DNA of 64,000 nt from Ignavibacteriae bacterium HGW-Ignavibacteriae-1 (GTDB lineage Bacteria; Bacteroidota; Ignavibacteria; Kapaibacteriales; UBA2268), in contig PGYU01000007.1 of assembly GCA_002839825.1 (NCBI GenBank), positions 27,165-91,164 on the forward strand, written 5' to 3'. Under the pieces are notes generated by a model. The model ran no database searches and had not been told where the DNA came from. It saw only the letters and a list, made by a program, of their open reading frames with translations. Numbering within the stretch: the first letter of the stretch is position 1; every line of letters starts with the position of its first letter. This document shows positions 1 through 64,000 of this stretch, piece by piece. A program made the translations under genes and the position numbers.

Positions 1-2328
1 AATGAAATAATTTATCAGTTTCGGTTGATATATTCTGATATTGCGGCAATGATTTGAGATTGAAAAATGCTCCACCGAGAATAGAATATTCAAATTGCTC
101 GGGTTTTCGATTTTGAATTATATAATCACTATATTTAATTGTAATGAATTGTCCTTCGCGACTTCTTTTGGTTGGTCCGAATAAATCATAAAAATCAGTT
201 TTATTATGTGCTACAGTTAATTCCCAGAACCAATAATTTAATTTAAGATATAAATGTAATCTTTCATTTTCGGGAATCAATTGATTATAAGAATATGAAA
301 TATTAAAATCCGTCATGCTTAAAAAAACTTTGTCAATTAACTTAGCCCGAAAACCAAATGAAGGAAAATCTTTGTAGCCTTCAACAATCGGTATTATTGA
401 TGCAAGGCGTTGACTTGTAAATGGTTCGTAAATACTTTCAGTAACGCCGATTGAATCCAAATTTATCTCGGAAATTGATGGTAAATTCCATTGTTTTAAT
501 TGTGGATTATTCTCCAGAACGTCCATACCCAAGAATTTTATCGAGTTTGCATTTGCATTGTAATTTTCTTTCATTATCACAGGGAGCATCCCATTAACTG
601 TATAGCTATACGCAATTATTGAATCGTTGCCGATTGGTAGTGGTCGGAAATATCCGCGTTCGGTATTGCTTATAACTTCAATTTCCTTGCTTTCAACATT
701 TATCTTAAAAATATTTGAAACACCTGTCAAATAGGAAGTGCCATACAAATATTTACCATCTTCGGAAAAAACGAAATTACTACCCGAATTTCCCTCAAAT
801 GCATAAATATCTTCAAAATTATTATTACCTTGAATTATATCTTTCAAAAGAAATAAAACTAATTTCTGAGTGCCGTCAGTTGAGGAATATGTCGCGGATA
901 AATAATTACCGTCCTTTGAAATATCTAGGTCGAATAAATTATTCCCGAATGGTAATGTATAAAATTCTTCTATTTTTTCATAGGGTGGTAAAAGCCGAGA
1001 TAAAATGCTTCTGCCATTATAAACCCTGATTCCCCAAATTGATTTGTCCGCTTTATTAAATGCAAAATCGCCAAATCTTTGAAAATCCAATGTTTTAATA
1101 ATCTTTCCATTATCTCTCGAAATTAGCACTAAATCGCGATAATTATTATTATTTTCGGTCATAAAAATTGTTCGTGAATCTTCGTCGTATGTAATTGCAG
1201 TTACAAAATGCAGTCTTGGAGACATCACCGGTACGATTTTGCGAATATCGCCTGTTCCCAGATTTATTTCTGCCAAATGTGCTAATTCGCCCGGGTAATT
1301 TATTGCTAAAATTATTGAATTAGTATTTTTATCGTAAAATTGCCGAGATGCCGAGCCGAGTGGTATATCAATAATTTCTCGATGTGTAGTTATTTCATTA
1401 TCGCGAACTCGATTTAAATTTTCATTTTGAAAGTTATTTTCAAAATCAATCCAATTTTTCCATTCTGAAATTAAATCATTGCCATAAATCTTTTTGAATT
1501 GTGTTGCAAAAAAACGACTACTCGAATCACTTCGGTTGTAAAAATCGAGTAGTTTATCAACACCATGCCTATTAGCAAGATAGTTGATAAATCGAGCTCC
1601 GTAAAGATAGGCATTCGAACCCACTTTAAAATCTATAGTTGTGCCCTCTGTTTCGAGCCCAACCGGCAAATAAAAATATGCACTATCCAATACCATTGTC
1701 CTGAACACCATCTCGTCATATCCGCTGAGAGCTCTTCCGTATCCACCATTCATGAAGGTTTCAGCAAAAATCGCCATACCTTCCAGATACCATCGTGGGC
1801 TGTACCATCGCGGTGTCGCCAAATAACTGTAAACCATCGAAAGAGGGTTGCTATTGTCATTTATCGGCTTGCCAAAGAAAACACTTCTAAAAAAAGAATC
1901 GCTTTTCCCTGGCTTGTCGCATACAACTATATGATTTAATTCATGCGTTGCGAGCCACTGCATTCGCTCATTTGCGGGCATAATTTCGTAGATATTATCG
2001 AAAGGATTAATACCCAAAGTTACAAAGTTATGAGGGAGCGTTATCGCACCACCGTTACCGTAATCGCTAAAATCGTGCACAAAAAAAAAATTATTTCCTT
2101 AGAATTATAATCAAACAGATTTTTATTCATTTCGTAAGCATTTACGAAAGCTTTGGCTGTATGTGGAATCAAGTATGAATAACCGCGACCGTAATAGATG
2201 AAATCAAAGTTCGCGACTTTAAAGCTATAAATGTCAATATTTTCACTGCCCTTGCAAATAGTTGGTTGCAAAGGAGTTATAATAAAAAAACAAACAATAC
2301 AGTACAAAATCCGGCTACGCTTATTCAT
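1..2328 (-). CDS. Secreted HExxH zinc-metallopeptidase-like protein with a C-terminal PD40/TolB-type beta-propeller. The 3' end runs off the window and the gene is interrupted by a frameshift at an A10 tract.
   Basis: The minus-strand frame is open from the window edge to ~2040 with no stop, which is why it is absent from the ORF track. My translation contains WLATHELNHIVV (HExxH), then EGMAIFAE ~45 aa later, followed by propeller-like repeats. The 95-aa ORF 2041-2328 supplies the signal peptide in another frame. Reading through the homopolymer at 2086-2095 gives ...KEIIFFF/VHDFSDYGNGGAITLPHN..., which is continuous. Confidence 0.5.
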
Positions 2329-2403
2329 TTATCCTTAGATTTAATATTCAATTTATTCTTTATTTTTATTTCGGGACATAATTGCTTGTGTTTTTGGTGG
2401 CGA

Positions 2404-3558
2404 TTAAAAGCTGATTATTCCTTGTGCACTCATATATACGATACCAATTTGAGAAGCATTATATACCCCAATACTAAATTGATTTGCAGCGGCTGTTCCA
2501 ATCCCTTGATTCATAGCGGCTTCCCCAATTAGTTGGTTTGATGCTGCACCTATACCCTGATTGTTGATAGCCATCCCCAAAGTCGTACCGACAGCATTCT
2601 GTTGCGAATTCGCCGCTGATTGGGGTATTCCTATACCAACTACTTCTTGATTGAAAGCCCCACAGAATTCCGAATTAAACGAAAACATGAATGCATAATT
2701 ACCAATATATTGATTGGTAGCGGATTGGGCACTTGATACTGAAAAAGATGATATAATATTATTTATTGCATTTACCGTATTCAAGCTTAGTCCGCTGTTT
2801 GAAATGCTCACAAAAGAAGTATAACCGGTATTTATCGCATTGATGATTTCTTGTGAATTCATGCCTTTGATATAATTAGGGTCATTCAGCACTTGCGATG
2901 CCGAATAGTACATTTTGCTCGAATCACCTGTGCTGACAGCGTAGATGAAATTATCAACTACTATTCTGTCTCGAAGCGCTTTCAGCCCGTCAAGCTCTTT
3001 TTTACGCAAATTATCATTTTGAATAGAATAGTCAATATTTGCAATAGTTGCCTCGAAAATTGAGTCACGAAGAAGGAATTGATTTGCAAAGTTGTAGAAT
3101 TGTTTCAGTTGTGATTCTACGTCTTTGTTCATTTCCTTAGTCTCGCCTGAATAAAATCCTGCTAATGTAACAATTGTGTTTTGGATGGTTGTCGTATTAT
3201 TTGTTATGAAATCTGAATAATCCCGTAATTCCGCAACTGAACTTGAAATTGTAGGTGATTGATTATATGTTTCAAGTACCGGAATCCACCATTCATTTAT
3301 CATCCCTTTCAAATATAAAGCAAAGTCGCCGAATTCTACTAAATCGTAAATTGTTTTCTTCACCATGTTTGTATCGTTCAATAAATCACTTCGTAAGACG
3401 ATGTTCTCGTCGCCAATTGTGCTTTCGCGGTATCTGTCAGCCTTGGTAAATGCTCCTGAAGCATCACTCTCGTCTACGGGGGACCAATATATTGAGAATA
3501 TAAGTATGGTAACAGCTACAAGAACGCCCAAAATAACTAATACGTATTTCTTATTCAT
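2404..3558 (-). CDS. Hypothetical N-terminally membrane-anchored protein with degenerate NQGIG/NQ.IG repeats at the C-terminus.
   Basis: 384-aa ORF with an ATG start. A hydrophobic helix spans residues 5-25. The C-terminal 100 aa are Gly/Asn/Gln-rich degenerate repeats ending in F. Confidence 0.5.
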   Translation of the reverse strand: MNKKYVLVILGVLVAVTILIFSIYWSPVDESDASGAFTKADRYRESTIGDENIVLRSDLLNDTNMVKKTIYDLVEFGDFALYLKGMINEWWIPVLETYNQSPTISSSVAELRDYSDFITNNTTTIQNTIVTLAGFYSGETKEMNKDVESQLKQFYNFANQFLLRDSIFEATIANIDYSIQNDNLRKKELDGLKALRDRIVVDNFIYAVSTGDSSKMYYSASQVLNDPNYIKGMNSQEIINAINTGYTSFVSISNSGLSLNTVNAINNIISSFSVSSAQSATNQYIGNYAFMFSFNSEFCGAFNQEVVGIGIPQSAANSQQNAVGTTLGMAINNQGIGAASNQLIGEAAMNQGIGTAAANQFSIGVYNASQIGIVYMSAQGIISF

Positions 3559-3653
3559 ACTAACGTCCCAAAATATAGTAACAAACTTTTAATTTATATT
3601 TGCAAATATCAACTATGTAAAGTATAACATTTCAATCAAATAAAAAAGTGATT

Positions 3654-4352
3654 TTAATCAAGCAGAAAATCTGTAATGTGTGTGATAATAATCTTCGGGC
3701 GAATCCTATCAATCGGATGAATGACATTGGGCAAAACAGCCAATGAGGCGTTTTTAAGTCTGCGATAAACTGCAATGCTTTCTTCGAGACTTACCATCAC
3801 ATCTTTGTCGCCTACCATGATTTGAACCGAGCATTCAATATCTCCGTAATCTTCAATTCTGAGAGCCGGATTGTCTCCAAGTTCAAGCATCATTTTCGCT
3901 GTGGCGTTGACAACATTTTCCCAATTATGTTCGCCAAATTTATCTATCAAAGTTTGGACAAATGCAGGGATTTTGTTTTTCATTTTTTGAGGTTTTAACA
4001 TTGACGCTTCCAAAGCAGAGCTATCGGGATTCCAATCGAACTTTGTGCCAAGAGTCATGATTTTGCCAATTCGTCCGGGACTGTTTCGCTCGTGGTGCAA
4101 AGCGACGTATCCGCCCATGCTGTACCCGAAAACGGCTATTTCATTGTATGTAATTCCAGCAAGGTTATTAGTAATATAGTTTCCCAGTTCGCCTGAATAT
4201 TGCTCTATAGTAAATGGAAGAACGGGTTGAGTACCGTCGTGACCGGGAAAGTCAAATCTATGTATATGGAACTGCTTTTCAAGCTCGGAAGCAAGAGTGT
4301 CGAATTGCTTATGATTGCCCAAAGCACCGTGTAAAAGTATTAAATTTTTCAT
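3654..4352 (-). CDS. Alpha/beta-fold hydrolase (esterase/lipase-like).
   Basis: 232 aa. Contains HG near the N-terminus and the GYSMGG nucleophile elbow (GxSxG). Confidence 0.75.
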   Translation of the reverse strand: MKNLILLHGALGNHKQFDTLASELEKQFHIHRFDFPGHDGTQPVLPFTIEQYSGELGNYITNNLAGITYNEIAVFGYSMGGYVALHHERNSPGRIGKIMTLGTKFDWNPDSSALEASMLKPQKMKNKIPAFVQTLIDKFGEHNWENVVNATAKMMLELGDNPALRIEDYGDIECSVQIMVGDKDVMVSLEESIAVYRRLKNASLAVLPNVIHPIDRIRPKIIITHITDFLLD

Positions 4353-4637
4353 CTAAGTTTATAATTAGTTTATCAATTTAGCTTTAACTAAAATACGTAA
4401 AAGCTAAGATTTTTGCAATTATATTTTGATTAAAAATTTAAATAAAAAATTCACACAAACTTAGAATATCCGCTTTGCATTATGGTTGAAATTTAGCATA
4501 ATAAACAAGATTGCTTTTATTAAACGATATTAACATAACAAGTGCAGGCAAAAAATTAAGAAAAATTAATTTGCGCAGAATTGTTTTTTGTTTTAATTTT
4601 ACATATCATTTTCAAAACATTTTTTCGGGAGCTAATT

Positions 4638-6554
4638 ATGCGCAATTTCCTACTAATTGTACTTTTGATTATCGTTTTCGGTAATATACATTTATCGGCG
4701 CAAGTGCCTAACCAAATCAGTTGGCAAGGTGTATTGACTGACTCTCAGGGTCAAGCTTTAGACGGCACATACAACCTAACGACTAAACTCTTTAACCAAT
4801 CCGTTGGTGGCGATGCTCTTTGGATAGAACTGCATAATTCTAAGCAAATTGAAGATGGTCAGGTGAATCTAATTCTCGGGAGTATAGAAAATTTGAACTT
4901 GCAATTTAATCAACCATACTGGCTCGAAATAACTGTGGGCGCCGGGACACCCTTGAGCAGAATTCAGCTTACTTCCGTACCCTATTCCTTATATTCGGCA
5001 AATTCAAATCCTGTTATAATTAATGATTCATTAGTTTTGAAAGACTCCTTAGGTGTGACGCGAATGGTATTCAATCCAAACACAGGAACTTTCAGCATGA
5101 TGGATAATGATACAGTTTGGTATAGTATGTCGGTAAATTCGCCTGTCAAAATAACTGAAAAAATTGCAAATGATAATACATTTGAAAGATATATTGACGG
5201 ACCTGGACTGACTGTAACTCGGGTTGTAAGACCTGACGGTACAATAGAAAGTGAATCAATTTCAGAAACATCTTCAGATGGATTGACTCATGAATATTTA
5301 TCTAAAATATATGATTCAGAAGGTAGATTGATATCTAGTACTTTTATTTTCATGTATTATGATGGAGTTGGTTTTAAGCTTAAGGAAGAAATTAATAAAA
5401 CTTTCGACCCAGAATCCGAAGAAGTAATATCTGAAACATCAACAAATGAAAATGTGACTAAGGATGAACTAGTTAGCAAAACAGAGCGTTTGAATGGTGT
5501 TATCATAAGAACTATTGAAAATGCAGACGGAAAAATTGAAACGTTGACTTATAATCAAGTTGGTGCGGTACAAACTCATATGATTAGTTCAAATAATGAA
5601 AATAAAACTGAAATTATCAGCGGGACGCAAAGTACAATCGTAGAACAAACGCCGATAGGACTGTTTATTTCTAACCCGGAAAGTGATTACTCGTGTGGTT
5701 TTACTATGGGAGCATTTGGAGGTTCGTATCCATCACCAATTTGTAGCTTAAGTGTTTCAACTCCAAATGGAAATTGGACTCCGATATCTATTAATGACCA
5801 AGGTGGCACGTCAGGTTGTAGAATACATATCAATGAGTTTCTGACTGTCAACAAAACAGCAAATTTTCTGGCAAACACATCGTTTTCGAGCAATCTTACT
5901 TTATTTGCCAACCTAACAATGAGTTCTGTATCCGGTACGGCTACGCTAAAAAATACAACTTGTTCAGGATTAACTGTTAATGGACCTACAGCTTTAAATG
6001 GTGCAGCCACATGTCAAGGTCTTACTGCTACCCAGGATATTACAACTTCAGCAACAGTAAACTGTGATGATTTTGATGCATCCGGGAACGGTGAGTTTGG
6101 AGGTAATGTTCAAATAGCCGGGGATTTAGATGTTACAGGTCTAAAGAAATTCAAGATTGACCACCCCGATGACCCGCTTAACAAATCTCTGTCTCATGTT
6201 TGTATCGAATCAAACGAAGCATTAAACCAATATTCAGGAAATGTTGTGACTGACGCAAGCGGCTATGCTGTTGTGACTTTACCCGATTACGTCGAAAAAA
6301 TTAACATTGATTTCCGCTTTCAATTGACTGTAATTGGCGATTTTGCTCAAGCAATTATCTCCAAAAAAATTCAGAATAATCAATTTGAAATCAGAACTGA
6401 CAAAGCAAACATGGAAGTTAGTTGGCTGATTACTGCCAAACGCAACGATTCATACGCCAAGAACAATCCTTTCCAGGCAGTGAGTGAAAAGATCGGTGAT
6501 GATAAAGGCAAATTACTTTATAACCCGAGTAAGTTTTCTAAGCTAGGAGAATAA
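4638..6554 (+). CDS. Large secreted surface protein whose N-terminal ~110-aa domain is paralogous to the tail-fibre-domain protein at 29569 (cassette 1, gene A).
   Basis: The ORF-track start at 4581 is TTG. The first ATG at 4638 follows GGGAG and gives the signal peptide MRNFLLIVLLIIVFGNIHLSAQ. The motif ISWQGVL..G..L.GT..LT.KL...GG.A.W.E.H...G.VNL.LGS...YWLEITVG.GTPL.RI.L.SVPY is shared with the 29569 protein. Confidence 0.6.
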   Translation: MRNFLLIVLLIIVFGNIHLSAQVPNQISWQGVLTDSQGQALDGTYNLTTKLFNQSVGGDALWIELHNSKQIEDGQVNLILGSIENLNLQFNQPYWLEITVGAGTPLSRIQLTSVPYSLYSANSNPVIINDSLVLKDSLGVTRMVFNPNTGTFSMMDNDTVWYSMSVNSPVKITEKIANDNTFERYIDGPGLTVTRVVRPDGTIESESISETSSDGLTHEYLSKIYDSEGRLISSTFIFMYYDGVGFKLKEEINKTFDPESEEVISETSTNENVTKDELVSKTERLNGVIIRTIENADGKIETLTYNQVGAVQTHMISSNNENKTEIISGTQSTIVEQTPIGLFISNPESDYSCGFTMGAFGGSYPSPICSLSVSTPNGNWTPISINDQGGTSGCRIHINEFLTVNKTANFLANTSFSSNLTLFANLTMSSVSGTATLKNTTCSGLTVNGPTALNGAATCQGLTATQDITTSATVNCDDFDASGNGEFGGNVQIAGDLDVTGLKKFKIDHPDDPLNKSLSHVCIESNEALNQYSGNVVTDASGYAVVTLPDYVEKINIDFRFQLTVIGDFAQAIISKKIQNNQFEIRTDKANMEVSWLITAKRNDSYAKNNPFQAVSEKIGDDKGKLLYNPSKFSKLGE

Positions 6555-6555
6555 A

Positions 6556-7269
6556 ATGAAAACTCTATTTATTCTAATTGTATTATTTTCATCATTTTTG
6601 ATGCTACATAGCCAAGATTATATAATTAAAAAGCATGTTTTCGGTTCAAGTGCACAAACGGCATCGAATGCGGAACATGTATTTAAAAGTACTGTCGGGC
6701 AATCAACTACCGGAAATGCTGAAAATGATGACATAAAGTTATTTTCAGGCTTCTGGAAATTAGAATCCCAAGCTATAAGTTTACAGTCCATCAATCTAAT
6801 TGCAGGTTGGAACATGATTTCCACCTATCTAACACCGACTGATACATCAATCGAAATGATATTTGCTCAAATTGTGGACGATATCGTAATTGTCAAAAAC
6901 AATATAGGTCAAATCTATTATCCGGAATTTAGTATTAACGATATTGGCAATTGGAGTATTTACGAAGGCTACCAAGTTTATACAAGCCAATCCAATACGC
7001 TGGAAATATCGGGACAAGTAATCTCGCCGCAAGATACGCCTATTAATTTAGGAATCGGCTGGAGTATTGTGCCGTATTTGCGTTCAGGACCGATGAATAT
7101 CGAAGATGCTATGCAATCTTTGACTGATGATGAAGCACTCGTCATTGCTAAGAATAATCTGGGGCAAATATATTACCCGGCTTTCGGTATCAACGACATC
7201 GGGAATATGCTCGCGGGACAAGGCTATCAGATTTATTTGATTAAAACGGGAACTCTGACATACCCGTAA
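6556..7269 (+). CDS. Small secreted partner protein (cassette 1, gene B) with an internally duplicated C-terminal module shared with 32651 and 34761.
   Basis: Begins 2 nt after the upstream gene and has a signal peptide. The C-terminal module carries two ~45-aa repeats: IVKNNIGQIYYPEFSINDIGNW...GYQVY and IAKNNLGQIYYPAFGINDIGNM...GYQIY. Confidence 0.6.
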   Translation: MKTLFILIVLFSSFLMLHSQDYIIKKHVFGSSAQTASNAEHVFKSTVGQSTTGNAENDDIKLFSGFWKLESQAISLQSINLIAGWNMISTYLTPTDTSIEMIFAQIVDDIVIVKNNIGQIYYPEFSINDIGNWSIYEGYQVYTSQSNTLEISGQVISPQDTPINLGIGWSIVPYLRSGPMNIEDAMQSLTDDEALVIAKNNLGQIYYPAFGINDIGNMLAGQGYQIYLIKTGTLTYP

Positions 7270-7294
7270 TTAATAGCGATTGTGAGATATGTAA

Positions 7295-9439
7295 TTACTT
7301 TTTACGGAAAAGCTTAGTTATTGTTGAACTGATTTCATCATAATCTTTTAAAGGAACTGACACTGAAGTTGAAAGGAAAGTATCTTCCGTCGAATCTATA
7401 AAGACAGATTGCTTCGGATAAATCACTATGAAACTATTTTTACTTGATAGCTCGTCGAGATATTCAGGTATTTTATTCATCTGGCTATTGTAAGAAATTC
7501 CGTTTTTACGGCTAAATACAATAATCAGATTATCATCAAATTTCAAATCTCCGGTAATAATAGGGAAATTTCTCCAATCATTCATAGTAATAAATTCAGA
7601 TGAGATTGGATGCAATTTGTTTATATTTTGGATATATTTCAACGTAACATCATGAGCATAGAATACTAATTTGGCGCCTGTATTACGTGCGATGTTCCAA
7701 ATTTTGATTAGCCAAAATGGGAAACCGATTTCCTTCTCGGCGTTTCTGGGTATTAGAATTAAATGCCGTTTAACGGTGTTCAATGGCTGAACAGAGTTGT
7801 AAATCAATGTTGTAGTATTGCAAGACTTTAGTATTTCTTCGGTTAATTCTCCTAAAAAGGAATTTGTCAATCCCTTGTGTTTATGCAATCCTATTATCAA
7901 ATCTGAGATTTTATTTTCTTTGACAACGTTTGTGATTCCGTTTACAATATCGAGGTCATATCTGAGAATTGGTTTGAAAACACTATCAGTTGAAGATGCA
8001 CATATAGCAGCTTTTTCTAAGATTTTCTTAGCTCTCCGTTCTGCATTCTCATCAGATAATGTATTGGAAATCACGTTCAAGCCATACAATGGTGTTAAAC
8101 TTTTCTTGGATTTTATTGTTACGCTCAGATTGATTAACTCGTTAGCATTTTCAATATTGTTCATCGGAATCAATATGCTTTCATCTAATTTATTCAATTT
8201 TGTATCGTTTTCTGTCAATTCTTGCAATGCTAAATTCTGTGCACCCTTTTGAGTATATAGCGAAGCAATAGTCGAAGTTACTAATATCATCAAAATCGTA
8301 CCATTAAGTACACTATCATTCAAGAGTCTTATTGGTTCTCCAAATGAATCGTAGCCCAAAATTATATTATACCCAACCAATACAGCCGCAAGCGTTGCCG
8401 AGGCTTTAGTATTACTAAGTCCAAAAATCAATCGGCGTTCATTAAGATTATACTTGAATGTCTTTTGTGCAAGCCACGAAGCTATATACTTGCCAGTTGT
8501 AGCAATTATTGTCATAGTTAGAGCAACAAAAATCGTATCGAAATCTTTGATAAAAGCTCTGAAATCCACCAACATCCCGACTCCGATTAAAAAGAAGGGA
8601 ATAAACAGAGCATTGCCGGCGAATTCAATCCTATTCATCAATGCTGAGGTTTGTGGAATCAAGCGATTAAGTGCCAAACCGGCTAAAAAGGCTCCAATTA
8701 TTGCTTCAACTCCTGCTACTTCGGCTAAGAATGCTGCTAAAAATACTAAACCGAGCACAAAAATATATTGCGATATATTATCAGTATAGTTTTTGAAAAA
8801 CCATCTTCCAATTATAGGAAATCCTATCATTACTATCAAAGCAAAAAACAATATAGACACAGGTAGTTGAATCCAAAAGTTTTCATCTAAAGTTCCGGTA
8901 GTCATATTAACAATTACTGCTAGCACTAATAGGGATAATGTGTCTGTGATTATCGTTCCGCCAATTGTGACTATAACCGCTCGATTTTTAGTAACACCAA
9001 ATTGACCGAGAATGGGATAAGTCAATATAGTGTGCGAAGCGAACATACTCGCTAATAGGACAGATGTAGGTAAAGAAAAGTTGAGAATATAGTACCCTGT
9101 CACAGTCCCCAAAATCATAGGTATCAGAAACGTATAAAGCCCGAATATTATACTTTTGTTACTGTTTCGTTTGAAATCTCCCATATCAATTTCCAAACAA
9201 GCAAGAAACATTATGTAGAGCAATCCTACCGTCCCAAACAAAGTTATACTGCTATCACGGAGCATTAGATTTAGACCATTGGGACCAATAATTGCACCGG
9301 CGATAATGAGACCGATTAGGTGTGGAATTTTTAGCTTGTTGAAAAGTATGGGCGCGAAGAGAATGATGAACAATATCAACGCAAATAATAAAACCGGATT
9401 ACTCAACGGCAAACTTAATTCTAAAAGCTTTTGGGGCAT
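7295..9439 (-). CDS. Cation:proton antiporter (CPA family Na+/H+ or K+/H+ exchanger) with a ~300-aa C-terminal cytoplasmic regulatory domain.
   Basis: 714 aa. The N-terminus has ~12 hydrophobic helices with an LIGLIIAGAIIGPNGLNL-type motif typical of Kef/NhaP exchangers. The C-terminal soluble domain is possibly USP-like. Confidence 0.7.
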   Translation of the reverse strand: MPQKLLELSLPLSNPVLLFALILFIILFAPILFNKLKIPHLIGLIIAGAIIGPNGLNLMLRDSSITLFGTVGLLYIMFLACLEIDMGDFKRNSNKSIIFGLYTFLIPMILGTVTGYYILNFSLPTSVLLASMFASHTILTYPILGQFGVTKNRAVIVTIGGTIITDTLSLLVLAVIVNMTTGTLDENFWIQLPVSILFFALIVMIGFPIIGRWFFKNYTDNISQYIFVLGLVFLAAFLAEVAGVEAIIGAFLAGLALNRLIPQTSALMNRIEFAGNALFIPFFLIGVGMLVDFRAFIKDFDTIFVALTMTIIATTGKYIASWLAQKTFKYNLNERRLIFGLSNTKASATLAAVLVGYNIILGYDSFGEPIRLLNDSVLNGTILMILVTSTIASLYTQKGAQNLALQELTENDTKLNKLDESILIPMNNIENANELINLSVTIKSKKSLTPLYGLNVISNTLSDENAERRAKKILEKAAICASSTDSVFKPILRYDLDIVNGITNVVKENKISDLIIGLHKHKGLTNSFLGELTEEILKSCNTTTLIYNSVQPLNTVKRHLILIPRNAEKEIGFPFWLIKIWNIARNTGAKLVFYAHDVTLKYIQNINKLHPISSEFITMNDWRNFPIITGDLKFDDNLIIVFSRKNGISYNSQMNKIPEYLDELSSKNSFIVIYPKQSVFIDSTEDTFLSTSVSVPLKDYDEISSTITKLFRKK

Positions 9440-9590
9440 ATTATATAATGTTTATTACTGTTGTCAAAATTAGCCCCTATTTTTTGAATTTTATTTCAAT
9501 ATTTTATATTAATTTTTTCATAATTTCATTTGACAAAGTTAATCATAAAATTTTTCTTTTCAAAATCCGAAATTATGTTTATTTTTACAT

Positions 9591-10281
9591 AATGGGATAT
9601 AATGAAAAAAATACTGCTGTTGTGCTTTTGAGTGGAGGAATGGATTCAGCTGTTTGTGCGGCATTAGCTGTTTACGAAGGTTATCAACCGGCTGTTTTGC
9701 ATTTGAATTACGGACAACGTACTCAAAAGCGAGAGCTCAAAGCATTTCATGAAGTTGCTGACCACTTTGAAATCAACAAACGAATGATTGTAGATGTTTC
9801 GTACTTGTCGCAAATTGGCGGTTCGAGCTTGACAGATGCATCAATTGAAATCGAAAAAGCAAAATTTGACAAAAACCATATTCCAAATACCTACGTGCCG
9901 TTTCGCAATGGAAATATTATAGCGATTGCAGTGAGTTGGGCAGAAGTAATTGGCGCCAGAGCGATTATCATTGGTGCAATGGAACAAGATTCCAGCGGCT
10001 ATCCGGATTGTCGCTCGACCTTCTTCGATGCGATTAATTTGGCGATAAAATTGGGCACTAAGCCCGAAACCGAAATCCGTGTGCTCACCCCGATTATTGA
10101 TATGACAAAATCTGAAATAATCAAACGAGGAACTGAGTTGGGCGTACCTTTCGAGAAAACTTGGAGTTGTTACAAAAATTCTGATTTGGCTTGTGGTGTA
10201 TGCGAATCTTGTGCTTTACGTCTGAAAGGATTTGCAGGAGCAGGTTATCGCGACCCAATCAAATACGAGCCAAAGAGCTAA
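9591..10281 (+). CDS. queC: 7-cyano-7-deazaguanine synthase.
   Basis: The sequence carries the LLSGGMDS PP-loop and the C-terminal zinc motif CYKNSDLACGVCESC. The track ORF begins at 9448, but the conserved protein starts at the ATG at 9591 (MGYNEKNTAVVLLSGG). Confidence 0.85.
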
Positions 10282-10860
10282 TTAAAAGGCGTACCGAATC
10301 CCGAATCCACCACCGATACCAATAAATGATGTTCCGCTTGGATTGCGGTCTATAAACTTAGTATCGTCCGACACTTCGGAAGTCTGATAATGCAATCCAA
10401 GTTCAAGATGCAAAACAAGTCTATCCATTACTTTGTGCTCTAATCCACCGATTAGACCAAAATTGTAGATTCGGTTCATATCCTTGTTGATGACTTTAGT
10501 AATAACGTCATTTTCGCGAATGATTTTGAAAGTCCTATCTTCAATATACCAAAATGATACAGCAGGTGCTACGTAGTATCGAGTATTTTCGGTTTTGTGC
10601 AAATTAAACTGATACTGAATTCCCAAACTTGCGTAAAAATCCAAGTCGTCGGGTGGAGCGTCTGATTGATAAAACGTAAAAAATGTGAATGCCAAAGCAT
10701 TGTGTGGGGAAGTTTCGACTTGGTAATTCAAGCCAATGCCGGAAATTGTTGAGAGTGCGATGCCGAATTGGTGCTTTGGATATGACCGCTTTTGACTCAT
10801 CGAATCATAAGTCGAAAAAATCATCAATATAATTATGGCTAACAGAAACTTTCTAAGCAT
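10282..10860 (-). CDS. Outer-membrane beta-barrel protein (OmpA/OmpW-like small barrel).
   Basis: The internal start MLRKFLLAIIILMIFS is a signal peptide. The protein has alternating amphipathic strands and a C-terminal aromatic ...GIRYAF. Confidence 0.5.
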   Translation of the reverse strand: MLRKFLLAIIILMIFSTYDSMSQKRSYPKHQFGIALSTISGIGLNYQVETSPHNALAFTFFTFYQSDAPPDDLDFYASLGIQYQFNLHKTENTRYYVAPAVSFWYIEDRTFKIIRENDVITKVINKDMNRIYNFGLIGGLEHKVMDRLVLHLELGLHYQTSEVSDDTKFIDRNPSGTSFIGIGGGFGIRYAF

Positions 10861-11012
10861 CGAATTCACTACGTTAAAAACTATTGTCACGAAAATAGAG
10901 GCTAAATATTGATATGGCATATTTTTATAATTCACTTATCCTTAACTCTTTTTAATGCAATTTTGCTTATTTTCGAGTTGAAAATAAATTAAATTTGCGA
11001 ATTGAGGTTTGA

Positions 11013-13703
11013 ATGAATAAAACGTTGATACTAATTGCTATAATTCTTATGATTTCTTGTGCCGAACTGTTGAGCCAAACAGGCGGAGTGAAAGGTGTAC
11101 TCAAGTCTGCCGAAGACGACAGCCCAATTATCGGCGCTTCCGTTATGGTGCAGGGCACTACAATGGGCACTCGAACCAATACTGTTGGCGAGTACAATTT
11201 AGAGGGAATTCCCCAAGGCAATCATCAAATTCTTTACAGGTCAATCGGCTATAAAGAGACAATAATTGATGTTGTTGTTAAGGCTCAGTCCATGGCTTTA
11301 GTAAATGTAAAGCTTGAACCCGCTGAAATAATGAGCGAAACTGTGCAAGTGATTGCATCCAGAGCCGAATTTCGCGAAACTCCGGTGGCATTTTCGAATG
11401 TTTCGAAGCAAGATTTGGAGTTAAACCCGGGAACGATGGAAATTCCGATGATTTTGAACGAAACACCAAGCCTTTATTCATCGGAAGGTGGCGGCGGTTA
11501 TGGCGATTCTCGAATGAATTTGCGTGGATTCAAGCAAAACAACGTTGCCGTAATGGTAAACGGTGTTCCGGTAAATGATATGGAAAACGGTTGGGTATAT
11601 TGGAGCAATTGGAACGCACTCCGTGATGCAAGTGCTTCTATTCAAGTACAACGCGGACTTGGTGCAAGCAGGATAGCTAATCCTTCAGTCGGCGGTACTG
11701 TCAATATCATTTCAGATGCTGCGGACAACAGACGTGGTGTAAAATTAAAGCAAGAATACGGCAGCTCCCAATTTCTTAAATCAACAATTGTTGCAAATTC
11801 CGGCAAAGTGGGCGATTTTGCAGTTACTTTTATGGGCTCGCGTACTACCGGAGACGGAGTTATAGACAAAACCTGGATTGATGATTGGTCTTACTACCTT
11901 GCTATGAGTTTCGATGTGAATAAAAATCATAAATTGGACTTCTATTTGGTCGGTACACCGCAACAACACGGGCAACGTTCATACAAACAAGGAATGGCAG
12001 TTTATGACAAAGAATTTGCACTGAAAAACGGCATGAATGAGGAGTTTGTGATTATCGAAAATGAACGTGGAATCACTTATAACGAAAATTGGGGAAAGAT
12101 TGCAAATCCGGGCAAAGAATATTATAACGGCGAAATTCATGATGCAAGATTCGAAGATATGCTCATGACTCGTCAGAATTATTATCATAAGCCGCAGATG
12201 AACTTGAATTGGCTTTGGACACCAAATGAATCTTTCAGCTTAACAAATGTGTTCTATGTTTCATTAGGCTCGGGTGGTGGTGTCGGCAATCAAAGAGTCG
12301 GGGGCACAAGTTTCCCGCTTGACTCGAATCGCCAAACGGATTTGCAAGGAGTTTACGAATTCAATTCAGGCGATAGCCGTATAGACCCGAATTACGACCC
12401 AACACGCAAGAAATCTAATTACATTCTGACAAACAGCGTAAACGAACATTTTTGGGTAGGATACCTTGGGACTGCGGATTTTACTATTTCGGAAAACAGC
12501 AAATTCCAAGGAGGGATTGATTTCAGATACTACGAAGGCTATCACTGGCGCGAAATTCGGAATTTATTAGGTGGTGATTATTACATTGATATGGCTGATT
12601 CCACAGTTGATTACAAATCCAATCCGCAAGCTGCTGTCAAAGGTCTGGGCGATAAGATTGGCTATCACAACGACGGAATTGTCCGCCAAGCCGGAGCATT
12701 TTTGCAATATGAATATAAAAAACGTAATCTGACAACATATGCTAACGTAACAACTTCGCTTAACAGCCAAAAAAGATTTGATTATTTCCGTCGGTCGGAT
12801 ATGCCGGGCTCTAATGAAAGTGATTGGCAGAACTTTTTGGGATTCACAGTAAAAACAGGTGCAAATTACAATCTGAGCAAGATTTTCAATATTTACGGCA
12901 ATGTTGGCTATTATAGTTTGCCCCCACTTATAGATGCTATTTTCAGACTCAATAATACTGTTTACAATACTGTCGGCAATGAAGAAGTTATGGGCTTTGA
13001 ATTAGGTGTAGGTTCTTGGACACGAGAATTAAAAACAAATTTGAATCTCTACTATACAATTTGGAATAATCAGACTTTGCGCTACAGACGCTTTGACGAA
13101 AATGATAATGAGTTCAATTTCACTCTTCCCGGGCTTGATGCTTTGCATATGGGAGCCGAATTTGATATGGAATGGCGACCAATTAGAGATTTGAGATTGC
13201 GTGGGATGGTTTCGATTGGAAATTGGACTTGGACAAGCGATATAATTGGGGAATATTCTCCTGAGGAATCGCCGACTACGATTTTCCCTGTTGAAGCATA
13301 TTTGGACGGAATTAAGGTTGGAGACGCTGCACAAACTTCGTTCTCCTTTTCAGCGACTTATTATCCAATCCGCCGTAGTTCTATAAGCTTGAGTTATCGC
13401 CATTTTTCAAACTATTTTGCAGATTTTGACCCAGAATTCAGAACTGCTGCACAAAAGGGGATTCAACCTTGGGAGCTGCCATCTTACGGAATATTTAACT
13501 TGTTTATGCGGTACACAATTCCGATGCGCTCTATTGTTGGTGTCAGTTTGATGGCTAACGTGTTGAATATGCTCGACACTAAATACATTGCCGATGCAGA
13601 AGATGCCAGAATCAATTCCGGTGGCGACCCTGCAGATAGAGCAAGAGTGTATTTCGGGCGTCCTCGAACATTTGTTATAGGTCTCGAACTCGAATTCAGA
13701 TAG
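11013..13703 (+). CDS. TonB-dependent outer-membrane receptor with an N-terminal carboxypeptidase-regulatory-like domain.
   Basis: 896 aa with a signal peptide. CarbopepD_reg-like region: GVKGVL...GASVMVQGTTMGTRTNTVGEYNLEGIPQG. Plug motifs: DSRMNLRGF and VMVNGVPVND. A long beta-barrel follows. Confidence 0.7.
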   Translation: MNKTLILIAIILMISCAELLSQTGGVKGVLKSAEDDSPIIGASVMVQGTTMGTRTNTVGEYNLEGIPQGNHQILYRSIGYKETIIDVVVKAQSMALVNVKLEPAEIMSETVQVIASRAEFRETPVAFSNVSKQDLELNPGTMEIPMILNETPSLYSSEGGGGYGDSRMNLRGFKQNNVAVMVNGVPVNDMENGWVYWSNWNALRDASASIQVQRGLGASRIANPSVGGTVNIISDAADNRRGVKLKQEYGSSQFLKSTIVANSGKVGDFAVTFMGSRTTGDGVIDKTWIDDWSYYLAMSFDVNKNHKLDFYLVGTPQQHGQRSYKQGMAVYDKEFALKNGMNEEFVIIENERGITYNENWGKIANPGKEYYNGEIHDARFEDMLMTRQNYYHKPQMNLNWLWTPNESFSLTNVFYVSLGSGGGVGNQRVGGTSFPLDSNRQTDLQGVYEFNSGDSRIDPNYDPTRKKSNYILTNSVNEHFWVGYLGTADFTISENSKFQGGIDFRYYEGYHWREIRNLLGGDYYIDMADSTVDYKSNPQAAVKGLGDKIGYHNDGIVRQAGAFLQYEYKKRNLTTYANVTTSLNSQKRFDYFRRSDMPGSNESDWQNFLGFTVKTGANYNLSKIFNIYGNVGYYSLPPLIDAIFRLNNTVYNTVGNEEVMGFELGVGSWTRELKTNLNLYYTIWNNQTLRYRRFDENDNEFNFTLPGLDALHMGAEFDMEWRPIRDLRLRGMVSIGNWTWTSDIIGEYSPEESPTTIFPVEAYLDGIKVGDAAQTSFSFSATYYPIRRSSISLSYRHFSNYFADFDPEFRTAAQKGIQPWELPSYGIFNLFMRYTIPMRSIVGVSLMANVLNMLDTKYIADAEDARINSGGDPADRARVYFGRPRTFVIGLELEFR

Positions 13704-13710
13704 TCAGATT

Positions 13711-15105
13711 CTATCGTTTTCGGCTTAAACTTATCGGCATAAGCCCTGAGCTATAACTGAGCATTTGCCAAATATAGGCAAAGGCATCCGTCATGTCGTC
13801 ATGGGTTGAATTTGGGAATGCAGTCAATTCATGCTCGAAATCGCTCAACCATGCCGCATTGGATTTGAAGAATACTTTGCCCGATTCGACAAGTGCCGAC
13901 ATCGGTATTGCTCGGCTGAATTTGTCCTTGTCGGGTCTCAATTCCTTTACGGGCAAGCCCATTTCGCGGGCATTTTGAATCAATGCCGTTTGATATTGCA
14001 CAGACTCAATCCCAATCAAAGTCAGATTATGTGATTGATATATATTTTTGATTAAATCAATATGCTTATTGGGTGCTATTCGCTCTGCAATCACATCAAC
14101 AATAAAAATGTCTCGCTCGGGCGAAACGGCAAATATGATTACAGCCGTAAAATCCGAGCGTTCGTTTGTGCTAATTGCTAAATCTAATGTTGCATATTTA
14201 GTGCAATTTGTCTTGATGACCCTTTCCAAAGTATTATTTTTGATGAAGAAATTCGCGTCATCGGTGAAGTAATTGAATTTTGTGCGCTTGAAAATTCCGT
14301 CGCCCATCGGAGTTGGGTTTTGCATATAAAGCGACGAGAACCAATAAGCTCCGATTGATTCTTTGATTTTCAGCAATTGTTCTTTCGAGAATCGCTCTTC
14401 CCACAGTGCATCACCAATTTCCCTGCCAATAGCATCCTTTTCTTGAGCTATCGCCGGTAACGAAATCAATTTCCATTCATCAGGATTATTCATCAGCAAT
14501 CGTCCTGTCAAATCGTCCTCGTGCCACCTTGTCATCACAAGTATGATGCAGCCCGCGGGTTCAATCCTTGTGAAAACCGTAGAGCGAAACCAATCCCAGA
14601 GCAAATCTCGTTGGTGTTTGCTGTTGGCTTCGGCATCATTTTTAATCGGGTCGTCAATTATTAGCAAATCGGCTCCGCGTCCTGTGAGTGCACCGCCTGC
14701 ACCAACGCAAATCATTCCACCGTGAGAGTCTTTCAATCTGAAAATATTTGCCGCAAACGATGATTTATCGGTTGATATGCCAAATCTTTCGCCATAATTA
14801 TCAACCAAATCTCTCACTTTTCTGCCCCAACTTGTAGCGAATTGAGATTCATAGGTGGTGAGTATTACCGTTTTATCGGGATGATTGACCAAAAACCAAA
14901 AGGGCAAATATTTGGAGATTAACTCCGATTTGCCATGTCTCGGCGGCATATTCACAATCATTTTGCCATTTCCTGCGGCAATCATCTTTGCTAATTCGGC
15001 ATTCAAGAATTGAATATGCTTCGGCAAATCGAAATTGGGCTCGAGATTGTATGCCAACCATGCCGGACTAAGTTTGGGGTCGAATATTTTTGTGTAATCT
15101 ATCAT
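13711..15105 (-). CDS. Phage terminase large-subunit (TerL)-like ATPase/nuclease, standing alone.
   Basis: Walker A: MPPRHGKS. Walker B: LLIIDDP. Coupling motif: TRWHEDDL. The C-terminus has an RNaseH-like nuclease region. The track start at 15144 is TTG, and the first ATG (MIDYTKIF) is at 15105. Confidence 0.7.
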   Translation of the reverse strand: MIDYTKIFDPKLSPAWLAYNLEPNFDLPKHIQFLNAELAKMIAAGNGKMIVNMPPRHGKSELISKYLPFWFLVNHPDKTVILTTYESQFATSWGRKVRDLVDNYGERFGISTDKSSFAANIFRLKDSHGGMICVGAGGALTGRGADLLIIDDPIKNDAEANSKHQRDLLWDWFRSTVFTRIEPAGCIILVMTRWHEDDLTGRLLMNNPDEWKLISLPAIAQEKDAIGREIGDALWEERFSKEQLLKIKESIGAYWFSSLYMQNPTPMGDGIFKRTKFNYFTDDANFFIKNNTLERVIKTNCTKYATLDLAISTNERSDFTAVIIFAVSPERDIFIVDVIAERIAPNKHIDLIKNIYQSHNLTLIGIESVQYQTALIQNAREMGLPVKELRPDKDKFSRAIPMSALVESGKVFFKSNAAWLSDFEHELTAFPNSTHDDMTDAFAYIWQMLSYSSGLMPISLSRKR

Positions 15106-15293
15106 TAAAAGCACAAAAATCCGACGATAACAGCCCAAATACAAATCATTGATTTTAAATTCATTGCTAATAATTGTACTTCTCGATTCAGAATAATTTA
15201 GAATTTTGCCGTAAATTACGTATTTTTAAATTTGAATATTTCATTACTTGAATTTTATATATTCGTTATTGAATTTGAATTTATGAGCTTATA

Positions 15294-15578
15294 ATGCAAG
15301 ATAATAAAGATAGTAAGATAAAAGTTGAGGCGATTATAGATAATTTGGCTGATTCGTTGGCGGAAAGCGTGTTTCACGCTACTCGGATATTGTCCAAAAT
15401 TGTCGAAACAACCGAAAGATACTACGACGGCATTCACTCTCGATTTGTAGCCACTGCACAACTTCATGACAATGGCAAAATTGGTATGCCCGATACTTCG
15501 TTGTTCCAGTATCAAAACGAGATGAGTGACAAGGAATTAAACCAACATAATGTTTTATCACTTGAAATCAAAAGTTAA
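15294..15578 (+). CDS. Hypothetical small protein.
   Basis: 94-aa ORF with an ATG start, lying 5 nt upstream of holA. No family was recognised. Confidence 0.3.
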   Translation: MQDNKDSKIKVEAIIDNLADSLAESVFHATRILSKIVETTERYYDGIHSRFVATAQLHDNGKIGMPDTSLFQYQNEMSDKELNQHNVLSLEIKS

Positions 15579-15583
15579 TAATA

Positions 15584-16684
15584 ATGCTTGAAGCTGCTAA
15601 AATAAATTCTATTGCCGATATACCAAATATAATACTTGTTTTTGGCGATGAAGAAATGCTGATTGAGGAATTCCGCAATAAATTACTTAATATATTAGTA
15701 GATGATGAAAATAAGAAATTCAATACTGATATTTTTGATGCTTCAAATACCGAATTGATGAAAATTATCGAAATTGCACGCGCTTACCCGATGATGAGCG
15801 ATTATCGAGTAATTGTTGTCAAAAATTTCGAGAAATTATTTTCGGGCAGAGCTTCTAAAAAAATCGAAGAAAATTCCCCAATAAATAAATTAATTGATAA
15901 TCCGCCACCCACGACTTATCTTATAATGGAAGCCAAAATTGATTCGGCAAGCGGTATTTCCAAAGGCTCAAAAAATGGAGTGCTTTCGGCTGCAGGGCAA
16001 AAAAAACTATCATCAGTCAAATTCCCTTTCAAAAGATTCATCAACGAAACAGCTTGGATTGAATTTCCGCGAATTTACGAAAGTGCATATCCGAGATGGA
16101 TTATTGAAAGAGTGAAATTGCACGGAAAAACTATCAACGAGAAGGGCGCCGAACTGATTGCTGCCCGTGCTAAACGTAATTTGCGCGATATTAATTCGGA
16201 AATTGACAAATTAATGATTTATGCCAATGGAAAAACTAATATCTCGCTCGAAGACGTCTTGTTCGTAACGGGCTACAATCATGACTATAATGTGTTTGAA
16301 TTGCAAAACCAAATCGGCAGAAAAAATATTGGGAAATCAATCGAAATATTGACCAGATTGCTCGCTGATGACCCTCAAGAAATGCTGATTTTGAGCATCT
16401 TGACAAGATATTTTGTGATACTGTTCAAGTATTCCGAACTCAAAACTAAGGGCATGAACGAATACAGCTTGGCAAGTGCATTGGGCGTATATCCCGGGCA
16501 ATTAGGAGATTATTCAGTTGCCGCCGAAAAATACTCGCTGAATGAAATTACAAATGCACTTCAAGTGCTGTGCGATACTGACGAAATGCTCAAATCCGGC
16601 AAGGGCGAGAGCATCACAACAATGATTATGATGATTGATTCGATTATCAATGCAAATAACAAAAGCGAAGCAGGTGTGCGATGA
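15584..16684 (+). CDS. holA: DNA polymerase III delta subunit.
   Basis: 366 aa with an AAA+-lid-like N-terminus (IILVFGDEEMLIEE...). Its length and the 4-bp ATGA overlap with nadB fit holA. Confidence 0.55.
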   Translation: MLEAAKINSIADIPNIILVFGDEEMLIEEFRNKLLNILVDDENKKFNTDIFDASNTELMKIIEIARAYPMMSDYRVIVVKNFEKLFSGRASKKIEENSPINKLIDNPPPTTYLIMEAKIDSASGISKGSKNGVLSAAGQKKLSSVKFPFKRFINETAWIEFPRIYESAYPRWIIERVKLHGKTINEKGAELIAARAKRNLRDINSEIDKLMIYANGKTNISLEDVLFVTGYNHDYNVFELQNQIGRKNIGKSIEILTRLLADDPQEMLILSILTRYFVILFKYSELKTKGMNEYSLASALGVYPGQLGDYSVAAEKYSLNEITNALQVLCDTDEMLKSGKGESITTMIMMIDSIINANNKSEAGVR

Positions 16685-18225
16685 AAAAAACTGAAATATT
16701 AGTGCTCGGTTCGGGATTAGCCGGATGTATTGCGGCTTTGGCAGCGGCTGATTACGGGCGCGAAGTGACAATTGTCACCAAAGAAGACGATTTGTTGAGC
16801 GGAAATACGCCTTGGGCTCAAGGTGGAATAATCTACAAAGGCGTTCGCGACACGCCCAAAAAGCTTAAAGCCGACATCATGGCTGCGGGCGACGGGCATT
16901 GTTGGGAAACTGCAGTCAATCAATTATGCGAGTTGGGTCCCAAATTAATCGAAAAATATCTATTCGACCGTTTGAATGTTGATTTCGACCACGATAAAGA
17001 AGGCAAACTCCATCTTACTGCCGAAGGAGCGCATTCGGAGCCACGTATTATTCATTCCAAAGATAGTACCGGACATTCGATTCACGAAGCTGTTATTCGC
17101 GAAGTTAAAAAAAATCCGCATATTAAAATACTGACAAATCAGACTGTTGTTGATTTGCTGACCTTGTCGCATCATTCGACAAATACATTGGATATTTACA
17201 AAAAGCCTGCGTGTTTCGGGGCTTACGTTATTGATAACACTTCTTCAAAATTATATTCCATTTATGCCAACGAGACTATTCTTGCTCTCGGTGGTCTTGG
17301 GCAGATTTATTTGCATACAACAAATCCGGCAGAAACCACAGGCGACGGCATTGGAGTGGCATGGCGCGCAGGTGCTCGGTGCTTCAATTTGCAATTTATT
17401 CAGTTCCACCCGACAACTTTTTACAATCAGCGTGACAGATTCCTAATCTCCGAAGCTGTTCGTGGAGAAGGTGGCGTTTTGATTGACAAATCCGGCAAAG
17501 ATTTCATGAAAGATTATCACGAAATGGGCTCGCTGGCGCCGCGTGATATCGTTGCCCGTGCCATTCACCAAACTATGCTCGAAACGCATCATCCCTGCGT
17601 TTATTTAGATATTAGTTCCAAAGATTCGGCTTGGGTGAAGGACAGATTTCCGTCAATTTACAAGCATTGCCTCACCGGTGGTGTAGATATGACAAGTGAG
17701 CCTATTCCTGTCGTTCCGGCAGCACACTACCTTTGTGGCGGTGTTGGAGTCAGCCTCAAAGGCAAAACATCTCTCCAACGGCTGTACGCAGTGGGCGAAG
17801 TGTCTTGCACAGGCGTTCACGGTGCGAACAGACTTGCCTCTACATCATTGCTCGAGTGCGTTGTTTGGGGGCATATTGCGGGTTCGCAAGCGGCATTGAA
17901 TAGCGAGGACAATGATTATTTCCCCGATATTTACGATTGGAAAGAAGAAACTGAATTCATTGACCCTGCCTTGATTTCCCAAGATTGGCTCACGATTAAA
18001 AATACAATGTGGAACTACGTTGGATTGGTACGCACAAGGCAAAGATTGCTCCGTGCAACTACAATTTTGCGACATTTGCAAACCGAAATCGAGCAATTTT
18101 ACCAAAAAGCGCGTATGACCAAAAAAATCATCGAATTGCGTAATGGTGTCCAAACTGCTATTGCCGTAACATCTGCCACTTTGGAAACCAGAGTTAGCAA
18201 AGGCACGCATTATATCACCGATTAA
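16681..18225 (+). CDS. nadB: L-aspartate oxidase.
   Basis: FAD motif VLGSGLAGCIAALAAA. IQFHPT and RGEGG motifs match the fumarate reductase/L-aspartate oxidase family. The protein is 514 aa. Confidence 0.75.
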   Translation: MKKTEILVLGSGLAGCIAALAAADYGREVTIVTKEDDLLSGNTPWAQGGIIYKGVRDTPKKLKADIMAAGDGHCWETAVNQLCELGPKLIEKYLFDRLNVDFDHDKEGKLHLTAEGAHSEPRIIHSKDSTGHSIHEAVIREVKKNPHIKILTNQTVVDLLTLSHHSTNTLDIYKKPACFGAYVIDNTSSKLYSIYANETILALGGLGQIYLHTTNPAETTGDGIGVAWRAGARCFNLQFIQFHPTTFYNQRDRFLISEAVRGEGGVLIDKSGKDFMKDYHEMGSLAPRDIVARAIHQTMLETHHPCVYLDISSKDSAWVKDRFPSIYKHCLTGGVDMTSEPIPVVPAAHYLCGGVGVSLKGKTSLQRLYAVGEVSCTGVHGANRLASTSLLECVVWGHIAGSQAALNSEDNDYFPDIYDWKEETEFIDPALISQDWLTIKNTMWNYVGLVRTRQRLLRATTILRHLQTEIEQFYQKARMTKKIIELRNGVQTAIAVTSATLETRVSKGTHYITD

Positions 18226-18258
18226 AATATTTTTTGCTCTCGACACTCAATATTCTTT

Positions 18259-19032
18259 ATGATTGAAATTCATAACATATCGAAAAGCTTCGGACCAAAA
18301 GTTGTCCTCCAGGGAGTCAATTTGACTATTCCCGAGGGCGATTCTATTTGCATTATCGGCAAATCCGGCTCCGGCAAAAGCGTATTGCTCAAGCATATCG
18401 TCGGTTTGCTATCGTCGAACGAAGGCTACGTCAAGGTGGATGGCGAGCGTATGGACCAACTCACAAAATGGCAGCTTTTCATTCTCCGCCGCACAATGGG
18501 ATTCGTATTCCAAGGCGCGGCATTATTCGACTCGCTGACTGTTTTCGAGAATGTGATTCTGGGGCTTTACGAACATGGCGAGCGCGACATTGAAACCCTT
18601 GAAAACGAGGCTAAGAGAGTGCTATCGGCAGTTCAGCTATTGCCTGAGCTAAACAGCATCGGCGATTATGAATTTTCGCGTGAATGGAATATTTTGAAAA
18701 ATATCAAGCCCTCCGATTTATCGGGTGGTATGAAAAAGCGTGTTGGTGTGGCTCGTGCACTTGTCGGCAATCCCAAATATATTTTCTACGACGAGCCGAC
18801 CACAGGGCTTGACCCCGTGACTTCCGAACAGATTGACTTGCTGATAGCAGATTTGACCAACAAATTGAATGTGACTTCAGTTGTCATCACTCACGATATG
18901 TTTTCGGTGTTTAAAATTGCGAAATCGGTAGCAATGCTACACGATGGAAAAGTCAGATTTTCAGGTACGGCAGAAGAATTACAAAAATCGGAAGACCCCG
19001 TAGTAATCGAATTTATCAGTAGGTTTATGTAA
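18259..19032 (+). CDS. ABC transporter ATP-binding protein (MlaF-like).
   Basis: Walker A: GKSGSGKS. ABC signature: LSGGMKKRVGVARAL. Walker B: IFYDEPTTGLD. Confidence 0.8.
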   Translation: MIEIHNISKSFGPKVVLQGVNLTIPEGDSICIIGKSGSGKSVLLKHIVGLLSSNEGYVKVDGERMDQLTKWQLFILRRTMGFVFQGAALFDSLTVFENVILGLYEHGERDIETLENEAKRVLSAVQLLPELNSIGDYEFSREWNILKNIKPSDLSGGMKKRVGVARALVGNPKYIFYDEPTTGLDPVTSEQIDLLIADLTNKLNVTSVVITHDMFSVFKIAKSVAMLHDGKVRFSGTAEELQKSEDPVVIEFISRFM

Positions 19033-19033
19033 A

Positions 19034-19507
19034 ATGGCAAATATAGAAGCAGTTAGAGAGCGAAAGCAAAGGCTCATCACATCCAATCGCAAAGCAAGGT
19101 TCGAGTACGAAGTGGTCAGTACGCTCGAATGTGGAATAGTCTTGACCGGCACGGAAGTTAAATCATTGCGTACCGGGCGATGCAGTTTGCAGGATTCGTA
19201 CGCCGCTGTCGAAGTAAACGAATTGATTATTTACAACATGCACATCAACGAATATGAGCACGGCAATCGCCAAAATCACATACCCAAGCGTGACCGTAAG
19301 TTGCTTGTTCATGAGCGAGAATTGAATAAATTGCGGAATGCCGTCAACGAGAAAAGCATGACACTTGTGCCGCTTTCAATTTACTTTTCCGGGCATCTTG
19401 TCAAAGTGGAGCTTGCATTAGTGCGGGCAAAACGCAAATATGACAAACGCGAAACCACGAAAAAGCGCGAAACAGAACGCGAAATCAGGCGCAGTTTTAA
19501 GAGATGA
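19034..19507 (+). CDS. smpB: SsrA-binding protein.
   Basis: 157 aa. Contains the NRKARFEY..., GTEVKSLR and LLVHERE motifs and a basic C-terminal tail. Confidence 0.9.
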   Translation: MANIEAVRERKQRLITSNRKARFEYEVVSTLECGIVLTGTEVKSLRTGRCSLQDSYAAVEVNELIIYNMHINEYEHGNRQNHIPKRDRKLLVHERELNKLRNAVNEKSMTLVPLSIYFSGHLVKVELALVRAKRKYDKRETTKKRETEREIRRSFKR

Positions 19508-19635
19508 GAAGGCTCTAAAATCAGATTTTAAAAAAAAATAGCATCAAAATGTAACAAAACGCATTTTGATTTGTTACTTACATATAGAGATGTGAATTTT
19601 TTGAAATTTTATTTTTGAAATTTTGAGGAGTCTTT

Positions 19636-20025
19636 ATGAATATATCTAATAAATTCGCCAGTGTACCGAGTACAACTTTAAGCAACCGCTTACTTCGGAG
19701 GCTTGAGATGGTAAGGATTGCCCTTCCAATTGTCCTCTTGTTTACATTTTGGGTGAGCTTCTCAGGTATTGCAAACAGCCAAACATACAACCCAACTGAT
19801 GGCAATGTTATTGTATCATTTGATTTGCCTGAGAAAGGTATTTATACATTATCAGTTTATGATAATCTTGGAATAGAAATATTCAAACAAGAAATCAATG
19901 CTGGAGCAAATTTGAATATAGAATTTGAATTGAAATCTAATGCATATCCTGCAGGTATGTATAATGTTTTGATTTCGGGTTTTAGTGGCGAAATAATAAA
20001 TGGTAAATTTATTAAAATAAAATAG
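19636..20025 (+). CDS. Small secreted protein that is essentially a T9SS C-terminal sorting domain only.
   Basis: C-terminal ~80 aa read GIYTLSVYDNLGIEIFKQ...GMYNVLISGFSGEIINGKFIKIK (Por_Secre_tail-like). The start may be the internal ATG at 19708. Confidence 0.45.
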   Translation: MNISNKFASVPSTTLSNRLLRRLEMVRIALPIVLLFTFWVSFSGIANSQTYNPTDGNVIVSFDLPEKGIYTLSVYDNLGIEIFKQEINAGANLNIEFELKSNAYPAGMYNVLISGFSGEIINGKFIKIK

Positions 20026-20096
20026 AAATTATTTATTAATATCTCCTGCTCATATTTTTAACATTATGGGCAGGAGTTTTAAAAAGGAACATAATA

Positions 20097-21488
20097 GTGA
20101 AAACTTTTTTATACATAATATTTATTACCGCTATTTTAAATGTCAATTTATTTTCAAATAATATTACTTATAAAGTTGAACATTTTTATAATTTTAATAA
20201 AAATGTTTTAACTTTTGCAAAGGAAATATCTTGTTTAGATGAAAATAATTGTATTTTTTTAAAAACTGACAATAATGGTACAGGCCTTATGCTTGAAAAA
20301 ACCACTGATGCAGGCAATTCTTGGACATTAATTTATGCCGATACTTCTTTTAAATCATCCGATTCTGTTTATTATCCAAAATATTATGGAGTGGCGTGTA
20401 AATATTTTTCAGATGGAACAATTGTTATTCTGACCGATATGGGTAAAATAATACGTTCAGATAATTTTGGTGTATCATTTGTCGAAATACAAATAAATAA
20501 TTATTATTATCAATCTTTTATTATGTTAGATTCTGAAAATGCCCTAACAAATTCATCTGCAATGGAAAATTATCCTGATTCCGAATACCAAATATTGAAG
20601 TCAACTGATGGTTGTAATAATTGGGAAGATTTTCCTGTTCCAGATTCTATTTCTCAACGTTGGGATTTCGGATCTTTGATGTTGCAAAAAGATCATAGTG
20701 TTATAATTAGGTGCCATGTTAAATACGGACTTGAGCGTGATTCTACAAAGAATTACTTTTATCATACAGATTTCGAAGGTAGCTTTTGGAAATATTTTGA
20801 ATTGCCTAAATATATTAGAGATATTTATTTTTTTGATGAAAACGAAGGATTTGCTACAGGTAGAATTGTTCTCCCCGGTATTCAAGATGATACTGCGATA
20901 GTTGTTAAAACCTATGATGGAGGAATTACTTGGGAATTCAAATCTAAAACAACTTGGCCCACTGAATGGTTTTCTTCTCGATTAGTTCATAATGATTCAA
21001 TTATATTTGTAGCTGGTTCTTTATTCGGATTTCATCAGTCAACAGATAAAGGCGAAAGCTGGTTCCAACCGGAATATCAAATTCCTACGGAAGTATTTGA
21101 TATACCCTATGTATCAAGTATTGAAGCCTATTTTGACAGCGGAATTGCATATTTTTTGACTGGTTTTAATACACAATGCCTCAAAGGCACAAGAGTCTTG
21201 TCTTCCGTCGCTTCGCCATCTGTGAAGCCGAAACGGATATACCCTAATCCCGTTACTTACGGCTCGGACTTCATAGCCGAATATGAAATTGCGACTTCCG
21301 GGCATCTGAAAATGTATCTGTCCGATTTGTCAGGTCGCGAAGTTTGCCCTCTTTATAGCGATTTCGCCGAATCAGGCTCTTACTCGACATCTTTCCGTTT
21401 GCCGGAGAATATCAGTTCGGGCAGCTATTGGCTCGTCTCCGAACAAAACGGCTTCAAACATGTCCAACTACTGAATGTGGTGAAATAG
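20097..21488 (+). CDS. BNR/Asp-box repeat beta-propeller protein (Ycf48/sortilin-like) with a T9SS C-terminal domain.
   Basis: Repeated TDAGNSW, SDNFGVSF, STDGCNNW, YDGGITW and STDKGESW. The C-terminus is RIYPNPVTYG...SGSYWLVSEQNGFKHVQLLNVVK. Confidence 0.6.
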   Translation: MKTFLYIIFITAILNVNLFSNNITYKVEHFYNFNKNVLTFAKEISCLDENNCIFLKTDNNGTGLMLEKTTDAGNSWTLIYADTSFKSSDSVYYPKYYGVACKYFSDGTIVILTDMGKIIRSDNFGVSFVEIQINNYYYQSFIMLDSENALTNSSAMENYPDSEYQILKSTDGCNNWEDFPVPDSISQRWDFGSLMLQKDHSVIIRCHVKYGLERDSTKNYFYHTDFEGSFWKYFELPKYIRDIYFFDENEGFATGRIVLPGIQDDTAIVVKTYDGGITWEFKSKTTWPTEWFSSRLVHNDSIIFVAGSLFGFHQSTDKGESWFQPEYQIPTEVFDIPYVSSIEAYFDSGIAYFLTGFNTQCLKGTRVLSSVASPSVKPKRIYPNPVTYGSDFIAEYEIATSGHLKMYLSDLSGREVCPLYSDFAESGSYSTSFRLPENISSGSYWLVSEQNGFKHVQLLNVVK

Positions 21489-21650
21489 CAATGATTGATT
21501 TGCTCAATGAGCTTTATTGATGCTCATTGAGTTGCAAAAAAAGGATGAATATTTTTACATATTTTTCCAATCAAAGTACAACTTTATCGTATAATATTTA
21601 TATTAGTATTTTGAAAAATGATAGAAGTTAAATACTTTTTGAGGTGATTT

Positions 21651-22499
21651 ATGATTAAGAGAATTCTTTTGCCTTTAGATGACTCAGAATATAGCAAGAA
21701 GGCGCTCGAACTTGCGATTTGGCTTGCCAAATATCACGATGCAGAATTGACCGGCATGGTAATCTTAGATGTGCCGGGCATCAGACATTCATTTGGTTCG
21801 ATTCCGCTGGGAGCAACGTATTACACCAAATTGTTGAGCGATACGCGTTTGGCAACTGCAAAAGAACGCATTAACGGGCTAATTCATAATTTTAATGCAG
21901 AGTGTGAAAAGCACGCCGTTCGTTACGCTAACTACAAAATCGAAGGCGTCCCGAGTGATGCCATTCTCGACGCATCTAAATATTACGATGTGATGATAGT
22001 CGGCAAACGGACATTCTTTGAGTTTGATAGCGAGGAAACCGATGGGCTGTCTTTCGAAAAGCTCTTGGATTACTCGATTACACCTGTGATTGCAGTCCCT
22101 AAGGAGCTAAATTTGGAAAAACATACCAAAGAAGAGCGCAAATATCTAATAATGTTCGATGCAAGTATTCCTTCATGTCGTGCCTTGCAAAGATTTGCTC
22201 AAATGGCTGCGACGGGCAATATCGAACTCAAAATCTTTATGTCACATGATGACGAAGACTACCGTAATCACGAGTTAAATCAAGCAAAAGAACTGCTCAA
22301 TGCTCATGGTTTCGAGAATGTTACAACCGAAGGTTCGGACATTGACATCAAGAAGCTGTTCACACCGGAAGAAATGAAGAAATATGACGGTGTAGTGCTG
22401 GGTTCCAATTCAAAAAGCACAATCGCTACCTTTTTCACCGGCAGCTTCACTCGTTACGTTATCGAAAACAGCAAGAGAGTTGTATTCGTAGGGCAGTAG
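21651..22499 (+). CDS. Universal stress protein (tandem UspA domains).
   Basis: The motif ILLPLDDSEYSKKALELAIWLA opens one domain and a second USP-like half follows. The protein is 282 aa. Confidence 0.6.
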   Translation: MIKRILLPLDDSEYSKKALELAIWLAKYHDAELTGMVILDVPGIRHSFGSIPLGATYYTKLLSDTRLATAKERINGLIHNFNAECEKHAVRYANYKIEGVPSDAILDASKYYDVMIVGKRTFFEFDSEETDGLSFEKLLDYSITPVIAVPKELNLEKHTKEERKYLIMFDASIPSCRALQRFAQMAATGNIELKIFMSHDDEDYRNHELNQAKELLNAHGFENVTTEGSDIDIKKLFTPEEMKKYDGVVLGSNSKSTIATFFTGSFTRYVIENSKRVVFVGQ

Positions 22500-22583
22500 T
22501 CAGAATTTTTGAAAATAGAAAAGAAGCTGTTACCTCTCCAAAGGAGAGGGCGAAAGAAAAACAAAAATACCCCGAAAGCCTTT

Positions 22584-22603
22584 CCCCCTCTTGCAAGAGG
22601 GGG
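22584..22603. terminator. GC-rich perfect 20-bp palindrome (CCCCCTCTTGCAAGAGGGGG) between convergent genes. A second hairpin CCTCTCCAAAGGAGAGG lies at 22533-22549.
   Basis: Read directly from the sequence. A T-run (22618-22624) follows on the + strand. It is strikingly GC-rich for this genome. Confidence 0.4.
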
Positions 22604-22697
22604 TTAGGGGGTGTTCGGTTTTTGTAAATTATCTGCGTGTTTTCTGTCAACATATTTTAGGACTGTGCAATATTCCAAAAAATATGTTGATTCGACA

Positions 22698-23768
22698 CTA
22701 AATTATTTTTTTGTCTATGTACTTTGAATTGATAATTCGCAAAGTACCCATGTAATCCATCTTGAATTGCAGGAAATCGCCAACTTTGTACTTATTTTCG
22801 TTGTCGCCAAGGTCAATCACCAACATATCCGAGCTTGCACCAACAAAACTCATATCGGGATCAATCGGAGTAATGTGCCGTTCATCAACATCGAGTAAAC
22901 CAATGTCAATAATTGCTCGATAGGACTTTTGCCCCACCAAATCTTGGTTAAATTCAAAGCTGTGCCCGTCAACATTTGTCCCGAAATCACCCATCGGCAC
23001 AACCGGTTTCTCGATTAATTCGATAATTTCGGCATAAAGTCTGAACACGTCTGTGTCCATCTTACTCAGTGGCTTGTCGTTATAGACATCAGTCCCAAGG
23101 AACAAGGTTTCGCCAACGCGAAAGTGATTGATTCCTTTGGGCAGCAATTTCTGAAAAATCAACGGTATTGTAACTGATGAGCCTCCCGACACAAATGGCA
23201 ATGCTCGGTTGAATTTTGCTTCAATCAACTGCTTGTACAAACTGAGCTGAATCAGCTTGTCGGGATTTGGCAGCACGCCGTACAAACAGGATAAATTGGT
23301 GCCGATTCCGACAACTTCGATATTTTTGAGCTTGAATACATTTGAATAGAAGTTTACAAAATCATCGCCCATGACGCCTTCACGAAGCTCGCCAAGCTCA
23401 ATCATGATTATGATTTTATGCTTTTTTTGCTGCTTTTGTGCTTCTGCGGATAACAAACGTATGGTTTCAATCTGAGTGTTCATGCTGATGTCAGCATATT
23501 TGATGACGCTACTTACAACGTTGCTTGCCGGAGGCTTGATGTAAACAGTTTCAATTTCGGGATTGATAGATTTTACCATTCTCAGATTTGAGATTCGTGA
23601 ATCGCAAACCTGCTTGATATCCAACTTCAATAATTCAGCAAGATAATCTTTATTACCGCATAGCATCTTAGTCACCACAGACCATTGTATGCCGTGCTTC
23701 TTGAATAATTTTTCGAGATAATCGAAATTATATTTCAACTTTTTAGAATCTAAAGTAACATAAGCCAT
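22698..23768 (-). CDS. PLP-dependent alanine-racemase-N-domain family enzyme (amino-acid racemase/D-serine deaminase-like).
   Basis: N-terminal ...WSVVTKMLCGN... is a lysine-containing TIM-barrel motif like AVVKANAYG. The protein is 356 aa, and a GNAT gene follows 2 nt downstream. Confidence 0.5.
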   Translation of the reverse strand: MAYVTLDSKKLKYNFDYLEKLFKKHGIQWSVVTKMLCGNKDYLAELLKLDIKQVCDSRISNLRMVKSINPEIETVYIKPPASNVVSSVIKYADISMNTQIETIRLLSAEAQKQQKKHKIIIMIELGELREGVMGDDFVNFYSNVFKLKNIEVVGIGTNLSCLYGVLPNPDKLIQLSLYKQLIEAKFNRALPFVSGGSSVTIPLIFQKLLPKGINHFRVGETLFLGTDVYNDKPLSKMDTDVFRLYAEIIELIEKPVVPMGDFGTNVDGHSFEFNQDLVGQKSYRAIIDIGLLDVDERHITPIDPDMSFVGASSDMLVIDLGDNENKYKVGDFLQFKMDYMGTLRIINSKYIDKKII

Positions 23769-23769
23769 T

Positions 23770-24210
23770 TTATTTTATCAGTCTCATTTCTAAATATTTA
23801 CTCGTAAACCCAAGCTTTTCATAGAGATACCTTGCAGGGTTTTCCGGTTCGACATGTAGCGCTATATTGCCGTTTGCCGCATTGATTGCTTTTGTCATCA
23901 ATTCCTTGCCGACACCCTTGCCGCGCATGTTTTTGTGCGTAGCGATATAAACGAGAATATTTTCGGGAATATAACCCTCCATGCCTGTTTCGTTTACAAC
24001 GACCGCACATGACATTTCTGCGCCGTGGTGGCTCACCATAACAAATCCACCCGGAGATTGGCTCTCTTTGATAGCATAATTGATAGCTTTTTCGATATCC
24101 TCTTTCTTGTCACCGAATTGGTCTAAATTGTGAAACAAGAAATCAACAATTTCTTGCTTTTCAGCCACTGATGGCTTCTTTTCGGAGTTAAATAATTTCG
24201 TTTCTGTCAT
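23770..24210 (-). CDS. GNAT family N-acetyltransferase.
   Basis: Acetyl-CoA binding motif: HKNMRGKGVGKELMTKAI. The protein is 146 aa. Confidence 0.75.
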   Translation of the reverse strand: MTETKLFNSEKKPSVAEKQEIVDFLFHNLDQFGDKKEDIEKAINYAIKESQSPGGFVMVSHHGAEMSCAVVVNETGMEGYIPENILVYIATHKNMRGKGVGKELMTKAINAANGNIALHVEPENPARYLYEKLGFTSKYLEMRLIK

Positions 24211-24454
24211 AATAAATTTTCTCTCAAATTAATAATATTATCTAAACAAATAGCATATAATATAATTTCCGACACTAATAAAAAAATATTAATATCAAAA
24301 TTATGTATATGAAAATGAATAGATTACTAAAATACGCATAATAATTGGATTAACCAAATAATTCACGAATAATCACCATAATTATCCCTATTTATTGGGG
24401 ATTTTCAGGGATATTATGATAATTATTTATGAAATATTATCAATAAATATTTTC

Positions 24455-24814
24455 TTAAATTCGCTCCAAATTCTCCCTTGTGAATTCGCCTTTGGTGTCA
24501 CCTGTGTTGAGCGTGGTCGCAGGCTCGAACAACATTAAGGCAACCTCTTTCTCCGCAACCGGGCGATGCTCGATTCCACGCAGTACAATCAGGAATTCAT
24601 CCTTTTTGATTGTCACAGTCTTGTCGCGAAACTCCATCTTCAGCTCTCCGTCGAGTACGTAGAAGAGCTCGTCCTCATTTTCGTGCTTGTGCCAGACGAA
24701 TTCGCCTAATAGCTTTGCGAGCTTGACATGTTGCCCGTTCAATTCTCCAACGATTCGCGGATTGTAATAATCGCCAAACATCGCAAGTTTTTCAGATATA
24801 TTTACTTTTTCCAT
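24455..24814 (-). CDS. Cupin domain protein.
   Basis: Cupin motifs: WHKHENEDELFYVLDGELKMEF and ...GIEHRP. The track start at 24826 is TTG, and the ATG at 24814 is preceded by GGAG. Confidence 0.7.
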   Translation of the reverse strand: MEKVNISEKLAMFGDYYNPRIVGELNGQHVKLAKLLGEFVWHKHENEDELFYVLDGELKMEFRDKTVTIKKDEFLIVLRGIEHRPVAEKEVALMLFEPATTLNTGDTKGEFTRENLERI

Positions 24815-24952
24815 ACTATTCTCCAAAATTATTCAATATTGCTAAATCAAAAATGCAATATAAGGGATTATCGCAAAACGAGAGAAATATATAAAAGAAA
24901 GGAGAGCATTTGCCCTCCTTTTTGTGGTTATTATCATGAATTATTAGCAATA

Positions 24953-26554
24953 TTACTCAATTACAATTCTTTGCAAAGTCTGCTCTCCGTAATGCGTTTG
25001 GGCTACGAGCAAATACATTCCGGGCGTTAATTTATTCAAATTGAAATTTTCGCGAAACTCGCCTTTGCGAATTAGAGTTTCCGGCGATAGCGTCATTAAT
25101 AATTTCCCTGTAAGGTCATGAATCGAAAGTTTCACTTTTCTATCCTCTTTCAGTTGGAAATTGACAGAAACCGGACCGTTTGTAGGATTTGGGTACACTA
25201 ACATGTTTTCGATTGCTCCACTACACGAGCGCCAAACGTCCATTATAGTTTCCGAGCCTGTTTCGGGAGCCGCTTTGCAAATATCTTCGCTGCTGTTAAT
25301 CGCTGCAATCTCGGCTTGGAGACGCGATTTGATGTTTTCCGGCACAACTTTAAGAAGTTCATCCGTGGGTTCAAACCAGAAGATTAAGTCTGCGCCGCCA
25401 TCCGGAACATCGAATCGGACAGGAATTAATTTGTTGACAGTCAATTCTGTCATCATTTTGATGCGTTTATTAATATGAGGAAAATGCTCTATGGGAATCG
25501 TAATTTTCTCATTTAATTTAGTATTGGGCCACATAAATAGGATTTGGTCTATTTTGGTAGTATCTAAGGGATCAAATTCGCTATCTATACGTTTAATTTT
25601 GATTTTTTGTTCTACTTTTCGGTCATTTTCAGAATCATCAAAATCAATTTGAATTCTCTTAGATTTGAAACGTAATGAATCTACATCACTATTATTCATG
25701 GAATTATTCAATAAGAAAGATAATTTATTCCTATCCACTTTGAATTTACCAGAATTATCTGTATCACTAGATTGTGATAAGAATGAATCAATTTGTGCAG
25801 GAGACAACTGATTTAAAATATCTATATCTAAAGTTGTATTTTCTTCAATTGTTTCTGTATATAGTACTTGATTCGGTTTGTTCTCGCTTCCTTCGGGATT
25901 ATTTTTATTAGTCATAAACGCTATTTTTACATTTCCATTGGCAGAAGTAATAAGCTTAGGAACTAATTTATGGTCAGTATCAGAAGACTCCGAATTAGAA
26001 AGAAACTGTGTTTTCATATTCGGAGCTATCGAAACTTTCATATTACCACTTGTAACTTCATAATTATTCGTTTTCGAGTTGAATTTAATATTATATAAAT
26101 CTAAATAATCATTCGGCAAAGTAATGGTATTTATTCCGCTTATTTTGTCTGATGAGTTGGGCACATCGACTTTATCATCTACATTGTAAGTATTCATAGC
26201 GACATCATCTGGCTTAAAATTGCGTTTATTGATGTCTTTATCGCCATCGTCTGGTAGTATTTCTTTGACATTGGGGGTGGATTTTGCTGTTGATATTTCA
26301 ACTGAAGTTTGCTTATTTTCGGGCACTTGTTTATCAGAATCAATTACATTAAATAGTACCAATCCTGATATTACAAGAGCCGCCATTGAACTTAAAATAG
26401 TCATTTTATTTGCTCCGTAATTAAAAATACCTGTACTCACCGGATTTACGGTACTTGCGCTAATGAGTTCGCGAACCTCATTATCCTTCAAAACCGGCTC
26501 CAGATTTCGAGCTTTATCAAAAATATTATCAATATTTGTATAATTATTATTCAT
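24953..26554 (-). CDS. Anti-sigma-like single-pass membrane protein with a C-terminal T9SS sorting domain (paralogue of 40572-42200).
   Basis: A ~50-aa N-terminal cytoplasmic segment precedes the TM helix KMTILSSMAALVISGLVLFNV. A large extracytoplasmic region follows. The C-terminus is VYPNPTNGPVSVNF...GMYLLVAQTHYGEQTLQRIVIE. It starts 2 nt after the sigma gene. Confidence 0.5.
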   Translation of the reverse strand: MNNNYTNIDNIFDKARNLEPVLKDNEVRELISASTVNPVSTGIFNYGANKMTILSSMAALVISGLVLFNVIDSDKQVPENKQTSVEISTAKSTPNVKEILPDDGDKDINKRNFKPDDVAMNTYNVDDKVDVPNSSDKISGINTITLPNDYLDLYNIKFNSKTNNYEVTSGNMKVSIAPNMKTQFLSNSESSDTDHKLVPKLITSANGNVKIAFMTNKNNPEGSENKPNQVLYTETIEENTTLDIDILNQLSPAQIDSFLSQSSDTDNSGKFKVDRNKLSFLLNNSMNNSDVDSLRFKSKRIQIDFDDSENDRKVEQKIKIKRIDSEFDPLDTTKIDQILFMWPNTKLNEKITIPIEHFPHINKRIKMMTELTVNKLIPVRFDVPDGGADLIFWFEPTDELLKVVPENIKSRLQAEIAAINSSEDICKAAPETGSETIMDVWRSCSGAIENMLVYPNPTNGPVSVNFQLKEDRKVKLSIHDLTGKLLMTLSPETLIRKGEFRENFNLNKLTPGMYLLVAQTHYGEQTLQRIVIE

Positions 26555-26555
26555 A

Positions 26556-27164
26556 TTATATACCTATTTTCATTAATTTATCATTATTTTTTGAAAATTC
26601 ACTTCGTTCTGCAGAGTAATTATTGTTCATTTTATGTGTAATTTTATCATTCATCAATTCGCTTAATTTCTCCCGACCTCTTTTCAATCTGGATTTTACT
26701 CCCGAAATTGTTCCGCCTTGAATCTCTTTGATTTCTTCGATTGAAAATCCCGAAATTTCGTACAAAATGATTGCTTCTTTCATTTTTTCAGGTAATTTGT
26801 CCAAAGTGTCGTAAAGCACTTTTATATCGTGAGAAATATCGGGCATCGGGTCGTGAGCTATCAAATTATCCAAAGCCATATCATCTAATTCCTCGAAATT
26901 CTTCATTTTTGACTTACGCTTACGATGCAATCTGACCGCTATGGTAAAGATATAACTGCTGAAAGCCTCTTTGTTCTTAATCTTGTCAAAGTTTTCGTAC
27001 GCAGCCAACACGGTATCGCTAACCAAGTCACGCGCATTCTCGGTATTGCGAGTGATTGCTCTCGCAAAACCCGAGAGTTTGAATTTCACTCGGTCATAAT
27101 AAATCATGAACTCATTTTGTTTACTATCTTTCAAATCAATTTCCAAATTTTGTTCTCTACTCAT
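26556..27164 (-). CDS. ECF-type RNA polymerase sigma-70 family factor.
   Basis: Region 2 (DLVSDTVLAAYENF) and region 4 (EAIILYEISGFSIEEIKEIQGGTISGVKSRLKRGREKL) are present. An alternative start MIYYDRV at 27107 is possible. Confidence 0.8.
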   Translation of the reverse strand: MSREQNLEIDLKDSKQNEFMIYYDRVKFKLSGFARAITRNTENARDLVSDTVLAAYENFDKIKNKEAFSSYIFTIAVRLHRKRKSKMKNFEELDDMALDNLIAHDPMPDISHDIKVLYDTLDKLPEKMKEAIILYEISGFSIEEIKEIQGGTISGVKSRLKRGREKLSELMNDKITHKMNNNYSAERSEFSKNNDKLMKIGI

Positions 27165-27198
27165 AATATAAGTGCTACAAATTCTAAAAAAGTTTCAT
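27163..27198 (-). promoter_or_regulatory. Conserved ~35-bp motif found upstream of ECF sigma genes (copy 1). Further copies lie at 27348-27383 and 42712-42743.
   Basis: Minus-strand reads: ATGAAACTTTTTTAGAATTTGTAGCACTTATATTAT, ATGAAACTTTTTACGGAATTGCACCACTTATATTAT and ATGCACCCTTTTTTTAATATTGAAGCACTTACTCAC. Confidence 0.35.
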
Positions 27199-27410
27199 CT
27201 GATAAGTAAAATACTCAAAATATTTTTACTAAGAGCTATTCCAATGAATTAGAATCCTGTTACCATTCATAAAATGATTAGACTCATTTCTTCAAAACAA
27301 ATTTTTCAAATTTTCTTTCAATATAAAATATTTTTCGCTGCACTCTAATAATATAAGTGGTGCAATTCCGTAAAAAGTTTCATGAAAGTTTATAATTTAA
27401 TAAAGTTAAT

Positions 27411-28286
27411 ATGAAATTTACAAAATACGCTTTTTTCACAATGATTTTAGCTTTCGTAGCTTGTTCGTCTGTAGATTCGGCTCCGAAGAAGAAGAATTTG
27501 CTTTGGAAGGTTGAGTCAGGCGGCAATGTCGTCTATTTGCTTGGCTCGATTCACATCGCCGATGAGAGCTTGTACCCCTTGGATACAGTAATAATCGAAT
27601 CTTTCGAGGAATGTGAATATCTCGTGCTGGAGCTCGACCCAAGTGCCCATAGTGCATTCGACATTTACAAATATATGTCCTACGAAGGCGATACCTTGCT
27701 GAAGAATATGATTACAGCCGACCAATACGCCAAAATCAAAGAATATATGGATAAGCATAATGTGCCCGAGATGGCTTTCGGGAGCTTCAAACCTTGGGCA
27801 GCTGTGATGACGCTGCAATCTTTGGAAATGTTGAGCAGCGGCTTTTCCCAACACGAAGGGATTGACTTGCACTTCCTCGAAAGAGCCAAATCATCCGGCA
27901 AAATGGTGAAAGAGCTAGAATCATTAGAATTTCAAATGTCAATGATGAATAAATTGAACGATTATACGGGCGAGTATTTGGATTATACATTAGCCGAGCT
28001 TGATGATACCAAAAAGTATGTAGATGAGTTGCTTGACGCATGGAAACAAGGCGATTCGGATAAGATTTACAATATTTCGCAAGAAGGCAATCAGCATGAG
28101 GGATTTGACGAAGTGATGGAAGATTTGAATTACTCGAGAAATGTCACTATGACTCAGAAAGTTGAAGAATATATCGCAACAGGAGAGAAGCATTTCATCG
28201 TCGTTGGCTCGCTGCATTTATTAGGTGAACGTGGAATAGTACAGCTTTTAGAAAGCAAAAATATATATAAAATTAAACAATTATAG
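27411..28286 (+). CDS. TraB/GumN family protein.
   Basis: Signal peptide plus LLWKVESGGNVVYLLGSIHIADES, which is typical of the TraB/GumN (pheromone shutdown-like) family. Confidence 0.6.
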   Translation: MKFTKYAFFTMILAFVACSSVDSAPKKKNLLWKVESGGNVVYLLGSIHIADESLYPLDTVIIESFEECEYLVLELDPSAHSAFDIYKYMSYEGDTLLKNMITADQYAKIKEYMDKHNVPEMAFGSFKPWAAVMTLQSLEMLSSGFSQHEGIDLHFLERAKSSGKMVKELESLEFQMSMMNKLNDYTGEYLDYTLAELDDTKKYVDELLDAWKQGDSDKIYNISQEGNQHEGFDEVMEDLNYSRNVTMTQKVEEYIATGEKHFIVVGSLHLLGERGIVQLLESKNIYKIKQL

Positions 28287-28299
28287 GAAGAGTCATTAA

Positions 28300-29070
28300 A
28301 TGTTAAAAAACAAAATCACTTTAATCACCGGTGCATCAGCCGGAATTGGTAAAGCGTGTGCGGAAGTATTCGCAGAAGCAGGCTCGGACCTGATATTAGT
28401 TGCCCGAAGAATTGAATTGGCAGAAGATTTGGCAAGCAAGTTAAGTGAAAAATATGGCGTTGACTGCATCGCCATCCAACTTGATGTCCGAAATTACGAC
28501 GAAGTTGCTGACCAACTCGGGAATTTGCCCGAAAAAAGGCAGAACGTGGACATTTTAATCAATAATGCCGGATTAGCGCGCGGATTAGATAAAATTCAAG
28601 ATGGCAGCCTTGATGATTGGGAAGAAATGATTGACACTAATGTAAAGGGTTTGCTCTATGTGTCGAAATTGATTTTGCCCGGAATGGTAGCACGCGACAG
28701 CGGGATGGTAATCAATATTGGCTCGATTGCGGGCAGAGAAGTCTATCCCAAAGGCAATGTTTACTGTGCCACAAAACACGCTGTCAGAGCGATTTCCCAA
28801 TCAATGGTAATAGACCTCAACGGTACAAATGTCCGCACTTGCAACTTAGATCCGGGAATGGTCGAAACCGAATTTTCGCTCGTCCGATTTCGCGGAGATG
28901 CACCAAAAGCGGAGCAAGTTTACAAAAGTTTCAAACCATTAAGTGGGGAGGACGTTGCCCAAATTGCACTGTTTGCAGCCAGCAGACCGCCACATGTCAA
29001 CATTCAGGACATCATGGTGACAGCGATATCGCAAGCGAGCGCCCAAATAGTAAATCGTACAGGCGTCTAA
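28300..29070 (+). CDS. SDR family NAD(P)-dependent oxidoreductase (YdfG-like).
   Basis: Cofactor motif: TGASAGIGKA. Also NNAG and the catalytic YCATKHAV. Confidence 0.85.
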   Translation: MLKNKITLITGASAGIGKACAEVFAEAGSDLILVARRIELAEDLASKLSEKYGVDCIAIQLDVRNYDEVADQLGNLPEKRQNVDILINNAGLARGLDKIQDGSLDDWEEMIDTNVKGLLYVSKLILPGMVARDSGMVINIGSIAGREVYPKGNVYCATKHAVRAISQSMVIDLNGTNVRTCNLDPGMVETEFSLVRFRGDAPKAEQVYKSFKPLSGEDVAQIALFAASRPPHVNIQDIMVTAISQASAQIVNRTGV

Positions 29071-29144
29071 AAATTTCATTTGGAAATAACAAAATTTTGT
29101 TATATTTTTGCTAACTGCATTTAAGCCAATGTTTCTTTAGAAAC

Positions 29145-29234
29145 GGAGAGGTGGCAGAGAGGCTGAATGCACCGGTTTGCTAAACCGACGTAGTGGTACA
29201 ACCGCTACCGAGGGTTCGAATCCCTCCCTCTCCG
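29145..29234 (+). tRNA. tRNA-Ser (anticodon GCU) with a long variable arm.
   Basis: The cloverleaf folds by eye: acceptor GGAGAGG/CCTCTCC, anticodon stem-loop CCGGT-TTGCTAA-ACCGG, long variable arm, T-loop GGTTCGAATCC. Confidence 0.8.
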
Positions 29235-29332
29235 CTGAGTGAAATCATAAGCCCTTGTAATATACAATGTTACGAGGGCTTGTTTTTTGTTTCCAACATA
29301 TTACCAAAAGAATGCCAAACCGTCATTTTTGT

Positions 29333-29357
29333 CCCGTCAGGTGTTACACCTGACGGG
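29333..29357. repeat. Perfect palindrome CCCGTCAGGTGTTACACCTGACGGG. An identical copy lies at 33397-33421 with a half copy at 33370-33386. Related CCGTCAG hairpins lie at 46946-46969 and 46991-47013, with a degenerate copy at 56797-56816.
   Basis: Read directly from the sequence. All copies lie in 3' intergenic positions. Confidence 0.6.
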
Positions 29358-29568
29358 AGGATACAGTGTTGTTTAAATGAATTAATATTTTTAAATAACT
29401 TAAGTTATGTAAAATAATGAATCTACAAAATCTGATAATTTTATAATTTAATTCAAATTTCTCTTGTTTATATCCAAAAGTTTACTATTTTTAAAACATC
29501 TAATTTATTAATATGTAGACAATTATACGTTCTTTGATTTTAATAAATTTCAAATAGGGAGTCTAAGT

Positions 29569-32500
29569 ATGAAACAATGTACTTTCCTTGCAGCAATACT
29601 TTTTTGTATTACGAGCTCTTTATATTCTCAAATTCCCCAAACCATTAGCTGGCAGGGAATTTTGCAGGATGCTGATTCAAAAAATCTTTCAGGCACCTTT
29701 AGCCTGACTGTCAAGTTATACGATGTCGCTTCAGGCGGCACCGCTATTTGGAACGAAACACACAGCAGCGTAGTTATCGCTGACGGACTTGTCAATCTTA
29801 CTCTTGGAAGCGTTACACCTTTTAGTATTAATTTCGGCGATGAATACTGGCTCGAAATCACCGTAGGAACCGGCACTCCGCTTCCAAGGATTAAACTCAG
29901 TTCTGTGCCGTATGCAATGCATTCAAAGACGGCTGAATCTGCAAATGAAACTGACCCGACATGGAGTGGAAATGCCAATACAACGGGTACTATAAGTAGA
30001 AGCGGTAAAGTTGGTATTGGAACATCATCCCCAACGGCTTTACTGCATATTTTTGATTCAGAAACTACTGCGGGAGATGTTCTATTTGTGGGGAATATTG
30101 ATTGGACAACGCCTAGGAATCCTCCCACTTCCGGTGCAGGTACACGCATGATGTGGTATCCGGATAAAGCGGCAATTAGAGCAGGCTATATTTCGGGAAA
30201 TCACTGGGATATGAGCAATATTGGGATGTCATCAGTTGCTATGGGTTACAACACTATTGCAAGCGATCACGGAGCCACGGCTTTTGGTTCAGGAACTGAA
30301 GCTTCTGGATATGGTTCTACTGCTTTTGGAATTTTGACTACAGCACCGGGGAACGTCGCAACTGCTTTCGGAAATAATACGTCTTCAACAGGAATTGCTA
30401 CCACCGCAACGGGACACAGCACTACAGCATCGGGTGATTATTCATTTAGCATGGGATATGGAACCCAAGCCTTGGGTCAATTTTCATTATCAATGGGAAA
30501 AGAAACTTCGGCTCTATCAGGCTATGAAGTAGTTTTAGGGTCATATAATACTGAATACGTGCCCGAAAATGCATTCGGTTGGAGTGAAAATGACCGCTTA
30601 TTTGTAATAGGAAACGGCGTGGGTGATTTTGCTCCAAGCAATGCAATGACCGTGTTAAAAAACGGCAAGGTGGGAATTGGAACCGACAACCCACAATATC
30701 CGCTTCACGTGAATACTCCGGGAGTATTTACCGGAATACAGATGACCACTGATGCAGCGGGTACCACCATGAGTGATGGCTTGATTATTGGCATGCAGTA
30801 CCAGTCAAATGAACCTTCCAATCGTTATGCAACAGTACTGAACAAGGAAAATTCACCATTGCTTTTAGGAACAAATAATAATTATCAGGGCGACTTGACC
30901 ATCCTACCAGGTGGGAATATTGGGATTGGCATTAATCCGCCCACTACGCGGCTCGACATCAACGGTCAAGTTCGTATTCGTGGTGGCAGTCCGGGCGCAG
31001 GAAAAGTGTTGACAAGTAGTGCTAATGGCACTGCTACTTGGCAAACTAAAAGTTTAGAATTGCCATTTTCTTCAACAATATCAAGCAGTGGAACGCTTTT
31101 CTATATTAAGAATAATGAATATTTAGGTTCAGGAATTTATGGCTACGGTGTATTTGGTGTAACCGGCGAAGCTCATGATGGCGGTATTGGAGTAGGTGGA
31201 TACGGTGGATTAGGAGTAGAAGGTGTGTCAAAATCTGCAGGAGGGGTTGGAGTTTATGGACGAGTTCAAATTTCAGGAACAGCAATCAAGGGTAAGGTAG
31301 ATAATCCCAATGATTTTTCAGGATACTTTTTGGGTGGAAAATTTTATACTTCAAGTCAGGTTGGAATAGGCACAGAAAGTCCCTCGGCTCTTCTGCATGT
31401 TCATGGAACTGGTTATAGTGGAGGTAATGTTGTTTTTACGGGCGAATATTTAGATTCGTATATTAGCCAAGCACCCGTTGAGGGCTCGGGTACGCGCATG
31501 ATGTGGTACCCAAATAAGGGTTCATTCCGAGCGGGACGTGTAACAAGCACGCAATGGAATAAAAGTAATATGGGAGATTATTCCACAGCATTTGGATACG
31601 ACACTAAGGCATCCGGATATGGCTCTATTGCTTTAGGATACTCATCTACTGCATCTAACACTGCTGCATCGGCAATCGGATTTAATACTATTGCCTCCGG
31701 TAATGTTTCCACTGCAATTGGTTATTCCGCCACAGCTTCAGGATATGCTTCCACTGCAATTGGTTATTACGCCACAGCTTCAGGGTTTGCTTCCACTGGA
31801 ATGGGGTATAACACTACCGCGAAATCAGGATATGAAACTGTAGTCGGTAGTTGGAATACGGATTACACTCCTGTTTCAACATCAGGTTGGAATTCTAGTG
31901 ATAGACTGTTTGTAATTGGAAATGGCACTGCAAGTACATCACGTAGTAACGCCATGACAGTATTAAAGAATGGGAAAATAGGCATAGGAACAGCATCACC
32001 TAGCGAACTATTGCATATAAATAATTCTACCGGAACTGCTAAATTGCGAGTTTCATCAGCGTCCACAGCCCTATCGGAGCTTACTTTTTATAGCGGGAGC
32101 ACTTATCTTGGCGCAATAGGTAGTGACAATACAAGTAATTATTTATTTATTTATCATGGTGGAAATATTATTTTCAAAAATGGCAGAATTGGTATTCAAA
32201 CTGAAACAAATCCCACATTTGCCCTACATTTACCAAATAGTACAAGTGATGGTACCGGCAGAGGACGCGCAAATGCATGGACAACTTACAGCGATAGAAG
32301 GATTAAAACAGCCACTGAAGAAATTCAATATGGACTTAGCGAAATAATGCAACTTCAACCGGTAAAATATTTCCAACATAATTCAATATTTGACGATGGT
32401 AAATTAGTAATTTCCGATATTGGGGCAAGCGATATTGGTTTTATCGCACAAGATATTTTCAAAATAATTCCTGAAATTGTCAGCGTTCCCGATAATGAAA

Positions 32501-32637
32501 ACGCTGAACTTTGGGGGTTGAATTATGAAAAGCTCACTCCAATACTTGTAAAAGCTATTCAAGAGCAACAAATGAAAATAGACGAACTCGAGCGGAAACT
32601 CGAACTACTTTTGCAAAAATTTTCTGAAAATAAATAA
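29569..32637 (+). CDS. Tail-fibre-domain surface protein with a shared N-terminal domain, Gly/Ser/Thr-rich repeats and a C-terminal S74-type intramolecular chaperone domain (cassette 2, gene A).
   Basis: The signal peptide and N-terminal domain are paralogous to 4638-6554. Repeats include YGSTAFG and GYSATASGYASTAIGY. The C-terminus DIGFIAQDIFKIIPEIVS...LNYEKLTPILVKAIQEQQMKIDELE matches the chaperone-of-endosialidase (peptidase S74) signature. Confidence 0.75.
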   Translation: MKQCTFLAAILFCITSSLYSQIPQTISWQGILQDADSKNLSGTFSLTVKLYDVASGGTAIWNETHSSVVIADGLVNLTLGSVTPFSINFGDEYWLEITVGTGTPLPRIKLSSVPYAMHSKTAESANETDPTWSGNANTTGTISRSGKVGIGTSSPTALLHIFDSETTAGDVLFVGNIDWTTPRNPPTSGAGTRMMWYPDKAAIRAGYISGNHWDMSNIGMSSVAMGYNTIASDHGATAFGSGTEASGYGSTAFGILTTAPGNVATAFGNNTSSTGIATTATGHSTTASGDYSFSMGYGTQALGQFSLSMGKETSALSGYEVVLGSYNTEYVPENAFGWSENDRLFVIGNGVGDFAPSNAMTVLKNGKVGIGTDNPQYPLHVNTPGVFTGIQMTTDAAGTTMSDGLIIGMQYQSNEPSNRYATVLNKENSPLLLGTNNNYQGDLTILPGGNIGIGINPPTTRLDINGQVRIRGGSPGAGKVLTSSANGTATWQTKSLELPFSSTISSSGTLFYIKNNEYLGSGIYGYGVFGVTGEAHDGGIGVGGYGGLGVEGVSKSAGGVGVYGRVQISGTAIKGKVDNPNDFSGYFLGGKFYTSSQVGIGTESPSALLHVHGTGYSGGNVVFTGEYLDSYISQAPVEGSGTRMMWYPNKGSFRAGRVTSTQWNKSNMGDYSTAFGYDTKASGYGSIALGYSSTASNTAASAIGFNTIASGNVSTAIGYSATASGYASTAIGYYATASGFASTGMGYNTTAKSGYETVVGSWNTDYTPVSTSGWNSSDRLFVIGNGTASTSRSNAMTVLKNGKIGIGTASPSELLHINNSTGTAKLRVSSASTALSELTFYSGSTYLGAIGSDNTSNYLFIYHGGNIIFKNGRIGIQTETNPTFALHLPNSTSDGTGRGRANAWTTYSDRRIKTATEEIQYGLSEIMQLQPVKYFQHNSIFDDGKLVISDIGASDIGFIAQDIFKIIPEIVSVPDNENAELWGLNYEKLTPILVKAIQEQQMKIDELERKLELLLQKFSENK

Positions 32638-32650
32638 ATAGGAATTAATT

Positions 32651-33367
32651 ATGAAAATAATATTTATTGTTTTATTAATGAGCGTAATTAGTTTGCATTC
32701 ACAGACATATAAAATTAAAAATTATGTGATGGGTAGCTCTGCTGCGACTGTTTCCAATGACGATTTTAATTTTAGAAACACATTAGGACAGCCCGCAATT
32801 GGCAAAATCCAGAACGTAGATAATATTATAGGTTCGGGGTTTTGGTACACAATCGGTAAAACGGCTGATGGTATGCATATTATATATTTAAACCTCGGTT
32901 GGAATCTGATTTCCACCTATGTAGAGCCGGAAATAGCTGCACTTGAAAACATTTTTTCCGAAATTGAAGGTAGCACTGTCATCGTGAAGAATAATTCCGG
33001 GCAGATTTACTATCCCGAGTTTGATATCAATGACATTGGGAATTGGGACGTCAAGCAGGCTTATCAAGTCTATATGTCGAAGGCTGAGATGCTCACGATT
33101 CCGGGCGAGAAAGTGGTGCCTGAAACGACCGAAATAACTCTTTCGACGGGTTGGAATATGCTCGCATATCTCCGAGATAATGCATTGGATATTGAGATTG
33201 CACTTGCTTCACTCGTTGCGGATGACAAGCTCGTCATCGCAAAGGACAACATGGGCAACGTCTTCTATCCCGCTTTCGATATCAATATGATTGGCAATAT
33301 GCTCCCCGGGCAGGGCTACCAGATATATCTGATAAGCGGAGCAACGCTGACGTATCCGGAGAATTAG
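32651..33367 (+). CDS. Small secreted partner protein (cassette 2, gene B) with a shared, internally duplicated C-terminal module.
   Basis: Paralogue of 6556-7269. The C-terminal ~155 aa are ~94% identical to the C-terminus of 34761-36545. Confidence 0.6.
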   Translation: MKIIFIVLLMSVISLHSQTYKIKNYVMGSSAATVSNDDFNFRNTLGQPAIGKIQNVDNIIGSGFWYTIGKTADGMHIIYLNLGWNLISTYVEPEIAALENIFSEIEGSTVIVKNNSGQIYYPEFDINDIGNWDVKQAYQVYMSKAEMLTIPGEKVVPETTEITLSTGWNMLAYLRDNALDIEIALASLVADDKLVIAKDNMGNVFYPAFDINMIGNMLPGQGYQIYLISGATLTYPEN

Positions 33368-33698
33368 AACCCGTCAGGTGTGAGACTTAAATCGTCCCGT
33401 CAGGTGTTACACCTGACGGGAGGAATTTTATTACTACCTAATTCATACCCCGAACTCCCAGTCTTCAAGCTCAATCTAATATGCTGCTACAAAATAAAAT
33501 ATTCAGATGATTAGTTATGTATAATATTATTTTAAGTGTTAATGAGAAAATAGATTTGCATTTAATAAAATAATAGTTATATTTGCCTAAGTGTTTTGTT
33601 CATAAGTGTGAAAGTATATGTGAATTATAAATACAAGTCCGCTAAATGATTAATACACAGAGTTTTAATATATTCTTAAAAATATTGGGAGTGCTTTT

Positions 33699-34751
33699 AT
33701 GAATAGGGTTTTGATGATTTTGATAATTATTGTCATTTCGACAATTAATTTGTATTCTTACAAAGCTATTATTGTTCAGAATGGCAATGATGCAAAATTG
33801 TACCAAGTTACCGAGTTGCAAAAAGCACTTGATTCGGCAGCAGTTGGTTCGGACGTGTATCTTCCCGGCTATGATTTTTCCGGCACAACTATCACAATTA
33901 GAAAAAAGCTTAACATATACGGAACAGGTTTTTATTCATCTGCAACAAATGAAACAGGAAAGACCATTCTGGGAACCCTAACTTATAATACGGGAAGCGA
34001 CAGCACTTTATTAGAAGGCGTTTATATAGATAACGTACTCAGAATTTCATATACTGCAACTCACAAAGTTTCAAACTTGATGTTTAGAAAATGTAATATA
34101 AGGGGACTGAATTTAGCAAATGGTGATACAAGCAAATTTCACACTTTCAAAGATTGCATTTTGTATAATCCAACAATCTCCTCGAAAGCAGTAGGTATCA
34201 AAGTTTACAATTCGATAATTGACCCCAATCCAGGTGCTACAATTTATGGGCTTATTTTTGAATCATATAATACAAGTTATATTAATTGTATACTGCATTA
34301 TCCTGATGTCAATGGTTCAAAAGGTTTATTTTGGGCGTCTAATTCTGCTTTTAACCTTTTTGAGAATTGCATATTCTTGAATACTTATGAACTTAAAAGT
34401 CTGGGCTTAAATAACGGATTTGTAAATTGTTTGTCTGTCTATAATCAGACTGACTGGGGAGTTGATAATTACAATGTAGATTGCCTTATTAATCAAAACA
34501 AGGATTCGATATTTGTTGATACATTGGATATTTATAGTTTTTCTGAAGATTTCGATTATCACCTCAATAATAATTGTTTAGGAAAGGATTATGGAACTGA
34601 TGGAACAGATCTAGGGATTTATGGTGGTACTTATCCATACAAAGAATTAGGTATTCCAATTATTCCATATATTAAGAATTATAATTCAGCTAATAAAACT
34701 GTGAATGGAACGCTTGAAGTGAACGTAGAAGTTGAATCTCAAACTGAATAA
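33699..34751 (+). CDS. Hypothetical secreted protein, possibly a right-handed beta-helix fold.
   Basis: Signal peptide. Repetitive N/G/T-rich ~22-aa segments with regularly spaced hydrophobics and Cys (CNIRG, CILYN, CILHY, CIFLN). Confidence 0.4.
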   Translation: MNRVLMILIIIVISTINLYSYKAIIVQNGNDAKLYQVTELQKALDSAAVGSDVYLPGYDFSGTTITIRKKLNIYGTGFYSSATNETGKTILGTLTYNTGSDSTLLEGVYIDNVLRISYTATHKVSNLMFRKCNIRGLNLANGDTSKFHTFKDCILYNPTISSKAVGIKVYNSIIDPNPGATIYGLIFESYNTSYINCILHYPDVNGSKGLFWASNSAFNLFENCIFLNTYELKSLGLNNGFVNCLSVYNQTDWGVDNYNVDCLINQNKDSIFVDTLDIYSFSEDFDYHLNNNCLGKDYGTDGTDLGIYGGTYPYKELGIPIIPYIKNYNSANKTVNGTLEVNVEVESQTE

Positions 34752-34760
34752 GGATAAAAA

Positions 34761-36545
34761 ATGAGAAACATTTTACTTTATTCCTTTATTTTTCTTTCCG
34801 TTAATGTTGTTTTTGCAAATAAAATAACAAATTATGAATATTGGATTGATTACGCTTTTGCAAATAGAATTCAAAATGTAATTAACGATGCAGATTCAAA
34901 TCTAAATTTATCAGAAAGTATAGATTTAACATATTTAGTCCAAGGAATTCACACATTCAATATACGTTTTAAGGATAGTTTAAATAAATGGTCTGTTGCT
35001 CAAACAAGTTTTTTCTACAAGCCGGCTAATGATTCACTAATGGATAATTATAATTACCCAAATAATACTCTCACAGCTTATGAATATTGGGTTGATGATG
35101 ATTTTGTAAATAGAAAATATGGGGTGATAAACCCAAATACATCTCTTTTGAATATTGATTCTTTCTTCTTATTTGAGAATATAAATTCAGGAATTCATAA
35201 ATTCGTAATCAGATTCAAAGATAACTATGGAAAGTGGTCTGTTGCGCAAACAAGTTATTTCTACCATAGGGCAAATGATTCATTAATGGATAATTATAAT
35301 TATCCAAATAACACTCTAATCGCTTATGAATATTGGGTTGATGATAATTATATTGATAAAAAATATGAGACGTTAAATCCTAATACATCAATAATGAATC
35401 TTGATTCTAACTTTTTGTTGGAAAATTTAAATTCAGGAATCCACAAATTTGTAATCAGGTTCAAAGATAACTATGGCAAATGGTCTATTTCTCAAACCAG
35501 TTATTTTTATATTCCTGATAATTCTGAATTTACGGATGTCAGTTATACATCGAACAAAATTTACGGATATCGCTATTGGTTTGATAACAAGCCGGAAACA
35601 ATTTTTACATTGATATTAGATAATAAAGAAGAAACATTTTCCGAAATAATTAATTTGCAATGTCCCGAATTGGATACATTGGGATTGCACGTGCTACACA
35701 TGCAATATATGGATTCAGTTGGGAAATGGAGTGTAGCAGTATCGGATACTTTTATTTATGAAGGATTTGAGGTATCAAAACCAATATTAAAATCCCCGAC
35801 AGATAATGCAAATGTAAAAGCTGATACAATTTTAAAATGGAATATTATCCCATATATTAGCAAATATTATATTCAAATCTCAGATACAAATGATTTTTCT
35901 AATATTTTGGTGTATGATTCACTTACAAATGCAACACAATATGAAATAAATTTTATTGATTTAAAAACTTATTATTGGCGAGTTAAAGCAGAATATGAGG
36001 GCATTTATAGTGAATGGTCGGATGTTTGGGCATTTACAACTGTTGATGCTGCGCAAATTATTTCACTCAACCTTGGTTGGAATCTGATTTCCACCTATGT
36101 AGAGCCGGAATTTGCTGCACTCGAAAACATTTTCTCCGAAATTGAAGGAAGCACTGTCATCGTGAAGAATAATTCCGGGCAGATTTATTATCCTGAGTTT
36201 GATATTAATGATATCGGCGATTGGGACGTGAAGCAGGCTTATCAAGTTTATATGTCGAAGGCTGAAATGCTCACGATTCCGGGCGAGATGGTGGTGCCTG
36301 AAACGACCGAAATCACCCTCACAACGGGATGGAATATGCTTGCATATCTCCGCGATAATGCTATGGATATTGAGAATGCTCTTGCCACGCTCGTTGCGGA
36401 CGACAAACTCGTCATCGCAAAGGACAACATGGGCAACGTCTTCTATCCCGCATTTGAAATCAACATGATAGGCGACATGCTACCCGGGCAGGGCTATCAA
36501 ATATATCTGACAAGCGGAGCAACGCTGACCTATCCGGAGAATTAG
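34761..36545 (+). CDS. Multi-repeat secreted protein with four ~81-aa tandem repeats, an FN3-like domain and the shared C-terminal module.
   Basis: Repeats carry YEYWVDD...NSGIHKFVIRFKDNYGKWSVAQTSYFY. The FN3-like stretch reads YYWRVKAEYEGIYSEWSDVWAFTT. The C-terminal 160 aa match 32651-33367. Confidence 0.6.
   Translation: MRNILLYSFIFLSVNVVFANKITNYEYWIDYAFANRIQNVINDADSNLNLSESIDLTYLVQGIHTFNIRFKDSLNKWSVAQTSFFYKPANDSLMDNYNYPNNTLTAYEYWVDDDFVNRKYGVINPNTSLLNIDSFFLFENINSGIHKFVIRFKDNYGKWSVAQTSYFYHRANDSLMDNYNYPNNTLIAYEYWVDDNYIDKKYETLNPNTSIMNLDSNFLLENLNSGIHKFVIRFKDNYGKWSISQTSYFYIPDNSEFTDVSYTSNKIYGYRYWFDNKPETIFTLILDNKEETFSEIINLQCPELDTLGLHVLHMQYMDSVGKWSVAVSDTFIYEGFEVSKPILKSPTDNANVKADTILKWNIIPYISKYYIQISDTNDFSNILVYDSLTNATQYEINFIDLKTYYWRVKAEYEGIYSEWSDVWAFTTVDAAQIISLNLGWNLISTYVEPEFAALENIFSEIEGSTVIVKNNSGQIYYPEFDINDIGDWDVKQAYQVYMSKAEMLTIPGEMVVPETTEITLTTGWNMLAYLRDNAMDIENALATLVADDKLVIAKDNMGNVFYPAFEINMIGDMLPGQGYQIYLTSGATLTYPEN
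34830..35790. repeat. Tandem ~243-bp (81-aa) intragenic repeats, about four units. Units 2 and 3 are near-identical at the DNA level.
   Basis: For example, aatgattcactaatggataattataattacccaaataatactct (35027) against aatgattcattaatggataattataattatccaaataacactct (35270). Confidence 0.6.
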
Positions 36546-36553
36546 AATGATTC

Positions 36554-36594
36554 AAAGCTTCCGAAGGAGTAAAACCTTCGGAAGCTTTTTTTCT
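36554..36594 (+). terminator. Rho-independent terminator.
   Basis: AAAGCTTCCGAAGG-agtaaaa-CCTTCGGAAGCTTT followed by TTTTT. It lies directly after the stop at 36545. Confidence 0.75.
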
Positions 36595-36707
36595 CTTTTC
36601 CAAACAAAATTTCCACCCTATGAAAAAAGTTCTTTACAAAAATTTCTTGTTTACGTCATTACTTATGGTCATTTTTGTAAGCGTGTTGGCTGTAAATTGA
36701 GGATAAT

Positions 36708-37751
36708 ATGAAAATTTTGATAGTGGTACTTTTGTTTTTAGGGGCTTTTGATGTGTTCGCACAGAGCAGGGAGGTGAATCAACATCTGCAGATGCTGGCG
36801 AACGGCAAAACTGATGAGGTGAGGTCGGCGATTCCGGAACTTTTGGCTCGCTATCCGAATGACCCGGGCATCATGTTGCTGCATGGTAGTGTGGTCGAGG
36901 ATATGAAGCTGTCGCTGGATATTTATCGGCGTATCGTCACTGATTACGCAGGGAGCGAGTGGGCGGACGATGCTCAATGGCGCATTGTGCAGCATTATGC
37001 TATTTGGGGCGACACGAGCAAGGCTAAGTCCGAGCTCGATATTCTGCGTGCCAAGCATCCCTATTCGACATACTTAACAGTTGCTGCAGATGTAGTCAGG
37101 AGTTCAGTCGCATATGCCAAGAGCAACACGAAAGCTATAGCACGAACCGAAAATCAGCGCCCAATTATTGACGAACCCGCCAAACAAGATTTCAAGCCGC
37201 TTACAAGTGAAGCATCGCCTAACAGATTAGCTGATTCAAAACCCGCTGATAATGTTGCGATTGACAATAAATTGAAAGAAATTTCACCTGACATCAATGC
37301 AGAACCAACTCCAACGAGAACAGAACCCACTCCATCGAGAACGGAAACCGCTCCATCGAGAACGGAAACCGCTCCATCGAGAACTGAAACCACTCCCACA
37401 AGAACTGAACCCACTCAAACCAGAACTGAACCAGTTTCAGCGCAAGAAGTTAAACCGGTCACGCAAATTGACTCGCCTGAAATAAGCGATGTGACGATTG
37501 TGGAAGATGTGCCGAAAGAGATATTTTACGGCTTGCAGGTAGGGATTTATAGCGAGAAAGCTACTGCGGAATCTGAAAAGGAGAAGTTTTTGGCAAAGCG
37601 TATGCGGACAACGGTTGCGGAGAAAAATGTCGCCGGAAGACTGAGATATGCGGTTGTGATTGGGCATTATTCCTCGCTCGAAGCTGCCGAAGCTGCTAAA
37701 ATAATCGTCGGGCAACAGTGCGAATGCGAGCCTTTGATTTACGAAAAATAG
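36708..37751 (+). CDS. SPOR-domain protein with a TPR-like N-terminal region and a low-complexity TPSRTE hexapeptide tandem repeat linker.
   Basis: Signal peptide. The C-terminus FYGLQVGIYSEKATAESEKEKF...YAVVIGHYSSLEAAEAA is SPOR-like. An 18-bp DNA period runs through 37310-37430. Confidence 0.55.
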   Translation: MKILIVVLLFLGAFDVFAQSREVNQHLQMLANGKTDEVRSAIPELLARYPNDPGIMLLHGSVVEDMKLSLDIYRRIVTDYAGSEWADDAQWRIVQHYAIWGDTSKAKSELDILRAKHPYSTYLTVAADVVRSSVAYAKSNTKAIARTENQRPIIDEPAKQDFKPLTSEASPNRLADSKPADNVAIDNKLKEISPDINAEPTPTRTEPTPSRTETAPSRTETAPSRTETTPTRTEPTQTRTEPVSAQEVKPVTQIDSPEISDVTIVEDVPKEIFYGLQVGIYSEKATAESEKEKFLAKRMRTTVAEKNVAGRLRYAVVIGHYSSLEAAEAAKIIVGQQCECEPLIYEK

Positions 37752-37781
37752 TATGTTATTTTTTATATATGGGTATAAACT

Positions 37782-38363
37782 ATGAATTTTAAAAAAATGT
37801 TTTTAGTTGTATTGCTGCCAGTATTGATGGTGAGTTTTTCTTGTACGAGCGAAACAAAGGACGCGGAACAAATGGTAAGCGAGAATATCTACGGATTCAT
37901 CGTCACAGATATTGATGGGAATGAAGTCACATTGAGTGCTTATGAGGGCAAGGTTTTGCTAATTGTCAATGTAGCGTCGAAATGTGGCTATACTAAGCAA
38001 TATACAGGGCTTCAGGCGATTTACGAAAAGTACAAAGACCAAGGGTTTGTAGTTTTGGGATTCCCTTGTAATCAGTTTGGCGGTCAAGAACCCGGAACTG
38101 AGAAGGAAATAAAGGAGTTTTGCGAATCGAATTTCGATGTCACTTTCCCGATGTTTTCCAAAGTTGATGTCAATGGCGACAACACTCATCCGCTTTACAA
38201 ATATTTGAAAAGCAACGCTAAGGGCACGATGGGAACTCAGGATATTAAGTGGAATTTCGCAAAATTTTTGGTGGATAAAAAAGGCGTGGTGCAAGACCGC
38301 ATCGGCACTCAAACTACTCCCGAATCAATGACCGAACAAATCGAAAAGCTGTTAGCCGAATAA
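37782..38363 (+). CDS. gpx: Glutathione peroxidase (lipoprotein-like signal).
   Basis: Motifs VASKCGYT, LGFPCNQFGGQEPG and WNFAKFLV. Confidence 0.85.
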   Translation: MNFKKMFLVVLLPVLMVSFSCTSETKDAEQMVSENIYGFIVTDIDGNEVTLSAYEGKVLLIVNVASKCGYTKQYTGLQAIYEKYKDQGFVVLGFPCNQFGGQEPGTEKEIKEFCESNFDVTFPMFSKVDVNGDNTHPLYKYLKSNAKGTMGTQDIKWNFAKFLVDKKGVVQDRIGTQTTPESMTEQIEKLLAE

Positions 38364-38387
38364 ATTCTGAACTTTTGAGAATATTTC

Positions 38388-38424
38388 AAAGCCGCTCCAT
38401 TTTTGGGGCGGCTTTTTGTTTTAT
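38388..38424. terminator. Bidirectional intrinsic terminator between convergent genes.
   Basis: AAAGCCGCTCC-atttttg-GGGCGGCTTTTTGTTTT. Confidence 0.6.
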
Positions 38425-38432
38425 TTATACAA

Positions 38433-39620
38433 TTATTCTTTTATGGCAAATTTTATTGCTTGTATGTCATTATTTGAAGTAACATTGAGAATATAAATAC
38501 CAATTGGTAGATTCAATGTACTTAAATCTAAATTATAATCATTATTCATAACATCTCTGTTATAAATTTGTTCACCCATTAAGTTGAATATATTTATAGA
38601 AAAGGGTTGAATTGAATTGACTTCTATAAGATTATTGATATAATCAACATTTATTTTTGAATTATTATCTACTTCGGCATTTTTCACACTAACCGTTGTT
38701 AAACCTCTATATAATTTACCGCCTTCAAAAGCAGCGTACAAGCTATTGTCAACATAATCCATTCCCTGCAAATGAGCATTAATAGGCGTATCTATGAATT
38801 CCCACGTCACTCCTCCATCGGAAGTGAAAAGTACAGAATTTTTATCAAAGCCAGCCCATCCAATTTGGCTATTTAACATCTTAAAGTTGCCGACTATAAA
38901 AATTGTAGTTTGAATTGTAGTTAACCAACTTTCACCACCATCAGTAGTTTTGATAATGAAACCAAATCCGGCAACCCATCCTGTAGATTTATCAATGAAT
39001 TGAACAGCTAAATTCCTATAAATTGCAGGAGTCTTGTGCGATTTCCAACTTTCGCCACCATTCGTCGTACTCAGTACTGCACCCATATCACCGACTACCC
39101 AGCCATTCATTTCATCAATAAAATATATTGACCATAAATGCAGATTGGGAATTTCATGCTGAAGTATGAACCAATTCTCGCCACCATCAATAGTTTTAAG
39201 CACAATACCGTTTTCTCCTGTTACCCAGCCAATATTTTTATCAAGAAAAAAAACAGAATTAAACTGCAGTTTAGAATTGCTTTCAAGCTTTCTCACTTCT
39301 CCATTGGAATTTACTTTAGATATCGCTCCATCAGTACCAACTATCCAACCGGTACCATCGGAGAATAAAAATATATCCACAAAAATATTACTTGTATCGG
39401 TACTGTGATCAATCCATGTGACGCCGGCATCCGTAGTTCTGAAAATGGTCCCGCTGTATCCCGCCATCCAACCATTATTACTATTATAAAATTTAATGCA
39501 ATTCATATCAGCAGCGCTTTCTATTTTAATTTCCTGCCAATCAATTTCTACCGAAAAAGTTGGGATAGTGCTTAAAAATAGCATAAAGGAAAGCAAAGTT
39601 GTCTTAAATTTCAGTTTCAT
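38433..39620 (-). CDS. BNR/Ycf48-like beta-propeller protein with a T9SS C-terminal domain.
   Basis: Repeats TTDAGVTW, TIDGGENW, TTNGGESW, TTDGGESW and TSDGGVTW. The C-terminus reads ...LNLPIGIYILNVTSNNDIQAIKFAIKE. The ATG at 39620 is preceded by AAAGGTGA, whereas the track start at 39659 would overlap the upstream gene. Confidence 0.6.
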   Translation of the reverse strand: MKLKFKTTLLSFMLFLSTIPTFSVEIDWQEIKIESAADMNCIKFYNSNNGWMAGYSGTIFRTTDAGVTWIDHSTDTSNIFVDIFLFSDGTGWIVGTDGAISKVNSNGEVRKLESNSKLQFNSVFFLDKNIGWVTGENGIVLKTIDGGENWFILQHEIPNLHLWSIYFIDEMNGWVVGDMGAVLSTTNGGESWKSHKTPAIYRNLAVQFIDKSTGWVAGFGFIIKTTDGGESWLTTIQTTIFIVGNFKMLNSQIGWAGFDKNSVLFTSDGGVTWEFIDTPINAHLQGMDYVDNSLYAAFEGGKLYRGLTTVSVKNAEVDNNSKINVDYINNLIEVNSIQPFSINIFNLMGEQIYNRDVMNNDYNLDLSTLNLPIGIYILNVTSNNDIQAIKFAIKE

Positions 39621-39631
39621 TATTTCACCTT

Positions 39632-40561
39632 TTATTTTAAATTTGAAATCTCTTTCCATTTAATAACACCGTGATAATTCTCTGCAACAAATAGTTTATT
39701 TTGATATAGAAACATTGCCCCCGGATATTCGCATTCTGAGCGGTCAAATTCTGTCCAATTCGCTCCGAAGTCTTGCGAATTTAAAATAATTCGTTCATTG
39801 TTTAATTTGCAATAAAGCCATATATTATTCTTGTCGCTCACAAATCCATTTATTGAATAATTAGTTTGCGTATTTATCCAATTCCAAGTTAAACAGTTAT
39901 CAGTGGAATTACAAAGTAAGCCATCGAACCCTAATGCCCATATCTTATTTCCATCATAATGAAGGTTCCAAATTTGTTCTCCTTCAAATATATTAATTAA
40001 TTTCCATGTTTCGCCTTCATCGTTTGATTCGTAAATAGCAGAAGCATTGTCATTATATGCTGATAAATATATTTTATCATGTACTTTTGCAATCGAAGTT
40101 AAGTTGGGATGTTCGATTATTGAAACTGCCTTCCATGTTTCTCCTTTATCTGTACTTCGCAATATGTAGGAATTTTGTGATAATATCAATAAGGTGTTTG
40201 GGTTGACATATGTGAATTTCGCTAAATTAAAAACAGGGTCAATACTCAAATCTTCAAACTCATTACCGGGTTTAGAAAAATATACAATTGTTCCGTAATA
40301 GCCAGTAATTAAAATTCCTCCATCCGGTGTAAAATCTATGTTCATCAAAGGGTAATGTGTTCCGACGTATTGTCTCTTCCAACTCAATCCGGCGTCTGTT
40401 GAATATAAATAATTATTCCTGGGTCCTAATACAATGCCTATTCCATTATCATTAAATTTGATTTTCGTTAATGGCTCGTTATTTAAATTTGCAACTGTAT
40501 TCCAATCTTCCGCTTCTGCACTAAGATGCATTATTAGCATAAATAAAATTAATATTTTCAT
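39632..40561 (-). CDS. BNR-repeat beta-propeller protein (secreted).
   Basis: Signal peptide. Repeats STDAGLSW, STDKGETW, SNDEGETW, DNCLTW and FGANW. Confidence 0.5.
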   Translation of the reverse strand: MKILILFMLIMHLSAEAEDWNTVANLNNEPLTKIKFNDNGIGIVLGPRNNYLYSTDAGLSWKRQYVGTHYPLMNIDFTPDGGILITGYYGTIVYFSKPGNEFEDLSIDPVFNLAKFTYVNPNTLLILSQNSYILRSTDKGETWKAVSIIEHPNLTSIAKVHDKIYLSAYNDNASAIYESNDEGETWKLINIFEGEQIWNLHYDGNKIWALGFDGLLCNSTDNCLTWNWINTQTNYSINGFVSDKNNIWLYCKLNNERIILNSQDFGANWTEFDRSECEYPGAMFLYQNKLFVAENYHGVIKWKEISNLK

Positions 40562-40571
40562 CGTTATTTCC

Positions 40572-42200
40572 TTAATTGATTATTATTCGTTGCGAAACAA
40601 ATTCATTCTTATCGGATTTGAGACCAATTAAATATGTGCCTGTAGTCAAATTAATCAGATTTAGTTTTATATGATGTTCTCCGGCATTCAAATTATTGAT
40701 ATTTGATAGTCTGCCAATGAATGCGCCCTGAATATCATATATATTTATCTCAATATTTCGCACTTCAGTTGTTTTGAATTTCATTGTAATAGAACCGTTG
40801 TATACCGGATTAGGATATAAATTCTGTATTTCGATTGCACCATTGGCAAATCGGCAATAATCGTAAAATGACTCTTCTTCAATGAAATTGCACGCTTCTT
40901 CTAAGCTTAATGTGCCGGACTCTATTGATGAAATAATTTCAATTTCATTTTTCAAAGCTTTTTTGTAGCGTTCCGGTAGTGATTCGATAAATTCATCTGT
41001 AGGATAATACCACAAAACTAATTTTTCAATCAAATCATTTTTATTAAATTTGATTTCGATTGGCAAAAGCTTCGAGTAATCCATGTTTTCAATATATTTC
41101 TGACTTATTGGCGAATCATGCGAAATAAATACATATTTATGGTCAGTATTATTGTATTTAAAAGCGGCAATTATCGGAACAACTTTGCTGTAGGAATCTT
41201 TTGCCCAATTACCGAATTGTGCAATATTATTTACAAAACCTTGTAAAGCCCGCGTCTTCCAATCTTCATAAGCGACTGCATAATCCATTCCAATGTATTC
41301 ATGAACCGAGCTATGCAATATTACATTTTTCAAATTGTAATATATTTTTCCGTCAATAGTGTCTGAGGTGGTTGCCGTTCTATATGCAGTAGCATGAATT
41401 GTGGCTTTAACCAATATAGATTCATCAAGTTTATCCTTCAAATCTATCTCATGGCGGGTTTTTATGAGTAGTGTATCGCCATTTACAGGGTAATTTCGTT
41501 CAACTAATTCATAATTCGCCGGAAGATTGCTATAAGATTTATTGTTCCTCATTGGAATTGGATGCAACTGATGAAAGTATTCGATAGGATATGATACAGT
41601 ATTTTCATTCAATTGAATATTTAATTTTGCTAATTCATTTTTTGTCAGATTTAAAGTTATTAGCCCCGGTATTGGGCTTCCTTCAGCATCGGTTTGAATA
41701 GAGCCTGGTTCGAGGAAATCTATAGATGTACTTTTGTTTCCAATTGTAAATACATTTTGCGGACGTTGAAGTGCTTCGGTTCTAAATGGATTTTTAATGT
41801 AAATAGGATAGTTTGTCAATTCCTCTTGAGATATGATTTGAGTTTTTCCTTCAATATGTTTGGATTTGGTACTACTTTCGGTTAATACTGCAATTTCTGA
41901 ATTGTCAATCAAATCATGTTCTGTGTGTTCAATTTCTGACGTATGGATACTGGATTTTGAACTAATTTCAATAATTTCAAGAATATTTGAAATCTCAAAG
42001 TATTGATTCATACTTAGAAAACTAAACACTACTAAAAAAGTCAACATTGCGATACTCCCCAACAGTTCGACATTCAGTGGTGAATTATGAGCAAATTTAT
42101 TCACTGCTAAAATTGAATTCAATTCCTTATCATCTAAAGGCTCTTTAAACTGATTCATTTCCTTAGCAGCAGCAAAATATTTATTTAACTCTGTATTCAT
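40572..42200 (-). CDS. Anti-sigma-like single-pass membrane protein with a T9SS C-terminal domain (paralogue of 24953-26554).
   Basis: A 45-aa N-terminal segment precedes TM helix LLGSIAMLTFLVVFSFL. The central domain shares WYYPTDEFIESLPERYK with the paralogue's WFEPTDELLKVVPENIK. The C-terminus is LYPNPVYNGSITMKF...GTYLIGLKSDKNEFVSQRIIIN. It overlaps the sigma gene by 20 nt. Confidence 0.5.
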   Translation of the reverse strand: MNTELNKYFAAAKEMNQFKEPLDDKELNSILAVNKFAHNSPLNVELLGSIAMLTFLVVFSFLSMNQYFEISNILEIIEISSKSSIHTSEIEHTEHDLIDNSEIAVLTESSTKSKHIEGKTQIISQEELTNYPIYIKNPFRTEALQRPQNVFTIGNKSTSIDFLEPGSIQTDAEGSPIPGLITLNLTKNELAKLNIQLNENTVSYPIEYFHQLHPIPMRNNKSYSNLPANYELVERNYPVNGDTLLIKTRHEIDLKDKLDESILVKATIHATAYRTATTSDTIDGKIYYNLKNVILHSSVHEYIGMDYAVAYEDWKTRALQGFVNNIAQFGNWAKDSYSKVVPIIAAFKYNNTDHKYVFISHDSPISQKYIENMDYSKLLPIEIKFNKNDLIEKLVLWYYPTDEFIESLPERYKKALKNEIEIISSIESGTLSLEEACNFIEEESFYDYCRFANGAIEIQNLYPNPVYNGSITMKFKTTEVRNIEINIYDIQGAFIGRLSNINNLNAGEHHIKLNLINLTTGTYLIGLKSDKNEFVSQRIIIN

Positions 42201-42609
42201 CTTTCACTCCAATTAATTCAGCCAATTGCTTTTTCGCTCTGTATAATCTTGATTTAATAGTTTCTTCGCTTACATTCATAATTATACTCGCTTCCTTTCG
42301 TGAAAAGCCCTCAATTTCTGATAAAATCAGCGTTTCTCTGTAATCCGGCTTCAACTTATTCATTGCTTGTCGCAAAAATTGAATATCAATCATTACATCG
42401 GGATGCAATGAGTTGTCCATTAAATTGTCAAAATCAAAATCCTTTTCAAAGTTGGATTGAAATTTGATTGATTTGTAAAACACTCTACTTGCGATAGTAA
42501 ATACATAGCTTAAGAAAGCATCTTCACTCTTGAGTTTGGCAAATCCTAAGAAAGCCTGATAAAGAGTTTCGCTCAGTAATTCCTTTGCATCGTCGGTATT
42601 TCTAGTCAT
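42181..42609 (-). CDS. ECF-type RNA polymerase sigma-70 family factor (short).
   Basis: Region 2 (LLSETLYQAFLGFAKL) and region 4 (ETLILSEIEGFSRKEASIIMNVSEETIKSRLYRAKKQL) are present. Confidence 0.7.
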   Translation of the reverse strand: MTRNTDDAKELLSETLYQAFLGFAKLKSEDAFLSYVFTIASRVFYKSIKFQSNFEKDFDFDNLMDNSLHPDVMIDIQFLRQAMNKLKPDYRETLILSEIEGFSRKEASIIMNVSEETIKSRLYRAKKQLAELIGVKDEYRVK

Positions 42610-42768
42610 GAAGAGACAATATCTCCACAGACTATCTTTGTTCCGACGATAACATTCGGTAAAATGTGCTTTTAAATCATTCAGTTTTCTATCCTTTTTT
42701 ATATTCTGTGAGTAAGTGCTTCAATATTAAAAAAAGGGTGCATTAATGAACAAATTTGCTCTCCACTC

Positions 42769-43680
42769 TCACGGCTTATAGCTTTTTATTGCTTTAATGC
42801 GGGAATTAATGCCATCTATCACGGTATTGATTGGTGGCGAAGTGCCAAAGCCAAGCTCATTATGTTCGTCAATCAGATTGCCATTCTCGATTGGGTATAT
42901 GGACCTAACTGCCGAACCTGATGTGCTGAGAGGCAACAAACTGAAAAATGTCGAGGCTTCCGTTATACATATCATTCTGTATTCGAAGAAAATGAGGTAG
43001 GATTTGTTGAGTTCCATCTCGAAATTGGGATTTGTATCTTCAAACCATTCCTTGACATAGTCAAATTTCAAGCAATTGAAAGTGTCTGAGGAGTTTGAGC
43101 CTTCCTCTCCACATGTCAGAAGTTGTTTCCCTTTGAAAATGGTGTCAACTGTTGCAATTACTTCTCGAACTGTTTTGGGCTGTACTTTGTACGATGTGGC
43201 TCTCATCAAAATCGAATTTACCGTCACTCGTGCAACTAAGTATGACGAGGTCAATGATGCATCAATAATCGGAGTGGGCGATGCTCGCCGAATTTGTTCG
43301 ATAAAGGTGAAATAATAGTTCATCACAGATTGCTTATTCAGTTCGCCATAAATCATGTAATTGAGAAAATTTTCCGGACTATATTCGATAGTTTTATACA
43401 AATATTTCATCACGGTTTGGAGTGTATCATTATAGTCTTGTCTCAGTAAGCTACCATAAAATTCCTCGAAATCAGAGTTTTTAGTCAAGCTATCCAAGAA
43501 TCTGTATGCTCTTGCGACATCTTCAGGCATATCATCGGAATAGGGCGGATTGGAGGCATTTACCTCAGTCTCATAGTGAGTGCCGATAAAATCCGGTAAG
43601 CAGGGCAAATCCTGACCAAATATAGATTGGGTGAATATGAAATTCAGGCACAAAACAAGCAGTATAACTAATAACTTCAT
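42769..43680 (-). CDS. Hypothetical secreted protein.
   Basis: 303-aa ORF with signal peptide MKLLVILLVLCLNFIFTQSIFGQ. No family was recognised. Confidence 0.45.
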   Translation of the reverse strand: MKLLVILLVLCLNFIFTQSIFGQDLPCLPDFIGTHYETEVNASNPPYSDDMPEDVARAYRFLDSLTKNSDFEEFYGSLLRQDYNDTLQTVMKYLYKTIEYSPENFLNYMIYGELNKQSVMNYYFTFIEQIRRASPTPIIDASLTSSYLVARVTVNSILMRATSYKVQPKTVREVIATVDTIFKGKQLLTCGEEGSNSSDTFNCLKFDYVKEWFEDTNPNFEMELNKSYLIFFEYRMICITEASTFFSLLPLSTSGSAVRSIYPIENGNLIDEHNELGFGTSPPINTVIDGINSRIKAIKSYKP

Positions 43681-43969
43681 GACTTTTCCTCAATTAATCA
43701 AGCGACACTCACTACAATTCAAATGAAAGAAACGAACGAATTCAGCTTTTGTTTATCATGCAAAAAAATCTTAAATTCAATATGAAATACTTTTAGTTAA
43801 AATATTAACATAATAATATAAAAAACATGTACAATCAATTCAATATGTTACAAAAGTGACAAAAATACATTTATATATAGAGATTACGATGATTTTCTTG
43901 CATGAATAAAAAATAATACTTAATTTCACAACTGTATTGATTGTAAAAATAAAATAATTATTTTAATAT

Positions 43970-46801
43970 ATGAACATAATAAGTCATTTTAAAGATAGAG
44001 GAAAAGCAGTCACCATAACTTATAGCTTGGTTTTTGCTTTAATTGCCTACTTAGCATTTACGACACTCAACTCTGCGGTACAAGTAACAATGCCCGAAGA
44101 GAACGACGAATGCATGATGTGCCATGACGACAAAGATTTGAAAGGTACGCGCAAAGGCAAGAATATTTCGATGTATGTCAATCCCAATCACGTTTTGGGT
44201 TCAGTTCACGCTGAAGTAAAATGCGTTGATTGCCATACAGATTTAGCAGGAGTGGAATTGCCTCACGAGGACGATTTGAAGCCCGCAACTTGTGGTAAAT
44301 GCCACACTAAGCAGCAAAAGGATTTCGACATGAGCTTTCATGGTGTAGCACTCAAAAAAGGCGACCCTTTGGCGCCTAATTGTCAGTACTGCCACGGTAG
44401 CCACCAAATTGTTGATGCAAAGCACGAAAAATCGCCCGTGCAACCCCTCAAAATACCATTCATGTGTGGGAAATGCCACCAAGAAGGTGCACCCGTACAA
44501 ATGTCTAGGAATATTCCCCAATCGCATATCTTGGAAAATTATTCTGAGAGTATTCATGGTGAAGGTCTTTTCAAGCGCGGTTTAGTTGTGACTGCTACTT
44601 GCGTTTCGTGTCATACTGCACATGCGATTTTGCCACATACTGATAAGAGGTCTTCGATTGCACGTAATAATATTGCCGCAACGTGCTCTCAATGTCATGC
44701 GAGAATTGAAGATGTGCACAAAAAAATCATTGATGGCGAATTATGGGAGAAAGAAGCTCATACGCTGCCTGCTTGTGTTGATTGCCACCAACCTCATAAA
44801 GTTCGGAAATCGTTTTATGATGTAGGTTTAGCAAAAGCCGAGTGTTTGAATTGTCACCAAGATAAAAATATTAAAGCAAGCAAAGGCGGTCGCTCTCTGC
44901 ATGTTGATATAAGCAAATTAGACCATTCGGTACATTCAGACCTTGCTTGCAGTAAATGCCATATTGAGGTTCGCCCATCTAAAATTCGCTCTTGCGAAAC
45001 AATTACAACAAAAGTTAATTGTGGAAGTTGCCATGACAAAGTAAACGATAATTATATGCAAAGCAGCCATGGGAAGCTATTCTTAAGTGGTGAAAGTGAT
45101 GCTCCAACTTGTGTAACATGCCACAATGACCACGAAGTGCTCCCGAAGATTAATCCAATGTCTAAAACTTTTGCTATAAATATTCCTAACCTATGCTCAG
45201 AGTGTCACCAAGACGGACATCAAGCAGCGGTCAGGATGGAAGACAAGGTACAACATCTTACAGAAACTTATTCGGAGAGTATTCACGGGCAGGGCTTGAA
45301 ATCCGGCAGACTCAAAGTAACGGCGAATTGTTCGGATTGTCACTCTGCGCATATGGAAGCAAATCATGAAAATCCCGTATCCTCGACTCATAAGGACAAT
45401 ATTAGCACCACTTGTGGCAAGTGCCATTGGGGAATTCAGACTCAATTCGATAAAAGTATCCACTCGCCAATGGTATCAAAATCGGAAGATGACTTGCCAA
45501 ATTGTAACACATGCCATGTGGCTCACTCAGTAGTTGACCCATCAAAAGATGAGTTCAGATTGTCCATGTTGAATACCTGCGGCAAATGCCATGAAAAAAT
45601 TACTCACTTATATTTCGATACATATCACGGGAAGGCGTCACTTCTTGGTTCGGGCAAAGCTGCTAAATGCCAAGATTGCCATAGCGCCCATATGATATTA
45701 CCAACATCACACGCAAATTCGACACTTTCACGAGACAACATTGTCGAAACATGTGCAAAATGCCATCCCGCAGCTAATAAAGGCTTTACAAGGTATTTAA
45801 CTCATGCAACTCATCACGACCCGGAAAAATACCCACTGCTTTTCATCACATTTTGGGGTATGACAATACTTCTTCTCGGCACATTTCTGGTTTCATGGTT
45901 GCACACATTATTGTGGTTGCCAAAGTCATTAAAGATGCGAAAAGAGATGATGGTACTCAAAGCCGCTGGGCATTCTGGCAAACGCGTTAGGAGATTTACA
46001 CCATTGAACCGAATTTTGCACGTCACAATGATATTATGCTTCCTGACTCTTGCCGCCACAGGGATGATGCTCAAATTCTCATATGCTTGGTGGGCACAAT
46101 TCAGCGTTAAGTTGATTGGCGGAGTGGAAGTTACAGGCTTCTTCCATCGCTTTGCTGCAATAGTATTGTTCGGTGTATTCTTTACTCATATTTTCGATTT
46201 AATATTCAACAAACGTAAAGAATTTAGTTCATGGAAAGAAATGCTTTTGGGTTCGGATTCTCTTTTGCCAAATAAAAAAGATTGGGAAGATTTTATCGGC
46301 TCAATGAAATGGTTCTTCAACAAAGGACCGCGCCCGCAATACGGAAGATGGACTTATTGGGAAAAATTCGACTATTTTGCAGTATTTTGGGGGATTTTCG
46401 TAATTGGCTCAACCGGGCTTATGCTCTGGATACCCGAGTTTTTCACCAAATTTATGTCCGGACAATTCATTAACGTTGCTACTATTATTCATAGTGACGA
46501 GGCATTGCTTGCAGCAGGATTCATTTTCACCATACATTTCTTCAATACGCACTTCCGTCCGGAAAAATTCCCTATGGATACCGTAATTTTCTCAGGAAGT
46601 TATGATGTAGAAGAATTCAAATTCGACAGACCCGCCGAATATGAAAAATTGGTCGAAGAAGGGAAATTGGAAGAACTTTACGTTGACGCACCGACTCCGA
46701 CACAAAAGAAAGTTCATTCAATCTTTGGATGGGCAGCTTTATTAACCGGATTATTAATAGTCTTTTTAATAATTTATTCGATTATTAGCATTAACTTTTA
46801 A
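43970..46801 (+). CDS. Membrane-anchored 19-heme c-type cytochrome fused to a C-terminal FdnI/HydC-like diheme cytochrome b domain (CbcL-like).
   Basis: I count 19 CxxCH motifs between residues 48 and 600. The C-terminal 330 aa hold 4-5 TM helices with [25 protein letters not shown] and [18 protein letters not shown], matching the Ni/Fe-hydrogenase/formate-dehydrogenase b-type cytochrome family. Confidence 0.8.
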
Positions 46802-46812
46802 ATGTAAGTATA

Positions 46813-46945
46813 TCAATTCATCCGATGACTCCAAGTCATCGGATGAATATTGTAGATTAAAATATTGTAGGGACAGCAACAGCGTTCTGTCCAAAATATC
46901 GTCATACTTAGCTGCATGCGAAGAATCAAGTTTTCAAAAAAACAT
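46813..46945. repeat. ~130-bp intergenic repeat element, copy A (copy B at 55284-55412). It opens with a 14-bp-stem hairpin.
   Basis: Copy A reads caATTCATCCGATGACTccaAGTCATCGGATGAATAt...GGACAGCAACAGCGTTCTGTCC...GAAGAATCAAGTTTTCA, and copy B is nearly identical. Confidence 0.65.
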
Positions 46946-47378
46946 TCCGTCAGGTCTACAACTGACGGACTGAAATGAAGAACATGTTTACCGTCAGTTA
47001 TAACAACTGACGGGACAATAAAACGAATGATATTGTATAAATTGTTGCAGTGAATAAGGTAGGTGACGTTTGGGTGATAAAACTTGGAGAGACTTCTGTT
47101 TTGCAGTTCTCAAATGTTCATCATATAGTGTTTTCCATATCTCAAGCACTTTTTAACTAATTTTAAGGACGTTATTAGTATTTACCCATAAATCAGAAAA
47201 TAGTATCAAAGAAATTATTAATTTTTAGAAATATAGTACAAACTAAAAATAAATGTTGAAATTTAATTCAATTTGTTTATCTTTGTTTGTTGACTTTTTG
47301 GATGTTTATATATAGTTATATATATATGTTGTTTTTTAGATATAAATAATCTTACAATAATATTCTGATAAGGTAAAT

Positions 47379-48545
47379 ATGAAAGACAAGAAGCATATAG
47401 TAATAGTATTCTCAATAGTTTTTGGGAGTATAATTATAGCGTTGATTGCTGACAGATTATTGCAACCTACAAGTTTCGGCAAATACGGACATTACCGTTG
47501 GGATGCCGTTAATGAGCTTCAGACTCAGAAAATCATAAATCAAAATACTAATACATGTAGTGAATGTCATAATGATATATATCAGTTGCATCAGAAGGAC
47601 GCTCATTTTAGTGTGCCTTGTGTTGACTGCCACGGTGCGGGAGATTTGCACGTTTCATTCTATAGAAAAGATGAAAACTCGAAGAATATCACCAAATTAC
47701 AAGCTGTACTGAAAAAAGAATTTGATTTCGAAGGTTGTCTTTATTGCCACCGGAAATTAAATGCTCGACCTTCTGACTTCCCTCAGATAAATCAGGAAGA
47801 GCATTACAAATTTATGCACGTAATTGATTCAACTACAAAATGTATTGCCTGCCATGATCCTCACGAGCCTATATTTCTATTGACTGAATCAAGACAGGCT
47901 CGTCTGCATCCAATAGTTTACAAATGTACTGATTGCCACAGTAAAAGACCCGAAAAGAATTATTATGATGTTGCCGACCATCCTAAGATATTCGAATGTA
48001 AAGATTGTCATTCCGAAATTGTCAAGGATTTCAACACTAAATCTCACAGTAACGCAGTTGAATGTCGAACATGCCATTTATTTCATAAAGAAGATGAGAC
48101 AATTGGACGAATGTATAAAAACGGAAACATGGAATTCTGTTTGCTTTGTCATGAAAAGAAACCCTTCAAAGATGCAGACTTTCCTCCTAAAGTTGAGTGG
48201 CCTTCCCACATTGGCAGTCTAAAACATATAGAAAAGACAGATACGAAATTATGTCTTGACTGTCACGCAAAGGATATTCATAAAATGGATTTAAGATTGA
48301 GGGGGAATCCGCATCCCGGAAATTGGAAAGCCGAACATAAGAAATATGCAAAGAGAACTTTTGCTTCTAATGACAAATCTGATTGTAAAAATTGTCATAC
48401 AAAGGATTATTGTATGTCCTGTCATTTGACAGAAATGCCACACCCGGTTGATTTTATGGATAATCACAAATTCACTGTTGAGAAAAAAGGGAAAAAAATG
48501 TGTGCAAACTGCCATAATACTGATTTCTGCGGTCAATGTCATTAA
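47379..48545 (+). CDS. Membrane-anchored 13-heme c-type cytochrome.
   Basis: An N-terminal TM helix precedes 13 CxxCH motifs, the last being CGQCH at the C-terminus. Confidence 0.8.
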   Translation: MKDKKHIVIVFSIVFGSIIIALIADRLLQPTSFGKYGHYRWDAVNELQTQKIINQNTNTCSECHNDIYQLHQKDAHFSVPCVDCHGAGDLHVSFYRKDENSKNITKLQAVLKKEFDFEGCLYCHRKLNARPSDFPQINQEEHYKFMHVIDSTTKCIACHDPHEPIFLLTESRQARLHPIVYKCTDCHSKRPEKNYYDVADHPKIFECKDCHSEIVKDFNTKSHSNAVECRTCHLFHKEDETIGRMYKNGNMEFCLLCHEKKPFKDADFPPKVEWPSHIGSLKHIEKTDTKLCLDCHAKDIHKMDLRLRGNPHPGNWKAEHKKYAKRTFASNDKSDCKNCHTKDYCMSCHLTEMPHPVDFMDNHKFTVEKKGKKMCANCHNTDFCGQCH

Positions 48546-48620
48546 ACGTATTTGAAATAAAATGTTTACGTATTATCAAGAGAAACAAATTGATTAAACA
48601 GTAAAATAAGGACATTTAAA

Positions 48621-49376
48621 ATGGATAATATAGAAAGAAGGCAATTCATAAAATGCGGTTTGTACAGTACAGCCGGAATACTTGTCGGGTCATTTTTTGC
48701 TTTCAGTAAAAGCAGCGACCCTATTGAAGTTCTAAAATATGAGGATTTGCTAAAGTTCGACTGGGGCTATATAGTTGATACTACAAGATGTATCGGCTGC
48801 GGTGCGTGCGTAAGAGCTTGTTCGGTAGAAAATAATGTACCTGATACATTTTTCAGAACGTGGGTTGAAAGATTTGAAATTAATAAGGATGAGCAGGTAA
48901 GGGTTGATTCACCGAACGGAGCAATGGAAGGTTTCAAAAATGACAATTTTGATACCGATATTGTTAAAGCATTCTTTGTACCAAAAATCTGTAACCACTG
49001 TCAAAATTCAGCCTGTACACAGGTTTGTCCTGTCGGAGCATCATACCATTCACCGGATGGTGTTGTACTGATAGACAAAGAACATTGCATTGGGTGCGGA
49101 TACTGCGTTCAGGCTTGCCCGTATAGCTGTAGATATATAGACCATAAAGTCGGTGTTGCGGATAAATGTACATTATGTTATCATAGGATTCACAAAGGCG
49201 AACTACCGGCTTGTGTAAATGCCTGTCCCCGTAATGCTCGGATTTTCGGCAATCTGAAAGACCCCGAAAGTAATATTCGTAAAATTCTACACAAAAGAAG
49301 ATATGGTATACTTAAACCTGAATTAGGAACTAATCCTAAATGCTTTTACATCGGACTTGATATGGAGGTTAAATAA
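48621..49376 (+). CDS. Tat-exported 4x[4Fe-4S] ferredoxin subunit (NrfC/PsrB/HybA family).
   Basis: Tat motif RRQFIK. Four Cys clusters: CIGCGACVRAC, CNHCQNSACTQVCP, CIGCGYCVQACP and CTLC...CVNACP. Confidence 0.85.
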   Translation: MDNIERRQFIKCGLYSTAGILVGSFFAFSKSSDPIEVLKYEDLLKFDWGYIVDTTRCIGCGACVRACSVENNVPDTFFRTWVERFEINKDEQVRVDSPNGAMEGFKNDNFDTDIVKAFFVPKICNHCQNSACTQVCPVGASYHSPDGVVLIDKEHCIGCGYCVQACPYSCRYIDHKVGVADKCTLCYHRIHKGELPACVNACPRNARIFGNLKDPESNIRKILHKRRYGILKPELGTNPKCFYIGLDMEVK

Positions 49377-50524
49377 TGGAAACGGCACAAAATTTCCTTT
49401 TCCCCAATGAAATGCATATTTACTGGACAGTTATGATTGTCTTATATCCATATATCACAGGTATGGTTGCAGGTGCTTTTATAGTATCGTCATTTTATCA
49501 TGTTTTTGGTATGGAAAAACTCAAGCCAATCGCAAAATATGCACTTGTTTCATCACTTGCATTTTTACTTTTCGCGACAGTACCGCTCCTTAATCATCTC
49601 GGCAGACCCGAAAGAGCATTTAATATTATGCTGACGCCGAATTTTAATTCTGCTATGAGCGGTTTTGGCTTTGTTTATGCATTTTATATGTTAATTGTTG
49701 TATTGGAAATCTGGTTCAGTTACAGAAAGGAATTTATAGAAAAGTATAAGCAGTCAAAGGGATTTGTAAAGTTCATTTATAAGGTCCTTATTCTCGGCAA
49801 TACAAATGATAATCTTAATACAAGAAGATATGACAATAAAATGGTTGTTGTCTTGGGTGCAATCGGAATACCGGTGGCGTGTATTCTGCACGGATATGTT
49901 GGTTTTCTATTCGGTTCTTTAAAGGCAAATCTATGGTGGTCAACTCCTCTGATGTTTATTATTTTCATATTTTCGGCAATTGTTTCCGGCTTGGCGGTTC
50001 TGACATTTCTATATTTGTTTGTACATTGGAAAAGAAAACTTAAAATCAATCAGGAAGCTATTGATTTAATGTCAAAATGGCTTTGGGGGTTTATGATAAT
50101 AGCAGTTACACTCGAACTAATGGAGGTTTTGTCTATTGCTTATGAACAAACAGAAAAATGGGAAATCCTACATCAACTAATATACGGCAAACTTAAGGTC
50201 TCGTATTTATATCTACAGATTGGACTGTTTTCCATTGTGCCGTTTTTAATTCTTACAATTACATCATTAGTGAAATTTGATAACAGAATAAGAAATTTTT
50301 TGATTTGGCTCTCATCCGGCATGTTGTTAATTCAGGTTTTGCTGATGCGCTGGAATGTAGTTATCGGAGGACAGTTAGTATCCAAAAGTATGAGAGGATT
50401 TACAGAATATTTTCCGGGCTTATTAGATAAAGAGGGTTTATTAGTTTCATTTTTACTGATATTTATTCCATTTTTATTATTAAGAGCTTTTGATAAATTT
50501 TTCCCGTTTTTCGAGAAACAATAG
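49376..50524 (+). CDS. NrfD/PsrC-family integral membrane quinol-interacting subunit.
   Basis: 382 aa with ~9-10 TM helices and an NrfD-like N-terminus (HIYWTVMIVLYPYITGMVAGAFIV). The start overlaps the upstream stop (ATAATGG). Confidence 0.8.
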   Translation: METAQNFLFPNEMHIYWTVMIVLYPYITGMVAGAFIVSSFYHVFGMEKLKPIAKYALVSSLAFLLFATVPLLNHLGRPERAFNIMLTPNFNSAMSGFGFVYAFYMLIVVLEIWFSYRKEFIEKYKQSKGFVKFIYKVLILGNTNDNLNTRRYDNKMVVVLGAIGIPVACILHGYVGFLFGSLKANLWWSTPLMFIIFIFSAIVSGLAVLTFLYLFVHWKRKLKINQEAIDLMSKWLWGFMIIAVTLELMEVLSIAYEQTEKWEILHQLIYGKLKVSYLYLQIGLFSIVPFLILTITSLVKFDNRIRNFLIWLSSGMLLIQVLLMRWNVVIGGQLVSKSMRGFTEYFPGLLDKEGLLVSFLLIFIPFLLLRAFDKFFPFFEKQ

Positions 50525-50858
50525 GTTGATACAACAAATTAAATTAAGTCAATCAAATAAAATATTTCACTTTGCATAATTTTATTCTTACATTTTATAA
50601 AATATTAATAGATGTTGAACTACACATTATTATAAGGCATATTCAGCATCAAAAATAAAATATTCGAATATCAGTTCTAATTCTCAGGATAAGTAAGCGT
50701 TGCACCGCTTATCAGATATATTTGATAGTCGTAACAAATTATAATTTAACAATTCATTCTATAGCTTTAAGTCATCGGTCCTTTCAGTTGTTACAAAGAC
50801 AGGACGAAACAAAAGAGCATGCTTTACGGGCTTGTAGCAACAGAACGGACATAAATTC

Positions 50859-51434
50859 TTAGGGGAGCCGATTAACATTGTAGTTGAGCAAGACAATCCC
50901 ACAATCGAATGATTTGGCTTGAATAAGTTTTAGATTGTGAATTGCTCCGAGCTTGTCGAAAATCTGCATACCGCTCCCAATTGCTGCCGGGTTGACGAAA
51001 ATATGATAATCGTCTATCAGATTATGCTTTATTAAATTCGATACGAATTCTGCTCCTCCATAAGCGATTATGTCTTTTCCGGGAATATTTTTCAAAGCAT
51101 TAATTTCACTTACTAAATCATTTTTAGCTAAAATAGTATTGTCCCACTCAGAATTTTTTAAAGTATTTGAAAAAACTACTTTCGGTGTTTCGGTAAATTT
51201 AATTCCTGCAGCATTTTCAGGATTGTCGGGGTCAGATGCTACACCAGCCCAATATGGGATAAAACCGGTTGCGAGCTTTCTGCCAAGCACGATGCAATCT
51301 ATACTATCTGTAAGCTCCTGAACGTAGGACATAAGTTCCTTGTCCCAATTCCAAGTAACCCAATCCATTTCGCCATTTGGACCAGCAATAAAACCATCTA
51401 TAGTCATCTGTACTTGCAATTTCAATTTACGCAT
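50859..51434 (-). CDS. Dihydrofolate-reductase-like (RibD C-terminal domain) family protein.
   Basis: N-terminus: KLQVQMTIDGFIAGPNGEMDW. Also IAYGGAEFVSNLIKHNLIDDYHIFVNP. Confidence 0.75.
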   Translation of the reverse strand: MRKLKLQVQMTIDGFIAGPNGEMDWVTWNWDKELMSYVQELTDSIDCIVLGRKLATGFIPYWAGVASDPDNPENAAGIKFTETPKVVFSNTLKNSEWDNTILAKNDLVSEINALKNIPGKDIIAYGGAEFVSNLIKHNLIDDYHIFVNPAAIGSGMQIFDKLGAIHNLKLIQAKSFDCGIVLLNYNVNRLP

Positions 51435-51680
51435 AATCTTTCCTTAATCTTTATAGTTCACAAAAAATTACTACTTTAGTCGAAAATGATATGTGAATAT
51501 TGGAAGAATTCCCTCAAAATGACTGACCTGTCCATCGTATTTATCTTTTAAATCCAATTCGGATATTCATCTCATCACACCGATTCTATTTGGTCAATTG
51601 AGATATTTTTTGTAATTTTAATATTGTATTTATGTCATGTTGGAAATTGATAATTGCTTACAAATTAAGAGTGCAAATAT

Positions 51681-53111
51681 ATGAAAATACTATACTTTGT
51701 TGTTACATTTATGTTGATAATCGCCAATTATGGGACTTTAAGTTCGATAGAAAACGATGATTGCATGATGTGTCATTCTGATCCCGATATGTATATGGAA
51801 AAGGGGCGTTCAAAAATTTCTCTATGGGTGGATAATTCAAAGTTTATGTTTTCTGCCCATAAAAATGTGAAATGTATAGACTGCCACAAGGGATTCGACC
51901 CCGATGATATCCCGCATAAAGAAAATATTGGGAAAATTGATTGCAACTCATGTCATCAAGGAGTCGAAAAAAAGCATACCTTCCACCCATGGATGGCAGA
52001 TGCTCCTTTGCAAAACGATTGCAAAAAATGTCATGGCTATCATTATGCAACTCCGGCTAAGGGCAAAGGCAGCAAGGTCTCCGGCATTCATTCTCTTCAA
52101 CAATGCGGCACTTGCCATCAAGATGTGGTTGACGAATATATGAAATCGGAGCATTACAAAGCATTATTGAGCATCTCGGACGAAAATGCCCCCGATTGCA
52201 ATTATTGCCATAGTAAACCCATCACTAAGGGCTGGATTGGAAATTATATTGAGCGAAAAGCAAACCAAAACCAAGTTTGTACAGATTGCCATAGTCACGA
52301 CACCAAAAATCCCTCGGTCATCAAAACGATAACAAATTCTAATTCGAGGCATTTCCAACTGAAAGCTGAAGGTAAAGAGCACGCTGCAGTATGTACGGAT
52401 TGCCACGGATTTCATAATATTAAGAAAAATGAGGATTTTGAAGCTCGTCTCAGTGTCAAAAATTCATTCTCTGCGTGTGGCAAATGCCACGTTCATATCG
52501 CCCAAGAATATCAAAACAGTATCCACGGGTTGGCTCAAATCAAAGGCAATATGGATGCTGCATCGTGCGTCAGTTGCCATTTCGAACATGATTTGAAAAA
52601 GGTTCCACACGTAGATGAAGCCATTTTCAAAAGTAATAAATTAAACAAACAATTTGCCATAGACAGCAAAATGATTTATTGCGTTTCTTGCCATGGCGAT
52701 TCGGAATTAATGGGCAAAAGCAATATCAAATCATTGTTGGAATCACATTCGTGGTTGCCGGAACTCGAAAGCCATTTTTCCGCAGTATCTTGTTTCGATT
52801 GTCATTCGAGTTATACGGTACCGTATTTATCGCATAATATATTACCTTTGGAAAAAAGTGTCAAAACTTGCAATCCATGCCACGAGCAGGACATGAATTT
52901 GAAATCTAAATTGGCAAATTATTACAAGACACGAAAAACCGGAGAATCCGGAATAATTGACGGCACAATAGGCGGTGGCAGTTACGTTGGCTTGTCTCGG
53001 AGTGTAATTCTTGATAATCTAAGTTTTATACTTCTGGGAGGCGTATTTATTGGTTTACTCGCTCATGGTTATATTAGATGGTACTTCAGAAGCAAAAAGG
53101 AATCAAAATGA
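51681..53111 (+). CDS. 13-heme c-type cytochrome with N- and C-terminal membrane anchors.
   Basis: I count 13 CxxCH motifs. The N-terminus CMMCHSD resembles the 43970 protein's CMMCHDD. A C-terminal hydrophobic helix is present. Confidence 0.8.
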   Translation: MKILYFVVTFMLIIANYGTLSSIENDDCMMCHSDPDMYMEKGRSKISLWVDNSKFMFSAHKNVKCIDCHKGFDPDDIPHKENIGKIDCNSCHQGVEKKHTFHPWMADAPLQNDCKKCHGYHYATPAKGKGSKVSGIHSLQQCGTCHQDVVDEYMKSEHYKALLSISDENAPDCNYCHSKPITKGWIGNYIERKANQNQVCTDCHSHDTKNPSVIKTITNSNSRHFQLKAEGKEHAAVCTDCHGFHNIKKNEDFEARLSVKNSFSACGKCHVHIAQEYQNSIHGLAQIKGNMDAASCVSCHFEHDLKKVPHVDEAIFKSNKLNKQFAIDSKMIYCVSCHGDSELMGKSNIKSLLESHSWLPELESHFSAVSCFDCHSSYTVPYLSHNILPLEKSVKTCNPCHEQDMNLKSKLANYYKTRKTGESGIIDGTIGGGSYVGLSRSVILDNLSFILLGGVFIGLLAHGYIRWYFRSKKESK

Positions 53112-55270
53112 AAAAGTTAGAACTATACCCGATTTGGATTAGAATTTGGCATATTTTGCAAGGTATTTTATTTCTTCTTCTTTTGATTTCCGGTGTTGGT
53201 ATGCATTTTGGGATTGTACCGATTGGCTTTTCATTGCCAATCCATATTTATTCCGGTATCACGATGTCGGTACTATATATACTATTTTTCGTAATGAATT
53301 TCGCAACCGGGAATGCAAAACATTATTTCAAAATTCAAAAAGGGACAGTAAAGAAATTTTTTGTAGAATTAAAATATTATTTTTGGGATATATTTATTCA
53401 GCAAGAATTGGCATACGACCCGGAAATCATTAAATTCGGTGTTTTCAAGCAATTATTATATTTGAAAATAATGTATATAGTTATTCCATGTATTATTATT
53501 ACAGGATTAATTATTTTGATACCAAATCTGATGCCTGAAACGATTTTTGGTAGCTCAGGTGTTTGGGTTATTACGCTGATTCACACGATAATGGGATTCT
53601 TCCTGACTGCGTTTTTCCTTTTGCACTTATATTTGGGTACAACAGGCAAGACAGTTGGTCAATTATATAAAGCAATTGCAAGCGGTAGTCTGGAATACGA
53701 AGAAAAAATACCGGAACAAGAATTACCATCGGATTTAGTAAAGAAAAAGAAATTCTTCCCGACATCATTTTATAATCCGCTTACAATGCTCGGCTCATTA
53801 TTAGCATTAATGGCATTTGTAGTGATTATCGGACTATTATTTGTTGACATAATTGCAGGATTTGACAATCCCTATATCGGCATTGTTACATTCATTTTCT
53901 TACCTATAATTCTTGGTCTCGGTATAGTATTGATATTTCTCGGGGCTTTATGGGAAAGCAAAAAACGTTTTCTTGCCCAAAAGAAAGATAAACCATTGCC
54001 AATAATAGATTTAAATAGTCCCAAAACCCAAAGAATAATAGCATTTATGTCAATTATTGGTGTGATTTTGTTATTATTCACAGTATTCGGCTCGTTTAAA
54101 GCTTACGAATATACGGAATCTGATGAGTTTTGCGGCGAGGCATGTCATCAGGTTATGCACCCTGAATATTTGGCATATCAAGATTCTCCGCATTCAAATG
54201 TGGGATGCGTCAAATGCCACATCGGTTCAGGTGCAGATTGGTTTGTCAAAGCCAAGTTGTCCGGTAGTTGGCAGCTGATTTCGGTTATGTTTGATTTGTA
54301 TTCAAAACCGATTCAAGTGCCTGTTGCTCATCTACGTCCTGCCCAAGAGACTTGTGAGCAGTGCCATTGGCCCGCTAATTTCAATAGCGAAAAGAAAATA
54401 GTCTATGATTTTTTCCAATCGGACGAAGTCAATTCCGAAACGATGTTGACAATGTTACTCAAAACCGGTGGTGGTACACCTGAAAGCGGTAGGCAATCCG
54501 GGATTCATTGGCATATGAATCTCGCTAATGAGATTCATTATATTGCAAATGATTACGAGCGCCAAGATATTCCTTGGGTGAGAGTGGTTTCAAAATTGAC
54601 CGGCGATACGACTATTTATATCAGAGAAGACGACGAAATAACACCGGATATGCTCGAGCCCGAAAAATTACGGAAAATGGATTGTATTGATTGCCACAAC
54701 AGACCATCGCACATTTACAAGATTCCTTACAAGGAAGTAAATACATATATGTCGAATCGCAAAATTGACAATTCACTGCCATTTATCAAAAATCTCGCCG
54801 TCCAAATACTCGAATCATATTCGATTAATCGCGAAAATTCATTGGCGGAAATTAGTAATTATATAAATAATTTTTATAATAAATATTACCCTGAAACAGC
54901 GAAGGGGAAAAAGCATCAGATTCAGCAATCAATCCACCACATTAACACAATTTATTTGCGAAATTATTTCCCGGAAATGCATACAAATTGGAAACGATTC
55001 CCGAATAATTTGGGGCATATGTATTCCGATGGGTGCTTCAGATGCCACGACGGTAAACACAAATCAGCTGACGGGAAAGTGGTGAGCCACGATTGCAATG
55101 TTTGTCATACAATTATTTCACAAAAAACGCCCGGTCAAATTGAAGAAACACGCGGTTTAGACTTGGAATTCAAGCATCCCGGTGGCGAAAATCTCAACAT
55201 CGAAAACAGACTTTGTTCCGACTGTCATGGCATTAAACAAGTGAAAAACATACAGGCATTCAAAAAATAA
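53108..55270 (+). CDS. Fusion of an FdnI/HydC-like cytochrome b (N-terminal) with a periplasmic 7-heme NapC/NirT/ImcH-like c-type cytochrome (C-terminal).
   Basis: The ATG at 53108 follows AAGGAA and overlaps the upstream stop by 4 nt. N-terminal motifs: IWIRIWHILQGILFLLLLISGVGMH and ITLIHTIMGFFLTAFFLLHLYLG. Seven CxxCH motifs follow, including CVKCHIGSGADWFVKAK, which is NapC/NrfH-like. Confidence 0.75.
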   Translation: MKKLELYPIWIRIWHILQGILFLLLLISGVGMHFGIVPIGFSLPIHIYSGITMSVLYILFFVMNFATGNAKHYFKIQKGTVKKFFVELKYYFWDIFIQQELAYDPEIIKFGVFKQLLYLKIMYIVIPCIIITGLIILIPNLMPETIFGSSGVWVITLIHTIMGFFLTAFFLLHLYLGTTGKTVGQLYKAIASGSLEYEEKIPEQELPSDLVKKKKFFPTSFYNPLTMLGSLLALMAFVVIIGLLFVDIIAGFDNPYIGIVTFIFLPIILGLGIVLIFLGALWESKKRFLAQKKDKPLPIIDLNSPKTQRIIAFMSIIGVILLLFTVFGSFKAYEYTESDEFCGEACHQVMHPEYLAYQDSPHSNVGCVKCHIGSGADWFVKAKLSGSWQLISVMFDLYSKPIQVPVAHLRPAQETCEQCHWPANFNSEKKIVYDFFQSDEVNSETMLTMLLKTGGGTPESGRQSGIHWHMNLANEIHYIANDYERQDIPWVRVVSKLTGDTTIYIREDDEITPDMLEPEKLRKMDCIDCHNRPSHIYKIPYKEVNTYMSNRKIDNSLPFIKNLAVQILESYSINRENSLAEISNYINNFYNKYYPETAKGKKHQIQQSIHHINTIYLRNYFPEMHTNWKRFPNNLGHMYSDGCFRCHDGKHKSADGKVVSHDCNVCHTIISQKTPGQIEETRGLDLEFKHPGGENLNIENRLCSDCHGIKQVKNIQAFKK

Positions 55271-55283
55271 ATTCATAATTAAA

Positions 55284-55412
55284 CAATTCATCCGATGACT
55301 TTCGAGTCATCGGATGAATATAGAATGGATATTTCTTATGGACATCAACAGCGTTCTATCCAAATTTCCGTCATTTTTAGCCACCGACGAAGAATCAAGT
55401 TTTCATAAAAAT
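55284..55412. repeat. ~130-bp intergenic repeat element, copy B.
   Basis: caATTCATCCGATGACTttcgAGTCATCGGATGAATAt...GGACATCAACAGCGTTCTATCC...GAAGAATCAAGTTTTCA. Confidence 0.65.
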
Positions 55413-55596
55413 ACATGAATTACTCATTTCGTTCAAAATGACAAATGGAGCTTGATACTGCGTATGTATAAGTCCCTGAATTATTATTATGATGCTTAAC
55501 TTATATAATTTACAAATAGAAAGTTAGTATTAAATATAATAGTTTAAGATTTTATTCGTAATGCTTTCTAATTTTAAAACAAGGAAGTATTTAATT

Positions 55597-56790
55597 ATGT
55601 TTAGATTATTATTACTAATAGTTTTTCTTTTTACAGTAATAAACTCCTATGCTCAATGGGTGAGAGTAGAGCAATTGCCGCAGATTTATATAACCGGTAT
55701 TGCCCTTAATGATGAAACAATATTTGTGGCAGCAGATACATGCATTATTTTCAAAAGTACCGACAATGGGCAAAATTGGCAAAGTATAAACTTTGACTAT
55801 AATGAAGCCGGAGCTTCAAATATATCATATCTGAATGGTAAAATTTATGTGGGAACTATTGCCCATGGCGTTTATGTCAGTACTGATAACGGTAATTCGT
55901 GGAATAATAAAGGTCCCTCAATGATGCCTGTCTCCGGTTTTTCAGAATTTAAAGGTGAAATTTATTGCTCAACATTAGGAGACGGTGTTTTTGTTGAGAC
56001 TACAAGCTCTTGGGTGCGAATGAATAACGAATTACCTACCTATTCCCAACAAATATACACAATGACTTCGACTCCTAATAATTTACTAATATCAGCGGGG
56101 TCTAACGGTGTTTGGTACAGATACGATTTTGAAATTGGTAAATGGATTGAAGGGTATTTTGACGAGGGTTTATCTCCCGGAATGGAAATCTGGAAGATGA
56201 TTTATGATAACGGTATCTGTTACGCTTCAGCACGAAATAGAATATTTTCGAGTACAAATGATGGAGAAAAATGGGTACAGGATATTGTGGGTACAAAGAA
56301 TGGTACAGATAGGATAATGTACGCAGGAAAAGAACATATATACGCACTCACAAATTCAAGCATGGTTGGTGTCTGGATTCAGAAGCGTTATAAGAATTTG
56401 CCCGCCGGCTCTACTTGGAGCAACGATGAGGAGTTTGTAAATAATGTTTACGCTTTCGACATCCTCGAATACGACGACAAGCTGTTCCTTGCAACCGACA
56501 GAGGACTTTATATAAAGCCCTTAAGTAATACTCATGTTGACTATGAAAATTCAAGCCAGGTTGAAATTTTTCCCAATCCGACTTCAGACGGTTTTGTTCA
56601 AATCAGGAATTCAGAAATAATTAATAAATATGAAATTTTCGATATAACAGGCAGAATTGTCCATAAAGAAAACATCAATGATAATGAGCTTGTTCTTTCT
56701 TTAGACCTCGATTCGGGATTGTATTACGTATCCATAAATTGTTTAAACGGACAAAATTTCTTTATCCCTCTATTAGTTGGCAAATACTGA
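55597..56790 (+). CDS. BNR-like beta-propeller protein with a T9SS C-terminal domain.
   Basis: The ATG at 55597 follows AAGGAAG and the signal peptide reads MFRLLLLIVFLFTVINSYAQ. Repeats STDNGQNW, STDNGNSW and STNDGEKW. C-terminus: EIFPNPTSDGFVQI...GLYYVSINCLNGQNFFIPLLVGKY. Confidence 0.5.
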   Translation: MFRLLLLIVFLFTVINSYAQWVRVEQLPQIYITGIALNDETIFVAADTCIIFKSTDNGQNWQSINFDYNEAGASNISYLNGKIYVGTIAHGVYVSTDNGNSWNNKGPSMMPVSGFSEFKGEIYCSTLGDGVFVETTSSWVRMNNELPTYSQQIYTMTSTPNNLLISAGSNGVWYRYDFEIGKWIEGYFDEGLSPGMEIWKMIYDNGICYASARNRIFSSTNDGEKWVQDIVGTKNGTDRIMYAGKEHIYALTNSSMVGVWIQKRYKNLPAGSTWSNDEEFVNNVYAFDILEYDDKLFLATDRGLYIKPLSNTHVDYENSSQVEIFPNPTSDGFVQIRNSEIINKYEIFDITGRIVHKENINDNELVLSLDLDSGLYYVSINCLNGQNFFIPLLVGKY

Positions 56791-57117
56791 TTTTTCGCCC
56801 CGTCAGTGTTACAATTGTGAAATAAAGAGCCTGTTTTACAGTATTTCAACTGATTGAAAAAGCAAATTCTCGTCAGTAATAACAAAGACAGGACAAAATC
56901 CTGTCCAGTCATTACTCTTCTACTTATTGCAATAACTTATTTACTCGAACGTGCTTTTTTTTATGAAAAATGAATGTATCATGATTATATCAAATCATGC
57001 AACTAACTCTTGTTGCGGCTTTAAGTATTCCGGATTATCAGACATGTATAGAGGAGAAATCCACTAAGGTTTAACTTATTTTAGTTCATTTTGAGGTATG
57101 GTAGGATGTATGCTTGT

Positions 57118-59454
57118 ATGAAAAAAAGCTTATTAATTGTTCTAATTATGTTCCTATCCTCCGTTTACGGTCGTACTCAGGTTCTGTATATCAACGAAGT
57201 CATGTCGTCCAACAACCAATTCTACTTTGACGAAGACGGGGACGATAGTGATTGGATTGAAATTTACAACAATTCCGGCGAGCCTGTCAATCTCGCAGGA
57301 TACTGCTTATCTGATAAAGCATCGCAACTTAATTGCTGGAGTTTCCCCAATGTAGTGATTGAAGGATATGACTACCTTGTTGTATTTGCATCGAACAAGA
57401 ATCGCGCTGAAATAGGCAAAGAGTTGCATACGAATTTTGCAATAGCTGCCGATGGCGAGGACCTCTTTCTTAGCTACGGCGGGCAAATTGTTCATATGTT
57501 GCCGGCGAAGACGCTTGAGAGCAACACAAGCTATGGACTTTTCCCGGATGGTCATGACCAAACCTTCGTCTTTGCAAACCCCACTCCCGGTGCAGCCAAT
57601 TTTTACCAAGAATCAAATGAACAAGTGCATTTTTCGCATGTGGGTGGGATTTACGACCAAGTTTTTAATTTGGAGTTAGCAAGTAATCATCCTGAAAATA
57701 GAATATTTTATACAACGGATGGTAGCACTCCTACTGCCGAATCAATGTTATACGAATCCGCTCTTGAACTCGATACATCATTTCATTCTCAACGAAACAT
57801 ATCTCAAATTTTGGTTACACCACCATCGGCGCACCAAGCACCCGCCATTACTGATGTCCCAAAGGCTATAATCATCAAAGCAGCTGTTTTTGACGATAAA
57901 GGCAACATGATTAGCGAAGTTACAACTCATTCGTACTTTTTCCAATCATTAAATATAAATCATAATAGCCTTCCAATAATCTCGATTTCAGCGGATTATG
58001 ATGATTTGTTTGATTACCACACCGGAATTTTGGTTCCCGGAGTTAATTGGGATGCATCTAACCCCAATATTACCGGTAATTACGTACTTAGAGGAATTAA
58101 TTGGGAACGCGAAGCGTATGCCGAATTTTATGAATCAAATAATCAAATAGGATTTAAACAAAAGGTAGGTTTAAGAACTCATGGGGCAAATTCCCGTCTT
58201 AAATCACAAAAGGGGCTTAAAATTTATGCAAGAAGTAAGTATGTATTGTCTAAATTTAATTATAAGCTCTTCGATGATAGGACCACTAATATTTTTAACA
58301 CACTTATATTAAAACCATTTTCTGTATCATGGAATCTCACAGGTGCAGAAGATTACACTGCAAATAAATTGGTAGTAGGGTTGGATGTTGATGGTGTGGC
58401 ATCGCGTCCTGTGGTATTGTATCTCAATGGCGAATATTGGGGCGTATATTATATTTCTGAGAGAATTGATGAAGATTATTTAGAGACATATCACGATGTT
58501 GACCCGGATAATGTTGATATTATTGGAACTTGGTATGGTACTCCCGAAAGCGGAGACAATACAGCTTATCTGGAAATGTATGAATTTGTCAAAAACAATG
58601 ATTTCTCCGATGATGCAAATTACAAGGAAATTTGCAAAATAATTGATATTGATAATTTTATTGATTATCAGATTTTTCAAATATATATTGCCAATTATGA
58701 TTGGCCCGCAAATAATTTCAGATGTTGGCGTTCAAAAACTCCCGGTAGCAAGTGGAGATTTGCTTTCTTTGATGGTGATGCTTGTTTTATGAGTCATAAG
58801 AAAGATATGTTTGAACATGCTACAGATACATCCGACAACGTCTGGCCCACTAATGCCGGGTCTACTATGATTTTCAGGAAAATGTTGGAAAATGATATTT
58901 TCTTAAATAAATTCCTAATTAGAATAGAAAACATTTTAAATCAATTTTTATATTATAATAAATCTTCTGTTTTTCAAAAAACTGTATTTCATTTTTTAGA
59001 GCCGGAAATTACTAAACAAATTAAACGCTTTTCACATCCTATGGATTACGATGATTGGACATATATGATGATTGTATTAAATTATTTTTTAGAAGGAAGA
59101 ACATGTTCGCTAAAGGAACAAATTTACGAAAAATATGGAATTGACCTTTATATCATTGAATGTTTACATGATTCAGTTAAAGATGATCCCAAGTTCAACA
59201 ACACTCTCAAAATCTTCCCCAATCTGACAACAGGCAACTTTCGGATTAAATTTATTCCCAAGTATTCAGGTAATTATGAATTTTATCTGACAAATTTAAT
59301 GGGTGAAAAGATTTATTTAGAAAGTAGATATTTACATCAAGAGTTAGCACATACCGGCTTGTATAACATATCCTTATCACCCGGAATTTATTATATTGCA
59401 ATCCAAGGCGATAAGGAGTATTGTTCGGGGAAAATAATTATTATTACTGAATAA
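57118..59454 (+). CDS. CotH-kinase-family protein with an N-terminal lamin-tail domain and a C-terminal T9SS sorting domain.
   Basis: The track start at 57091 is TTG, and MKKSLLIVLIMFLSSVYG at 57118 is a signal peptide. The LTD region reads INEVMSSN...DWIEIYNNSGEPVNLAGYCLSD. The CotH-like region reads NGEYWGVYYISERIDEDYL...DWPANNFRCW. C-terminus: KIFPNLTTGNFRIKF...GIYYIAIQGDKEYCSGKIIIITE. Confidence 0.55.
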   Translation: MKKSLLIVLIMFLSSVYGRTQVLYINEVMSSNNQFYFDEDGDDSDWIEIYNNSGEPVNLAGYCLSDKASQLNCWSFPNVVIEGYDYLVVFASNKNRAEIGKELHTNFAIAADGEDLFLSYGGQIVHMLPAKTLESNTSYGLFPDGHDQTFVFANPTPGAANFYQESNEQVHFSHVGGIYDQVFNLELASNHPENRIFYTTDGSTPTAESMLYESALELDTSFHSQRNISQILVTPPSAHQAPAITDVPKAIIIKAAVFDDKGNMISEVTTHSYFFQSLNINHNSLPIISISADYDDLFDYHTGILVPGVNWDASNPNITGNYVLRGINWEREAYAEFYESNNQIGFKQKVGLRTHGANSRLKSQKGLKIYARSKYVLSKFNYKLFDDRTTNIFNTLILKPFSVSWNLTGAEDYTANKLVVGLDVDGVASRPVVLYLNGEYWGVYYISERIDEDYLETYHDVDPDNVDIIGTWYGTPESGDNTAYLEMYEFVKNNDFSDDANYKEICKIIDIDNFIDYQIFQIYIANYDWPANNFRCWRSKTPGSKWRFAFFDGDACFMSHKKDMFEHATDTSDNVWPTNAGSTMIFRKMLENDIFLNKFLIRIENILNQFLYYNKSSVFQKTVFHFLEPEITKQIKRFSHPMDYDDWTYMMIVLNYFLEGRTCSLKEQIYEKYGIDLYIIECLHDSVKDDPKFNNTLKIFPNLTTGNFRIKFIPKYSGNYEFYLTNLMGEKIYLESRYLHQELAHTGLYNISLSPGIYYIAIQGDKEYCSGKIIIITE

Positions 59455-59474
59455 ATAATAAAATTTGTTAAAAA

Positions 59475-60692
59475 TTACTGCCTCGGTACCATGCGAATGT
59501 TTTGTCCCCAGCGATTTTGTTCTTCCATTCGGCATGACCATACGAGCTCGTCGTTCCAAACTGTTATGTCGGGGCATCCGTCGCACATGTTGATTCGTCC
59601 GTCCTTGTGAATGTCGGCGGGTTGGATTATCATCACTGATTGAAAATGTAGTCGCGAGAAGAATGCACGCGGATTTGCAATGATGGAGCGGAAATAATTT
59701 TTAGCCACTTCGCGAATGCCTTTGTCAAAGGGCATTAACAAGAAATAGAGTCGTCCCATTTTCAAAAGTGAAGGGTTTGAATATGCCAAATAGCTGCCTG
59801 TGAATAGGTGCTTGAAAGTTTGGACAATTTCCATGAATTTTGGTCCGATATGCCCGAAAACTTGATGCTTATTGCCCATCCTTCCGGTGAAAAGCCATTT
59901 GTAGCTGTCAACTTTTTCGGTACCGTTCAAAAATGCCGAGGGAGTAAAATTCGGGTCATATTGTCTGATGATTTCGACAAGCTCGGGCGACGTAATGTCG
60001 GTACGGCGATTATCATCATTTTTCGAATACATCATTTCGTCGAATTCCACTTTTTCTGCGCCTACATAAAAATCGAAATCTTTGCCCAATATTGCCATTC
60101 TATAAAGTATGAAGACCATCACGTGGATTTTATCTATGTGTTGTTGCGCAAATTTCATCAAATCCGGCACATATTGAATGTTGTCGGGATAAATCGTAGC
60201 ATTGAATGAGCAAGATAGCCCGCCCACTTCGGCTATCATATTGGCATAAGTAAGTCGCAATTCGTTCAGTTCAATTTCGTTTTTGCCAGTCCATCCCTGA
60301 CGTTTTTGACCGCTATCAACATGGAAAGTGAATCCTTCGCAACCAGCTTTCTTCAACTCTTTCAGCATTTCAATTGTCAGCAAAGCGCCGTTTGAATTGA
60401 TAATCGGTTTCCAGCCGCGTTTGCGAACCATTCGGACGATTTCGACAATATCGGGGTGAGTAAGCGGCTCGCCGCCCGCGACTGAAACGCCATCGGTTTT
60501 GCGGTAACGTTCGAGCACATCGAGCTCGTGATTAATCTCTTCGAGAGTTTTGTGTGAGTTGTTGCGGTTTTCGCGGTAACATCCGTCGCAGTATAAGTTG
60601 CATTTGCTGGTCGGTTCGAGCCACGAAATTGAATTATCGGCAAAGTTCCAAGGGAGCCTGTAGAGATTTGTGGGAGAAAAGACTGTGTTCAT
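59475..60692 (-). CDS. Radical SAM protein (HpnH/DUF3463-like architecture).
   Basis: Cluster motif: EPTSKCNLYCDGCYRE (CxxxCxxC). GGEPL. A C-terminal Cys-containing extension reads MCDGCPD...WSC. Confidence 0.65.
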   Translation of the reverse strand: MNTVFSPTNLYRLPWNFADNSISWLEPTSKCNLYCDGCYRENRNNSHKTLEEINHELDVLERYRKTDGVSVAGGEPLTHPDIVEIVRMVRKRGWKPIINSNGALLTIEMLKELKKAGCEGFTFHVDSGQKRQGWTGKNEIELNELRLTYANMIAEVGGLSCSFNATIYPDNIQYVPDLMKFAQQHIDKIHVMVFILYRMAILGKDFDFYVGAEKVEFDEMMYSKNDDNRRTDITSPELVEIIRQYDPNFTPSAFLNGTEKVDSYKWLFTGRMGNKHQVFGHIGPKFMEIVQTFKHLFTGSYLAYSNPSLLKMGRLYFLLMPFDKGIREVAKNYFRSIIANPRAFFSRLHFQSVMIIQPADIHKDGRINMCDGCPDITVWNDELVWSCRMEEQNRWGQNIRMVPRQ

Positions 60693-60899
60693 TGCTTATC
60701 TCAATTTTATATTTTTAAAAAACACTTTTTTTACGAACTTAAAAATAAGAAAAAATCTCAAAGTGAAAAAATTTGGGGAGAGAAAAGGAAGAGTAGGGAC
60801 ACAGCGTCATGAATAAAACCATGGGCTATGATTTATCTGTGGAATGGTTTCCCTAAAACAAAAAAAGAGGGCTTTGATGCCCTCTTTCAGTGTGAATCG

Positions 60900-60972
60900 T
60901 GGTCAGAGAGGGAGTTGAACCCCCGACACGTGGATTTTCAGTCCACTGCTCTACCAACTGAGCTACCTGACC
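60900..60972 (-). tRNA. tRNA-Phe (anticodon GAA).
   Basis: The reverse complement GGTCAGGTAGCTCAGTTGGTAGAGCAGTGGACTGAAAATCCACGTGTCGGGGGTTCAACTCCCTCTCTGACCA folds into a cloverleaf. A hairpin plus T-run terminator lies downstream at 60862-60895 on the minus strand. Confidence 0.85.
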
Positions 60973-61053
60973 AAAATACAAGAATACAAAAGTAGTAATT
61001 TGAATTGAAATCACCAAATTTGTTCTGAAAATAGTGCTGAATTTTTTGTTGAA

Positions 61054-62202
61054 TTATACTTTTATATGCAAAATTTCCAATTTTTTGGATTCTGCCATTA
61101 CGAAAAGTATGATGTTTAGCTCGTCGCTGCTTGTTTCGGATAGAGTGATTTTCGTGGTTCTGTCTTTGTATGGCATCAGCGATGACTCGAGTAATGCGGT
61201 GTTCACGGGTTGTCCGCCTGTGGCTCCGGCAATTCCGTTGTCGAAAAGCACTATTTTGAGCGGGATATCGCGGTTGATTGCCTCTTGCAAGCCGATTATG
61301 CCGCATGATAAAAAGGCGAAATCACCGAGCACTGCCCACGCTTTGGTATGCCCGGCAAGGTAGGCTCCGATTGCGGTTGGGATGCTTCCGCCCATGTGGA
61401 GCGTGATGTCTATGCACGAATACGGTTCCAGTGCGAACAATGTTGGCAGGCTTGTGTCGCCGATTGTGACATCGCGTTTGATTGTCTTGAAAATCTCGAA
61501 AAATGGGATGTAGTCCTTTGTGACTCTTTGCCATTCGGGTGGCAATTGGGCTATTTGCGGCAATGTTGGCTTTGGGATGTCATCATGCGGCAGCGATGCA
61601 ATGCGGCGTTGCAGGACTTGGTATTGGTAATCTGCGAGTATCGGTGTGACCAGGTTTTTGTATATGTTGCGGCTATAGGGTTTGGTGCACGGCTTGTGTG
61701 TCATTTCGATATATTCGACATCGCTCTCAATATCGGCTGCATCAATCACTATAACGCAGGGCAGTCCGCTATTTTCGGATTTTTCGGTAGATTCTAACAA
61801 TGATTGCTGAATGTTTGCGGGCGTTGCGATGACTGTCTGAAGATTTGCACCTTTGACGATTGGCACTATATCAAAAATATTATCGGAATGAGTTCCGGTC
61901 TTGTCATCGAAAATGATAAATAGGAGTGAAGCGTTGACTCCGGACGTCATCACATCAATTATGCAGTTCATAGATTTGAGCAAACCGTGAGTTTTGATAA
62001 TGACTGCTGCTCTTGTTCCGGTGATTGCCACTCCTGCTGCCACTGCCGAAGCAATTTCCTCGTGATAACTGATTGTTAGTTGATTGCCAAATTTTTCGTT
62101 CAAGAGCTCAAATGTCTGATTAGCGCCATATCCCGGAACATATGTAATGACTCGGTAATCCAAATTGTACAAAGTTTCGGCGATTATTTTGGCTGTTGTC
62201 AT
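61054..62202 (-). CDS. Thiamine-pyrophosphate-dependent enzyme, ~380 aa, with fused Pyr and PP domains (phosphonopyruvate/sulfopyruvate decarboxylase-like).
   Basis: C-terminal TPP-binding motif: VLGDFAFLSCG...LFDNGIAGATGGQ. The N-terminal half looks like a Pyr domain. Confidence 0.45.
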   Translation of the reverse strand: MTTAKIIAETLYNLDYRVITYVPGYGANQTFELLNEKFGNQLTISYHEEIASAVAAGVAITGTRAAVIIKTHGLLKSMNCIIDVMTSGVNASLLFIIFDDKTGTHSDNIFDIVPIVKGANLQTVIATPANIQQSLLESTEKSENSGLPCVIVIDAADIESDVEYIEMTHKPCTKPYSRNIYKNLVTPILADYQYQVLQRRIASLPHDDIPKPTLPQIAQLPPEWQRVTKDYIPFFEIFKTIKRDVTIGDTSLPTLFALEPYSCIDITLHMGGSIPTAIGAYLAGHTKAWAVLGDFAFLSCGIIGLQEAINRDIPLKIVLFDNGIAGATGGQPVNTALLESSLMPYKDRTTKITLSETSSDELNIILFVMAESKKLEILHIKV

Positions 62203-62203
62203 T

Positions 62204-62917
62204 TTATGTCCTGTGGTCGAGGTGTTGTTTCATCAAATCGAAAGTTTCATTCATCAAGGTGTTTATTCCGGCTTCTCGGATGTACTCAATGTCAAATTGC
62301 TTTACAAATGTGAGTGTAACAGTTTGTGGGTTGATTTCAAATTTTCCTTTGGGCATCACATCGGCTGTACCTTTAATTGCAAGTGTTACGATGGCTTTGC
62401 CGCTTTTGGTTGCCAGCAGGAAGGCACCTTTTTTAAATTGCCCCAATGTGCCGTCTTCGGAGCGAGTACCTTCGGGGAAGATAATCACTGAATCTCCGTC
62501 GCTAATTGATTGGACTGCATGGCGAAAGCTTTGCATGGCATTTTGTGGGTCTTCTCGTTTGACCGAAATAAAGGGTGAAATCTTCAGGCACCACCCGAAA
62601 ATCGGGATTTTCTCGAGCTCTTCCTTGTACATGATTCGCGCATTATCTTTCAGCGATGAGAGCAGAACGGGTATATCGTAAAGCGAAGTATGGTTGGAAA
62701 TATAAACTACGTTTGAAATTGGGTAATGCACTTCTTGAGTGTTTAATTTGACTTTTATGCCGGAAATATCGAGCAATAATTTAGACCAAATGGCTGCGAG
62801 ACGGTGAAAATGATGTTTGCCAAAGACGAGCATAAGCAAAGTTGTAGTCAATGCAAAGAAAATCGTAACAATTGCAATCAGAATTAATCGCGATATTGTA
62901 ACGATTTTTTTTACCAT
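62204..62917 (-). CDS. plsC: 1-acyl-sn-glycerol-3-phosphate acyltransferase.
   Basis: N-terminal TM helix. Catalytic HxxxxD: NHTSLYD. Motif III: FPEGTRS. Confidence 0.8.
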   Translation of the reverse strand: MVKKIVTISRLILIAIVTIFFALTTTLLMLVFGKHHFHRLAAIWSKLLLDISGIKVKLNTQEVHYPISNVVYISNHTSLYDIPVLLSSLKDNARIMYKEELEKIPIFGWCLKISPFISVKREDPQNAMQSFRHAVQSISDGDSVIIFPEGTRSEDGTLGQFKKGAFLLATKSGKAIVTLAIKGTADVMPKGKFEINPQTVTLTFVKQFDIEYIREAGINTLMNETFDLMKQHLDHRT

Positions 62918-62935
62918 TCTTACCCAAACCTAATG

Positions 62936-63259
62936 CTAATTTTTACTCAATCCATTAGCACACATGACGTGACAAATCTTAAGAATTGTATAATCTCTGA
63001 TAGTATAGTATCTTAGCAAGCCCTGAGCGCGCGAATCTAAGAAACCGCAAGATTGGAGCACCTTGAGTTGCTTAGAAACATTTGCTTGTAATAGTCCTGT
63101 GGCACTGATAATATCGGTTACACATTTCTCGCCGGCAAATAAGCATCGTAAAATCTTGAGTCGCGATGGCTCAGATAAGGCTTTGAACACTTTCGATAAG
63201 TGCTCGATTTCAATATCGGTCAAGTCTGCTTGAGCAGTTTCTAATAAAGTTGCTTTCAT
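62936..63259 (-). CDS. ArsR/SmtB family transcriptional regulator.
   Basis: LSEPSRLKILRCLFAGEKCVTDIISATGLLQANVSKQLKVL is a winged HTH typical of ArsR. Confidence 0.8.
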   Translation of the reverse strand: MKATLLETAQADLTDIEIEHLSKVFKALSEPSRLKILRCLFAGEKCVTDIISATGLLQANVSKQLKVLQSCGFLDSRAQGLLRYYTIRDYTILKICHVMCANGLSKN

Positions 63260-63474
63260 ATCTTATACGCCTGTAACAATAAAAGTCAAATTTTGTCAAT
63301 TTATGTTTCAAATATACTAAAAAAAGGACAAATAGAGGGAGTAATAACAGTTTTAAAGGATATTTTATACTAAAAAAGTATAAAAATAATTCGTCATGCC
63401 TATAAAATAATTTTGGTTTATATCGTGTTAAATGTTTGGTAACTATAATTATGTAAAATTAATTTTGAAAAAAG

Positions 63475-63675
63475 ATGAATACCCATATACATACATGCGA
63501 TTCTTGTGGTGATGCAAAAGAAATCTATCTATTGCCAAACGAAAAGGCAGAAGATCTGGACGGTTGCGTTTGTTCACGAGATATTAAAAAAATCGGCAGA
63601 CATGACGAATCAAGTTTATTACGTATGATTGACCGCGATATCCGCCGTAAAGAAAGAAAAGAAAGCTCTCTATAA
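63475..63675 (+). CDS. Hypothetical small Cys-containing protein.
   Basis: 66-aa ORF with CDSCG...CVC. No family was recognised. Confidence 0.25.
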   Translation: MNTHIHTCDSCGDAKEIYLLPNEKAEDLDGCVCSRDIKKIGRHDESSLLRMIDRDIRRKERKESSL

Positions 63676-63708
63676 TTTTGTAGCTTTTTCAATTATCATA
63701 AGTTTTAT

Positions 63709-64000
63709 CTAAAAGTCTTTGGCGTTTGGATAAAACTTTTCATTTGTTTTAGCCATTTTCGCTATAATTGGCGATGTTCTGTAACGATCTTCGTGATACA
63801 TTTCGTACAAATCACTAAGCCTTGAAGCTACAAAATCCAATCCTAATTCATCAGCCCATTTAAACAATCCTTTCGGATAATTTACGCCGTTAAGCATTGC
63901 CAAATCTATGTCTTCTTTGCTTGCGATATTATACATCAATGTGTCTGCGGCTTCGTTGATGAGCATCACAATAATCCTTTCAAAAATCATACTATCGAGT
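63709..64000 (-). CDS. 3-hydroxyacyl-CoA dehydrogenase C-terminal domain (5' end beyond the window).
   Basis: ERIIVMLINEAADTL...ASKEDIDLAMLNGVNYPKG...GLD matches the 3HCDH_C signature. The ORF continues past the window end. Confidence 0.75.
   Translation of the reverse strand, partial: LDSMIFERIIVMLINEAADTLMYNIASKEDIDLAMLNGVNYPKGLFKWADELGLDFVASRLSDLYEMYHEDRYRTSPIIAKMAKTNEKFYPNAKDF

Follow-up and report, generated by a model that had tools for sequence, protein, structure and literature searches.

The 943-aa open reading frame (ORF) at positions 43970..46801 (plus strand) of the window (the whole 64,000-nucleotide stretch analysed, from Ignavibacteriae bacterium HGW-Ignavibacteriae-1) is, judged by its sequence, an uncharacterised member of the known CbcL/MtrH/MtoC family. 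By the same evidence, its correct annotation is that of a CbcL-family bc-cytochrome, and not that of a 'formate dehydrogenase cytochrome b subunit'. In all likelihood the protein connects the quinone pool with electron carriers of the periplasm. Taken as a whole, the explanation that we consider likely is an inner-membrane bc-type cytochrome that would pass electrons from menaquinol into a chain of c-type hemes, with the function of a quinol oxidoreductase predicted by analogy with CbcL. The gene, its immediate surroundings and the segments of the encoded protein are as follows:

42769-43680, minus strand: divergent 303-aa ORF, on the other side of the intergenic region from the cytochrome gene
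43681..43969, no strand assigned: AT-rich intergenic region, presumed promoter region (read from the sequence)
43970..44077, plus strand: predicted N-terminal export signal, aa 1-36 (hydropathy, charge counts)
44102..44839, plus strand: heme block A (aa 45-290) with hemes 1-8, a duplicate of block B (self-BLAST)
44840..45592, plus strand: heme block B, hemes 9-16, aa 291-541, start of the presumed ancestral 11-heme unit (alignment with the 11-heme relative P0133)
45593..45829, plus strand: hemes 17-19 and the junction motif Y-L-T-H-A-T-H-H-D (H612, H615, H616), directly before the first membrane helix
45830..45919, plus strand: transmembrane helix TM-A, aa 621-650, predicted tether helix running from periplasm to cytoplasm (hydropathy; AlphaFold2 helix 622-666)
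45983..46642, plus strand: FdnI-like four-helix diheme cytochrome b core, aa 672-891 (TIGR01583, profile search, Foldseek)
46346..46375, plus strand: invariant or nearly invariant ten-residue motif, aa 793-802, where TM-D begins on the cytoplasmic side (alignment A4)
46718..46789, plus strand: TM-F, aa 917-940, the sixth and C-terminal helix (hydropathy; AlphaFold2 helix 910-942)

The ORF opens with ATG and is a complete gene. Its product contains 19 CxxCH motifs, at aa 48, 85, 108, 138, 166, 211, 239, 269, 292, 327, 351, 381, 409, 454, 482, 512, 537, 567 and 595, against a mean of 0.11 and a maximum of 2 in 5000 shuffles of the same protein; a scan of the 943 residues for the variants CxxxCH, CxxxxCH and CxxCK gave none. 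Hydropathy indicated a hydrophobic N-terminal segment (aa ~14-36) and, C-terminal of the heme domain, six transmembrane segments (621-650, 678-705, 719-745, 801-823, 836-861 and 917-940) that coincide with AlphaFold2 helices. All 57 Cys/Cys/His residues of the motifs were at least 95% conserved in 112 homologues of 900-1000 aa. The probability that the ORF is an artefact, be it a pseudogene in decay or two genes joined through faulty sequencing or assembly, is negligible. One relative (P0018, 1566 aa, 30 motifs) does resemble two adjacent family genes read as one; however, the identical 943-aa protein has been deposited independently (GenBank PKL85637.1, Ignavibacteriae HGW-1, 100% identity), its fused design is already present in 9-heme CbcL, and the 112 further homologues from several phyla agree with it in length, in the full set of 19 motifs and in every b-heme ligand. 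Because these homologues conserve the motifs, an accident of assembly or gene calling can be ruled out.

The family has been delimited by 3-23 N-terminal CxxCH motifs, six C-terminal transmembrane segments, membrane His residues as b-heme ligands and a BLAST E value below 0.01 (PMC6295460). Here, the N-terminal half is rich in CxxCH (19 motifs, aa 48-599), and is followed by six transmembrane segments with membrane His residues; homology is likewise evident. For comparison with CbcL we used a Geobacteraceae orthologue (L060, 616 aa), chosen from Geobacteraceae/Desulfuromonadales MAGs as a stand-in for GSU0274; in length and motif positions this orthologue agrees with the CbcL proteins of Geobacter listed in Table S2 of PMC6295460. 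Over its full length it aligned with aa 377-940 (38% identity, 595 columns, E 9e-129), confirming the homology to CbcL claimed in the earlier note, which had proposed such an alignment. The six transmembrane segments lie about 330 aa further along than in GSU0274, the sixth helix of CbcL being at 589-611 (Table S2, PMC6295460). The novelty that the earlier note implied does not hold, given that a table published in 2018 already listed CbcL/MtrH/MtoC homologues with 19 motifs and others with as many as 23; examples in the table include OGV21847.1, OGU58019.1 (Ignavibacteria), PKP08298.1 and MAF27600.1 (Zhong & Shi 2018, PMC6295460). PKL85637.1 is absent from that table. A relative with 56% identity to the 943-aa protein over 99% of length (P0029) falls in the same 90% cluster as OGV21847.1. 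The 19-motif proteins are only tabulated in the 2018 study, without the 8-heme duplication or a functional analysis (Zhong & Shi 2018), and we found no functional study of any 19-heme member in the literature.

The internal repeat and the match to an 11-heme relative show that the 19-heme arm arose when the first eight hemes of an 11-heme ancestor were duplicated in tandem. Self-BLAST aligned aa 67-297 with aa 309-542 (32% identity, E 8e-46), and the 11-heme relative P0133 (681 aa, 11 CxxCH) aligned with both halves of the arm and, end to end, with aa 291-939 (41% identity, 5 gaps). In the AlphaFold2 model a low-pLDDT hinge (aa 260-286) lies ahead of block B. At the junction with the membrane domain, H612 was invariant in 30/30 sequences of the wide family alignment; within the 19-heme clade, H612 and H615 were 100% conserved and H616 97%. 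The heme domain (aa 1-620) has 21 conserved His residues outside the motifs, enough for bis-His ligation of all hemes, and no conserved Met, and all 19 hemes are predicted to be bis-His, low-spin and electron-transfer-only. A catalytic heme (CxxCK, Met-ligated or with an open site) was looked for in the protein and rejected: none was found, no Met is conserved and the His residues suffice for bis-His ligation. When the full-length AlphaFold2 model (pTM 0.54) was searched against the PDB with Foldseek, only FdnI was recovered, through the b domain, with no match for the heme arm.

Ahead of the arm, aa 1-36 comprise a basic n-region (K8, R10, K12) and a 20-residue hydrophobic core followed by N-S-A before V. 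This own site leaves it ambiguous whether the segment is cleaved off as a Sec signal peptide or retained as an anchor. Most N-termini in the family are classical cleavable signal peptides with A-x-A before Q a few residues ahead of heme 1, and the cleavage-type sites of the closest relatives read S-S-A or L-S-A. Because most relatives have ordinary cleavable signal peptides, the earlier suggestion of a signal-anchor helix that would leave both ends of the protein membrane-embedded is doubtful. A match to PF03264 raised the prospect of a NapC/NirT-type N-terminal quinol site, which we rejected since the match is partial (52 residues, 27.3 bits) and scores lie far below the family cut-offs (TIGR02161, 16.3 against 310.6); these scores and the N-termini place the protein outside the NapC/NirT/NrfH tetraheme quinol dehydrogenases.

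Several lines of evidence identify the C-terminal domain as an FdnI-like diheme cytochrome b. Pfam PF01292 (Ni_hydr_CYTB) scored 45.4 bits against a cut-off of 30.1 (E 9.8e-12), and a family profile searched against the PDB matched E. coli FdnI alone (1kqf_C, E 4.6e-11). An AlphaFold2 model of the C-terminal domain (pLDDT 87, pTM 0.83) retrieved 1kqf_C with Foldseek (E 1.6e-4, probability 1.00, target TM 0.77, rmsd 3.9 A, 237 columns), as well as HyaC (probability 0.94). Positive-inside charge counts agree with the topology of FdnI, and the loop at aa 651-677, with nine Lys and Arg against one Asp or Glu, fits a cytoplasmic location. Together with the motif scan, these results uphold the reading in the earlier note of a single 943-aa polypeptide in which 19 c-heme sites are fused to a diheme cytochrome b of the FdnI/HydC type. 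Both peptides it quoted are present, the 13-residue peptide holding H684 and the 18-residue peptide holding H841 and H856. The predicted b-heme ligands, by analogy with FdnI, are H726 and H841 on the periplasmic side and H684 and H856 on the cytoplasmic side. In order of sequence, H684, H726, H841 and H856 align with H18, H57, H155 and H169 of FdnI, which we take from the 1KQF structure to be its ligands, with one inserted residue between the last two; as in FdnI, helix 1 and helix 2 carry one ligand each and helix 4 carries two. All four, on which the earlier reading had hinged, are thus aligned with FdnI; they are invariant in the 19-heme clade and present in 29-30/30 of the wide-family sequences. 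In one relative, R occupies both position 684 and position 856, a paired loss.

Because the NCBIfam equivalogs for FdnI and HydC scored far below their cut-offs (TIGR01583, 45.6 bits against 115.85, E 8e-12 over aa 672-891; NF007924, 21.6 against 341), the b domain is FdnI-like and not FdnI. For the same reason, and since there are no formate dehydrogenase genes near the cytochrome gene in the window, the database label 'cytochrome b subunit of formate dehydrogenase' is a domain-level name only. The ten-residue motif at aa 793-802, in which W794 to Y802 are invariant in alignment A4 and R793 is outside the invariant list, aligns with FdnI residues 108-117. That loop of FdnI presumably lines the HQNO/menaquinone pocket (1KQF/1KQG structures), and by analogy the motif is a candidate quinone-site loop. 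Three further invariant His residues in the cytoplasmic half, H645, H740 and H861, are unexplained by the two-heme model of FdnI; H645, at the cytoplasmic end of TM-A, is present in 29/30 family sequences. As a secondary, quite unlikely possibility, H645 and H740 might be the ligands of a third b heme located towards the cytoplasm.

The cytochrome gene is surrounded by other quinol:cytochrome modules, with at least two further quinone-linked cytochrome modules in the island, and its neighbouring genes are ImcH-like. An obligatory multi-subunit complex was considered and rejected because none of the operon partners sought in seven related loci was strictly conserved, and at 2/7 of these loci neither a cytochrome gene nor an Fe-S/NrfD gene adjoins it. 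As part of the explanation that we favour, the protein would need no partner subunit. The 19-heme gene is often found side by side with a 13-heme paralogue and an ImcH-like protein. Matches resembling sigma-70 promoters in the upstream region (43681..43969) were not clearly more numerous than in shuffled sequence. In the 577-bp gap downstream (46802-47378), a search for a hidden small gene or RNA gave only short chance ORFs and no Rfam match, and terminator-like hairpins occurred only at chance frequency.

The heme domain is covalently continuous with the six-helix membrane domain, in which the central four helices carry the four His ligands for two b hemes stacked across the membrane. In the favoured explanation, the N-terminal 620 aa would be exported by Sec. 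Menaquinol would bind at the cytoplasmic face beside the inner b heme, near H856/H861 and the loop at aa 793-802, and its protons would be released to the cytoplasm. Electrons would cross the membrane via heme bC and heme bP, reach heme 19 beside the THATHH junction, and follow the c-heme chain outwards to acceptors in the periplasm or the outer membrane. By the argument made for CbcL, such a route would bring no gain of proton-motive force, and would therefore be suited to low-potential acceptors; we infer that a quinol site on the cytoplasmic side would draw on the membrane potential. The nine hemes of CbcL are bis-His and low-spin, with an Eapp of -194 mV, and reduce PpcA (PMC9129911), while proton release to the cytoplasm and a lower growth yield have also been argued (10.1101/2022.08.31.506072).

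The heme chain could also operate in reverse, making the protein a quinone reductase. The arm would then take up electrons from donors in the periplasm or outside the cell (Fe(II), reduced shuttles, a partner cell, or dehydrogenases of the periplasm acting via cytochromes) and pass them through the b hemes to menaquinone at the cytoplasmic face, where cytoplasmic protons would be consumed, and the protein would act as one half of an FdnI-style redox loop that generates proton-motive force. We judge inward flow to be unlikely, although FdnI, which the b domain resembles, naturally runs in this direction (10.1101/2022.08.31.506072), and the MtoC proteins of the family come from Fe(II) oxidisers, for which inward flow has been proposed within a family that may catalyse both reactions (Zhong & Shi, PMC6295460). 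However, CbcL, the only characterised member, oxidises menaquinol, and the ImcH family, to which the neighbouring genes bear a likeness, has so far been implicated only in quinol oxidation. Moreover, no mtoAB-type porin-cytochrome pair adjoins the gene in the window or in the seven related loci, and CbcL-type bis-His hemes are low-potential, and thus ill suited to accepting electrons from a donor of high potential such as Fe(II).

Two other proposals concern what the additional hemes contribute. It is quite unlikely that what matters for function is how long the heme arm is, with a membrane-tethered 19-heme wire bridging most of the periplasm and repeated block duplications giving rise to family sizes of 9, 11, 13, 19 and 22-23 hemes. 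MtrA-like chains extend about 1 nm per heme, equivalent to an estimated 15-19 nm for the 19-heme chain if extended. Electrons could then reach acceptors in the outer membrane or at the cell surface directly, with no need for soluble shuttles, and the 19-heme gene, 13-heme paralogue and ImcH-like protein would represent 'short' and 'long' outlets with different partners or potentials. We regard it as highly unlikely that the extra hemes serve mainly for electron storage, as a 21-heme membrane-tethered capacitor buffering the quinone pool, with reach secondary. Storage would agree with the addition by duplication of eight electron-transfer-only hemes and no catalytic site, and with the description of the CbcL/PpcA pair as an electron reservoir (PMC9129911). 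Yet it would make covalent linkage to a transmembrane b domain unnecessary, and the extreme conservation of heme number and spacing across phyla (112/112 sequences) suggests that the constraint is on geometry and not simply on capacity.

No simpler connection between the quinone pool and periplasmic multiheme wiring is known than the CbcL-type proteins, among which the Geobacter protein with nine hemes is the only one studied. For the 19-heme form, over 100 clusters of sequences with at least 54% identity were found, distributed among Ignavibacteriota/Kapabacteria, Bacteroidota, Acidobacteriota, Gemmatimonadota and Latescibacteria. Given this wide spread and the strikingly conserved heme count, the 19-heme form may be a common, unstudied respiratory electron exit or entry point in bacteria of sediments and the subsurface that do not belong to the classic metal reducers. 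For the window, the value of the result lies mainly in good annotation.

Among known systems, the arm shows weak sequence similarity to MtrA/DmsE decahemes (TIGR03508, E 1.2e-20, aa 33-246) and to the NrfB pentaheme (2ozy, E 8.6e-6, aa 209-297), at scores far below the family cut-offs and without a structural match. This similarity suggests a wire-like chain of bis-His hemes; unlike the 943-aa protein, MtrA/DmsE and NrfB are soluble or porin-inserted and have no cytochrome b fusion. FdnI (1KQF chain C) has in common with it the four-helix diheme b fold and all four His ligands, and a cytoplasm-side quinone site is presumed here by analogy. In contrast, FdnI is a separate 217-aa subunit fed by the Fe-S subunit FdnH, whereas the partner here is the covalent c-heme chain, and two extra transmembrane helices flank the core, of which TM-F is absent from FdnI and present in CbcL. 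HyaC/HydC are more distant than FdnI.

Within the family, the 19-motif homologues of Zhong & Shi have the same motif spacing and six transmembrane helices as the 943-aa protein, at lengths of 907-952 aa, and the 11-heme members (Opitutus terrae Oter_2603; P0133), without the N-terminal 8-heme block, represent the presumed ancestral unit. CbcL differs in having nine c-hemes in about 616-619 aa, as opposed to 19 in 943 aa, in the spacing of hemes along the arm, and in its host group (Desulfuromonadia, compared with an Ignavibacteriae/Kapabacteria-type host here). The aligned CbcL orthologue has Ala in place of H740, which is also absent from CbcL-like family representatives. The function of CbcL has been tested genetically and biochemically, whereas that of the 943-aa protein is a prediction. 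As in the 943-aa protein, CbcL (GSU0274) and its orthologues combine, in a single polypeptide, a periplasmic multiheme c domain with six subsequent transmembrane helices bearing an FdnI/HydC-type diheme b, and both lack Fe-S, flavin or molybdopterin partners. Also common to the two are the junction His residues (THxxxH), H645, the four b-heme ligands, H861, and the motifs RWTYWEKFD and RPEKFPMD.

The ORF at 43970-46801 (+) reads through 943 uninterrupted codons on translation and encodes exactly 19 CxxCH motifs, and a search of the protein for variant heme motifs found none. Shuffled versions built from the same residues (n = 5000) contained 0.11 CxxCH on average and never more than two, bearing out an earlier note's claim of an ORF with 19 c-heme sites. 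Hydropathy delineated the following segments, with which long helices of the AlphaFold2 model coincide:

Hydrophobic segments of the 943-aa protein
Start of the protein: N-terminal hydrophobic segment
aa 621-650, 678-705, 719-745, 801-823, 836-861, 917-940: six hydrophobic segments C-terminal to the heme region

Pfam places multiheme c-type domains across aa 43-516 and matches Ni_hydr_CYTB at 45.4 bits (cut-off 30.1), while aa 672-891 match NCBIfam's model for the formate dehydrogenase gamma subunit (E 8e-12), with a score far under its equivalog cut-off. The protein is a 19-site heme domain covalently joined to an FdnI-type di-heme cytochrome b domain with FdnI topology; the core of the earlier reading, a fusion of 19 c-hemes to a di-heme cytochrome b, is correct.

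To assign the b domain, the 339 C-terminal residues were aligned with relatives both near and remote; the sole PDB match to a profile of this domain was E. coli FdnI (1KQF chain C; E 4.6e-11). In this profile comparison H684, H726, H841 and H856 align with FdnI H18, H57, H155 and H169, respectively, which ligate the two b hemes in 1KQF. A single inserted residue sets the last two 15 residues apart, rather than 14 as in FdnI. The earlier note had named absence of four such ligands, relative to FdnI/HydC, as grounds against its interpretation; all four are present and aligned, and the interpretation stands. They are 100% conserved in the 19-heme clade (n = 112) and kept in 29-30 of 30 sequences of the wider family, the lone exception carrying Arg at both 684 and 856, a joint loss that is expected if H684 and H856 ligate one heme. 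The AlphaFold2 model of the b domain (pLDDT 87.4, pTM 0.83) matched 1kqf_C in Foldseek with a probability of 1.00 and a target TM of 0.77, followed by HyaC (probability 0.94). Charge counts assign the K/R-rich loops 651-677 and 746-800 to the cytoplasm, implying the FdnI topology, with H726/H841 on the periplasmic side and H684/H856 on the cytoplasmic side. Beyond these four, H645, H740 and H861 are invariant in the 19-heme clade, all within that half of the membrane domain which lies towards the cytoplasm, where they could belong to a quinone site, help to conduct protons or bind a further cofactor. H740 sits exactly 14 residues past H726 on the same helix, and is limited to the 11- and 19-heme clades, being missing from the 9-heme CbcL clade.

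CbcL has nine CxxCH motifs followed by six transmembrane helices, located in Geobacter GSU0274 at 285-307, 351-373, 399-421, 477-496, 511-533 and 589-611 (Zhong & Shi 2018, PMC6295460). The six helices of the window protein form a matching set, offset by ~330 residues. As a stand-in for GSU0274 we used an ORF from locus L060, one of the Geobacteraceae MAGs recovered by a genome scan seeded with 9-heme relatives; it encodes a CbcL orthologue of 616 aa, whose nine motifs lie at 34, 57, 82, 105, 129, 158, 186, 229 and 257, the pattern tabulated for Geobacter CbcL proteins (PMC6295460). Its entire length aligns to aa 377-940 (38% identity, 595 columns, E 9e-129), and the two proteins have in common the junction His, H645, the four ligands, H861, RWTYWEKFD and RPEKFPMD. 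This end-to-end alignment directly supports membership of the CbcL/MtrH/MtoC family, in line with the earlier note's label of CbcL-type.

The suggestion that the protein begins with a signal-anchor helix, so that both of its ends are embedded in the membrane, is doubtful. Most relatives carry an ordinary signal peptide ending A-x-A|Q, 2-6 residues ahead of heme 1, and the putative signal peptides of the closest relatives finish S-S-A or L-S-A; in the window protein a 20-residue hydrophobic core is followed by N-S-A|V, a weaker site. The family pattern makes cleavage likelier than an anchor, and a cleaved signal would leave the distal end of the heme chain free.

Self-comparison suggests how the long heme arm arose. 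Residues 67-297 align with 309-542 (32% identity, E 8e-46), and a second register pairs aa 77-243 with aa 446-599. An 11-heme family representative (P0133, 681 aa) can be aligned over its full length to aa 291-939 at 41% identity with only five gaps, and its heme domain aligns additionally with aa 40-414. Together, these alignments indicate that the protein comprises an 11-heme unit preceded by an N-terminal copy of that unit's first eight hemes. The heme units are themselves built up from four-heme sub-repeats of ~122 residues, and the joint between the two heme blocks (aa 260-286) is the only long low-confidence stretch of the AlphaFold2 model. A b-domain search covering 1.84 billion representatives found 2273 relatives (347 below E 1e-30), with heme arms of 2 to 22 motifs, most commonly 9 or 11 and also 13, 15, 17 and 19. 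One relative (P0138) carries 22 CxxCH as an exact 11+11 tandem duplication ahead of the b domain, which, with this range of counts, implies that arm length varied recurrently within the family. Another (P0018, 1566 aa, 30 motifs) reads as 11-heme-b and 19-heme-b proteins in one ORF, and is either a true fusion or an artefact of gene-calling or sequencing.

In the 19-heme clade, conservation is at least 95% at each of the 57 motif residues and at least 94% at 21 additional His of the periplasmic part, and no conserved Met was found in the clade alignment; these His are enough for bis-His ligation at every heme. The nine hemes of CbcL are experimentally bis-His (PMC9129911). Neither motifs nor clade conservation gave any indication of a catalytic heme. 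Among proteins of solved structure, the heme arm comes nearest in sequence to NrfB and next to PDB 28pb chain A, a 278-residue 'Cytochrome c' whose alignment to aa 291-418 (E 4.3e-5) pairs up three heme motifs.

Identity to the top 120 database relatives is 54-96% across almost the entire protein, and nearly all of them carry the same 19 motifs; their named sources are Kapabacteria, Ignavibacteriales, Bacteroidota, Acidobacteria, Gemmatimonadota and Latescibacteria. GenBank PKL85637.1 ('Ignavibacteriae bacterium HGW-Ignavibacteriae-1'), from what is by name a Horonobe deep-groundwater MAG (PMC5520028), is 100% identical. The 19-heme-b architecture is already in the literature: OGV21847.1, which shares a 90% cluster with a relative 56% identical to the window protein at 99% coverage (P0029), is tabulated among the CbcL/MtrH/MtoC homologues (944 aa, 19 motifs, six TM helices; Zhong & Shi 2018, PMC6295460). 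The same study includes some twenty proteins of this type, as well as one with 23 motifs, and reports a family range of 3-23 motifs in 15 phyla; PKL85637.1 is absent from its table (PMC6295460). Literature searches turned up no functional work on 19-heme members, so the window protein adds a new member to a subgroup that is catalogued but uncharacterised. One 96% identical relative, MBS3999268.1 (P0001 cluster), comes from a MAG labelled Desulfobulbaceae; the other near-identical copies in that cluster are all labelled Ignavibacteriae or Kapabacteria, and the label is probably a binning error, or possibly the mark of a recent transfer.

Of the earlier description as a quinol oxidoreductase, the CbcL-type family holds, and the function is suggested by comparison with FdnI and by the reasoning published for CbcL (10.1101/2022.08.31.506072). 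By this analogy the heme domain would be exported and the quinone site would lie on the cytoplasmic face, close to heme bC, to H856/H861 and to an invariant [10 protein letters not shown] loop, which aligns with FdnI residues 108-117. Menaquinol would be oxidised there with protons released inside, and electrons would pass across the membrane through both b hemes, join the c chain beside the THATHH junction and exit at its distal end, a route that would add nothing to the proton-motive force. Quinone reduction by the reverse reaction, generating proton-motive force, seems unlikely but keeps some weight because the CbcL/MtrH/MtoC family includes MtoC of Fe(II) oxidisers (PMC6295460). That the arm owes its length to service as a tethered, periplasm-spanning wire we consider improbable.

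Upstream of the 19-heme gene lies an AT-rich region of its own, and in the 577-bp gap that follows the gene no credible gene, RNA or terminator was found. No obligatory partner emerged across seven related loci, two of which have the gene without a cytochrome or Fe-S/NrfD neighbour; several nonetheless contain recurrent neighbours.

Quinone-linked cytochrome modules near the 19-heme gene and its relatives
Window 47379-50524 (+): 13-heme cytochrome (388 aa), Tat-signal 4Fe-4S protein and NrfD-type membrane protein; third quinone-linked module beside the 19-heme gene
Window 51681-53111 (+): 13-heme cytochrome, C-terminal hydrophobic segment aa 441-465, 34-nt overlap with the next ORF, the b-ImcH fusion
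Window 53078-55270 (+): cytochrome b + ImcH-like fusion, 730 aa
L003 12834-14978; L005 7827-9950; L006 7787-9967: 13-heme paralogue with a CbcL-type b domain of its own in one 707-726-aa protein, adjoining the 19-heme gene
L004 7797-9928: 13-heme-b unit split into a 481-aa cytochrome and a 229-aa cytochrome b

The 4Fe-4S protein is TtrB/DsrO-like and begins MDNIERRQFIK; the same trio lies near a 19-heme orthologue in a Kapabacteria MAG (L001 14741-18170). ImcH-like proteins with one CxxxCH and six CxxCH occur within a few kb of the 19-heme gene in L004 (508 aa), L005 and L006 (499 and 510 aa). The 730-aa fusion, which may merit separate attention, begins with a PhsC-like cytochrome b (NF011582, E 4.4e-31; PF01292) and continues into an ImcH-like heptaheme part (CGEACH at aa 352 plus six CxxCH), and its aa 224-721 are 45-47% identical to the stand-alone ImcH-like proteins of the related loci. 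These halves are separate genes in the related loci, as with the 229-aa cytochrome b and the 508-aa protein of L004.

Several T9SS-sorted (Por_Secre_tail) secreted proteins, including BNR/YCF48-like beta-propeller proteins and one CotH-domain protein, flank the cytochromes at 38433-42609 (-) and 55561-59454 (+). A truncated-looking ECF sigma factor (142 aa, region 4 only) is encoded at 42181-42609 (-), and an ECF sigma/anti-sigma pair adjoins the 19-heme orthologue in L003. Further afield, a lone phage terminase large-subunit ORF (Terminase_6N/6C) occurs at 13711-15144 (-), and L004, from a Kapabacteria MAG, has a similar one at 18926-20437 (-), ~6 kb away from its 19-heme gene. Downstream of a tRNA-Ser(GCT) at 29145-29235 (+), a 1022-aa ORF (29569-32637) combines YadA-head repeats with Peptidase_S74 (endosialidase chaperone) at the C-terminus; its product is tail-fibre or adhesin-like, and this may be a mobile-element remnant.

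With its neighbours, the 19-heme gene forms part of an island whose quinone-linked cytochrome modules look like alternatives to one another, an arrangement that resembles the ImcH, CbcL and CbcBA set of Geobacter, whose members serve different potentials (10.1101/2022.08.31.506072).

What the first reader, a model, noticed from the sequence alone, without database searches (positions are those of the whole stretch)
46813..46945. Same ~130-bp structured element immediately 3' of both cytochrome-b fusion genes
Copy A (46813-46945) and copy B (55284-55412) start 12-14 nt after the stop codons of the two genes that carry FdnI-like domains. Both open with a 14-bp perfect-stem hairpin (TTCATCCGATGACT / AGTCATCGGATGAA) whose loops differ (ccaa against ttcg), a compensatory-type difference that argues for conservation at the RNA-structure level. 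Both continue with GGACAGCAACAGCGTTCTGTCC and GAAGAATCAAGTTTTCA. The genes themselves are not homologous at their 3' ends, so this is not a by-product of gene duplication. It could be a shared terminator with an sRNA or stability element that co-regulates the cytochrome modules, or a small mobile repeat.
Basis: seen in the sequence. Interest (0 to 1): 0.55.

Follow-up and report, generated by a model that had tools for sequence, protein, structure and literature searches.

The report
Generic intergenic hairpin repeats, not cytochrome-specific
The two look-alike 130-base stretches after the cytochrome genes are real. They are patchworks of short palindromic repeats that sit after all kinds of genes in many related bacteria, so they are not a dedicated cytochrome regulator.

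Summary
Copy A (46813-46945) and copy B (55284-55412) align at about 81% identity, and both begin 14-15 nt after the stop codons of two unrelated cytochrome-b/multihaem fusion genes.

The "element" is a mosaic of three independent modules.
1. hp1 is a 33-nt perfect hairpin (ANT-CATCCGATGAC-T nnn A-GTCATCGGATG-AN'T). Its exact core occurs in at least 119 stretches from about 59 species genomes of Bacteroidota, Ignavibacteria, Kapabacteria, Chlorobiota and a few others. It usually starts 2-15 nt after the stop codon of an unrelated gene, and never after a multihaem cytochrome gene.
2. The "mid" module is a small 31-nt repeat.
3. The third module is a degenerate copy of the widespread GTCATTCTGAGCGAAGCGAAGAATC palindrome, which fits the TGTC/CGTC-tagged REP type.

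Orthologues of both cytochrome genes at 94-96% identity lack hp1. More distant orthologues carry other hairpins. No Rfam family matches.

Best reading: this is a BIME-like cluster of REP-like repeats. hp1 probably acts as a generic 3'-end hairpin (a termination or mRNA-stability barrier), and how it spreads is unknown. Co-regulation of the cytochromes is not supported.

Side findings: hp1 shows real base-pair covariation. It is enriched after type IX secretion cargo genes. In three genomes it lies in frame inside the secretion-signal domain.

The parts
43970..46801 (+). Upstream gene 1 (context). A 943-aa multihaem cytochrome c fused to a cytochrome b561-type domain.
   Evidence: ORF. Pfam PF14522, PF14537, PF09699, PF01292 and others.
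46816..46848 (.). hp1 copy A. A 33-nt perfect hairpin: stem ATTCATCCGATGACT, loop CCA, stem AGTCATCGGATGAAT. It starts 14 nt after the stop codon.
   Evidence: The covariance model R1 scores it 60.8 bits on either strand. It belongs to the family found in at least 119 genomic stretches.
46849..46867 (+). Linker between hp1 and the mid module. It is poorly conserved between A and B.
   Evidence: ATTGTAGATTAAAATATTG in A against ATAGAATGGATATTTCT in B.
46868..46898 (+). Mid module copy A (TAGGGACAGCAACAGCGTTCTGTCCAAAATA). It contains a 6-bp stem, GGACAG/CTGTCC.
   Evidence: The same module occurs elsewhere without hp1, in L122 and L123.
46899..46942 (+). Degenerate REP module copy A. Layout: CGTC tag (46900-46903), 9-position stem ATACTTAGC / GCGAAGAAT with 2 mismatches, 5-nt loop TGCAT, tail CAA, then GTTTTCAAAAAAA.
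   Evidence: The 96% orthologue has an intact GGTCATTCTGAGCCGAAGGCGAAGAATCAA at this position. The canonical 25-mer is widespread.
46946..46969 (.). First CCGTCAG-type hairpin (TCCGTCAG gtctacaa CTGACGGA) directly after copy A.
   Evidence: (family D7), and (called terminator-like on the minus strand).
46991..47013 (.). Second CCGTCAG-type hairpin (CCGTCAGTT ataac AACTGACGG).
   Evidence: (family D7; other members at 29331-29361 and 33394-33424).
53078..55270 (+). Upstream gene 2 (context). A 730-aa protein with an N-terminal cytochrome b561-type domain fused to NapC/NirT-type and c7-type multihaem domains.
   Evidence: Not similar to gene 1.
55286..55319 (.). hp1 copy B. The same 15-bp stem with loop TTCG. 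It starts 15 nt after the stop codon.
   Evidence: R1 scores it 58.8 bits.
55337..55367 (+). Mid module copy B (TATGGACATCAACAGCGTTCTATCCAAATTT). Its small stem is broken by two non-compensatory changes.
55368..55411 (+). Degenerate REP module copy B. Layout: CGTC tag at 55369-55372, then ATTTTTAGC CACCG ACGAAGAAT CAA, then GTTTTCATAAAAA.

Best explanation
Copies A and B are two instances of a BIME-like mosaic of short, generic, REP-like intergenic palindromic repeats. They are not an element dedicated to the cytochrome genes.

Each copy is made of three modules.
1. hp1 is a 33-nt perfect hairpin from a family spread across Bacteroidota, Ignavibacteria, Kapabacteria and Chlorobiota genomes.
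2. A 31-nt 'mid' module.
3. A decayed copy of the TGTC/CGTC-tagged REP GTCATTCTGAGCGAAGCGAAGAATC.
Copy A is followed by two further hairpins of a fourth family (CCGTCAG...CTGACGG).

Shown:
- The modules occur independently of each other, and of cytochrome genes, in many genomes.
- hp1 sits almost always just downstream of stop codons, in tandem or convergent gene pairs.
- Its 15-bp stem is maintained by compensatory changes.
- It is present or absent among close relatives at the two cytochrome loci.

Inferred:
- When transcribed as the 3' end of the upstream mRNA, hp1 folds into a very stable hairpin. That hairpin would act as a generic 3'-end element: a barrier to 3'-to-5' exonucleases and/or a termination signal without a U-tract. 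Because it is a perfect palindrome, it would work on both strands.
- At 14-15 nt from the stop codon it might also hinder terminating ribosomes. This has been described for E. coli REPs (Liang, Rudd and Deutscher 2015, cited from memory).
- The modules spread at the DNA level by an unidentified mechanism. Candidates are a transposase acting in trans, recombination, or gene conversion.
- That both copies in this window follow cytochrome-b fusion genes is best explained by local copying or by chance placement, not by function.
For: - One is an isolate, Alkaliflexus imshenetskii DSM 15055.
- hp1 is intergenic in about 114 of 130 cases. Gene arrangements are mostly tandem or convergent (33 '+-', 28 '++', 19 '--', only 8 divergent).
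- The stem starts 2-15 nt after a stop codon in about 45 of 61 oriented cases. In several convergent pairs hp1 fills the whole spacer (L016, L036, L075, L095, L105).
- Covariation lies outside the searched pattern. Pair 2 of the stem is UA 49, CG 33, GC 22, AU 4 and unpaired 9, out of 121.
- Divergent family members found with model R1 are mostly perfectly compensated, for example CATCAGGTGAC/GTCACCTGATG and CACCCCGTGAC/GTCACGGGGTG.
- The central C:G pair is flipped to G:C in L002, L104 and L086.
- None of the 55 adjacent genes is a multihaem cytochrome.
- Orthologues: L120 (96% identity) has the REP module directly after the stop codon and no hp1 or mid. L124 (94%) has an unrelated G-rich palindrome and different downstream genes. 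L121 and L009 have other hairpins.
- The 3' part of A and B has no match next to other hp1 copies.
- The mid module occurs without hp1 in L122 and L123.
- The REP 25-mer is common, often as inverted doublets, and is usually preceded by T, giving a TGTC tag. This matches the description of CGTC/TGTC-tagged REPs, which are located mainly downstream of coding regions between unidirectional and convergent ORFs (PMC3733652).
- No Rfam family matches.
Against: - No U-tract follows hp1: only 9 of 60 copies have a T4 run within 10 nt. The consensus terminator scan does not call it on the gene strand. A role as a classical intrinsic terminator is therefore unproven.
- There are no expression data.
- The copy number in the source genome is unknown. 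The only two copies in 64 kb both follow cytochrome-b fusion genes, which is unlikely under random placement among some 50 gene ends.
- hp1 lacks the unpaired GTAG or CGTC tag that defines the described REP super-families.
- No transposase was found near any copy, so mobility is inferred only from patchy distribution and presence/absence.
- The exact conservation of 26-30 nt across phyla is not explained by a purely structural role.
Confidence: 0.65

Rival explanations
1. hp1, and the composite, is primarily a selfish DNA element or a DNA-level protein-binding or recombination site. It would be recognised as a hairpin or palindrome by a trans-acting enzyme such as a RAYT-like HUH/Y1 transposase or a tyrosine recombinase. 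Any effect on the upstream mRNA would be incidental.
For: - The sequence, not only the pairing, is conserved across at least 3 phyla, including synonymous sites where hp1 lies inside coding sequence.
- G-U pairs are rare (4 of 121 at the covarying pair). This fits a palindrome that must hold on both DNA strands.
- hp1 is present or absent between 94-96% relatives.
- Clusters and tandem copies occur (L005, L010, L020, L066).
- One MAG carries 70-100-bp perfect palindromes with unique arms centred on hp1, which suggests DNA-level processes.
- Each arm, TCATC-C-GATGA, is itself palindromic.
Against: - No transposase or recombinase family recurs among 148 ORFs within 1.5 kb of copies, nor in the neighbour clustering.
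- No isolated single arms were found.
- No target-site duplication was seen.
- hp1 is absent from 2.9 million viral contigs.
- The tight placement just after stop codons, and as the sole spacer between convergent genes, suggests the host uses it.
Confidence: 0.2
2. A cytochrome-specific 3'UTR element (terminator plus sRNA or stability element) that co-regulates the two cytochrome-b fusion genes.
For: - Both copies in the 64-kb window follow the two genes with PF01292 plus multihaem domains, at the same distance from the stop codon.
- The two genes lie in one respiratory gene cluster.
Against: - Not conserved at the orthologous positions, even at 94-96% protein identity, nor at 75% and roughly 67%.
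- Every module occurs elsewhere next to unrelated genes.
- The second hairpin is broken in B, and the linker is not conserved.
- No Rfam family matches.
Confidence: 0.05
3. A by-product of duplication: the 130 nt were copied together with a gene end, or by local gene conversion between the two loci 8.5 kb apart. The similarity would then carry no functional meaning beyond shared ancestry.
For: - The order hp1 - mid - REP - AAGTTTTCA is the same in A and B.
- The mid-to-REP junction is also kept in L122, so at least mid plus REP travels as a unit.
- The two copies are close together.
Against: - The upstream proteins are unrelated, and similarity starts only about 5 nt before hp1. Gene duplication is therefore excluded.
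- The linker between hp1 and mid is not conserved, while the modules are. This fits modular assembly better than a recent block copy.
- The REP module of A is no closer to B (7 differences) than to the orthologous L120 copy (5 differences).
Confidence: 0.1

Closest known systems
REP elements and BIMEs of Enterobacteria and Pseudomonas (repetitive extragenic palindromes; bacterial interspersed mosaic elements)
   Same: - Short palindromic units of 20-40 nt in transcribed extragenic DNA, mostly downstream of genes in tandem or convergent pairs.
- They occur singly, as inverted doublets, and as mosaics of different modules.
- Proposed roles are mRNA 3'-end stabilisation and termination (PMC3733652).
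- From memory: REPs within 15 nt of a stop codon impede translation termination in E. coli.
   Different: - hp1 is a perfect 15-bp stem with no unpaired GTAG or CGTC tag.
- Its sequence is shared across phyla rather than being specific to a species.
- Copy numbers seen here are modest (at least 9-14 per genome in a truncated scan).
- No RAYT gene was found nearby.
CGTC/TGTC-tagged REP super-family (Di Nocera, De Gregorio and Rocco 2013, PMC3733652)
   Same: The third module (GTCATTCTGAGCGAAGCGAAGAATC and its degenerate copies in A and B) has these features:
- an NGTC tag: TGTC in 62 of 69 copies, CGTC in A and B;
- a 9-position stem that begins with A-T and T-A;
- a short loop and a 3-nt tail.
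The paper reports such repeats in Bacteroidetes and Chlorobi, and reports no dedicated transposase.
   Different: - I could not see the paper's consensus figures, so assignment to one of its four families is untested.
- The canonical copies have a GAA loop closed by tandem G.A pairs.
- Tails are mostly CTC rather than CCA.
- The A and B copies are decayed (2-3 stem mismatches).
Rickettsia palindromic elements (RPEs)
   Same: Palindromic repeats that are also found in frame inside protein-coding genes. hp1 reads I-HPMT-x-SHRM-N and lies inside the type IX secretion C-terminal domain of long ORFs in L111, L049 and L119.
   Different: - RPEs are 100-150 bp insertions that lengthen the protein.
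- hp1 is 33 nt and is length-neutral in the domain alignment.
- Most hp1 copies are extragenic.
Paired DNA uptake sequences acting as terminators (Neisseria DUS, Haemophilus USS)
   Same: A conserved sequence appears as an inverted pair downstream of genes and forms terminator-like hairpins.
   Different: Uptake sequences also occur abundantly as single copies inside genes. hp1 arms essentially never occur singly.

Membership tests
REP / BIME-type extragenic palindromic repeats (general kind) | A short (20-40 nt) palindromic unit repeated at many extragenic sites of a genome. | tested here: met
   hp1 is 33 nt. It was found in at least 119 stretches, with several genomes carrying at least 9-14 loci each (JAKQJD, CAZCLJ, JAERMQ) in a truncated scan. 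About 114 of 130 copies are intergenic. Copy number in the source genome itself was not measurable.
REP / BIME-type extragenic palindromic repeats (general kind) | Preferential location downstream of coding regions, between unidirectional and convergent ORFs. | tested here: met
   33 convergent, 47 tandem and 8 divergent contexts. The modal distance from the stop codon is 8-15 nt.
REP / BIME-type extragenic palindromic repeats (general kind) | Mosaic clusters that combine different repeat modules. | tested here: met
   Window 46816-47013 holds hp1, mid, REP and two CCGTCAG hairpins. L114 1-310 has REP, hp1, REP, REP. L122 has mid plus a REP doublet.
GTAG- or CGTC-tagged REP super-families (PMC3733652): applied to hp1 | An unpaired GTAG or CGTC (TGTC/CCTC) tetranucleotide at one end of the palindrome. 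| tested here: not met
   hp1 ends are A-N-T / A-N'-T and are paired. The flanks show no conserved tag.
GTAG- or CGTC-tagged REP super-families (PMC3733652): applied to the third module | A CGTC/TGTC tag, an 8-9 bp stem that starts with complementary A-T residues, a 4-5 nt loop and a short tail. | tested here: met
   - Tag: TGTC in 62 of 69 canonical copies, CGTC in A (46900-46903) and B (55369-55372).
- Stem: ATTCTGAGC / GCGAAGAAT, 9 positions including two G.A pairs.
- Loop: 3-5 nt.
- Tail: CTC, CCA or CAA.
Assignment to a specific family (CGTC-1 to CGTC-4) was not tested, because the figure is not held.
REPIN / RAYT system | A RAYT (IS200/IS605-like Y1 transposase) gene flanked by the repeats in the same genome. 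| tested here: inconclusive
   No transposase family appears among 148 ORFs within 1.5 kb of hp1 copies or in the neighbour clustering. Whole genomes could not be searched, so a single distant RAYT copy is not excluded.
Intrinsic (Rho-independent) terminator | A G+C-rich hairpin immediately followed by a U-tract. | tested here: not met
   The stem is strong, but only 9 of 60 oriented copies have TTTT within 10 nt. The scan does not call A or B on the gene strand. This lowers the claim 'is a canonical terminator', not the claim 'acts at mRNA 3' ends'.
Intrinsic (Rho-independent) terminator | Transcripts end at the element in vivo. | not testable with these tools
   No RNA-seq or Term-seq data are available here.
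Described structured RNA family (Rfam 15) | A match to a curated covariance model. | tested here: not met
   Only two tRNAs reach gathering score in the window. At E up to 10 on 46750-47400, only chance-level hits appear (MicF at 27 bits against a gathering score of 79, and similar).
3'UTR-derived sRNA specific to the cytochrome cluster | Conservation at the orthologous 3' ends in relatives. | tested here: not met
   Absent in L120 (96%), L124 (94%), L121 (75%) and L009 (about 67% nt).

The most novel reading that the evidence does not exclude
hp1 is an undescribed palindromic element conserved across phyla in the Bacteroidota-Ignavibacteria-Chlorobiota group. A dedicated, conserved trans-acting factor reads its exact sequence, and it is functionally tied to type IX secretion cargo genes. 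It is 4.6-fold enriched at their 3' ends. In three species it is embedded in frame, and without changing length, in the secretion-signal domain, with synonymous sites frozen. It could be an RNA signal that couples mRNA fate to secretion. It could also be a recombination site that lets C-terminal secretion signals and 3' ends be exchanged between genes.
Probability: 0.1. Interest if true: 0.7.

Novelty: new member of a known kind. Interest (0 to 1): 0.3.

Why it matters
For the finding as submitted, the result is deflationary. There is no hidden cytochrome regulator. The two copies are ordinary repeat clutter at gene ends, and similar pairs elsewhere in such genomes should not be read as co-regulation.

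The by-product has some value.
- hp1 is an easily recognised hairpin shared across phyla. It marks gene 3' ends in a bacterial group where terminators are poorly defined, so it could help annotate transcript ends and operon boundaries.
- It offers a clean test of whether hairpins without a U-tract terminate or stabilise transcripts in these bacteria.
- It is a candidate for a new REP-like family with an unknown mobilising or binding factor.
- Its link to type IX secretion cargo genes is statistically suggestive, but unexplained.

Tried and rejected
1. **Rfam.** Searched at gathering threshold over the whole window, and at E up to 10 on 46750-47400. There was no family match.
2. **Literature by exact sequence or peptide.** Terms were CATCCGATGAC, GTCATCGGATG, the REP 19-mer, VILSEAKNL and others. 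Only unrelated primers or nothing came back. Searches for Ignavibacteria palindromic repeats and for REP plus stop codon plus trans-translation gave nothing usable.
3. **Gene paralogy.** The idea was that the 3' regions were duplicated together with the genes. The proteins are unrelated, so it was rejected.
4. **Decayed secretion-domain fragments.** The sequence after hp1 in A and B might have been a decayed tail of a type IX secretion C-terminal domain, as suggested by L114 and L119. Local alignment against five such tails is no better than shuffles (z = 0.6 and 0.1). Rejected. That stretch is instead the independent mid module.
5. **DNA-uptake-sequence model.** Single arms outside hairpins are essentially absent. 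Rejected.
6. **Phage origin of hp1.** There were 0 hits in viral contigs.
7. **Nearby transposase or RAYT.** None was found.
8. **Canonical intrinsic terminator.** There is no U-tract.
9. **Assembly or adapter artefact.** Rejected. Loops and flanks vary, the palindromes stop inside long contigs, and an isolate genome carries hp1.
10. **A fuzzy-regex scan** timed out and was replaced by BLAST.

Full report
**1. Observation**

The two stretches exist as described. Copy A (46813-46945) and copy B (55284-55412) align at about 81% identity over roughly 130 nt.
- The shared 22-mer (up to 3 mismatches) is expected 0.00 times in shuffles. The shared 18-mer is expected 0.19 times.
- BLAST, repeat finding, and a covariance-model search with filters off all find exactly two copies in the 64-kb window.
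- The upstream genes are 43970-46801 (943 aa) and 53078-55270 (730 aa). The first has multihaem c domains followed by a PF01292 cytochrome b domain. The second has PF01292 at the N-terminus followed by NapC/NirT and c7 domains.
- The two proteins are not similar to each other. The similarity is therefore not a remnant of gene duplication.

Three details need correction.
- The stem is 15 bp and the loops are CCA and TTCG.
- A loop difference is not a compensatory change.
- The second small hairpin (GGACAG/CTGTCC) is intact in A but broken in B by two non-compensatory substitutions.

**2. The hairpin is a widespread, generic module**

I scanned one genome per species for CATCCGATGAC-N(2-8)-GTCATCGGATG.
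They come from about 59 assemblies labelled Bacteroidota, Ignavibacteria, Kapabacteria and Chlorobiota, plus a few labelled Chloroflexota or otherwise.
- One of them is the isolate Alkaliflexus imshenetskii DSM 15055.
- Several MAGs carry many copies.

The unit is ANT-CATCCGATGAC-T nnn A-GTCATCGGATG-AN'T.
- The parts outside my search pattern still pair. Pair 1 is A-U in 112 of 121 copies.
- Pair 2 covaries freely (UA 49, CG 33, GC 22, AU 4, GU/UG 4, unpaired 9).
- Pair 3 is U-A in 116 of 121. The loop-closing pair is U-A in 110 of 121.

A covariance model (R1) finds about 20 further, divergent members in the held loci.
- Their cores differ, but most are perfectly compensated. Examples are CATCAGGTGAC/GTCACCTGATG, CACCCCGTGAC/GTCACGGGGTG and GATACGATGAC/GTCATCGTATC.
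- In three copies the central C:G pair is flipped to G:C.

So hp1 is a genuine structured family, but it is not a cytochrome element.
- About 114 of 130 copies are intergenic. Most lie in tandem or convergent gene contexts, and only 8 are in divergent contexts.
- The stem begins 2-15 nt after a stop codon in about 45 of 61 oriented cases.
- In several convergent pairs hp1 is essentially the whole spacer.
- None of the 55 genes that end within 40 nt upstream of a copy is a multihaem cytochrome.
- No U-tract follows hp1: 9 of 60 copies have one (scans).

**3. The rest of the "element" is also modular**

- The 3' two-thirds of A and B have no counterpart next to other hp1 copies.
- In the contig carrying the 96%-identical orthologue of gene 1 (L120), the stop codon is followed directly by AAACGATCG-GTCATTCTGAGCCGAAGGCGAAGAATCAA. 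Neither hp1 nor the middle piece is present.
- This shows what the A and B segments CGTCATACTTAGCTGCATGCGAAGAATCAAG and CGTCATTTTTAGCCACCGACGAAGAATCAAG are. They are decayed copies of the motif GTCATTCTGAGCGAAGCGAAGAATC.
- That motif is present in exact form, often as inverted doublets, in many of the same loci. It is also present in 35 viral-contig stretches.
- It has an NGTC tag (TGTC in 62 of 69 copies; CGTC in A and B). It has a 9-position stem that starts A-T, T-A, then a short loop and a 3-nt tail.
- These are the features given for CGTC/TGTC-tagged REPs, which that paper reports in Bacteroidetes and Chlorobi with no dedicated transposase (PMC3733652).
- The middle piece (GGACA.CAACAGCGTTCT.TCC) was found twice in the metagenome collection. 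In L122 it sits directly before an intact REP doublet, without hp1. In L123 it sits after a hairpin of another type, without a REP.
- Copy A is followed by two hairpins of a fourth family (CCGTCAG...CTGACGG). That family also occurs at 29331 and 33394.
- The linker between hp1 and the mid module is not conserved between A and B, although the modules are.

The picture is a BIME-like mosaic of repeat modules.

**4. No conservation at the cytochrome loci**

- The 94% orthologue of gene 2 (L124) has an unrelated G-rich palindrome after the stop codon and different downstream genes.
- The 75% orthologue of gene 1 (L121) has a different 12-bp hairpin.
- The roughly 67% orthologue (L009) has other small hairpins, and its hp1 copy lies about 2.9 kb away.
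- A hairpin after these genes is therefore common, but hp1 specifically is not kept.

**5. Mechanism**

Shown: position, structure, covariation, modularity, and presence/absence among relatives.

Inferred: hp1 is transcribed at the end of the upstream mRNA. It then acts as a generic 3'-end hairpin, meaning a barrier to exonucleases and/or a termination signal without a U-tract. Because it is a perfect palindrome, it would work on either strand. At 14-15 nt from the stop codon it might also interfere with terminating ribosomes, as reported for E. coli REPs (from memory; I could not retrieve the paper).

How it spreads is unknown.
- No transposase recurs nearby.
- hp1 is absent from viral contigs.
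- The exact sequence conservation across phyla and the scarcity of G-U pairs point to a sequence-reading factor, or to DNA-level maintenance. That is the main rival reading.

Both copies in this window follow cytochrome-b fusion genes. This remains a coincidence that I can only attribute to local copying or chance. The source genome was not available for a full census.

**6. Side findings**

- hp1 reads I-HPMT-x-SHRM-N in one frame on either strand. In three long ORFs from three species (L111, L049, L119) it lies in frame inside the type IX secretion C-terminal domain. The Pfam domain hit spans it, at 44-52 bits against a cut-off of 27.
- It replaces ordinary residues there without lengthening the domain.
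- The flanking codons have diverged, while the hairpin nucleotides are identical.
- Truncated versions of the same arrangement occur in L114 and L041.
- Genes that end at or contain hp1 carry this secretion domain in 14 of 61 cases, against 31 of 509 other genes in the same loci. The odds ratio is 4.6 and p = 7e-5. The profile was crude and some paralogues are included.
- In one MAG (JAKQJD), hp1 sits at the centre of 70-100-bp perfect palindromes whose arms are unique.

**7. Verdict**

The cytochrome co-regulation idea is not supported. The fallback reading of a generic small repeat is supported. hp1 appears to be an undescribed member of the REP-like kind. It is of modest interest, with a small chance of something more specific linked to type IX secretion cargo genes.

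Noticed in passing
L111:3659-3685, L119:5560-5586, L049 (minus strand; ORF 2141-3631). Truncated versions at L114:133-159 and L041:413-439.: hp1 lies in frame (I-HPMT-x-SHRM-N), and without changing length, inside the type IX secretion C-terminal sorting domain of long ORFs from three species. The flanking codons have diverged, but the hairpin nucleotides are identical.
   Followed up: partly
119 hp1 loci (L001-L119): Genes that end within 40 nt upstream of hp1, or contain it near their 3' end, carry a type IX secretion C-terminal domain in 14 of 61 cases. Among other genes of the same loci the figure is 31 of 509 (odds ratio 4.6, Fisher p = 7e-5). The HMM was crude and some paralogues are included.
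   Followed up: partly
L002:7534-7632, L003:3236-3328, L017:4365-4453, L027:2357-2449, L115:2679-2773, L117:1178-1262 (all from MAG JAKQJD, Bacteroidota USDV_maxbin.037): These are 70-100-bp perfect palindromes whose outer arms (21-36 bp) are unique sequences, with hp1 at the centre. They lie inside larger contigs with non-complementary flanks. They suggest palindrome extension by template switching, or insertion of hp1 into the loops of long hairpins.
   Followed up: no
window 29331-29361, 33394-33424, 46946-46969, 46991-47013: A fourth hairpin repeat family (CCGTCAG ... CTGACGG). Two copies are identical (GTCCCGTCAGGTGTTACACCTGACGGGAGGA). Related copies occur in L123 and L124.
   Followed up: partly
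L125-L159 (viral contigs); L005, L009, L064, L066, L083, L113, L114, L119, L122: The exact 25-mer GTCATTCTGAGCGAAGCGAAGAATC occurs in 35 viral-contig stretches and in many bacterial loci. It usually has a TGTC tag and often forms inverted doublets 19-31 nt apart (REPIN-like). In L119 and L114 it is read in frame as VILSEAKN inside a secretion-domain region.
   Followed up: partly
L124:1-150, L111 and L049 (about 60 nt upstream of hp1), L059, L011:3115-3339: The same secretion-domain subfamily carries other in-frame palindromes at two fixed slots. Examples are AGATGTCCAACATCT tgg AGATGTTGGACATCT in L124, and ACTTCGGAAGTTT/AAACTTCCGAAGT giving peptides such as PSEGFEPSEG. This domain's coding region seems to tolerate or attract hairpins.
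   Followed up: no
L124:4198-4310: Downstream of the 94% orthologue of gene 2 lies a G-rich imperfect palindrome with telomere-like GGGTTAGGG repeats (ggggttaggggatagggtttgggggttagag ... ccccaagccccaaagccctaccc). Synteny with the window breaks right after the stop codon.
   Followed up: no
window 32857-33156 / 36035-36334; 34818-35434; 37281-37448: Other repeats in the window:
- a 300-nt pair at 88% identity, 3.2 kb apart;
- three tandem 246-nt units;
- seven tandem 21-nt units (GAACCNACTCCNNCGAGAACN, probably a Pro/Thr/Glu-rich coding repeat).
   Followed up: no
L024, L035, L042, L046, L052, L064, L078, L079, L083, L092, L103, L108, L114 and others: Several MAGs labelled 'uncultured Hyphomicrobiales' or 'Gammaproteobacteria' carry hp1, the REP module and type IX secretion domains. 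L114 shares about 71% nucleotide identity with the window. Their taxonomic labels are probably wrong, and Ignavibacteria-like organisms are more likely.
   Followed up: no

What the first reader, a model, noticed from the sequence alone, without database searches (positions are those of the whole stretch)
47379..50524. Three-gene MHC-NrfC-NrfD module (Cbc/Nrf-type quinol:cytochrome oxidoreductase) carrying a 13-heme cytochrome
The tightly packed operon has a Tat-signal FeS subunit (RRQFIK) and an NrfD-like subunit whose start overlaps the upstream stop. The 13-heme cytochrome, with an N-terminal anchor and a final CGQCH at the C-terminus, is much larger than NrfB or ActA pentahemes. No catalytic subunit (NrfA, molybdopterin) is present, consistent with a pure electron-transfer role.
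Basis: partly seen in the sequence, partly recalled or inferred. Interest (0 to 1): 0.55.

Follow-up and report, generated by a model that had tools for sequence, protein, structure and literature searches.

The report
Membrane quinol-to-cytochrome electron export module
This three-gene operon most likely takes electrons from membrane quinol and passes them through an iron-sulfur protein into a membrane-anchored 13-heme cytochrome in the periplasm; the design is already known, but this long-cytochrome version is uncharacterised and widespread in uncultured bacteria.

Summary
Three intact, tightly packed genes at 47379-50524 encode three proteins:
- a 388-aa cytochrome with 13 CxxCH motifs and a retained N-terminal membrane anchor;
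- a Tat-exported protein with four [4Fe-4S] clusters (NrfC/PsrB-like);
- a 9-helix NrfD-like membrane protein that keeps the quinol-site residues His74 and Ser92.

The window matches the groundwater MAG Ignavibacteriae bacterium HGW-Ignavibacteriae-1.

The gene order cytochrome-NrfC-NrfD is kept in all 63 related loci with enough flank, from at least seven phyla. None has a NrfA or molybdopterin gene within 8 kb.

The cytochrome is modular. Its first 165 residues match a large family of ~160-aa anchored tetrahemes that also precede NrfC-NrfD. Hemes 4-8 align with NrfB. The C-terminus adds two diheme repeats. Family members carry 4, 9, 13 or 15 hemes. Conserved histidines suffice to make every heme bis-His, so there is no catalytic site.

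Best reading: a menaquinol:cytochrome c oxidoreductase of the Cbc4/NetBCD/NrfBCD kind, feeding periplasmic or extracellular acceptors. Direction, partner and energy coupling are inferred.

This is a new variant of a known kind, of moderate interest.

The parts
47379..48545 (+). 13-heme c-type cytochrome, 388 aa, anchored by an N-terminal membrane helix. It is the electron-output subunit.
   Evidence: It has 13 CxxCH motifs and ends in CGQCH. It has 139 homologues, all unnamed, the nearest at 83% in a Ca. Kapaibacterium MAG. Nine invariant non-motif His match the 9 core hemes, and His312, 320, 355 and 363 match the 4 extra hemes. The AF2 model has mean pLDDT 76.5.
47391..47462 (+). Retained N-terminal transmembrane anchor (residues 5-28), preceded by a conserved cytoplasmic His6.
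   Evidence: Hydropathy peaks at residues 6-24 and the AF2 model has a helix at 5-28. His6 is present in 69 of 69 sequences with a residue at that column. The helix, Pro30 and the SFGxxGxYR linker are conserved even in the tetraheme relatives. This argues against a cleaved signal peptide.
47379..47873 (+). Anchored tetraheme module (residues 1-165; hemes 1-4). It is shared with a large family of ~160-aa cytochromes.
   Evidence: Profile A2 matches many 150-180-aa proteins over profile positions 1-163. Alignment A6 shows four invariant CxxCH motifs, with His91 and His142 invariant and His76 and His162 nearly invariant. In 3 of 3 contexts examined, these short genes precede NrfC and NrfD.
47793..48164 (+). 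NrfB-like pentaheme stretch (residues 139-262; hemes 4-8).
   Evidence: BLASTP against E. coli NrfB gives 1e-08, with all five heme motifs aligned. The family profile hits NrfB structure 2ozy at 1.6e-05 over positions 139-261.
48276..48542 (+). Lineage-specific C-terminal extension (residues 300-388): two diheme repeats of the form PHP..W/F..H..(8-13)..CxNCHxxxxCxxCH. These are hemes 10-13.
   Evidence: The extension is absent from the 9-heme relatives, present as two units in 13-heme forms and as three units in 15-heme forms. It has weak similarity (1e-10 to 1e-4) to separate multiheme genes in other loci.
48621..49376 (+). Periplasmic iron-sulfur subunit with four [4Fe-4S] clusters (NrfC/PsrB/DsrO-like), 251 aa.
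   Evidence: Pfam Fer4_11 matches at 4e-26. NCBIfam scores are TtrB 214 bits (cut-off 416), DsrO 189 (cut-off 200) and NrfC 156 (cut-off 378). The PsrB structure 2vpw_B matches at 3.4e-49. It is 35% identical to E. coli NrfC. Sixteen cysteines are invariant across 35 relatives. No transmembrane helix was found.
48636..48653 (+). Twin-arginine (Tat) export motif RRQFIK.
   Evidence: The motif is read directly from the sequence. Arg6 is invariant and Arg7 nearly invariant in alignment A4.
49376..50524 (+). NrfD-like integral membrane quinol/quinone-binding subunit, 382 aa, 9 transmembrane helices, no cofactor motifs.
   Evidence: Pfam NrfD matches at 1e-36. All equivalog models score far below cut-off. 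His74 and Ser92 align with His74 and Ser92 of E. coli NrfD and are invariant in 44 relatives. The AF2 model has pTM 0.79 and its best structural match is ActC of alternative complex III (E 1e-9, TM 0.69-0.72); PsrC is weaker. The start codon shares one base with the upstream stop codon.
46802..47378 (.). 577-bp AT-rich upstream intergenic region. It presumably holds the operon promoter, and it also carries hairpins after the upstream gene.
   Evidence: The sequence was read. The consensus promoter scan is not above shuffles (28 found against a mean of 23), and no promoter was assigned. Palindromes of the form CCGTCAG-N9/10-CTGACGG lie at 46947 and 46991.
43970..46801 (+). Context: a 943-aa protein with 19 hemes fused to a C-terminal b-type cytochrome domain (CbcL/MtrH/MtoC-like). 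This is a second quinol-linked module.
   Evidence: It has 19 CxxCH motifs. Pfam Ni_hydr_CYTB and the NCBIfam FdnI-like model match the C-terminal part. Homologues at 45-50% identity sit next to the trio in Myxococcota, Riflebacteria and Phycisphaerales loci. The family is described in PMC6295460.
51681..55270 (+). Context: a 476-aa 13-heme cytochrome, then an overlapping 730-aa protein. The latter has a PhsC-like cytochrome b domain, three membrane helices, a NrfH-like region and 6 CxxCH plus one CxxxCH motif (ImcH-like). This is a third quinol-linked module.
   Evidence: The ImcH architecture is described.

Best explanation
The three genes encode one inner-membrane complex that works as a menaquinol:multiheme-cytochrome c oxidoreductase.

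Proposed path:
1. Quinol is oxidised at a periplasm-side pocket of the NrfD-like subunit, involving His74 and Ser92, and protons are released to the periplasm.
2. Electrons pass through the four [4Fe-4S] clusters of the Tat-exported NrfC-like subunit.
3. Electrons enter the heme chain of the cytochrome. Its N-terminal helix keeps it attached to the complex.
4. The 13 bis-His hemes act as a wire that ends at the extreme C-terminal heme. From there electrons leave to periplasmic or outer-membrane cytochromes, and finally to extracellular or periplasmic acceptors.

Shown here: the subunit composition, the topology signals, the cofactor motifs, the conserved synteny, the absence of a catalytic partner, and the modular origin of the cytochrome.

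Inferred: that the three proteins form one complex, the direction of electron flow, the acceptor, and whether the NrfD-like subunit moves protons across the membrane.
For: - Composition and motifs are confirmed: 13 CxxCH, the Tat motif, 16 invariant FeS cysteines, and the NrfD family match.
- The quinol-site residues His74 and Ser92, named for E. coli NrfD in PMC8076601, align exactly and are invariant.
- The loop charges I read from the sequence follow the positive-inside rule. With the 9 helices, this places the N-terminus and the His74/Ser92 loop on the periplasmic side.
- The NrfD model is most similar to ActC, the quinol-oxidising subunit of alternative complex III. The FeS subunit matches PsrB and the FeS domain of ActB.
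- The order cytochrome-NrfC-NrfD holds in all 63 non-duplicate loci with enough flank, from Ignavibacteria/Kapabacteria, Planctomycetota, Acidobacteriota, Myxococcota, Riflebacteria, Victivallales and CSSED10-310. NrfC (51-91%) and NrfD (53-93%) are more conserved than the cytochrome (35-83%).
- No NrfA or molybdopterin homologue lies within 8 kb in any locus or anywhere in the window.
- Every heme can be bis-His ligated.
- In the window and in 20 of 63 loci, the neighbours are homologues of CbcL, a known quinol oxidase of extracellular electron transfer. ImcH-like genes lie near 8 of 63 loci.
- The literature already assigns this role to NrfCD-plus-cytochrome modules: Melioribacter roseus (PMC3534657), MBNT15 (PMC9386147), Geobacter Cbc4 and the functionally characterised NetBCD (PMC8805035).
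Against: - No experiment exists for any member of this cytochrome family. All homologues are annotated as hypothetical.
- The direction of electron flow cannot be read from sequence. Related complexes (Nhc, Qrc, CbcL/MtoC) are thought to run towards the quinone.
- Complex formation is inferred only from synteny and from the conserved anchor.
- The NrfD profile finds no solved structure by sequence, so the quinol-site assignment rests on one pairwise alignment with E. coli NrfD and on a review's homology models.
- All 11 intact 13-heme relatives sit alone, with no other cytochrome gene within 8 kb. A link to extracellular electron transfer is therefore not supported by context in the closest relatives.
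- Only 64 kb of the genome was seen.
Confidence: 0.7

Rival explanations
1. The complex is the same but runs in the opposite direction. It takes electrons from periplasmic or extracellular donors (reduced cytochromes, H2 or formate-derived electrons, Fe(II), a syntrophic partner) and reduces menaquinone. This is what is proposed for NhcABCD, QrcABCD and MtoC.
For: - Nhc is a nine-heme cytochrome plus an FeS protein plus a NrfD-like subunit, and it is described as a cytochrome c3:quinone oxidoreductase (PMC8076601).
- CbcL/MtoC homologues are found in both iron reducers and iron oxidisers (PMC6295460).
- CbcBA is proposed to run in reverse in syntrophic sulfate reducers.
- The source is an H2-rich deep groundwater community (PMC5520028).
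- One tetraheme relative sits beside DsrC, DsrM-like and DsrK-like genes.
Against: - The family profile does not match NhcA structures, and the Hmc and Qrc equivalog cut-offs are far from reached.
- No hydrogenase, formate dehydrogenase or sulfate-reduction gene is in the window.
- The window neighbours resemble the quinol oxidases CbcL and ImcH. ImcH has been implicated only in the oxidising direction.
Confidence: 0.15
2. It is the electron-delivery half of a conventional respiratory system, as NrfBCD is for NrfA. The catalytic reductase (a nitrite, sulfite, tetrathionate or polysulfide enzyme) would be encoded elsewhere in the genome, and the 13-heme protein would be its dedicated donor.
For: - Hemes 4-8 align with NrfB.
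- NrfC is 35% identical to E. coli NrfC, and NrfD is the best-scoring named model for the membrane subunit.
- One tetraheme relative is followed by molybdopterin genes.
- Only 64 kb of a contig of at least 176 kb was examined.
Against: - No NrfA-like gene (CxxCK motif) or molybdopterin gene lies within 8 kb of any of the 64 loci carrying the 9-, 13- or 15-heme cytochromes.
- All Nrf, Ttr, Psr, Arr and Dms equivalog scores are far below cut-off.
- A dedicated partner would normally be co-encoded, as it is in E. coli.
Confidence: 0.12
3. The cytochrome is itself the terminal reductase. It would reduce soluble or chelated metals, humic quinones or another small oxidant directly in the periplasm, with no further protein partner.
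For: - The 13-heme relatives are stand-alone three-gene operons with no other cytochrome within 8 kb.
- The last heme motif sits at the very C-terminus in most 13- and 15-heme members aligned; some carry 1-4 further residues.
Against: - All hemes appear bis-His, so only outer-sphere chemistry is possible.
- The cytochrome is tethered to the inner membrane, so it cannot reach insoluble acceptors.
- This reading overlaps with the best explanation and differs only in the acceptor.
Confidence: 0.03

Closest known systems
Geobacter sulfurreducens Cbc4 (CbcS-CbcT-CbcU, GSU0068-0070)
   Same: It has the same three parts: a membrane-anchored c-type cytochrome, a protein with four [4Fe-4S] clusters, and an integral membrane subunit. 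It is proposed to be a menaquinol:cytochrome c oxidoreductase feeding periplasmic cytochromes. The published description of CbcS is: 160 aa, anchor at 1-29, linker at 30-58 starting DFG, first heme Cys at 64, four bis-His hemes. This fits the tetraheme family that matches residues 1-165 of the window cytochrome.
   Different: CbcS has 4 hemes; the window protein has 13 in 388 aa. Direct sequence comparison with GSU0068-0070 could not be done. Cbc4 itself has no demonstrated physiological role; the cbcS mutant grows like wild type.
NetBCD of Aeromonas hydrophila (a divergent NrfBCD serving MtrCAB)
   Same: It is a Nrf-type cytochrome plus NrfC-like plus NrfD-like module without NrfA. The literature treats it as a functionally characterised inner-membrane quinol dehydrogenase for extracellular electron transfer (PMC8805035).
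   Different: NetBCD is encoded with mtrCAB and pdsA; no MtrCAB genes were identified in the window. From my own knowledge, not checked here, NetB is a small NrfB-like protein. No sequence was available for a test.
E. coli NrfBCD (the electron-supply part of the NrfABCD nitrite reductase)
   Same: The gene order cytochrome-NrfC-NrfD is the same. NrfC is 35% identical. NrfD aligns with His74 and Ser92 conserved. The five NrfB hemes align with hemes 4-8.
   Different: There is no NrfA. The cytochrome is membrane-anchored and carries 8 more hemes. All three proteins score far below the Nrf equivalog cut-offs. The membrane subunit has 9 helices, not 8.
Alternative complex III (ActA-ActB-ActC core)
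   Same: ActC gives the best structural match for the membrane subunit (E 1e-9, TM about 0.7). ActB's FeS domain matches the NrfC-like protein. From my own knowledge, ActA is a TM-anchored multiheme cytochrome and ACIII is a quinol:cytochrome c oxidoreductase. ACIII is therefore the best structural template for the proposed electron path.
   Different: There is no molybdopterin-like ActB1 domain, no second NrfD-like subunit (ActF), and no ActD or ActE. The cytochrome profile does not hit ActA. The subunit has 9 helices rather than 10.
NhcABCD / HmcABC of Desulfovibrio
   Same: Each has a large multiheme cytochrome (9 or 16 hemes), an FeS protein with four clusters and a NrfD-like subunit, with no catalytic subunit. 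The ancestral core of the present family also has nine hemes.
   Different: NhcA and HmcA are, from my own knowledge, soluble cytochrome c3-type proteins. They were not detected by the family profile. NhcC has 10 helices and there is an extra NhcD subunit. HmcB and HmcC cut-offs are not reached. Their proposed direction is towards the quinone.
NrfCD-type clusters with multiheme cytochromes noted in Melioribacter roseus (Mros1571-1572) and in an MBNT15 genome
   Same: The genomic interpretation was already published: a CISM-type FeS and membrane-anchor module without molybdopterin, acting as a quinol:acceptor reductase that donates to periplasmic multiheme cytochromes (PMC3534657; PMC9386147). 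The M. roseus case is from the same phylum.
   Different: M. roseus and Ignavibacterium album were not among the 64 loci found by the genome scan. That scan used only two narrow peptide patterns, so orthology is untested.

Membership tests
NrfABCD nitrite reductase system | A catalytic pentaheme NrfA (CxxCK heme) encoded with the module | tested here: not met
   There is no NrfA homologue and no CxxCK-bearing multiheme ORF in the window or within 8 kb of 64 related loci.
NrfABCD nitrite reductase system | NrfB, NrfC and NrfD reach the curated equivalog scores | tested here: not met
   NrfB scores 27-28 bits (cut-offs 167 and 184). NrfC scores 155.6 (cut-off 377.6). NrfD scores 51.9 (cut-off 347.6). 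All 44 family NrfD sequences behave the same way.
NrfD/PsrC superfamily (Pfam PF03916) | A Pfam match above the gathering score, and a polytopic membrane protein without cofactor motifs | tested here: met
   It scores 127.6 bits against a cut-off of 25.8, covering profile positions 7-311 of 313. It has 9 predicted helices. It folds like ActC and PsrC.
NrfD/PsrC superfamily (Pfam PF03916) | A periplasm-side quinol pocket with the conserved Ser and an acid or His residue on TMH2 | tested here: met
   His74 and Ser92 align with E. coli NrfD His74 and Ser92, the residues named in PMC8076601. Both are invariant in 44 relatives. Function was not tested.
Geobacter Cbc4 (CbcSTU) | An operon of an anchored c-type cytochrome, a protein with four [4Fe-4S] clusters and an integral membrane subunit | tested here: met
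   compared with the description of Cbc4.
Geobacter Cbc4 (CbcSTU) | The cytochrome is a tetraheme of about 160 aa (CbcS) | tested here: not met
   The window protein has 13 hemes in 388 aa. Only residues 1-165 correspond to the tetraheme family.
Geobacter Cbc4 (CbcSTU) | Sequence homology to GSU0068, GSU0069 and GSU0070 | not testable with these tools
   No Geobacter sequence could be obtained. Two metagenome scans with primer-derived DNA found nothing, and a search from a DFG-type tetraheme returned only Gemmatimonadota-like proteins. Only the published descriptors agree.
NhcABCD / HmcABCDEF | A cytochrome c3-type NhcA or HmcA cytochrome | tested here: not met
   The family profile A2 finds no nine-heme or 16-heme cytochrome structure at E up to 1. 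HmcA does not appear among the NCBIfam hits of the window protein.
NhcABCD / HmcABCDEF | A NrfD-like subunit with 10 helices, plus extra membrane or cytoplasmic subunits (NhcD; HmcDEF) | tested here: not met
   It has 9 helices. No further co-directional gene follows: the next ORF is RibD_C on the other strand. HmcC is matched only weakly (best E 9e-13 among 44 members, cut-off 550 bits).
Alternative complex III | An ActC-like membrane subunit | tested here: met
   Foldseek matches 8k9e_C at 1.2e-9, and 6btm_C, 6lod_C and 6f0k_C with query TM-scores of 0.70-0.72. This is structural resemblance only; sequence identity is 15-17%.
Alternative complex III | ActB with a molybdopterin-like domain, a second NrfD-like ActF, and ActD and ActE | tested here: not met
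   The FeS protein is 251 aa with ferredoxin domains only. The operon has a single NrfD-like gene and no extra genes.
DsrMKJOP (DsrJOP module) | DsrO and DsrP equivalog scores, a triheme DsrJ, and adjacent dsrMK | tested here: not met
   DsrO scores 189.3 bits, close to the cut-off of 200. DsrP scores 34.6 against 350. No DsrJ match was found even at E up to 1. There are no dsrMK genes in the window. One tetraheme relative does sit beside DsrC, DsrM-like and DsrK-like genes.
Psr/Ttr/Arr molybdoenzymes (CISM) | A molybdopterin catalytic subunit encoded with the FeS and anchor subunits | tested here: not met
   There is no molybdopterin homologue in the window or in the 64 loci. TtrB scores 214 bits against a cut-off of 416, and ArrB 146 against 450.
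NetBCD | Sequence homology to Aeromonas NetB, NetC and NetD, and linkage to mtrCAB | not tested
   No NetBCD sequence was at hand. No MtrB-type gene was identified in the window by Pfam scans of the large ORFs. The function of NetBCD is taken from PMC8805035.

The most novel reading that the evidence does not exclude
The anchored-cytochrome/NrfC/NrfD trio may be a major, unrecognised class of inner-membrane quinol dehydrogenase. It is spread over many phyla of uncultured bacteria, with 499 protein clusters at 50% identity scoring E <= 1e-10. In this class the length of the heme wire would be an evolvable parameter. A tetraheme base was extended to 9 hemes, then to 13 or 15 by adding C-terminal diheme repeats. 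The long forms would then reach far enough across the periplasm to hand electrons directly to outer-membrane conduits, replacing soluble periplasmic shuttles. The fact that 13-heme operons stand alone while 15-heme ones sit inside cytochrome islands would then reflect two different wiring solutions.
Probability: 0.2. Interest if true: 0.6.

Novelty: new variant of a known kind. Interest (0 to 1): 0.38.

Why it matters
How electrons leave the quinone pool is the least resolved step of extracellular electron transfer outside Shewanella and Geobacter. This family is common in Ignavibacteria/Kapabacteria, Myxococcota, Acidobacteriota and Planctomycetota genomes from sediments and groundwater. It is annotated only as 'hypothetical protein' plus 'polysulfide reductase', which can mislead metabolic reconstructions into predicting sulfur respiration. 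Recognising it as a cytochrome-linked quinol module would improve predictions of metal and electrode respiration from metagenomes. Its graded heme counts (4, 9, 13, 15) also offer a natural series for testing how heme-wire length relates to partner choice.

Tried and rejected
- Foldseek with the cytochrome model against the PDB gave nothing usable. Multiheme proteins have too little secondary structure for this method.
- Sequence and profile searches of the NrfD-like subunit against the PDB found nothing, even at E = 10. Only a fold comparison placed it.
- I tried to obtain Geobacter CbcS for a direct test. Two metagenome scans with DNA taken from the published primers found no match. The last protein search, started from a tetraheme with a DFG linker, returned only a Gemmatimonadota-type clade. 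Cluster look-ups gave no informative names.
It was repeated with database proteins.
- The sigma-70 promoter scan was not above shuffles, and these phyla use other promoter types. No promoter was assigned.
- Considered and rejected as membership: Nrf proper, Psr/Ttr, Nhc/Hmc, Qrc, ACIII and DsrJOP. In each case defining features were tested and not met.
- Considered and rejected: that the N-terminal hydrophobic stretch is a cleaved signal peptide. His6, the helix and the following linker are conserved across both the long and the tetraheme families.
Reference sequences other than E. coli were not retrievable, so curated HMM scores were used instead.

Full report
**1. Observation**

The three ORFs exist exactly as described.

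The first ORF, 47379-48545 (+), encodes a 388-aa protein with 13 CxxCH motifs. The last is CGQCH, directly before the stop. Shuffling this protein's own residues 20,000 times gives a mean of 0.14 motifs and never more than 3. Of the 86 stop-to-stop frames of at least 100 aa in the window, 81 contain none.

The second ORF, 48621-49376 (+), encodes a 251-aa protein that begins MDNIERRQFIK, a twin-arginine motif. It matches the 4Fe-4S dicluster family Fer4_11.

The third ORF, 49376-50524 (+), encodes a 382-aa protein matching Pfam NrfD at 1e-36. Its ATG shares one base with the preceding TAA.

Pfam scans of twenty other large ORFs found no molybdopterin enzyme and no NrfA-type reductase in the 64-kb window. 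A tblastn with E. coli NrfA and a molybdopterin protein agreed.

**2. Source**

The NrfD-like protein is 100% identical to a protein of 'Ignavibacteriae bacterium HGW-Ignavibacteriae-1', found on a 176-kb contig. The HGW prefix matches the genome names used in the Horonobe deep-groundwater study (PMC5520028). The link to that study is my inference, because this MAG's name was not found in any held paper.

The nearest genome in the species collection is a Candidatus Kapaibacterium MAG, whose cytochrome is 83% identical. Many window proteins carry type IX secretion tails, which fits this lineage.

**3. The subunits**

*Iron-sulfur protein.* It has 16 cysteines that are invariant in 35 relatives and are arranged as four cluster motifs. 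Its Tat arginines are conserved, and it has no membrane helix. It is closest to PsrB of Thermus (2vpw_B, 3.4e-49). It also matches ArrB and the FeS domain of ActB, and it is 35% identical to E. coli NrfC. Against curated NCBIfam models it scores:
- TtrB 214 bits (cut-off 416);
- DsrO 189 bits (cut-off 200);
- NrfC 156 bits (cut-off 378).

It therefore belongs to no named equivalog.

*Membrane protein.* It scores far below the cut-offs of NrfD, DsrP and QrcD. Across the 44 family members, HmcC and the Ni/Fe-hydrogenase cytochrome b subunit model (NF008133) are matched only at E-values of about 1e-11 to 1e-13. No solved structure is found by sequence, even with a profile. Hydropathy and the AF2 model (pTM 0.79) give nine helices. 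I read the loop charges directly from the sequence. They follow the positive-inside rule, with the N-terminus outside and the C-terminus inside.

The best structural matches are ActC subunits of alternative complex III (E 1e-9 to 1e-6, query TM-score 0.69-0.72). PsrC follows with a query TM-score of 0.44 and a target TM-score of 0.63.

In the pairwise alignment with E. coli NrfD, His74 and Ser92 fall on His74 and Ser92. A review of the family names these two positions as parts of the quinol pocket (PMC8076601). Both are invariant in 44 relatives.

*Cytochrome.* It has one N-terminal helix. His6, which lies before the helix, is present in all 69 homologues that have a residue at that column. 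The helix, Pro30 and the linker SFGxxGxYR are conserved as well. The helix is therefore a retained anchor and not a cleaved signal.

**4. The cytochrome is modular**

Alignment of 72 homologues shows three size classes: 9 hemes (33 sequences), 13 hemes (20) and 15 hemes (18).

The nine-heme core is shared by all phyla. The Ignavibacteria/Kapabacteria forms add two or three copies of a roughly 40-residue diheme unit (PHP..W/F..H...CxNCHxxxxCxxCH) at the C-terminus.

Nine non-motif histidines are invariant: 76, 91, 142, 162, 177, 201, 223, 277 and 301. This is one per core heme. His312, 320, 355 and 363 can serve the four extra hemes. All 13 hemes can therefore be bis-His, and no candidate open catalytic site is visible.

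Residues 139-262 align with E. coli NrfB, with all five heme motifs in register (1e-08; profile against 2ozy, 1.6e-05).

An exhaustive profile search of 1.84 billion representatives gave 1490 clusters at E <= 1e-3 and 499 at E <= 1e-10. Many of these are proteins of 150-180 aa that match only profile positions 1-163. These short proteins have the same anchor, the same linker, four CxxCH motifs and four conserved distal histidines.

In all three contexts examined, the short gene is followed by NrfC-like and NrfD-like genes. Those proteins are 51-56% (NrfC) and 41-51% (NrfD) identical to the window's. The E. coli proteins reach only 35% and 25%.

So the whole trio is one family, and its cytochrome has grown from 4 to 9 to 13 or 15 hemes.

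**5. Conservation of the operon**

A scan of one genome per species returned 64 loci, all from metagenome-assembled genomes. They come from Ignavibacteria/Kapabacteria, Phycisphaerales/Planctomycetota, Acidobacteriota, Myxococcota, Riflebacteria, Victivallales and CSSED10-310. All 63 loci with enough flank keep the order cytochrome, NrfC, NrfD.

NrfC and NrfD are more conserved than the cytochrome. Their mean column identities are 66% and 68%, against 43% for the cytochrome.

No locus has a NrfA or molybdopterin homologue within 8 kb.

**6. Genomic context**

The window holds two more quinol-linked cytochrome modules.
- Upstream, a 943-aa protein joins 19 hemes to a C-terminal FdnI/HydC-like cytochrome b domain. 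This is the CbcL/MtrH/MtoC architecture, already catalogued with 3-23 hemes in 15 phyla.
- Downstream, a 476-aa 13-heme protein overlaps a 730-aa protein. The latter joins a PhsC-like cytochrome b domain to three helices, a NrfH-like region and seven heme motifs. The second half resembles ImcH.

Context varies with the size class of the cytochrome.
- All 14 fifteen-heme loci lie in cytochrome islands with CbcL-like genes.
- Seventeen of 35 nine-heme loci have other multiheme genes nearby. Several of these carry CbcL-like proteins 45-50% identical to the window's.
- All 11 intact thirteen-heme relatives are stand-alone operons with no other cytochrome within 8 kb.

The window is thus unusual among 13-heme loci. 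The tetraheme relatives sit beside very different partners: DsrC/DsrM/DsrK-like genes, a Rieske/cytochrome b complex, and molybdopterin genes. This suggests a general-purpose quinone-to-periplasm adaptor.

**7. Mechanism**

The best-supported reading is a menaquinol:cytochrome c oxidoreductase.
1. Quinol binds the periplasm-side pocket of the NrfD-like subunit.
2. Electrons cross the four FeS clusters of the Tat-exported subunit.
3. Electrons enter the heme chain of the tethered cytochrome.
4. Electrons leave from its distal end, which carries a heme motif at the very C-terminus.

The parts, their cofactor motifs, the topology signals, the synteny and the absence of a catalytic partner are shown here. 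The physical complex, the direction of flow, the acceptor and any proton translocation by the NrfD-like subunit are inferred. If protons and electrons are both released to the periplasm, the step conserves no energy. Whether this NrfD-like protein pumps is open, as it is for the whole family.

The main rival is the reverse direction, proposed for Nhc, Qrc and MtoC-type systems. A second rival is a dedicated donor role for a reductase encoded elsewhere.

**8. Comparison with known systems**

The kind is known.
- Genome papers on Melioribacter roseus and on an MBNT15 bacterium describe NrfCD-type modules without molybdopterin. They are said to donate to multiheme cytochromes.
- Geobacter Cbc4 is an anchored tetraheme plus an FeS protein with four clusters plus a membrane subunit.
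- NetBCD of Aeromonas is treated as a functionally established quinol dehydrogenase for MtrCAB.
- Nhc and Hmc combine large cytochromes with the same two subunits.

The present module is not a member of Nrf, Psr/Ttr, Nhc/Hmc, Qrc, DsrJOP or ACIII, because defining features were tested and not met.

It most resembles Cbc4. The published description of CbcS fits the tetraheme family that forms the first third of the window cytochrome. CbcS has 160 aa, an anchor at 1-29, a linker at 30-58 beginning DFG, its first heme cysteine at 64, and four bis-His hemes. This link rests on descriptors only. I could not obtain the Geobacter sequence.

**9. Verdict**

The feature is real and correctly read by the first stage. 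It is a new variant of a known kind: an uncharacterised, widespread family in which the cytochrome has been lengthened stepwise.

It is not surprising to a specialist in anaerobic respiration. Two points do deserve a note. One is the family's breadth. The other is its uniform mis-annotation, as 'hypothetical protein' next to 'polysulfide reductase'.

Noticed in passing
window 43970-46801 (+): A 943-aa protein has 19 CxxCH motifs fused to a C-terminal FdnI/HydC-type cytochrome b domain (CbcL/MtrH/MtoC-like). Its nearest relatives among the fetched loci are in Myxococcota, Riflebacteria and Phycisphaerales (45-50% identity). The Ignavibacteria versions are split into two genes and only 28-33% identical. 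The region has higher G+C (0.43 against about 0.35), which would be compatible with horizontal acquisition.
   Followed up: partly
window 51681-55270 (+): A 476-aa 13-heme cytochrome with a C-terminal membrane helix overlaps by 34 nt a 730-aa protein. That protein fuses a PhsC-like cytochrome b domain to an ImcH-like part: three helices, a NrfH-like region, 6 CxxCH motifs and one CGEACH motif. In other loci the homologues lack the cytochrome b half.
   Followed up: partly
window 29334-29356, 33397-33419, 46991-47013 (and 46946-46969): A palindromic element CCGTCAG-N9-CTGACGG is dispersed through the window. It has 3 matches against 0.04 expected by chance, plus an N10 variant. It lies in intergenic DNA, including just upstream of the operon, and looks like a REP-type repeat or a terminator family.
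   Followed up: partly
related loci L005-L013, L016, L027, L028 versus L010, L014-L026, L037: All 11 intact 13-heme operons are isolated, with no other multiheme gene within 8 kb. All 14 fifteen-heme operons sit in islands with CbcL-like genes and cytochromes of 14-20 hemes. The window is the only 13-heme locus seen with such neighbours.
   Followed up: yes
L070 918-6823; L071 2521-7575; L072 5001-9903: The tetraheme versions of the trio sit next to quite different partners. These are DsrC with DsrM-like and DsrK-like genes, a Rieske/cytochrome b complex with c-type cytochromes, and a split molybdopterin oxidoreductase.
   Followed up: partly
window 40572-42609 (-): An ECF-type sigma factor gene (142 aa) overlaps by 20 nt the start of a 542-aa gene, which may be an anti-sigma or surface protein. 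The pair is transcribed away from the cytochrome genes. A regulatory link was not examined.
   Followed up: no
window 13711-15144 (-) and 29145-32637 (+): A phage terminase large-subunit gene stands apart from other phage genes. Separately, a 1022-aa protein with YadA-head repeats and an endosialidase-chaperone domain (tail-fibre-like) lies just after a tRNA-Ser gene. These may be prophage remnants.
   Followed up: no
window 20097-21488, 38433-40561, 55561-56790: Several BNR/Ycf48-like beta-propeller proteins with type IX secretion tails flank the cytochrome region. Their function is unknown.
   Followed up: no
L029 8001-9198: In one Ignavibacteriae MAG the 13-heme gene is split into two ORFs with 3 and 10 hemes. 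This is either a frameshift or an assembly error.
   Followed up: no
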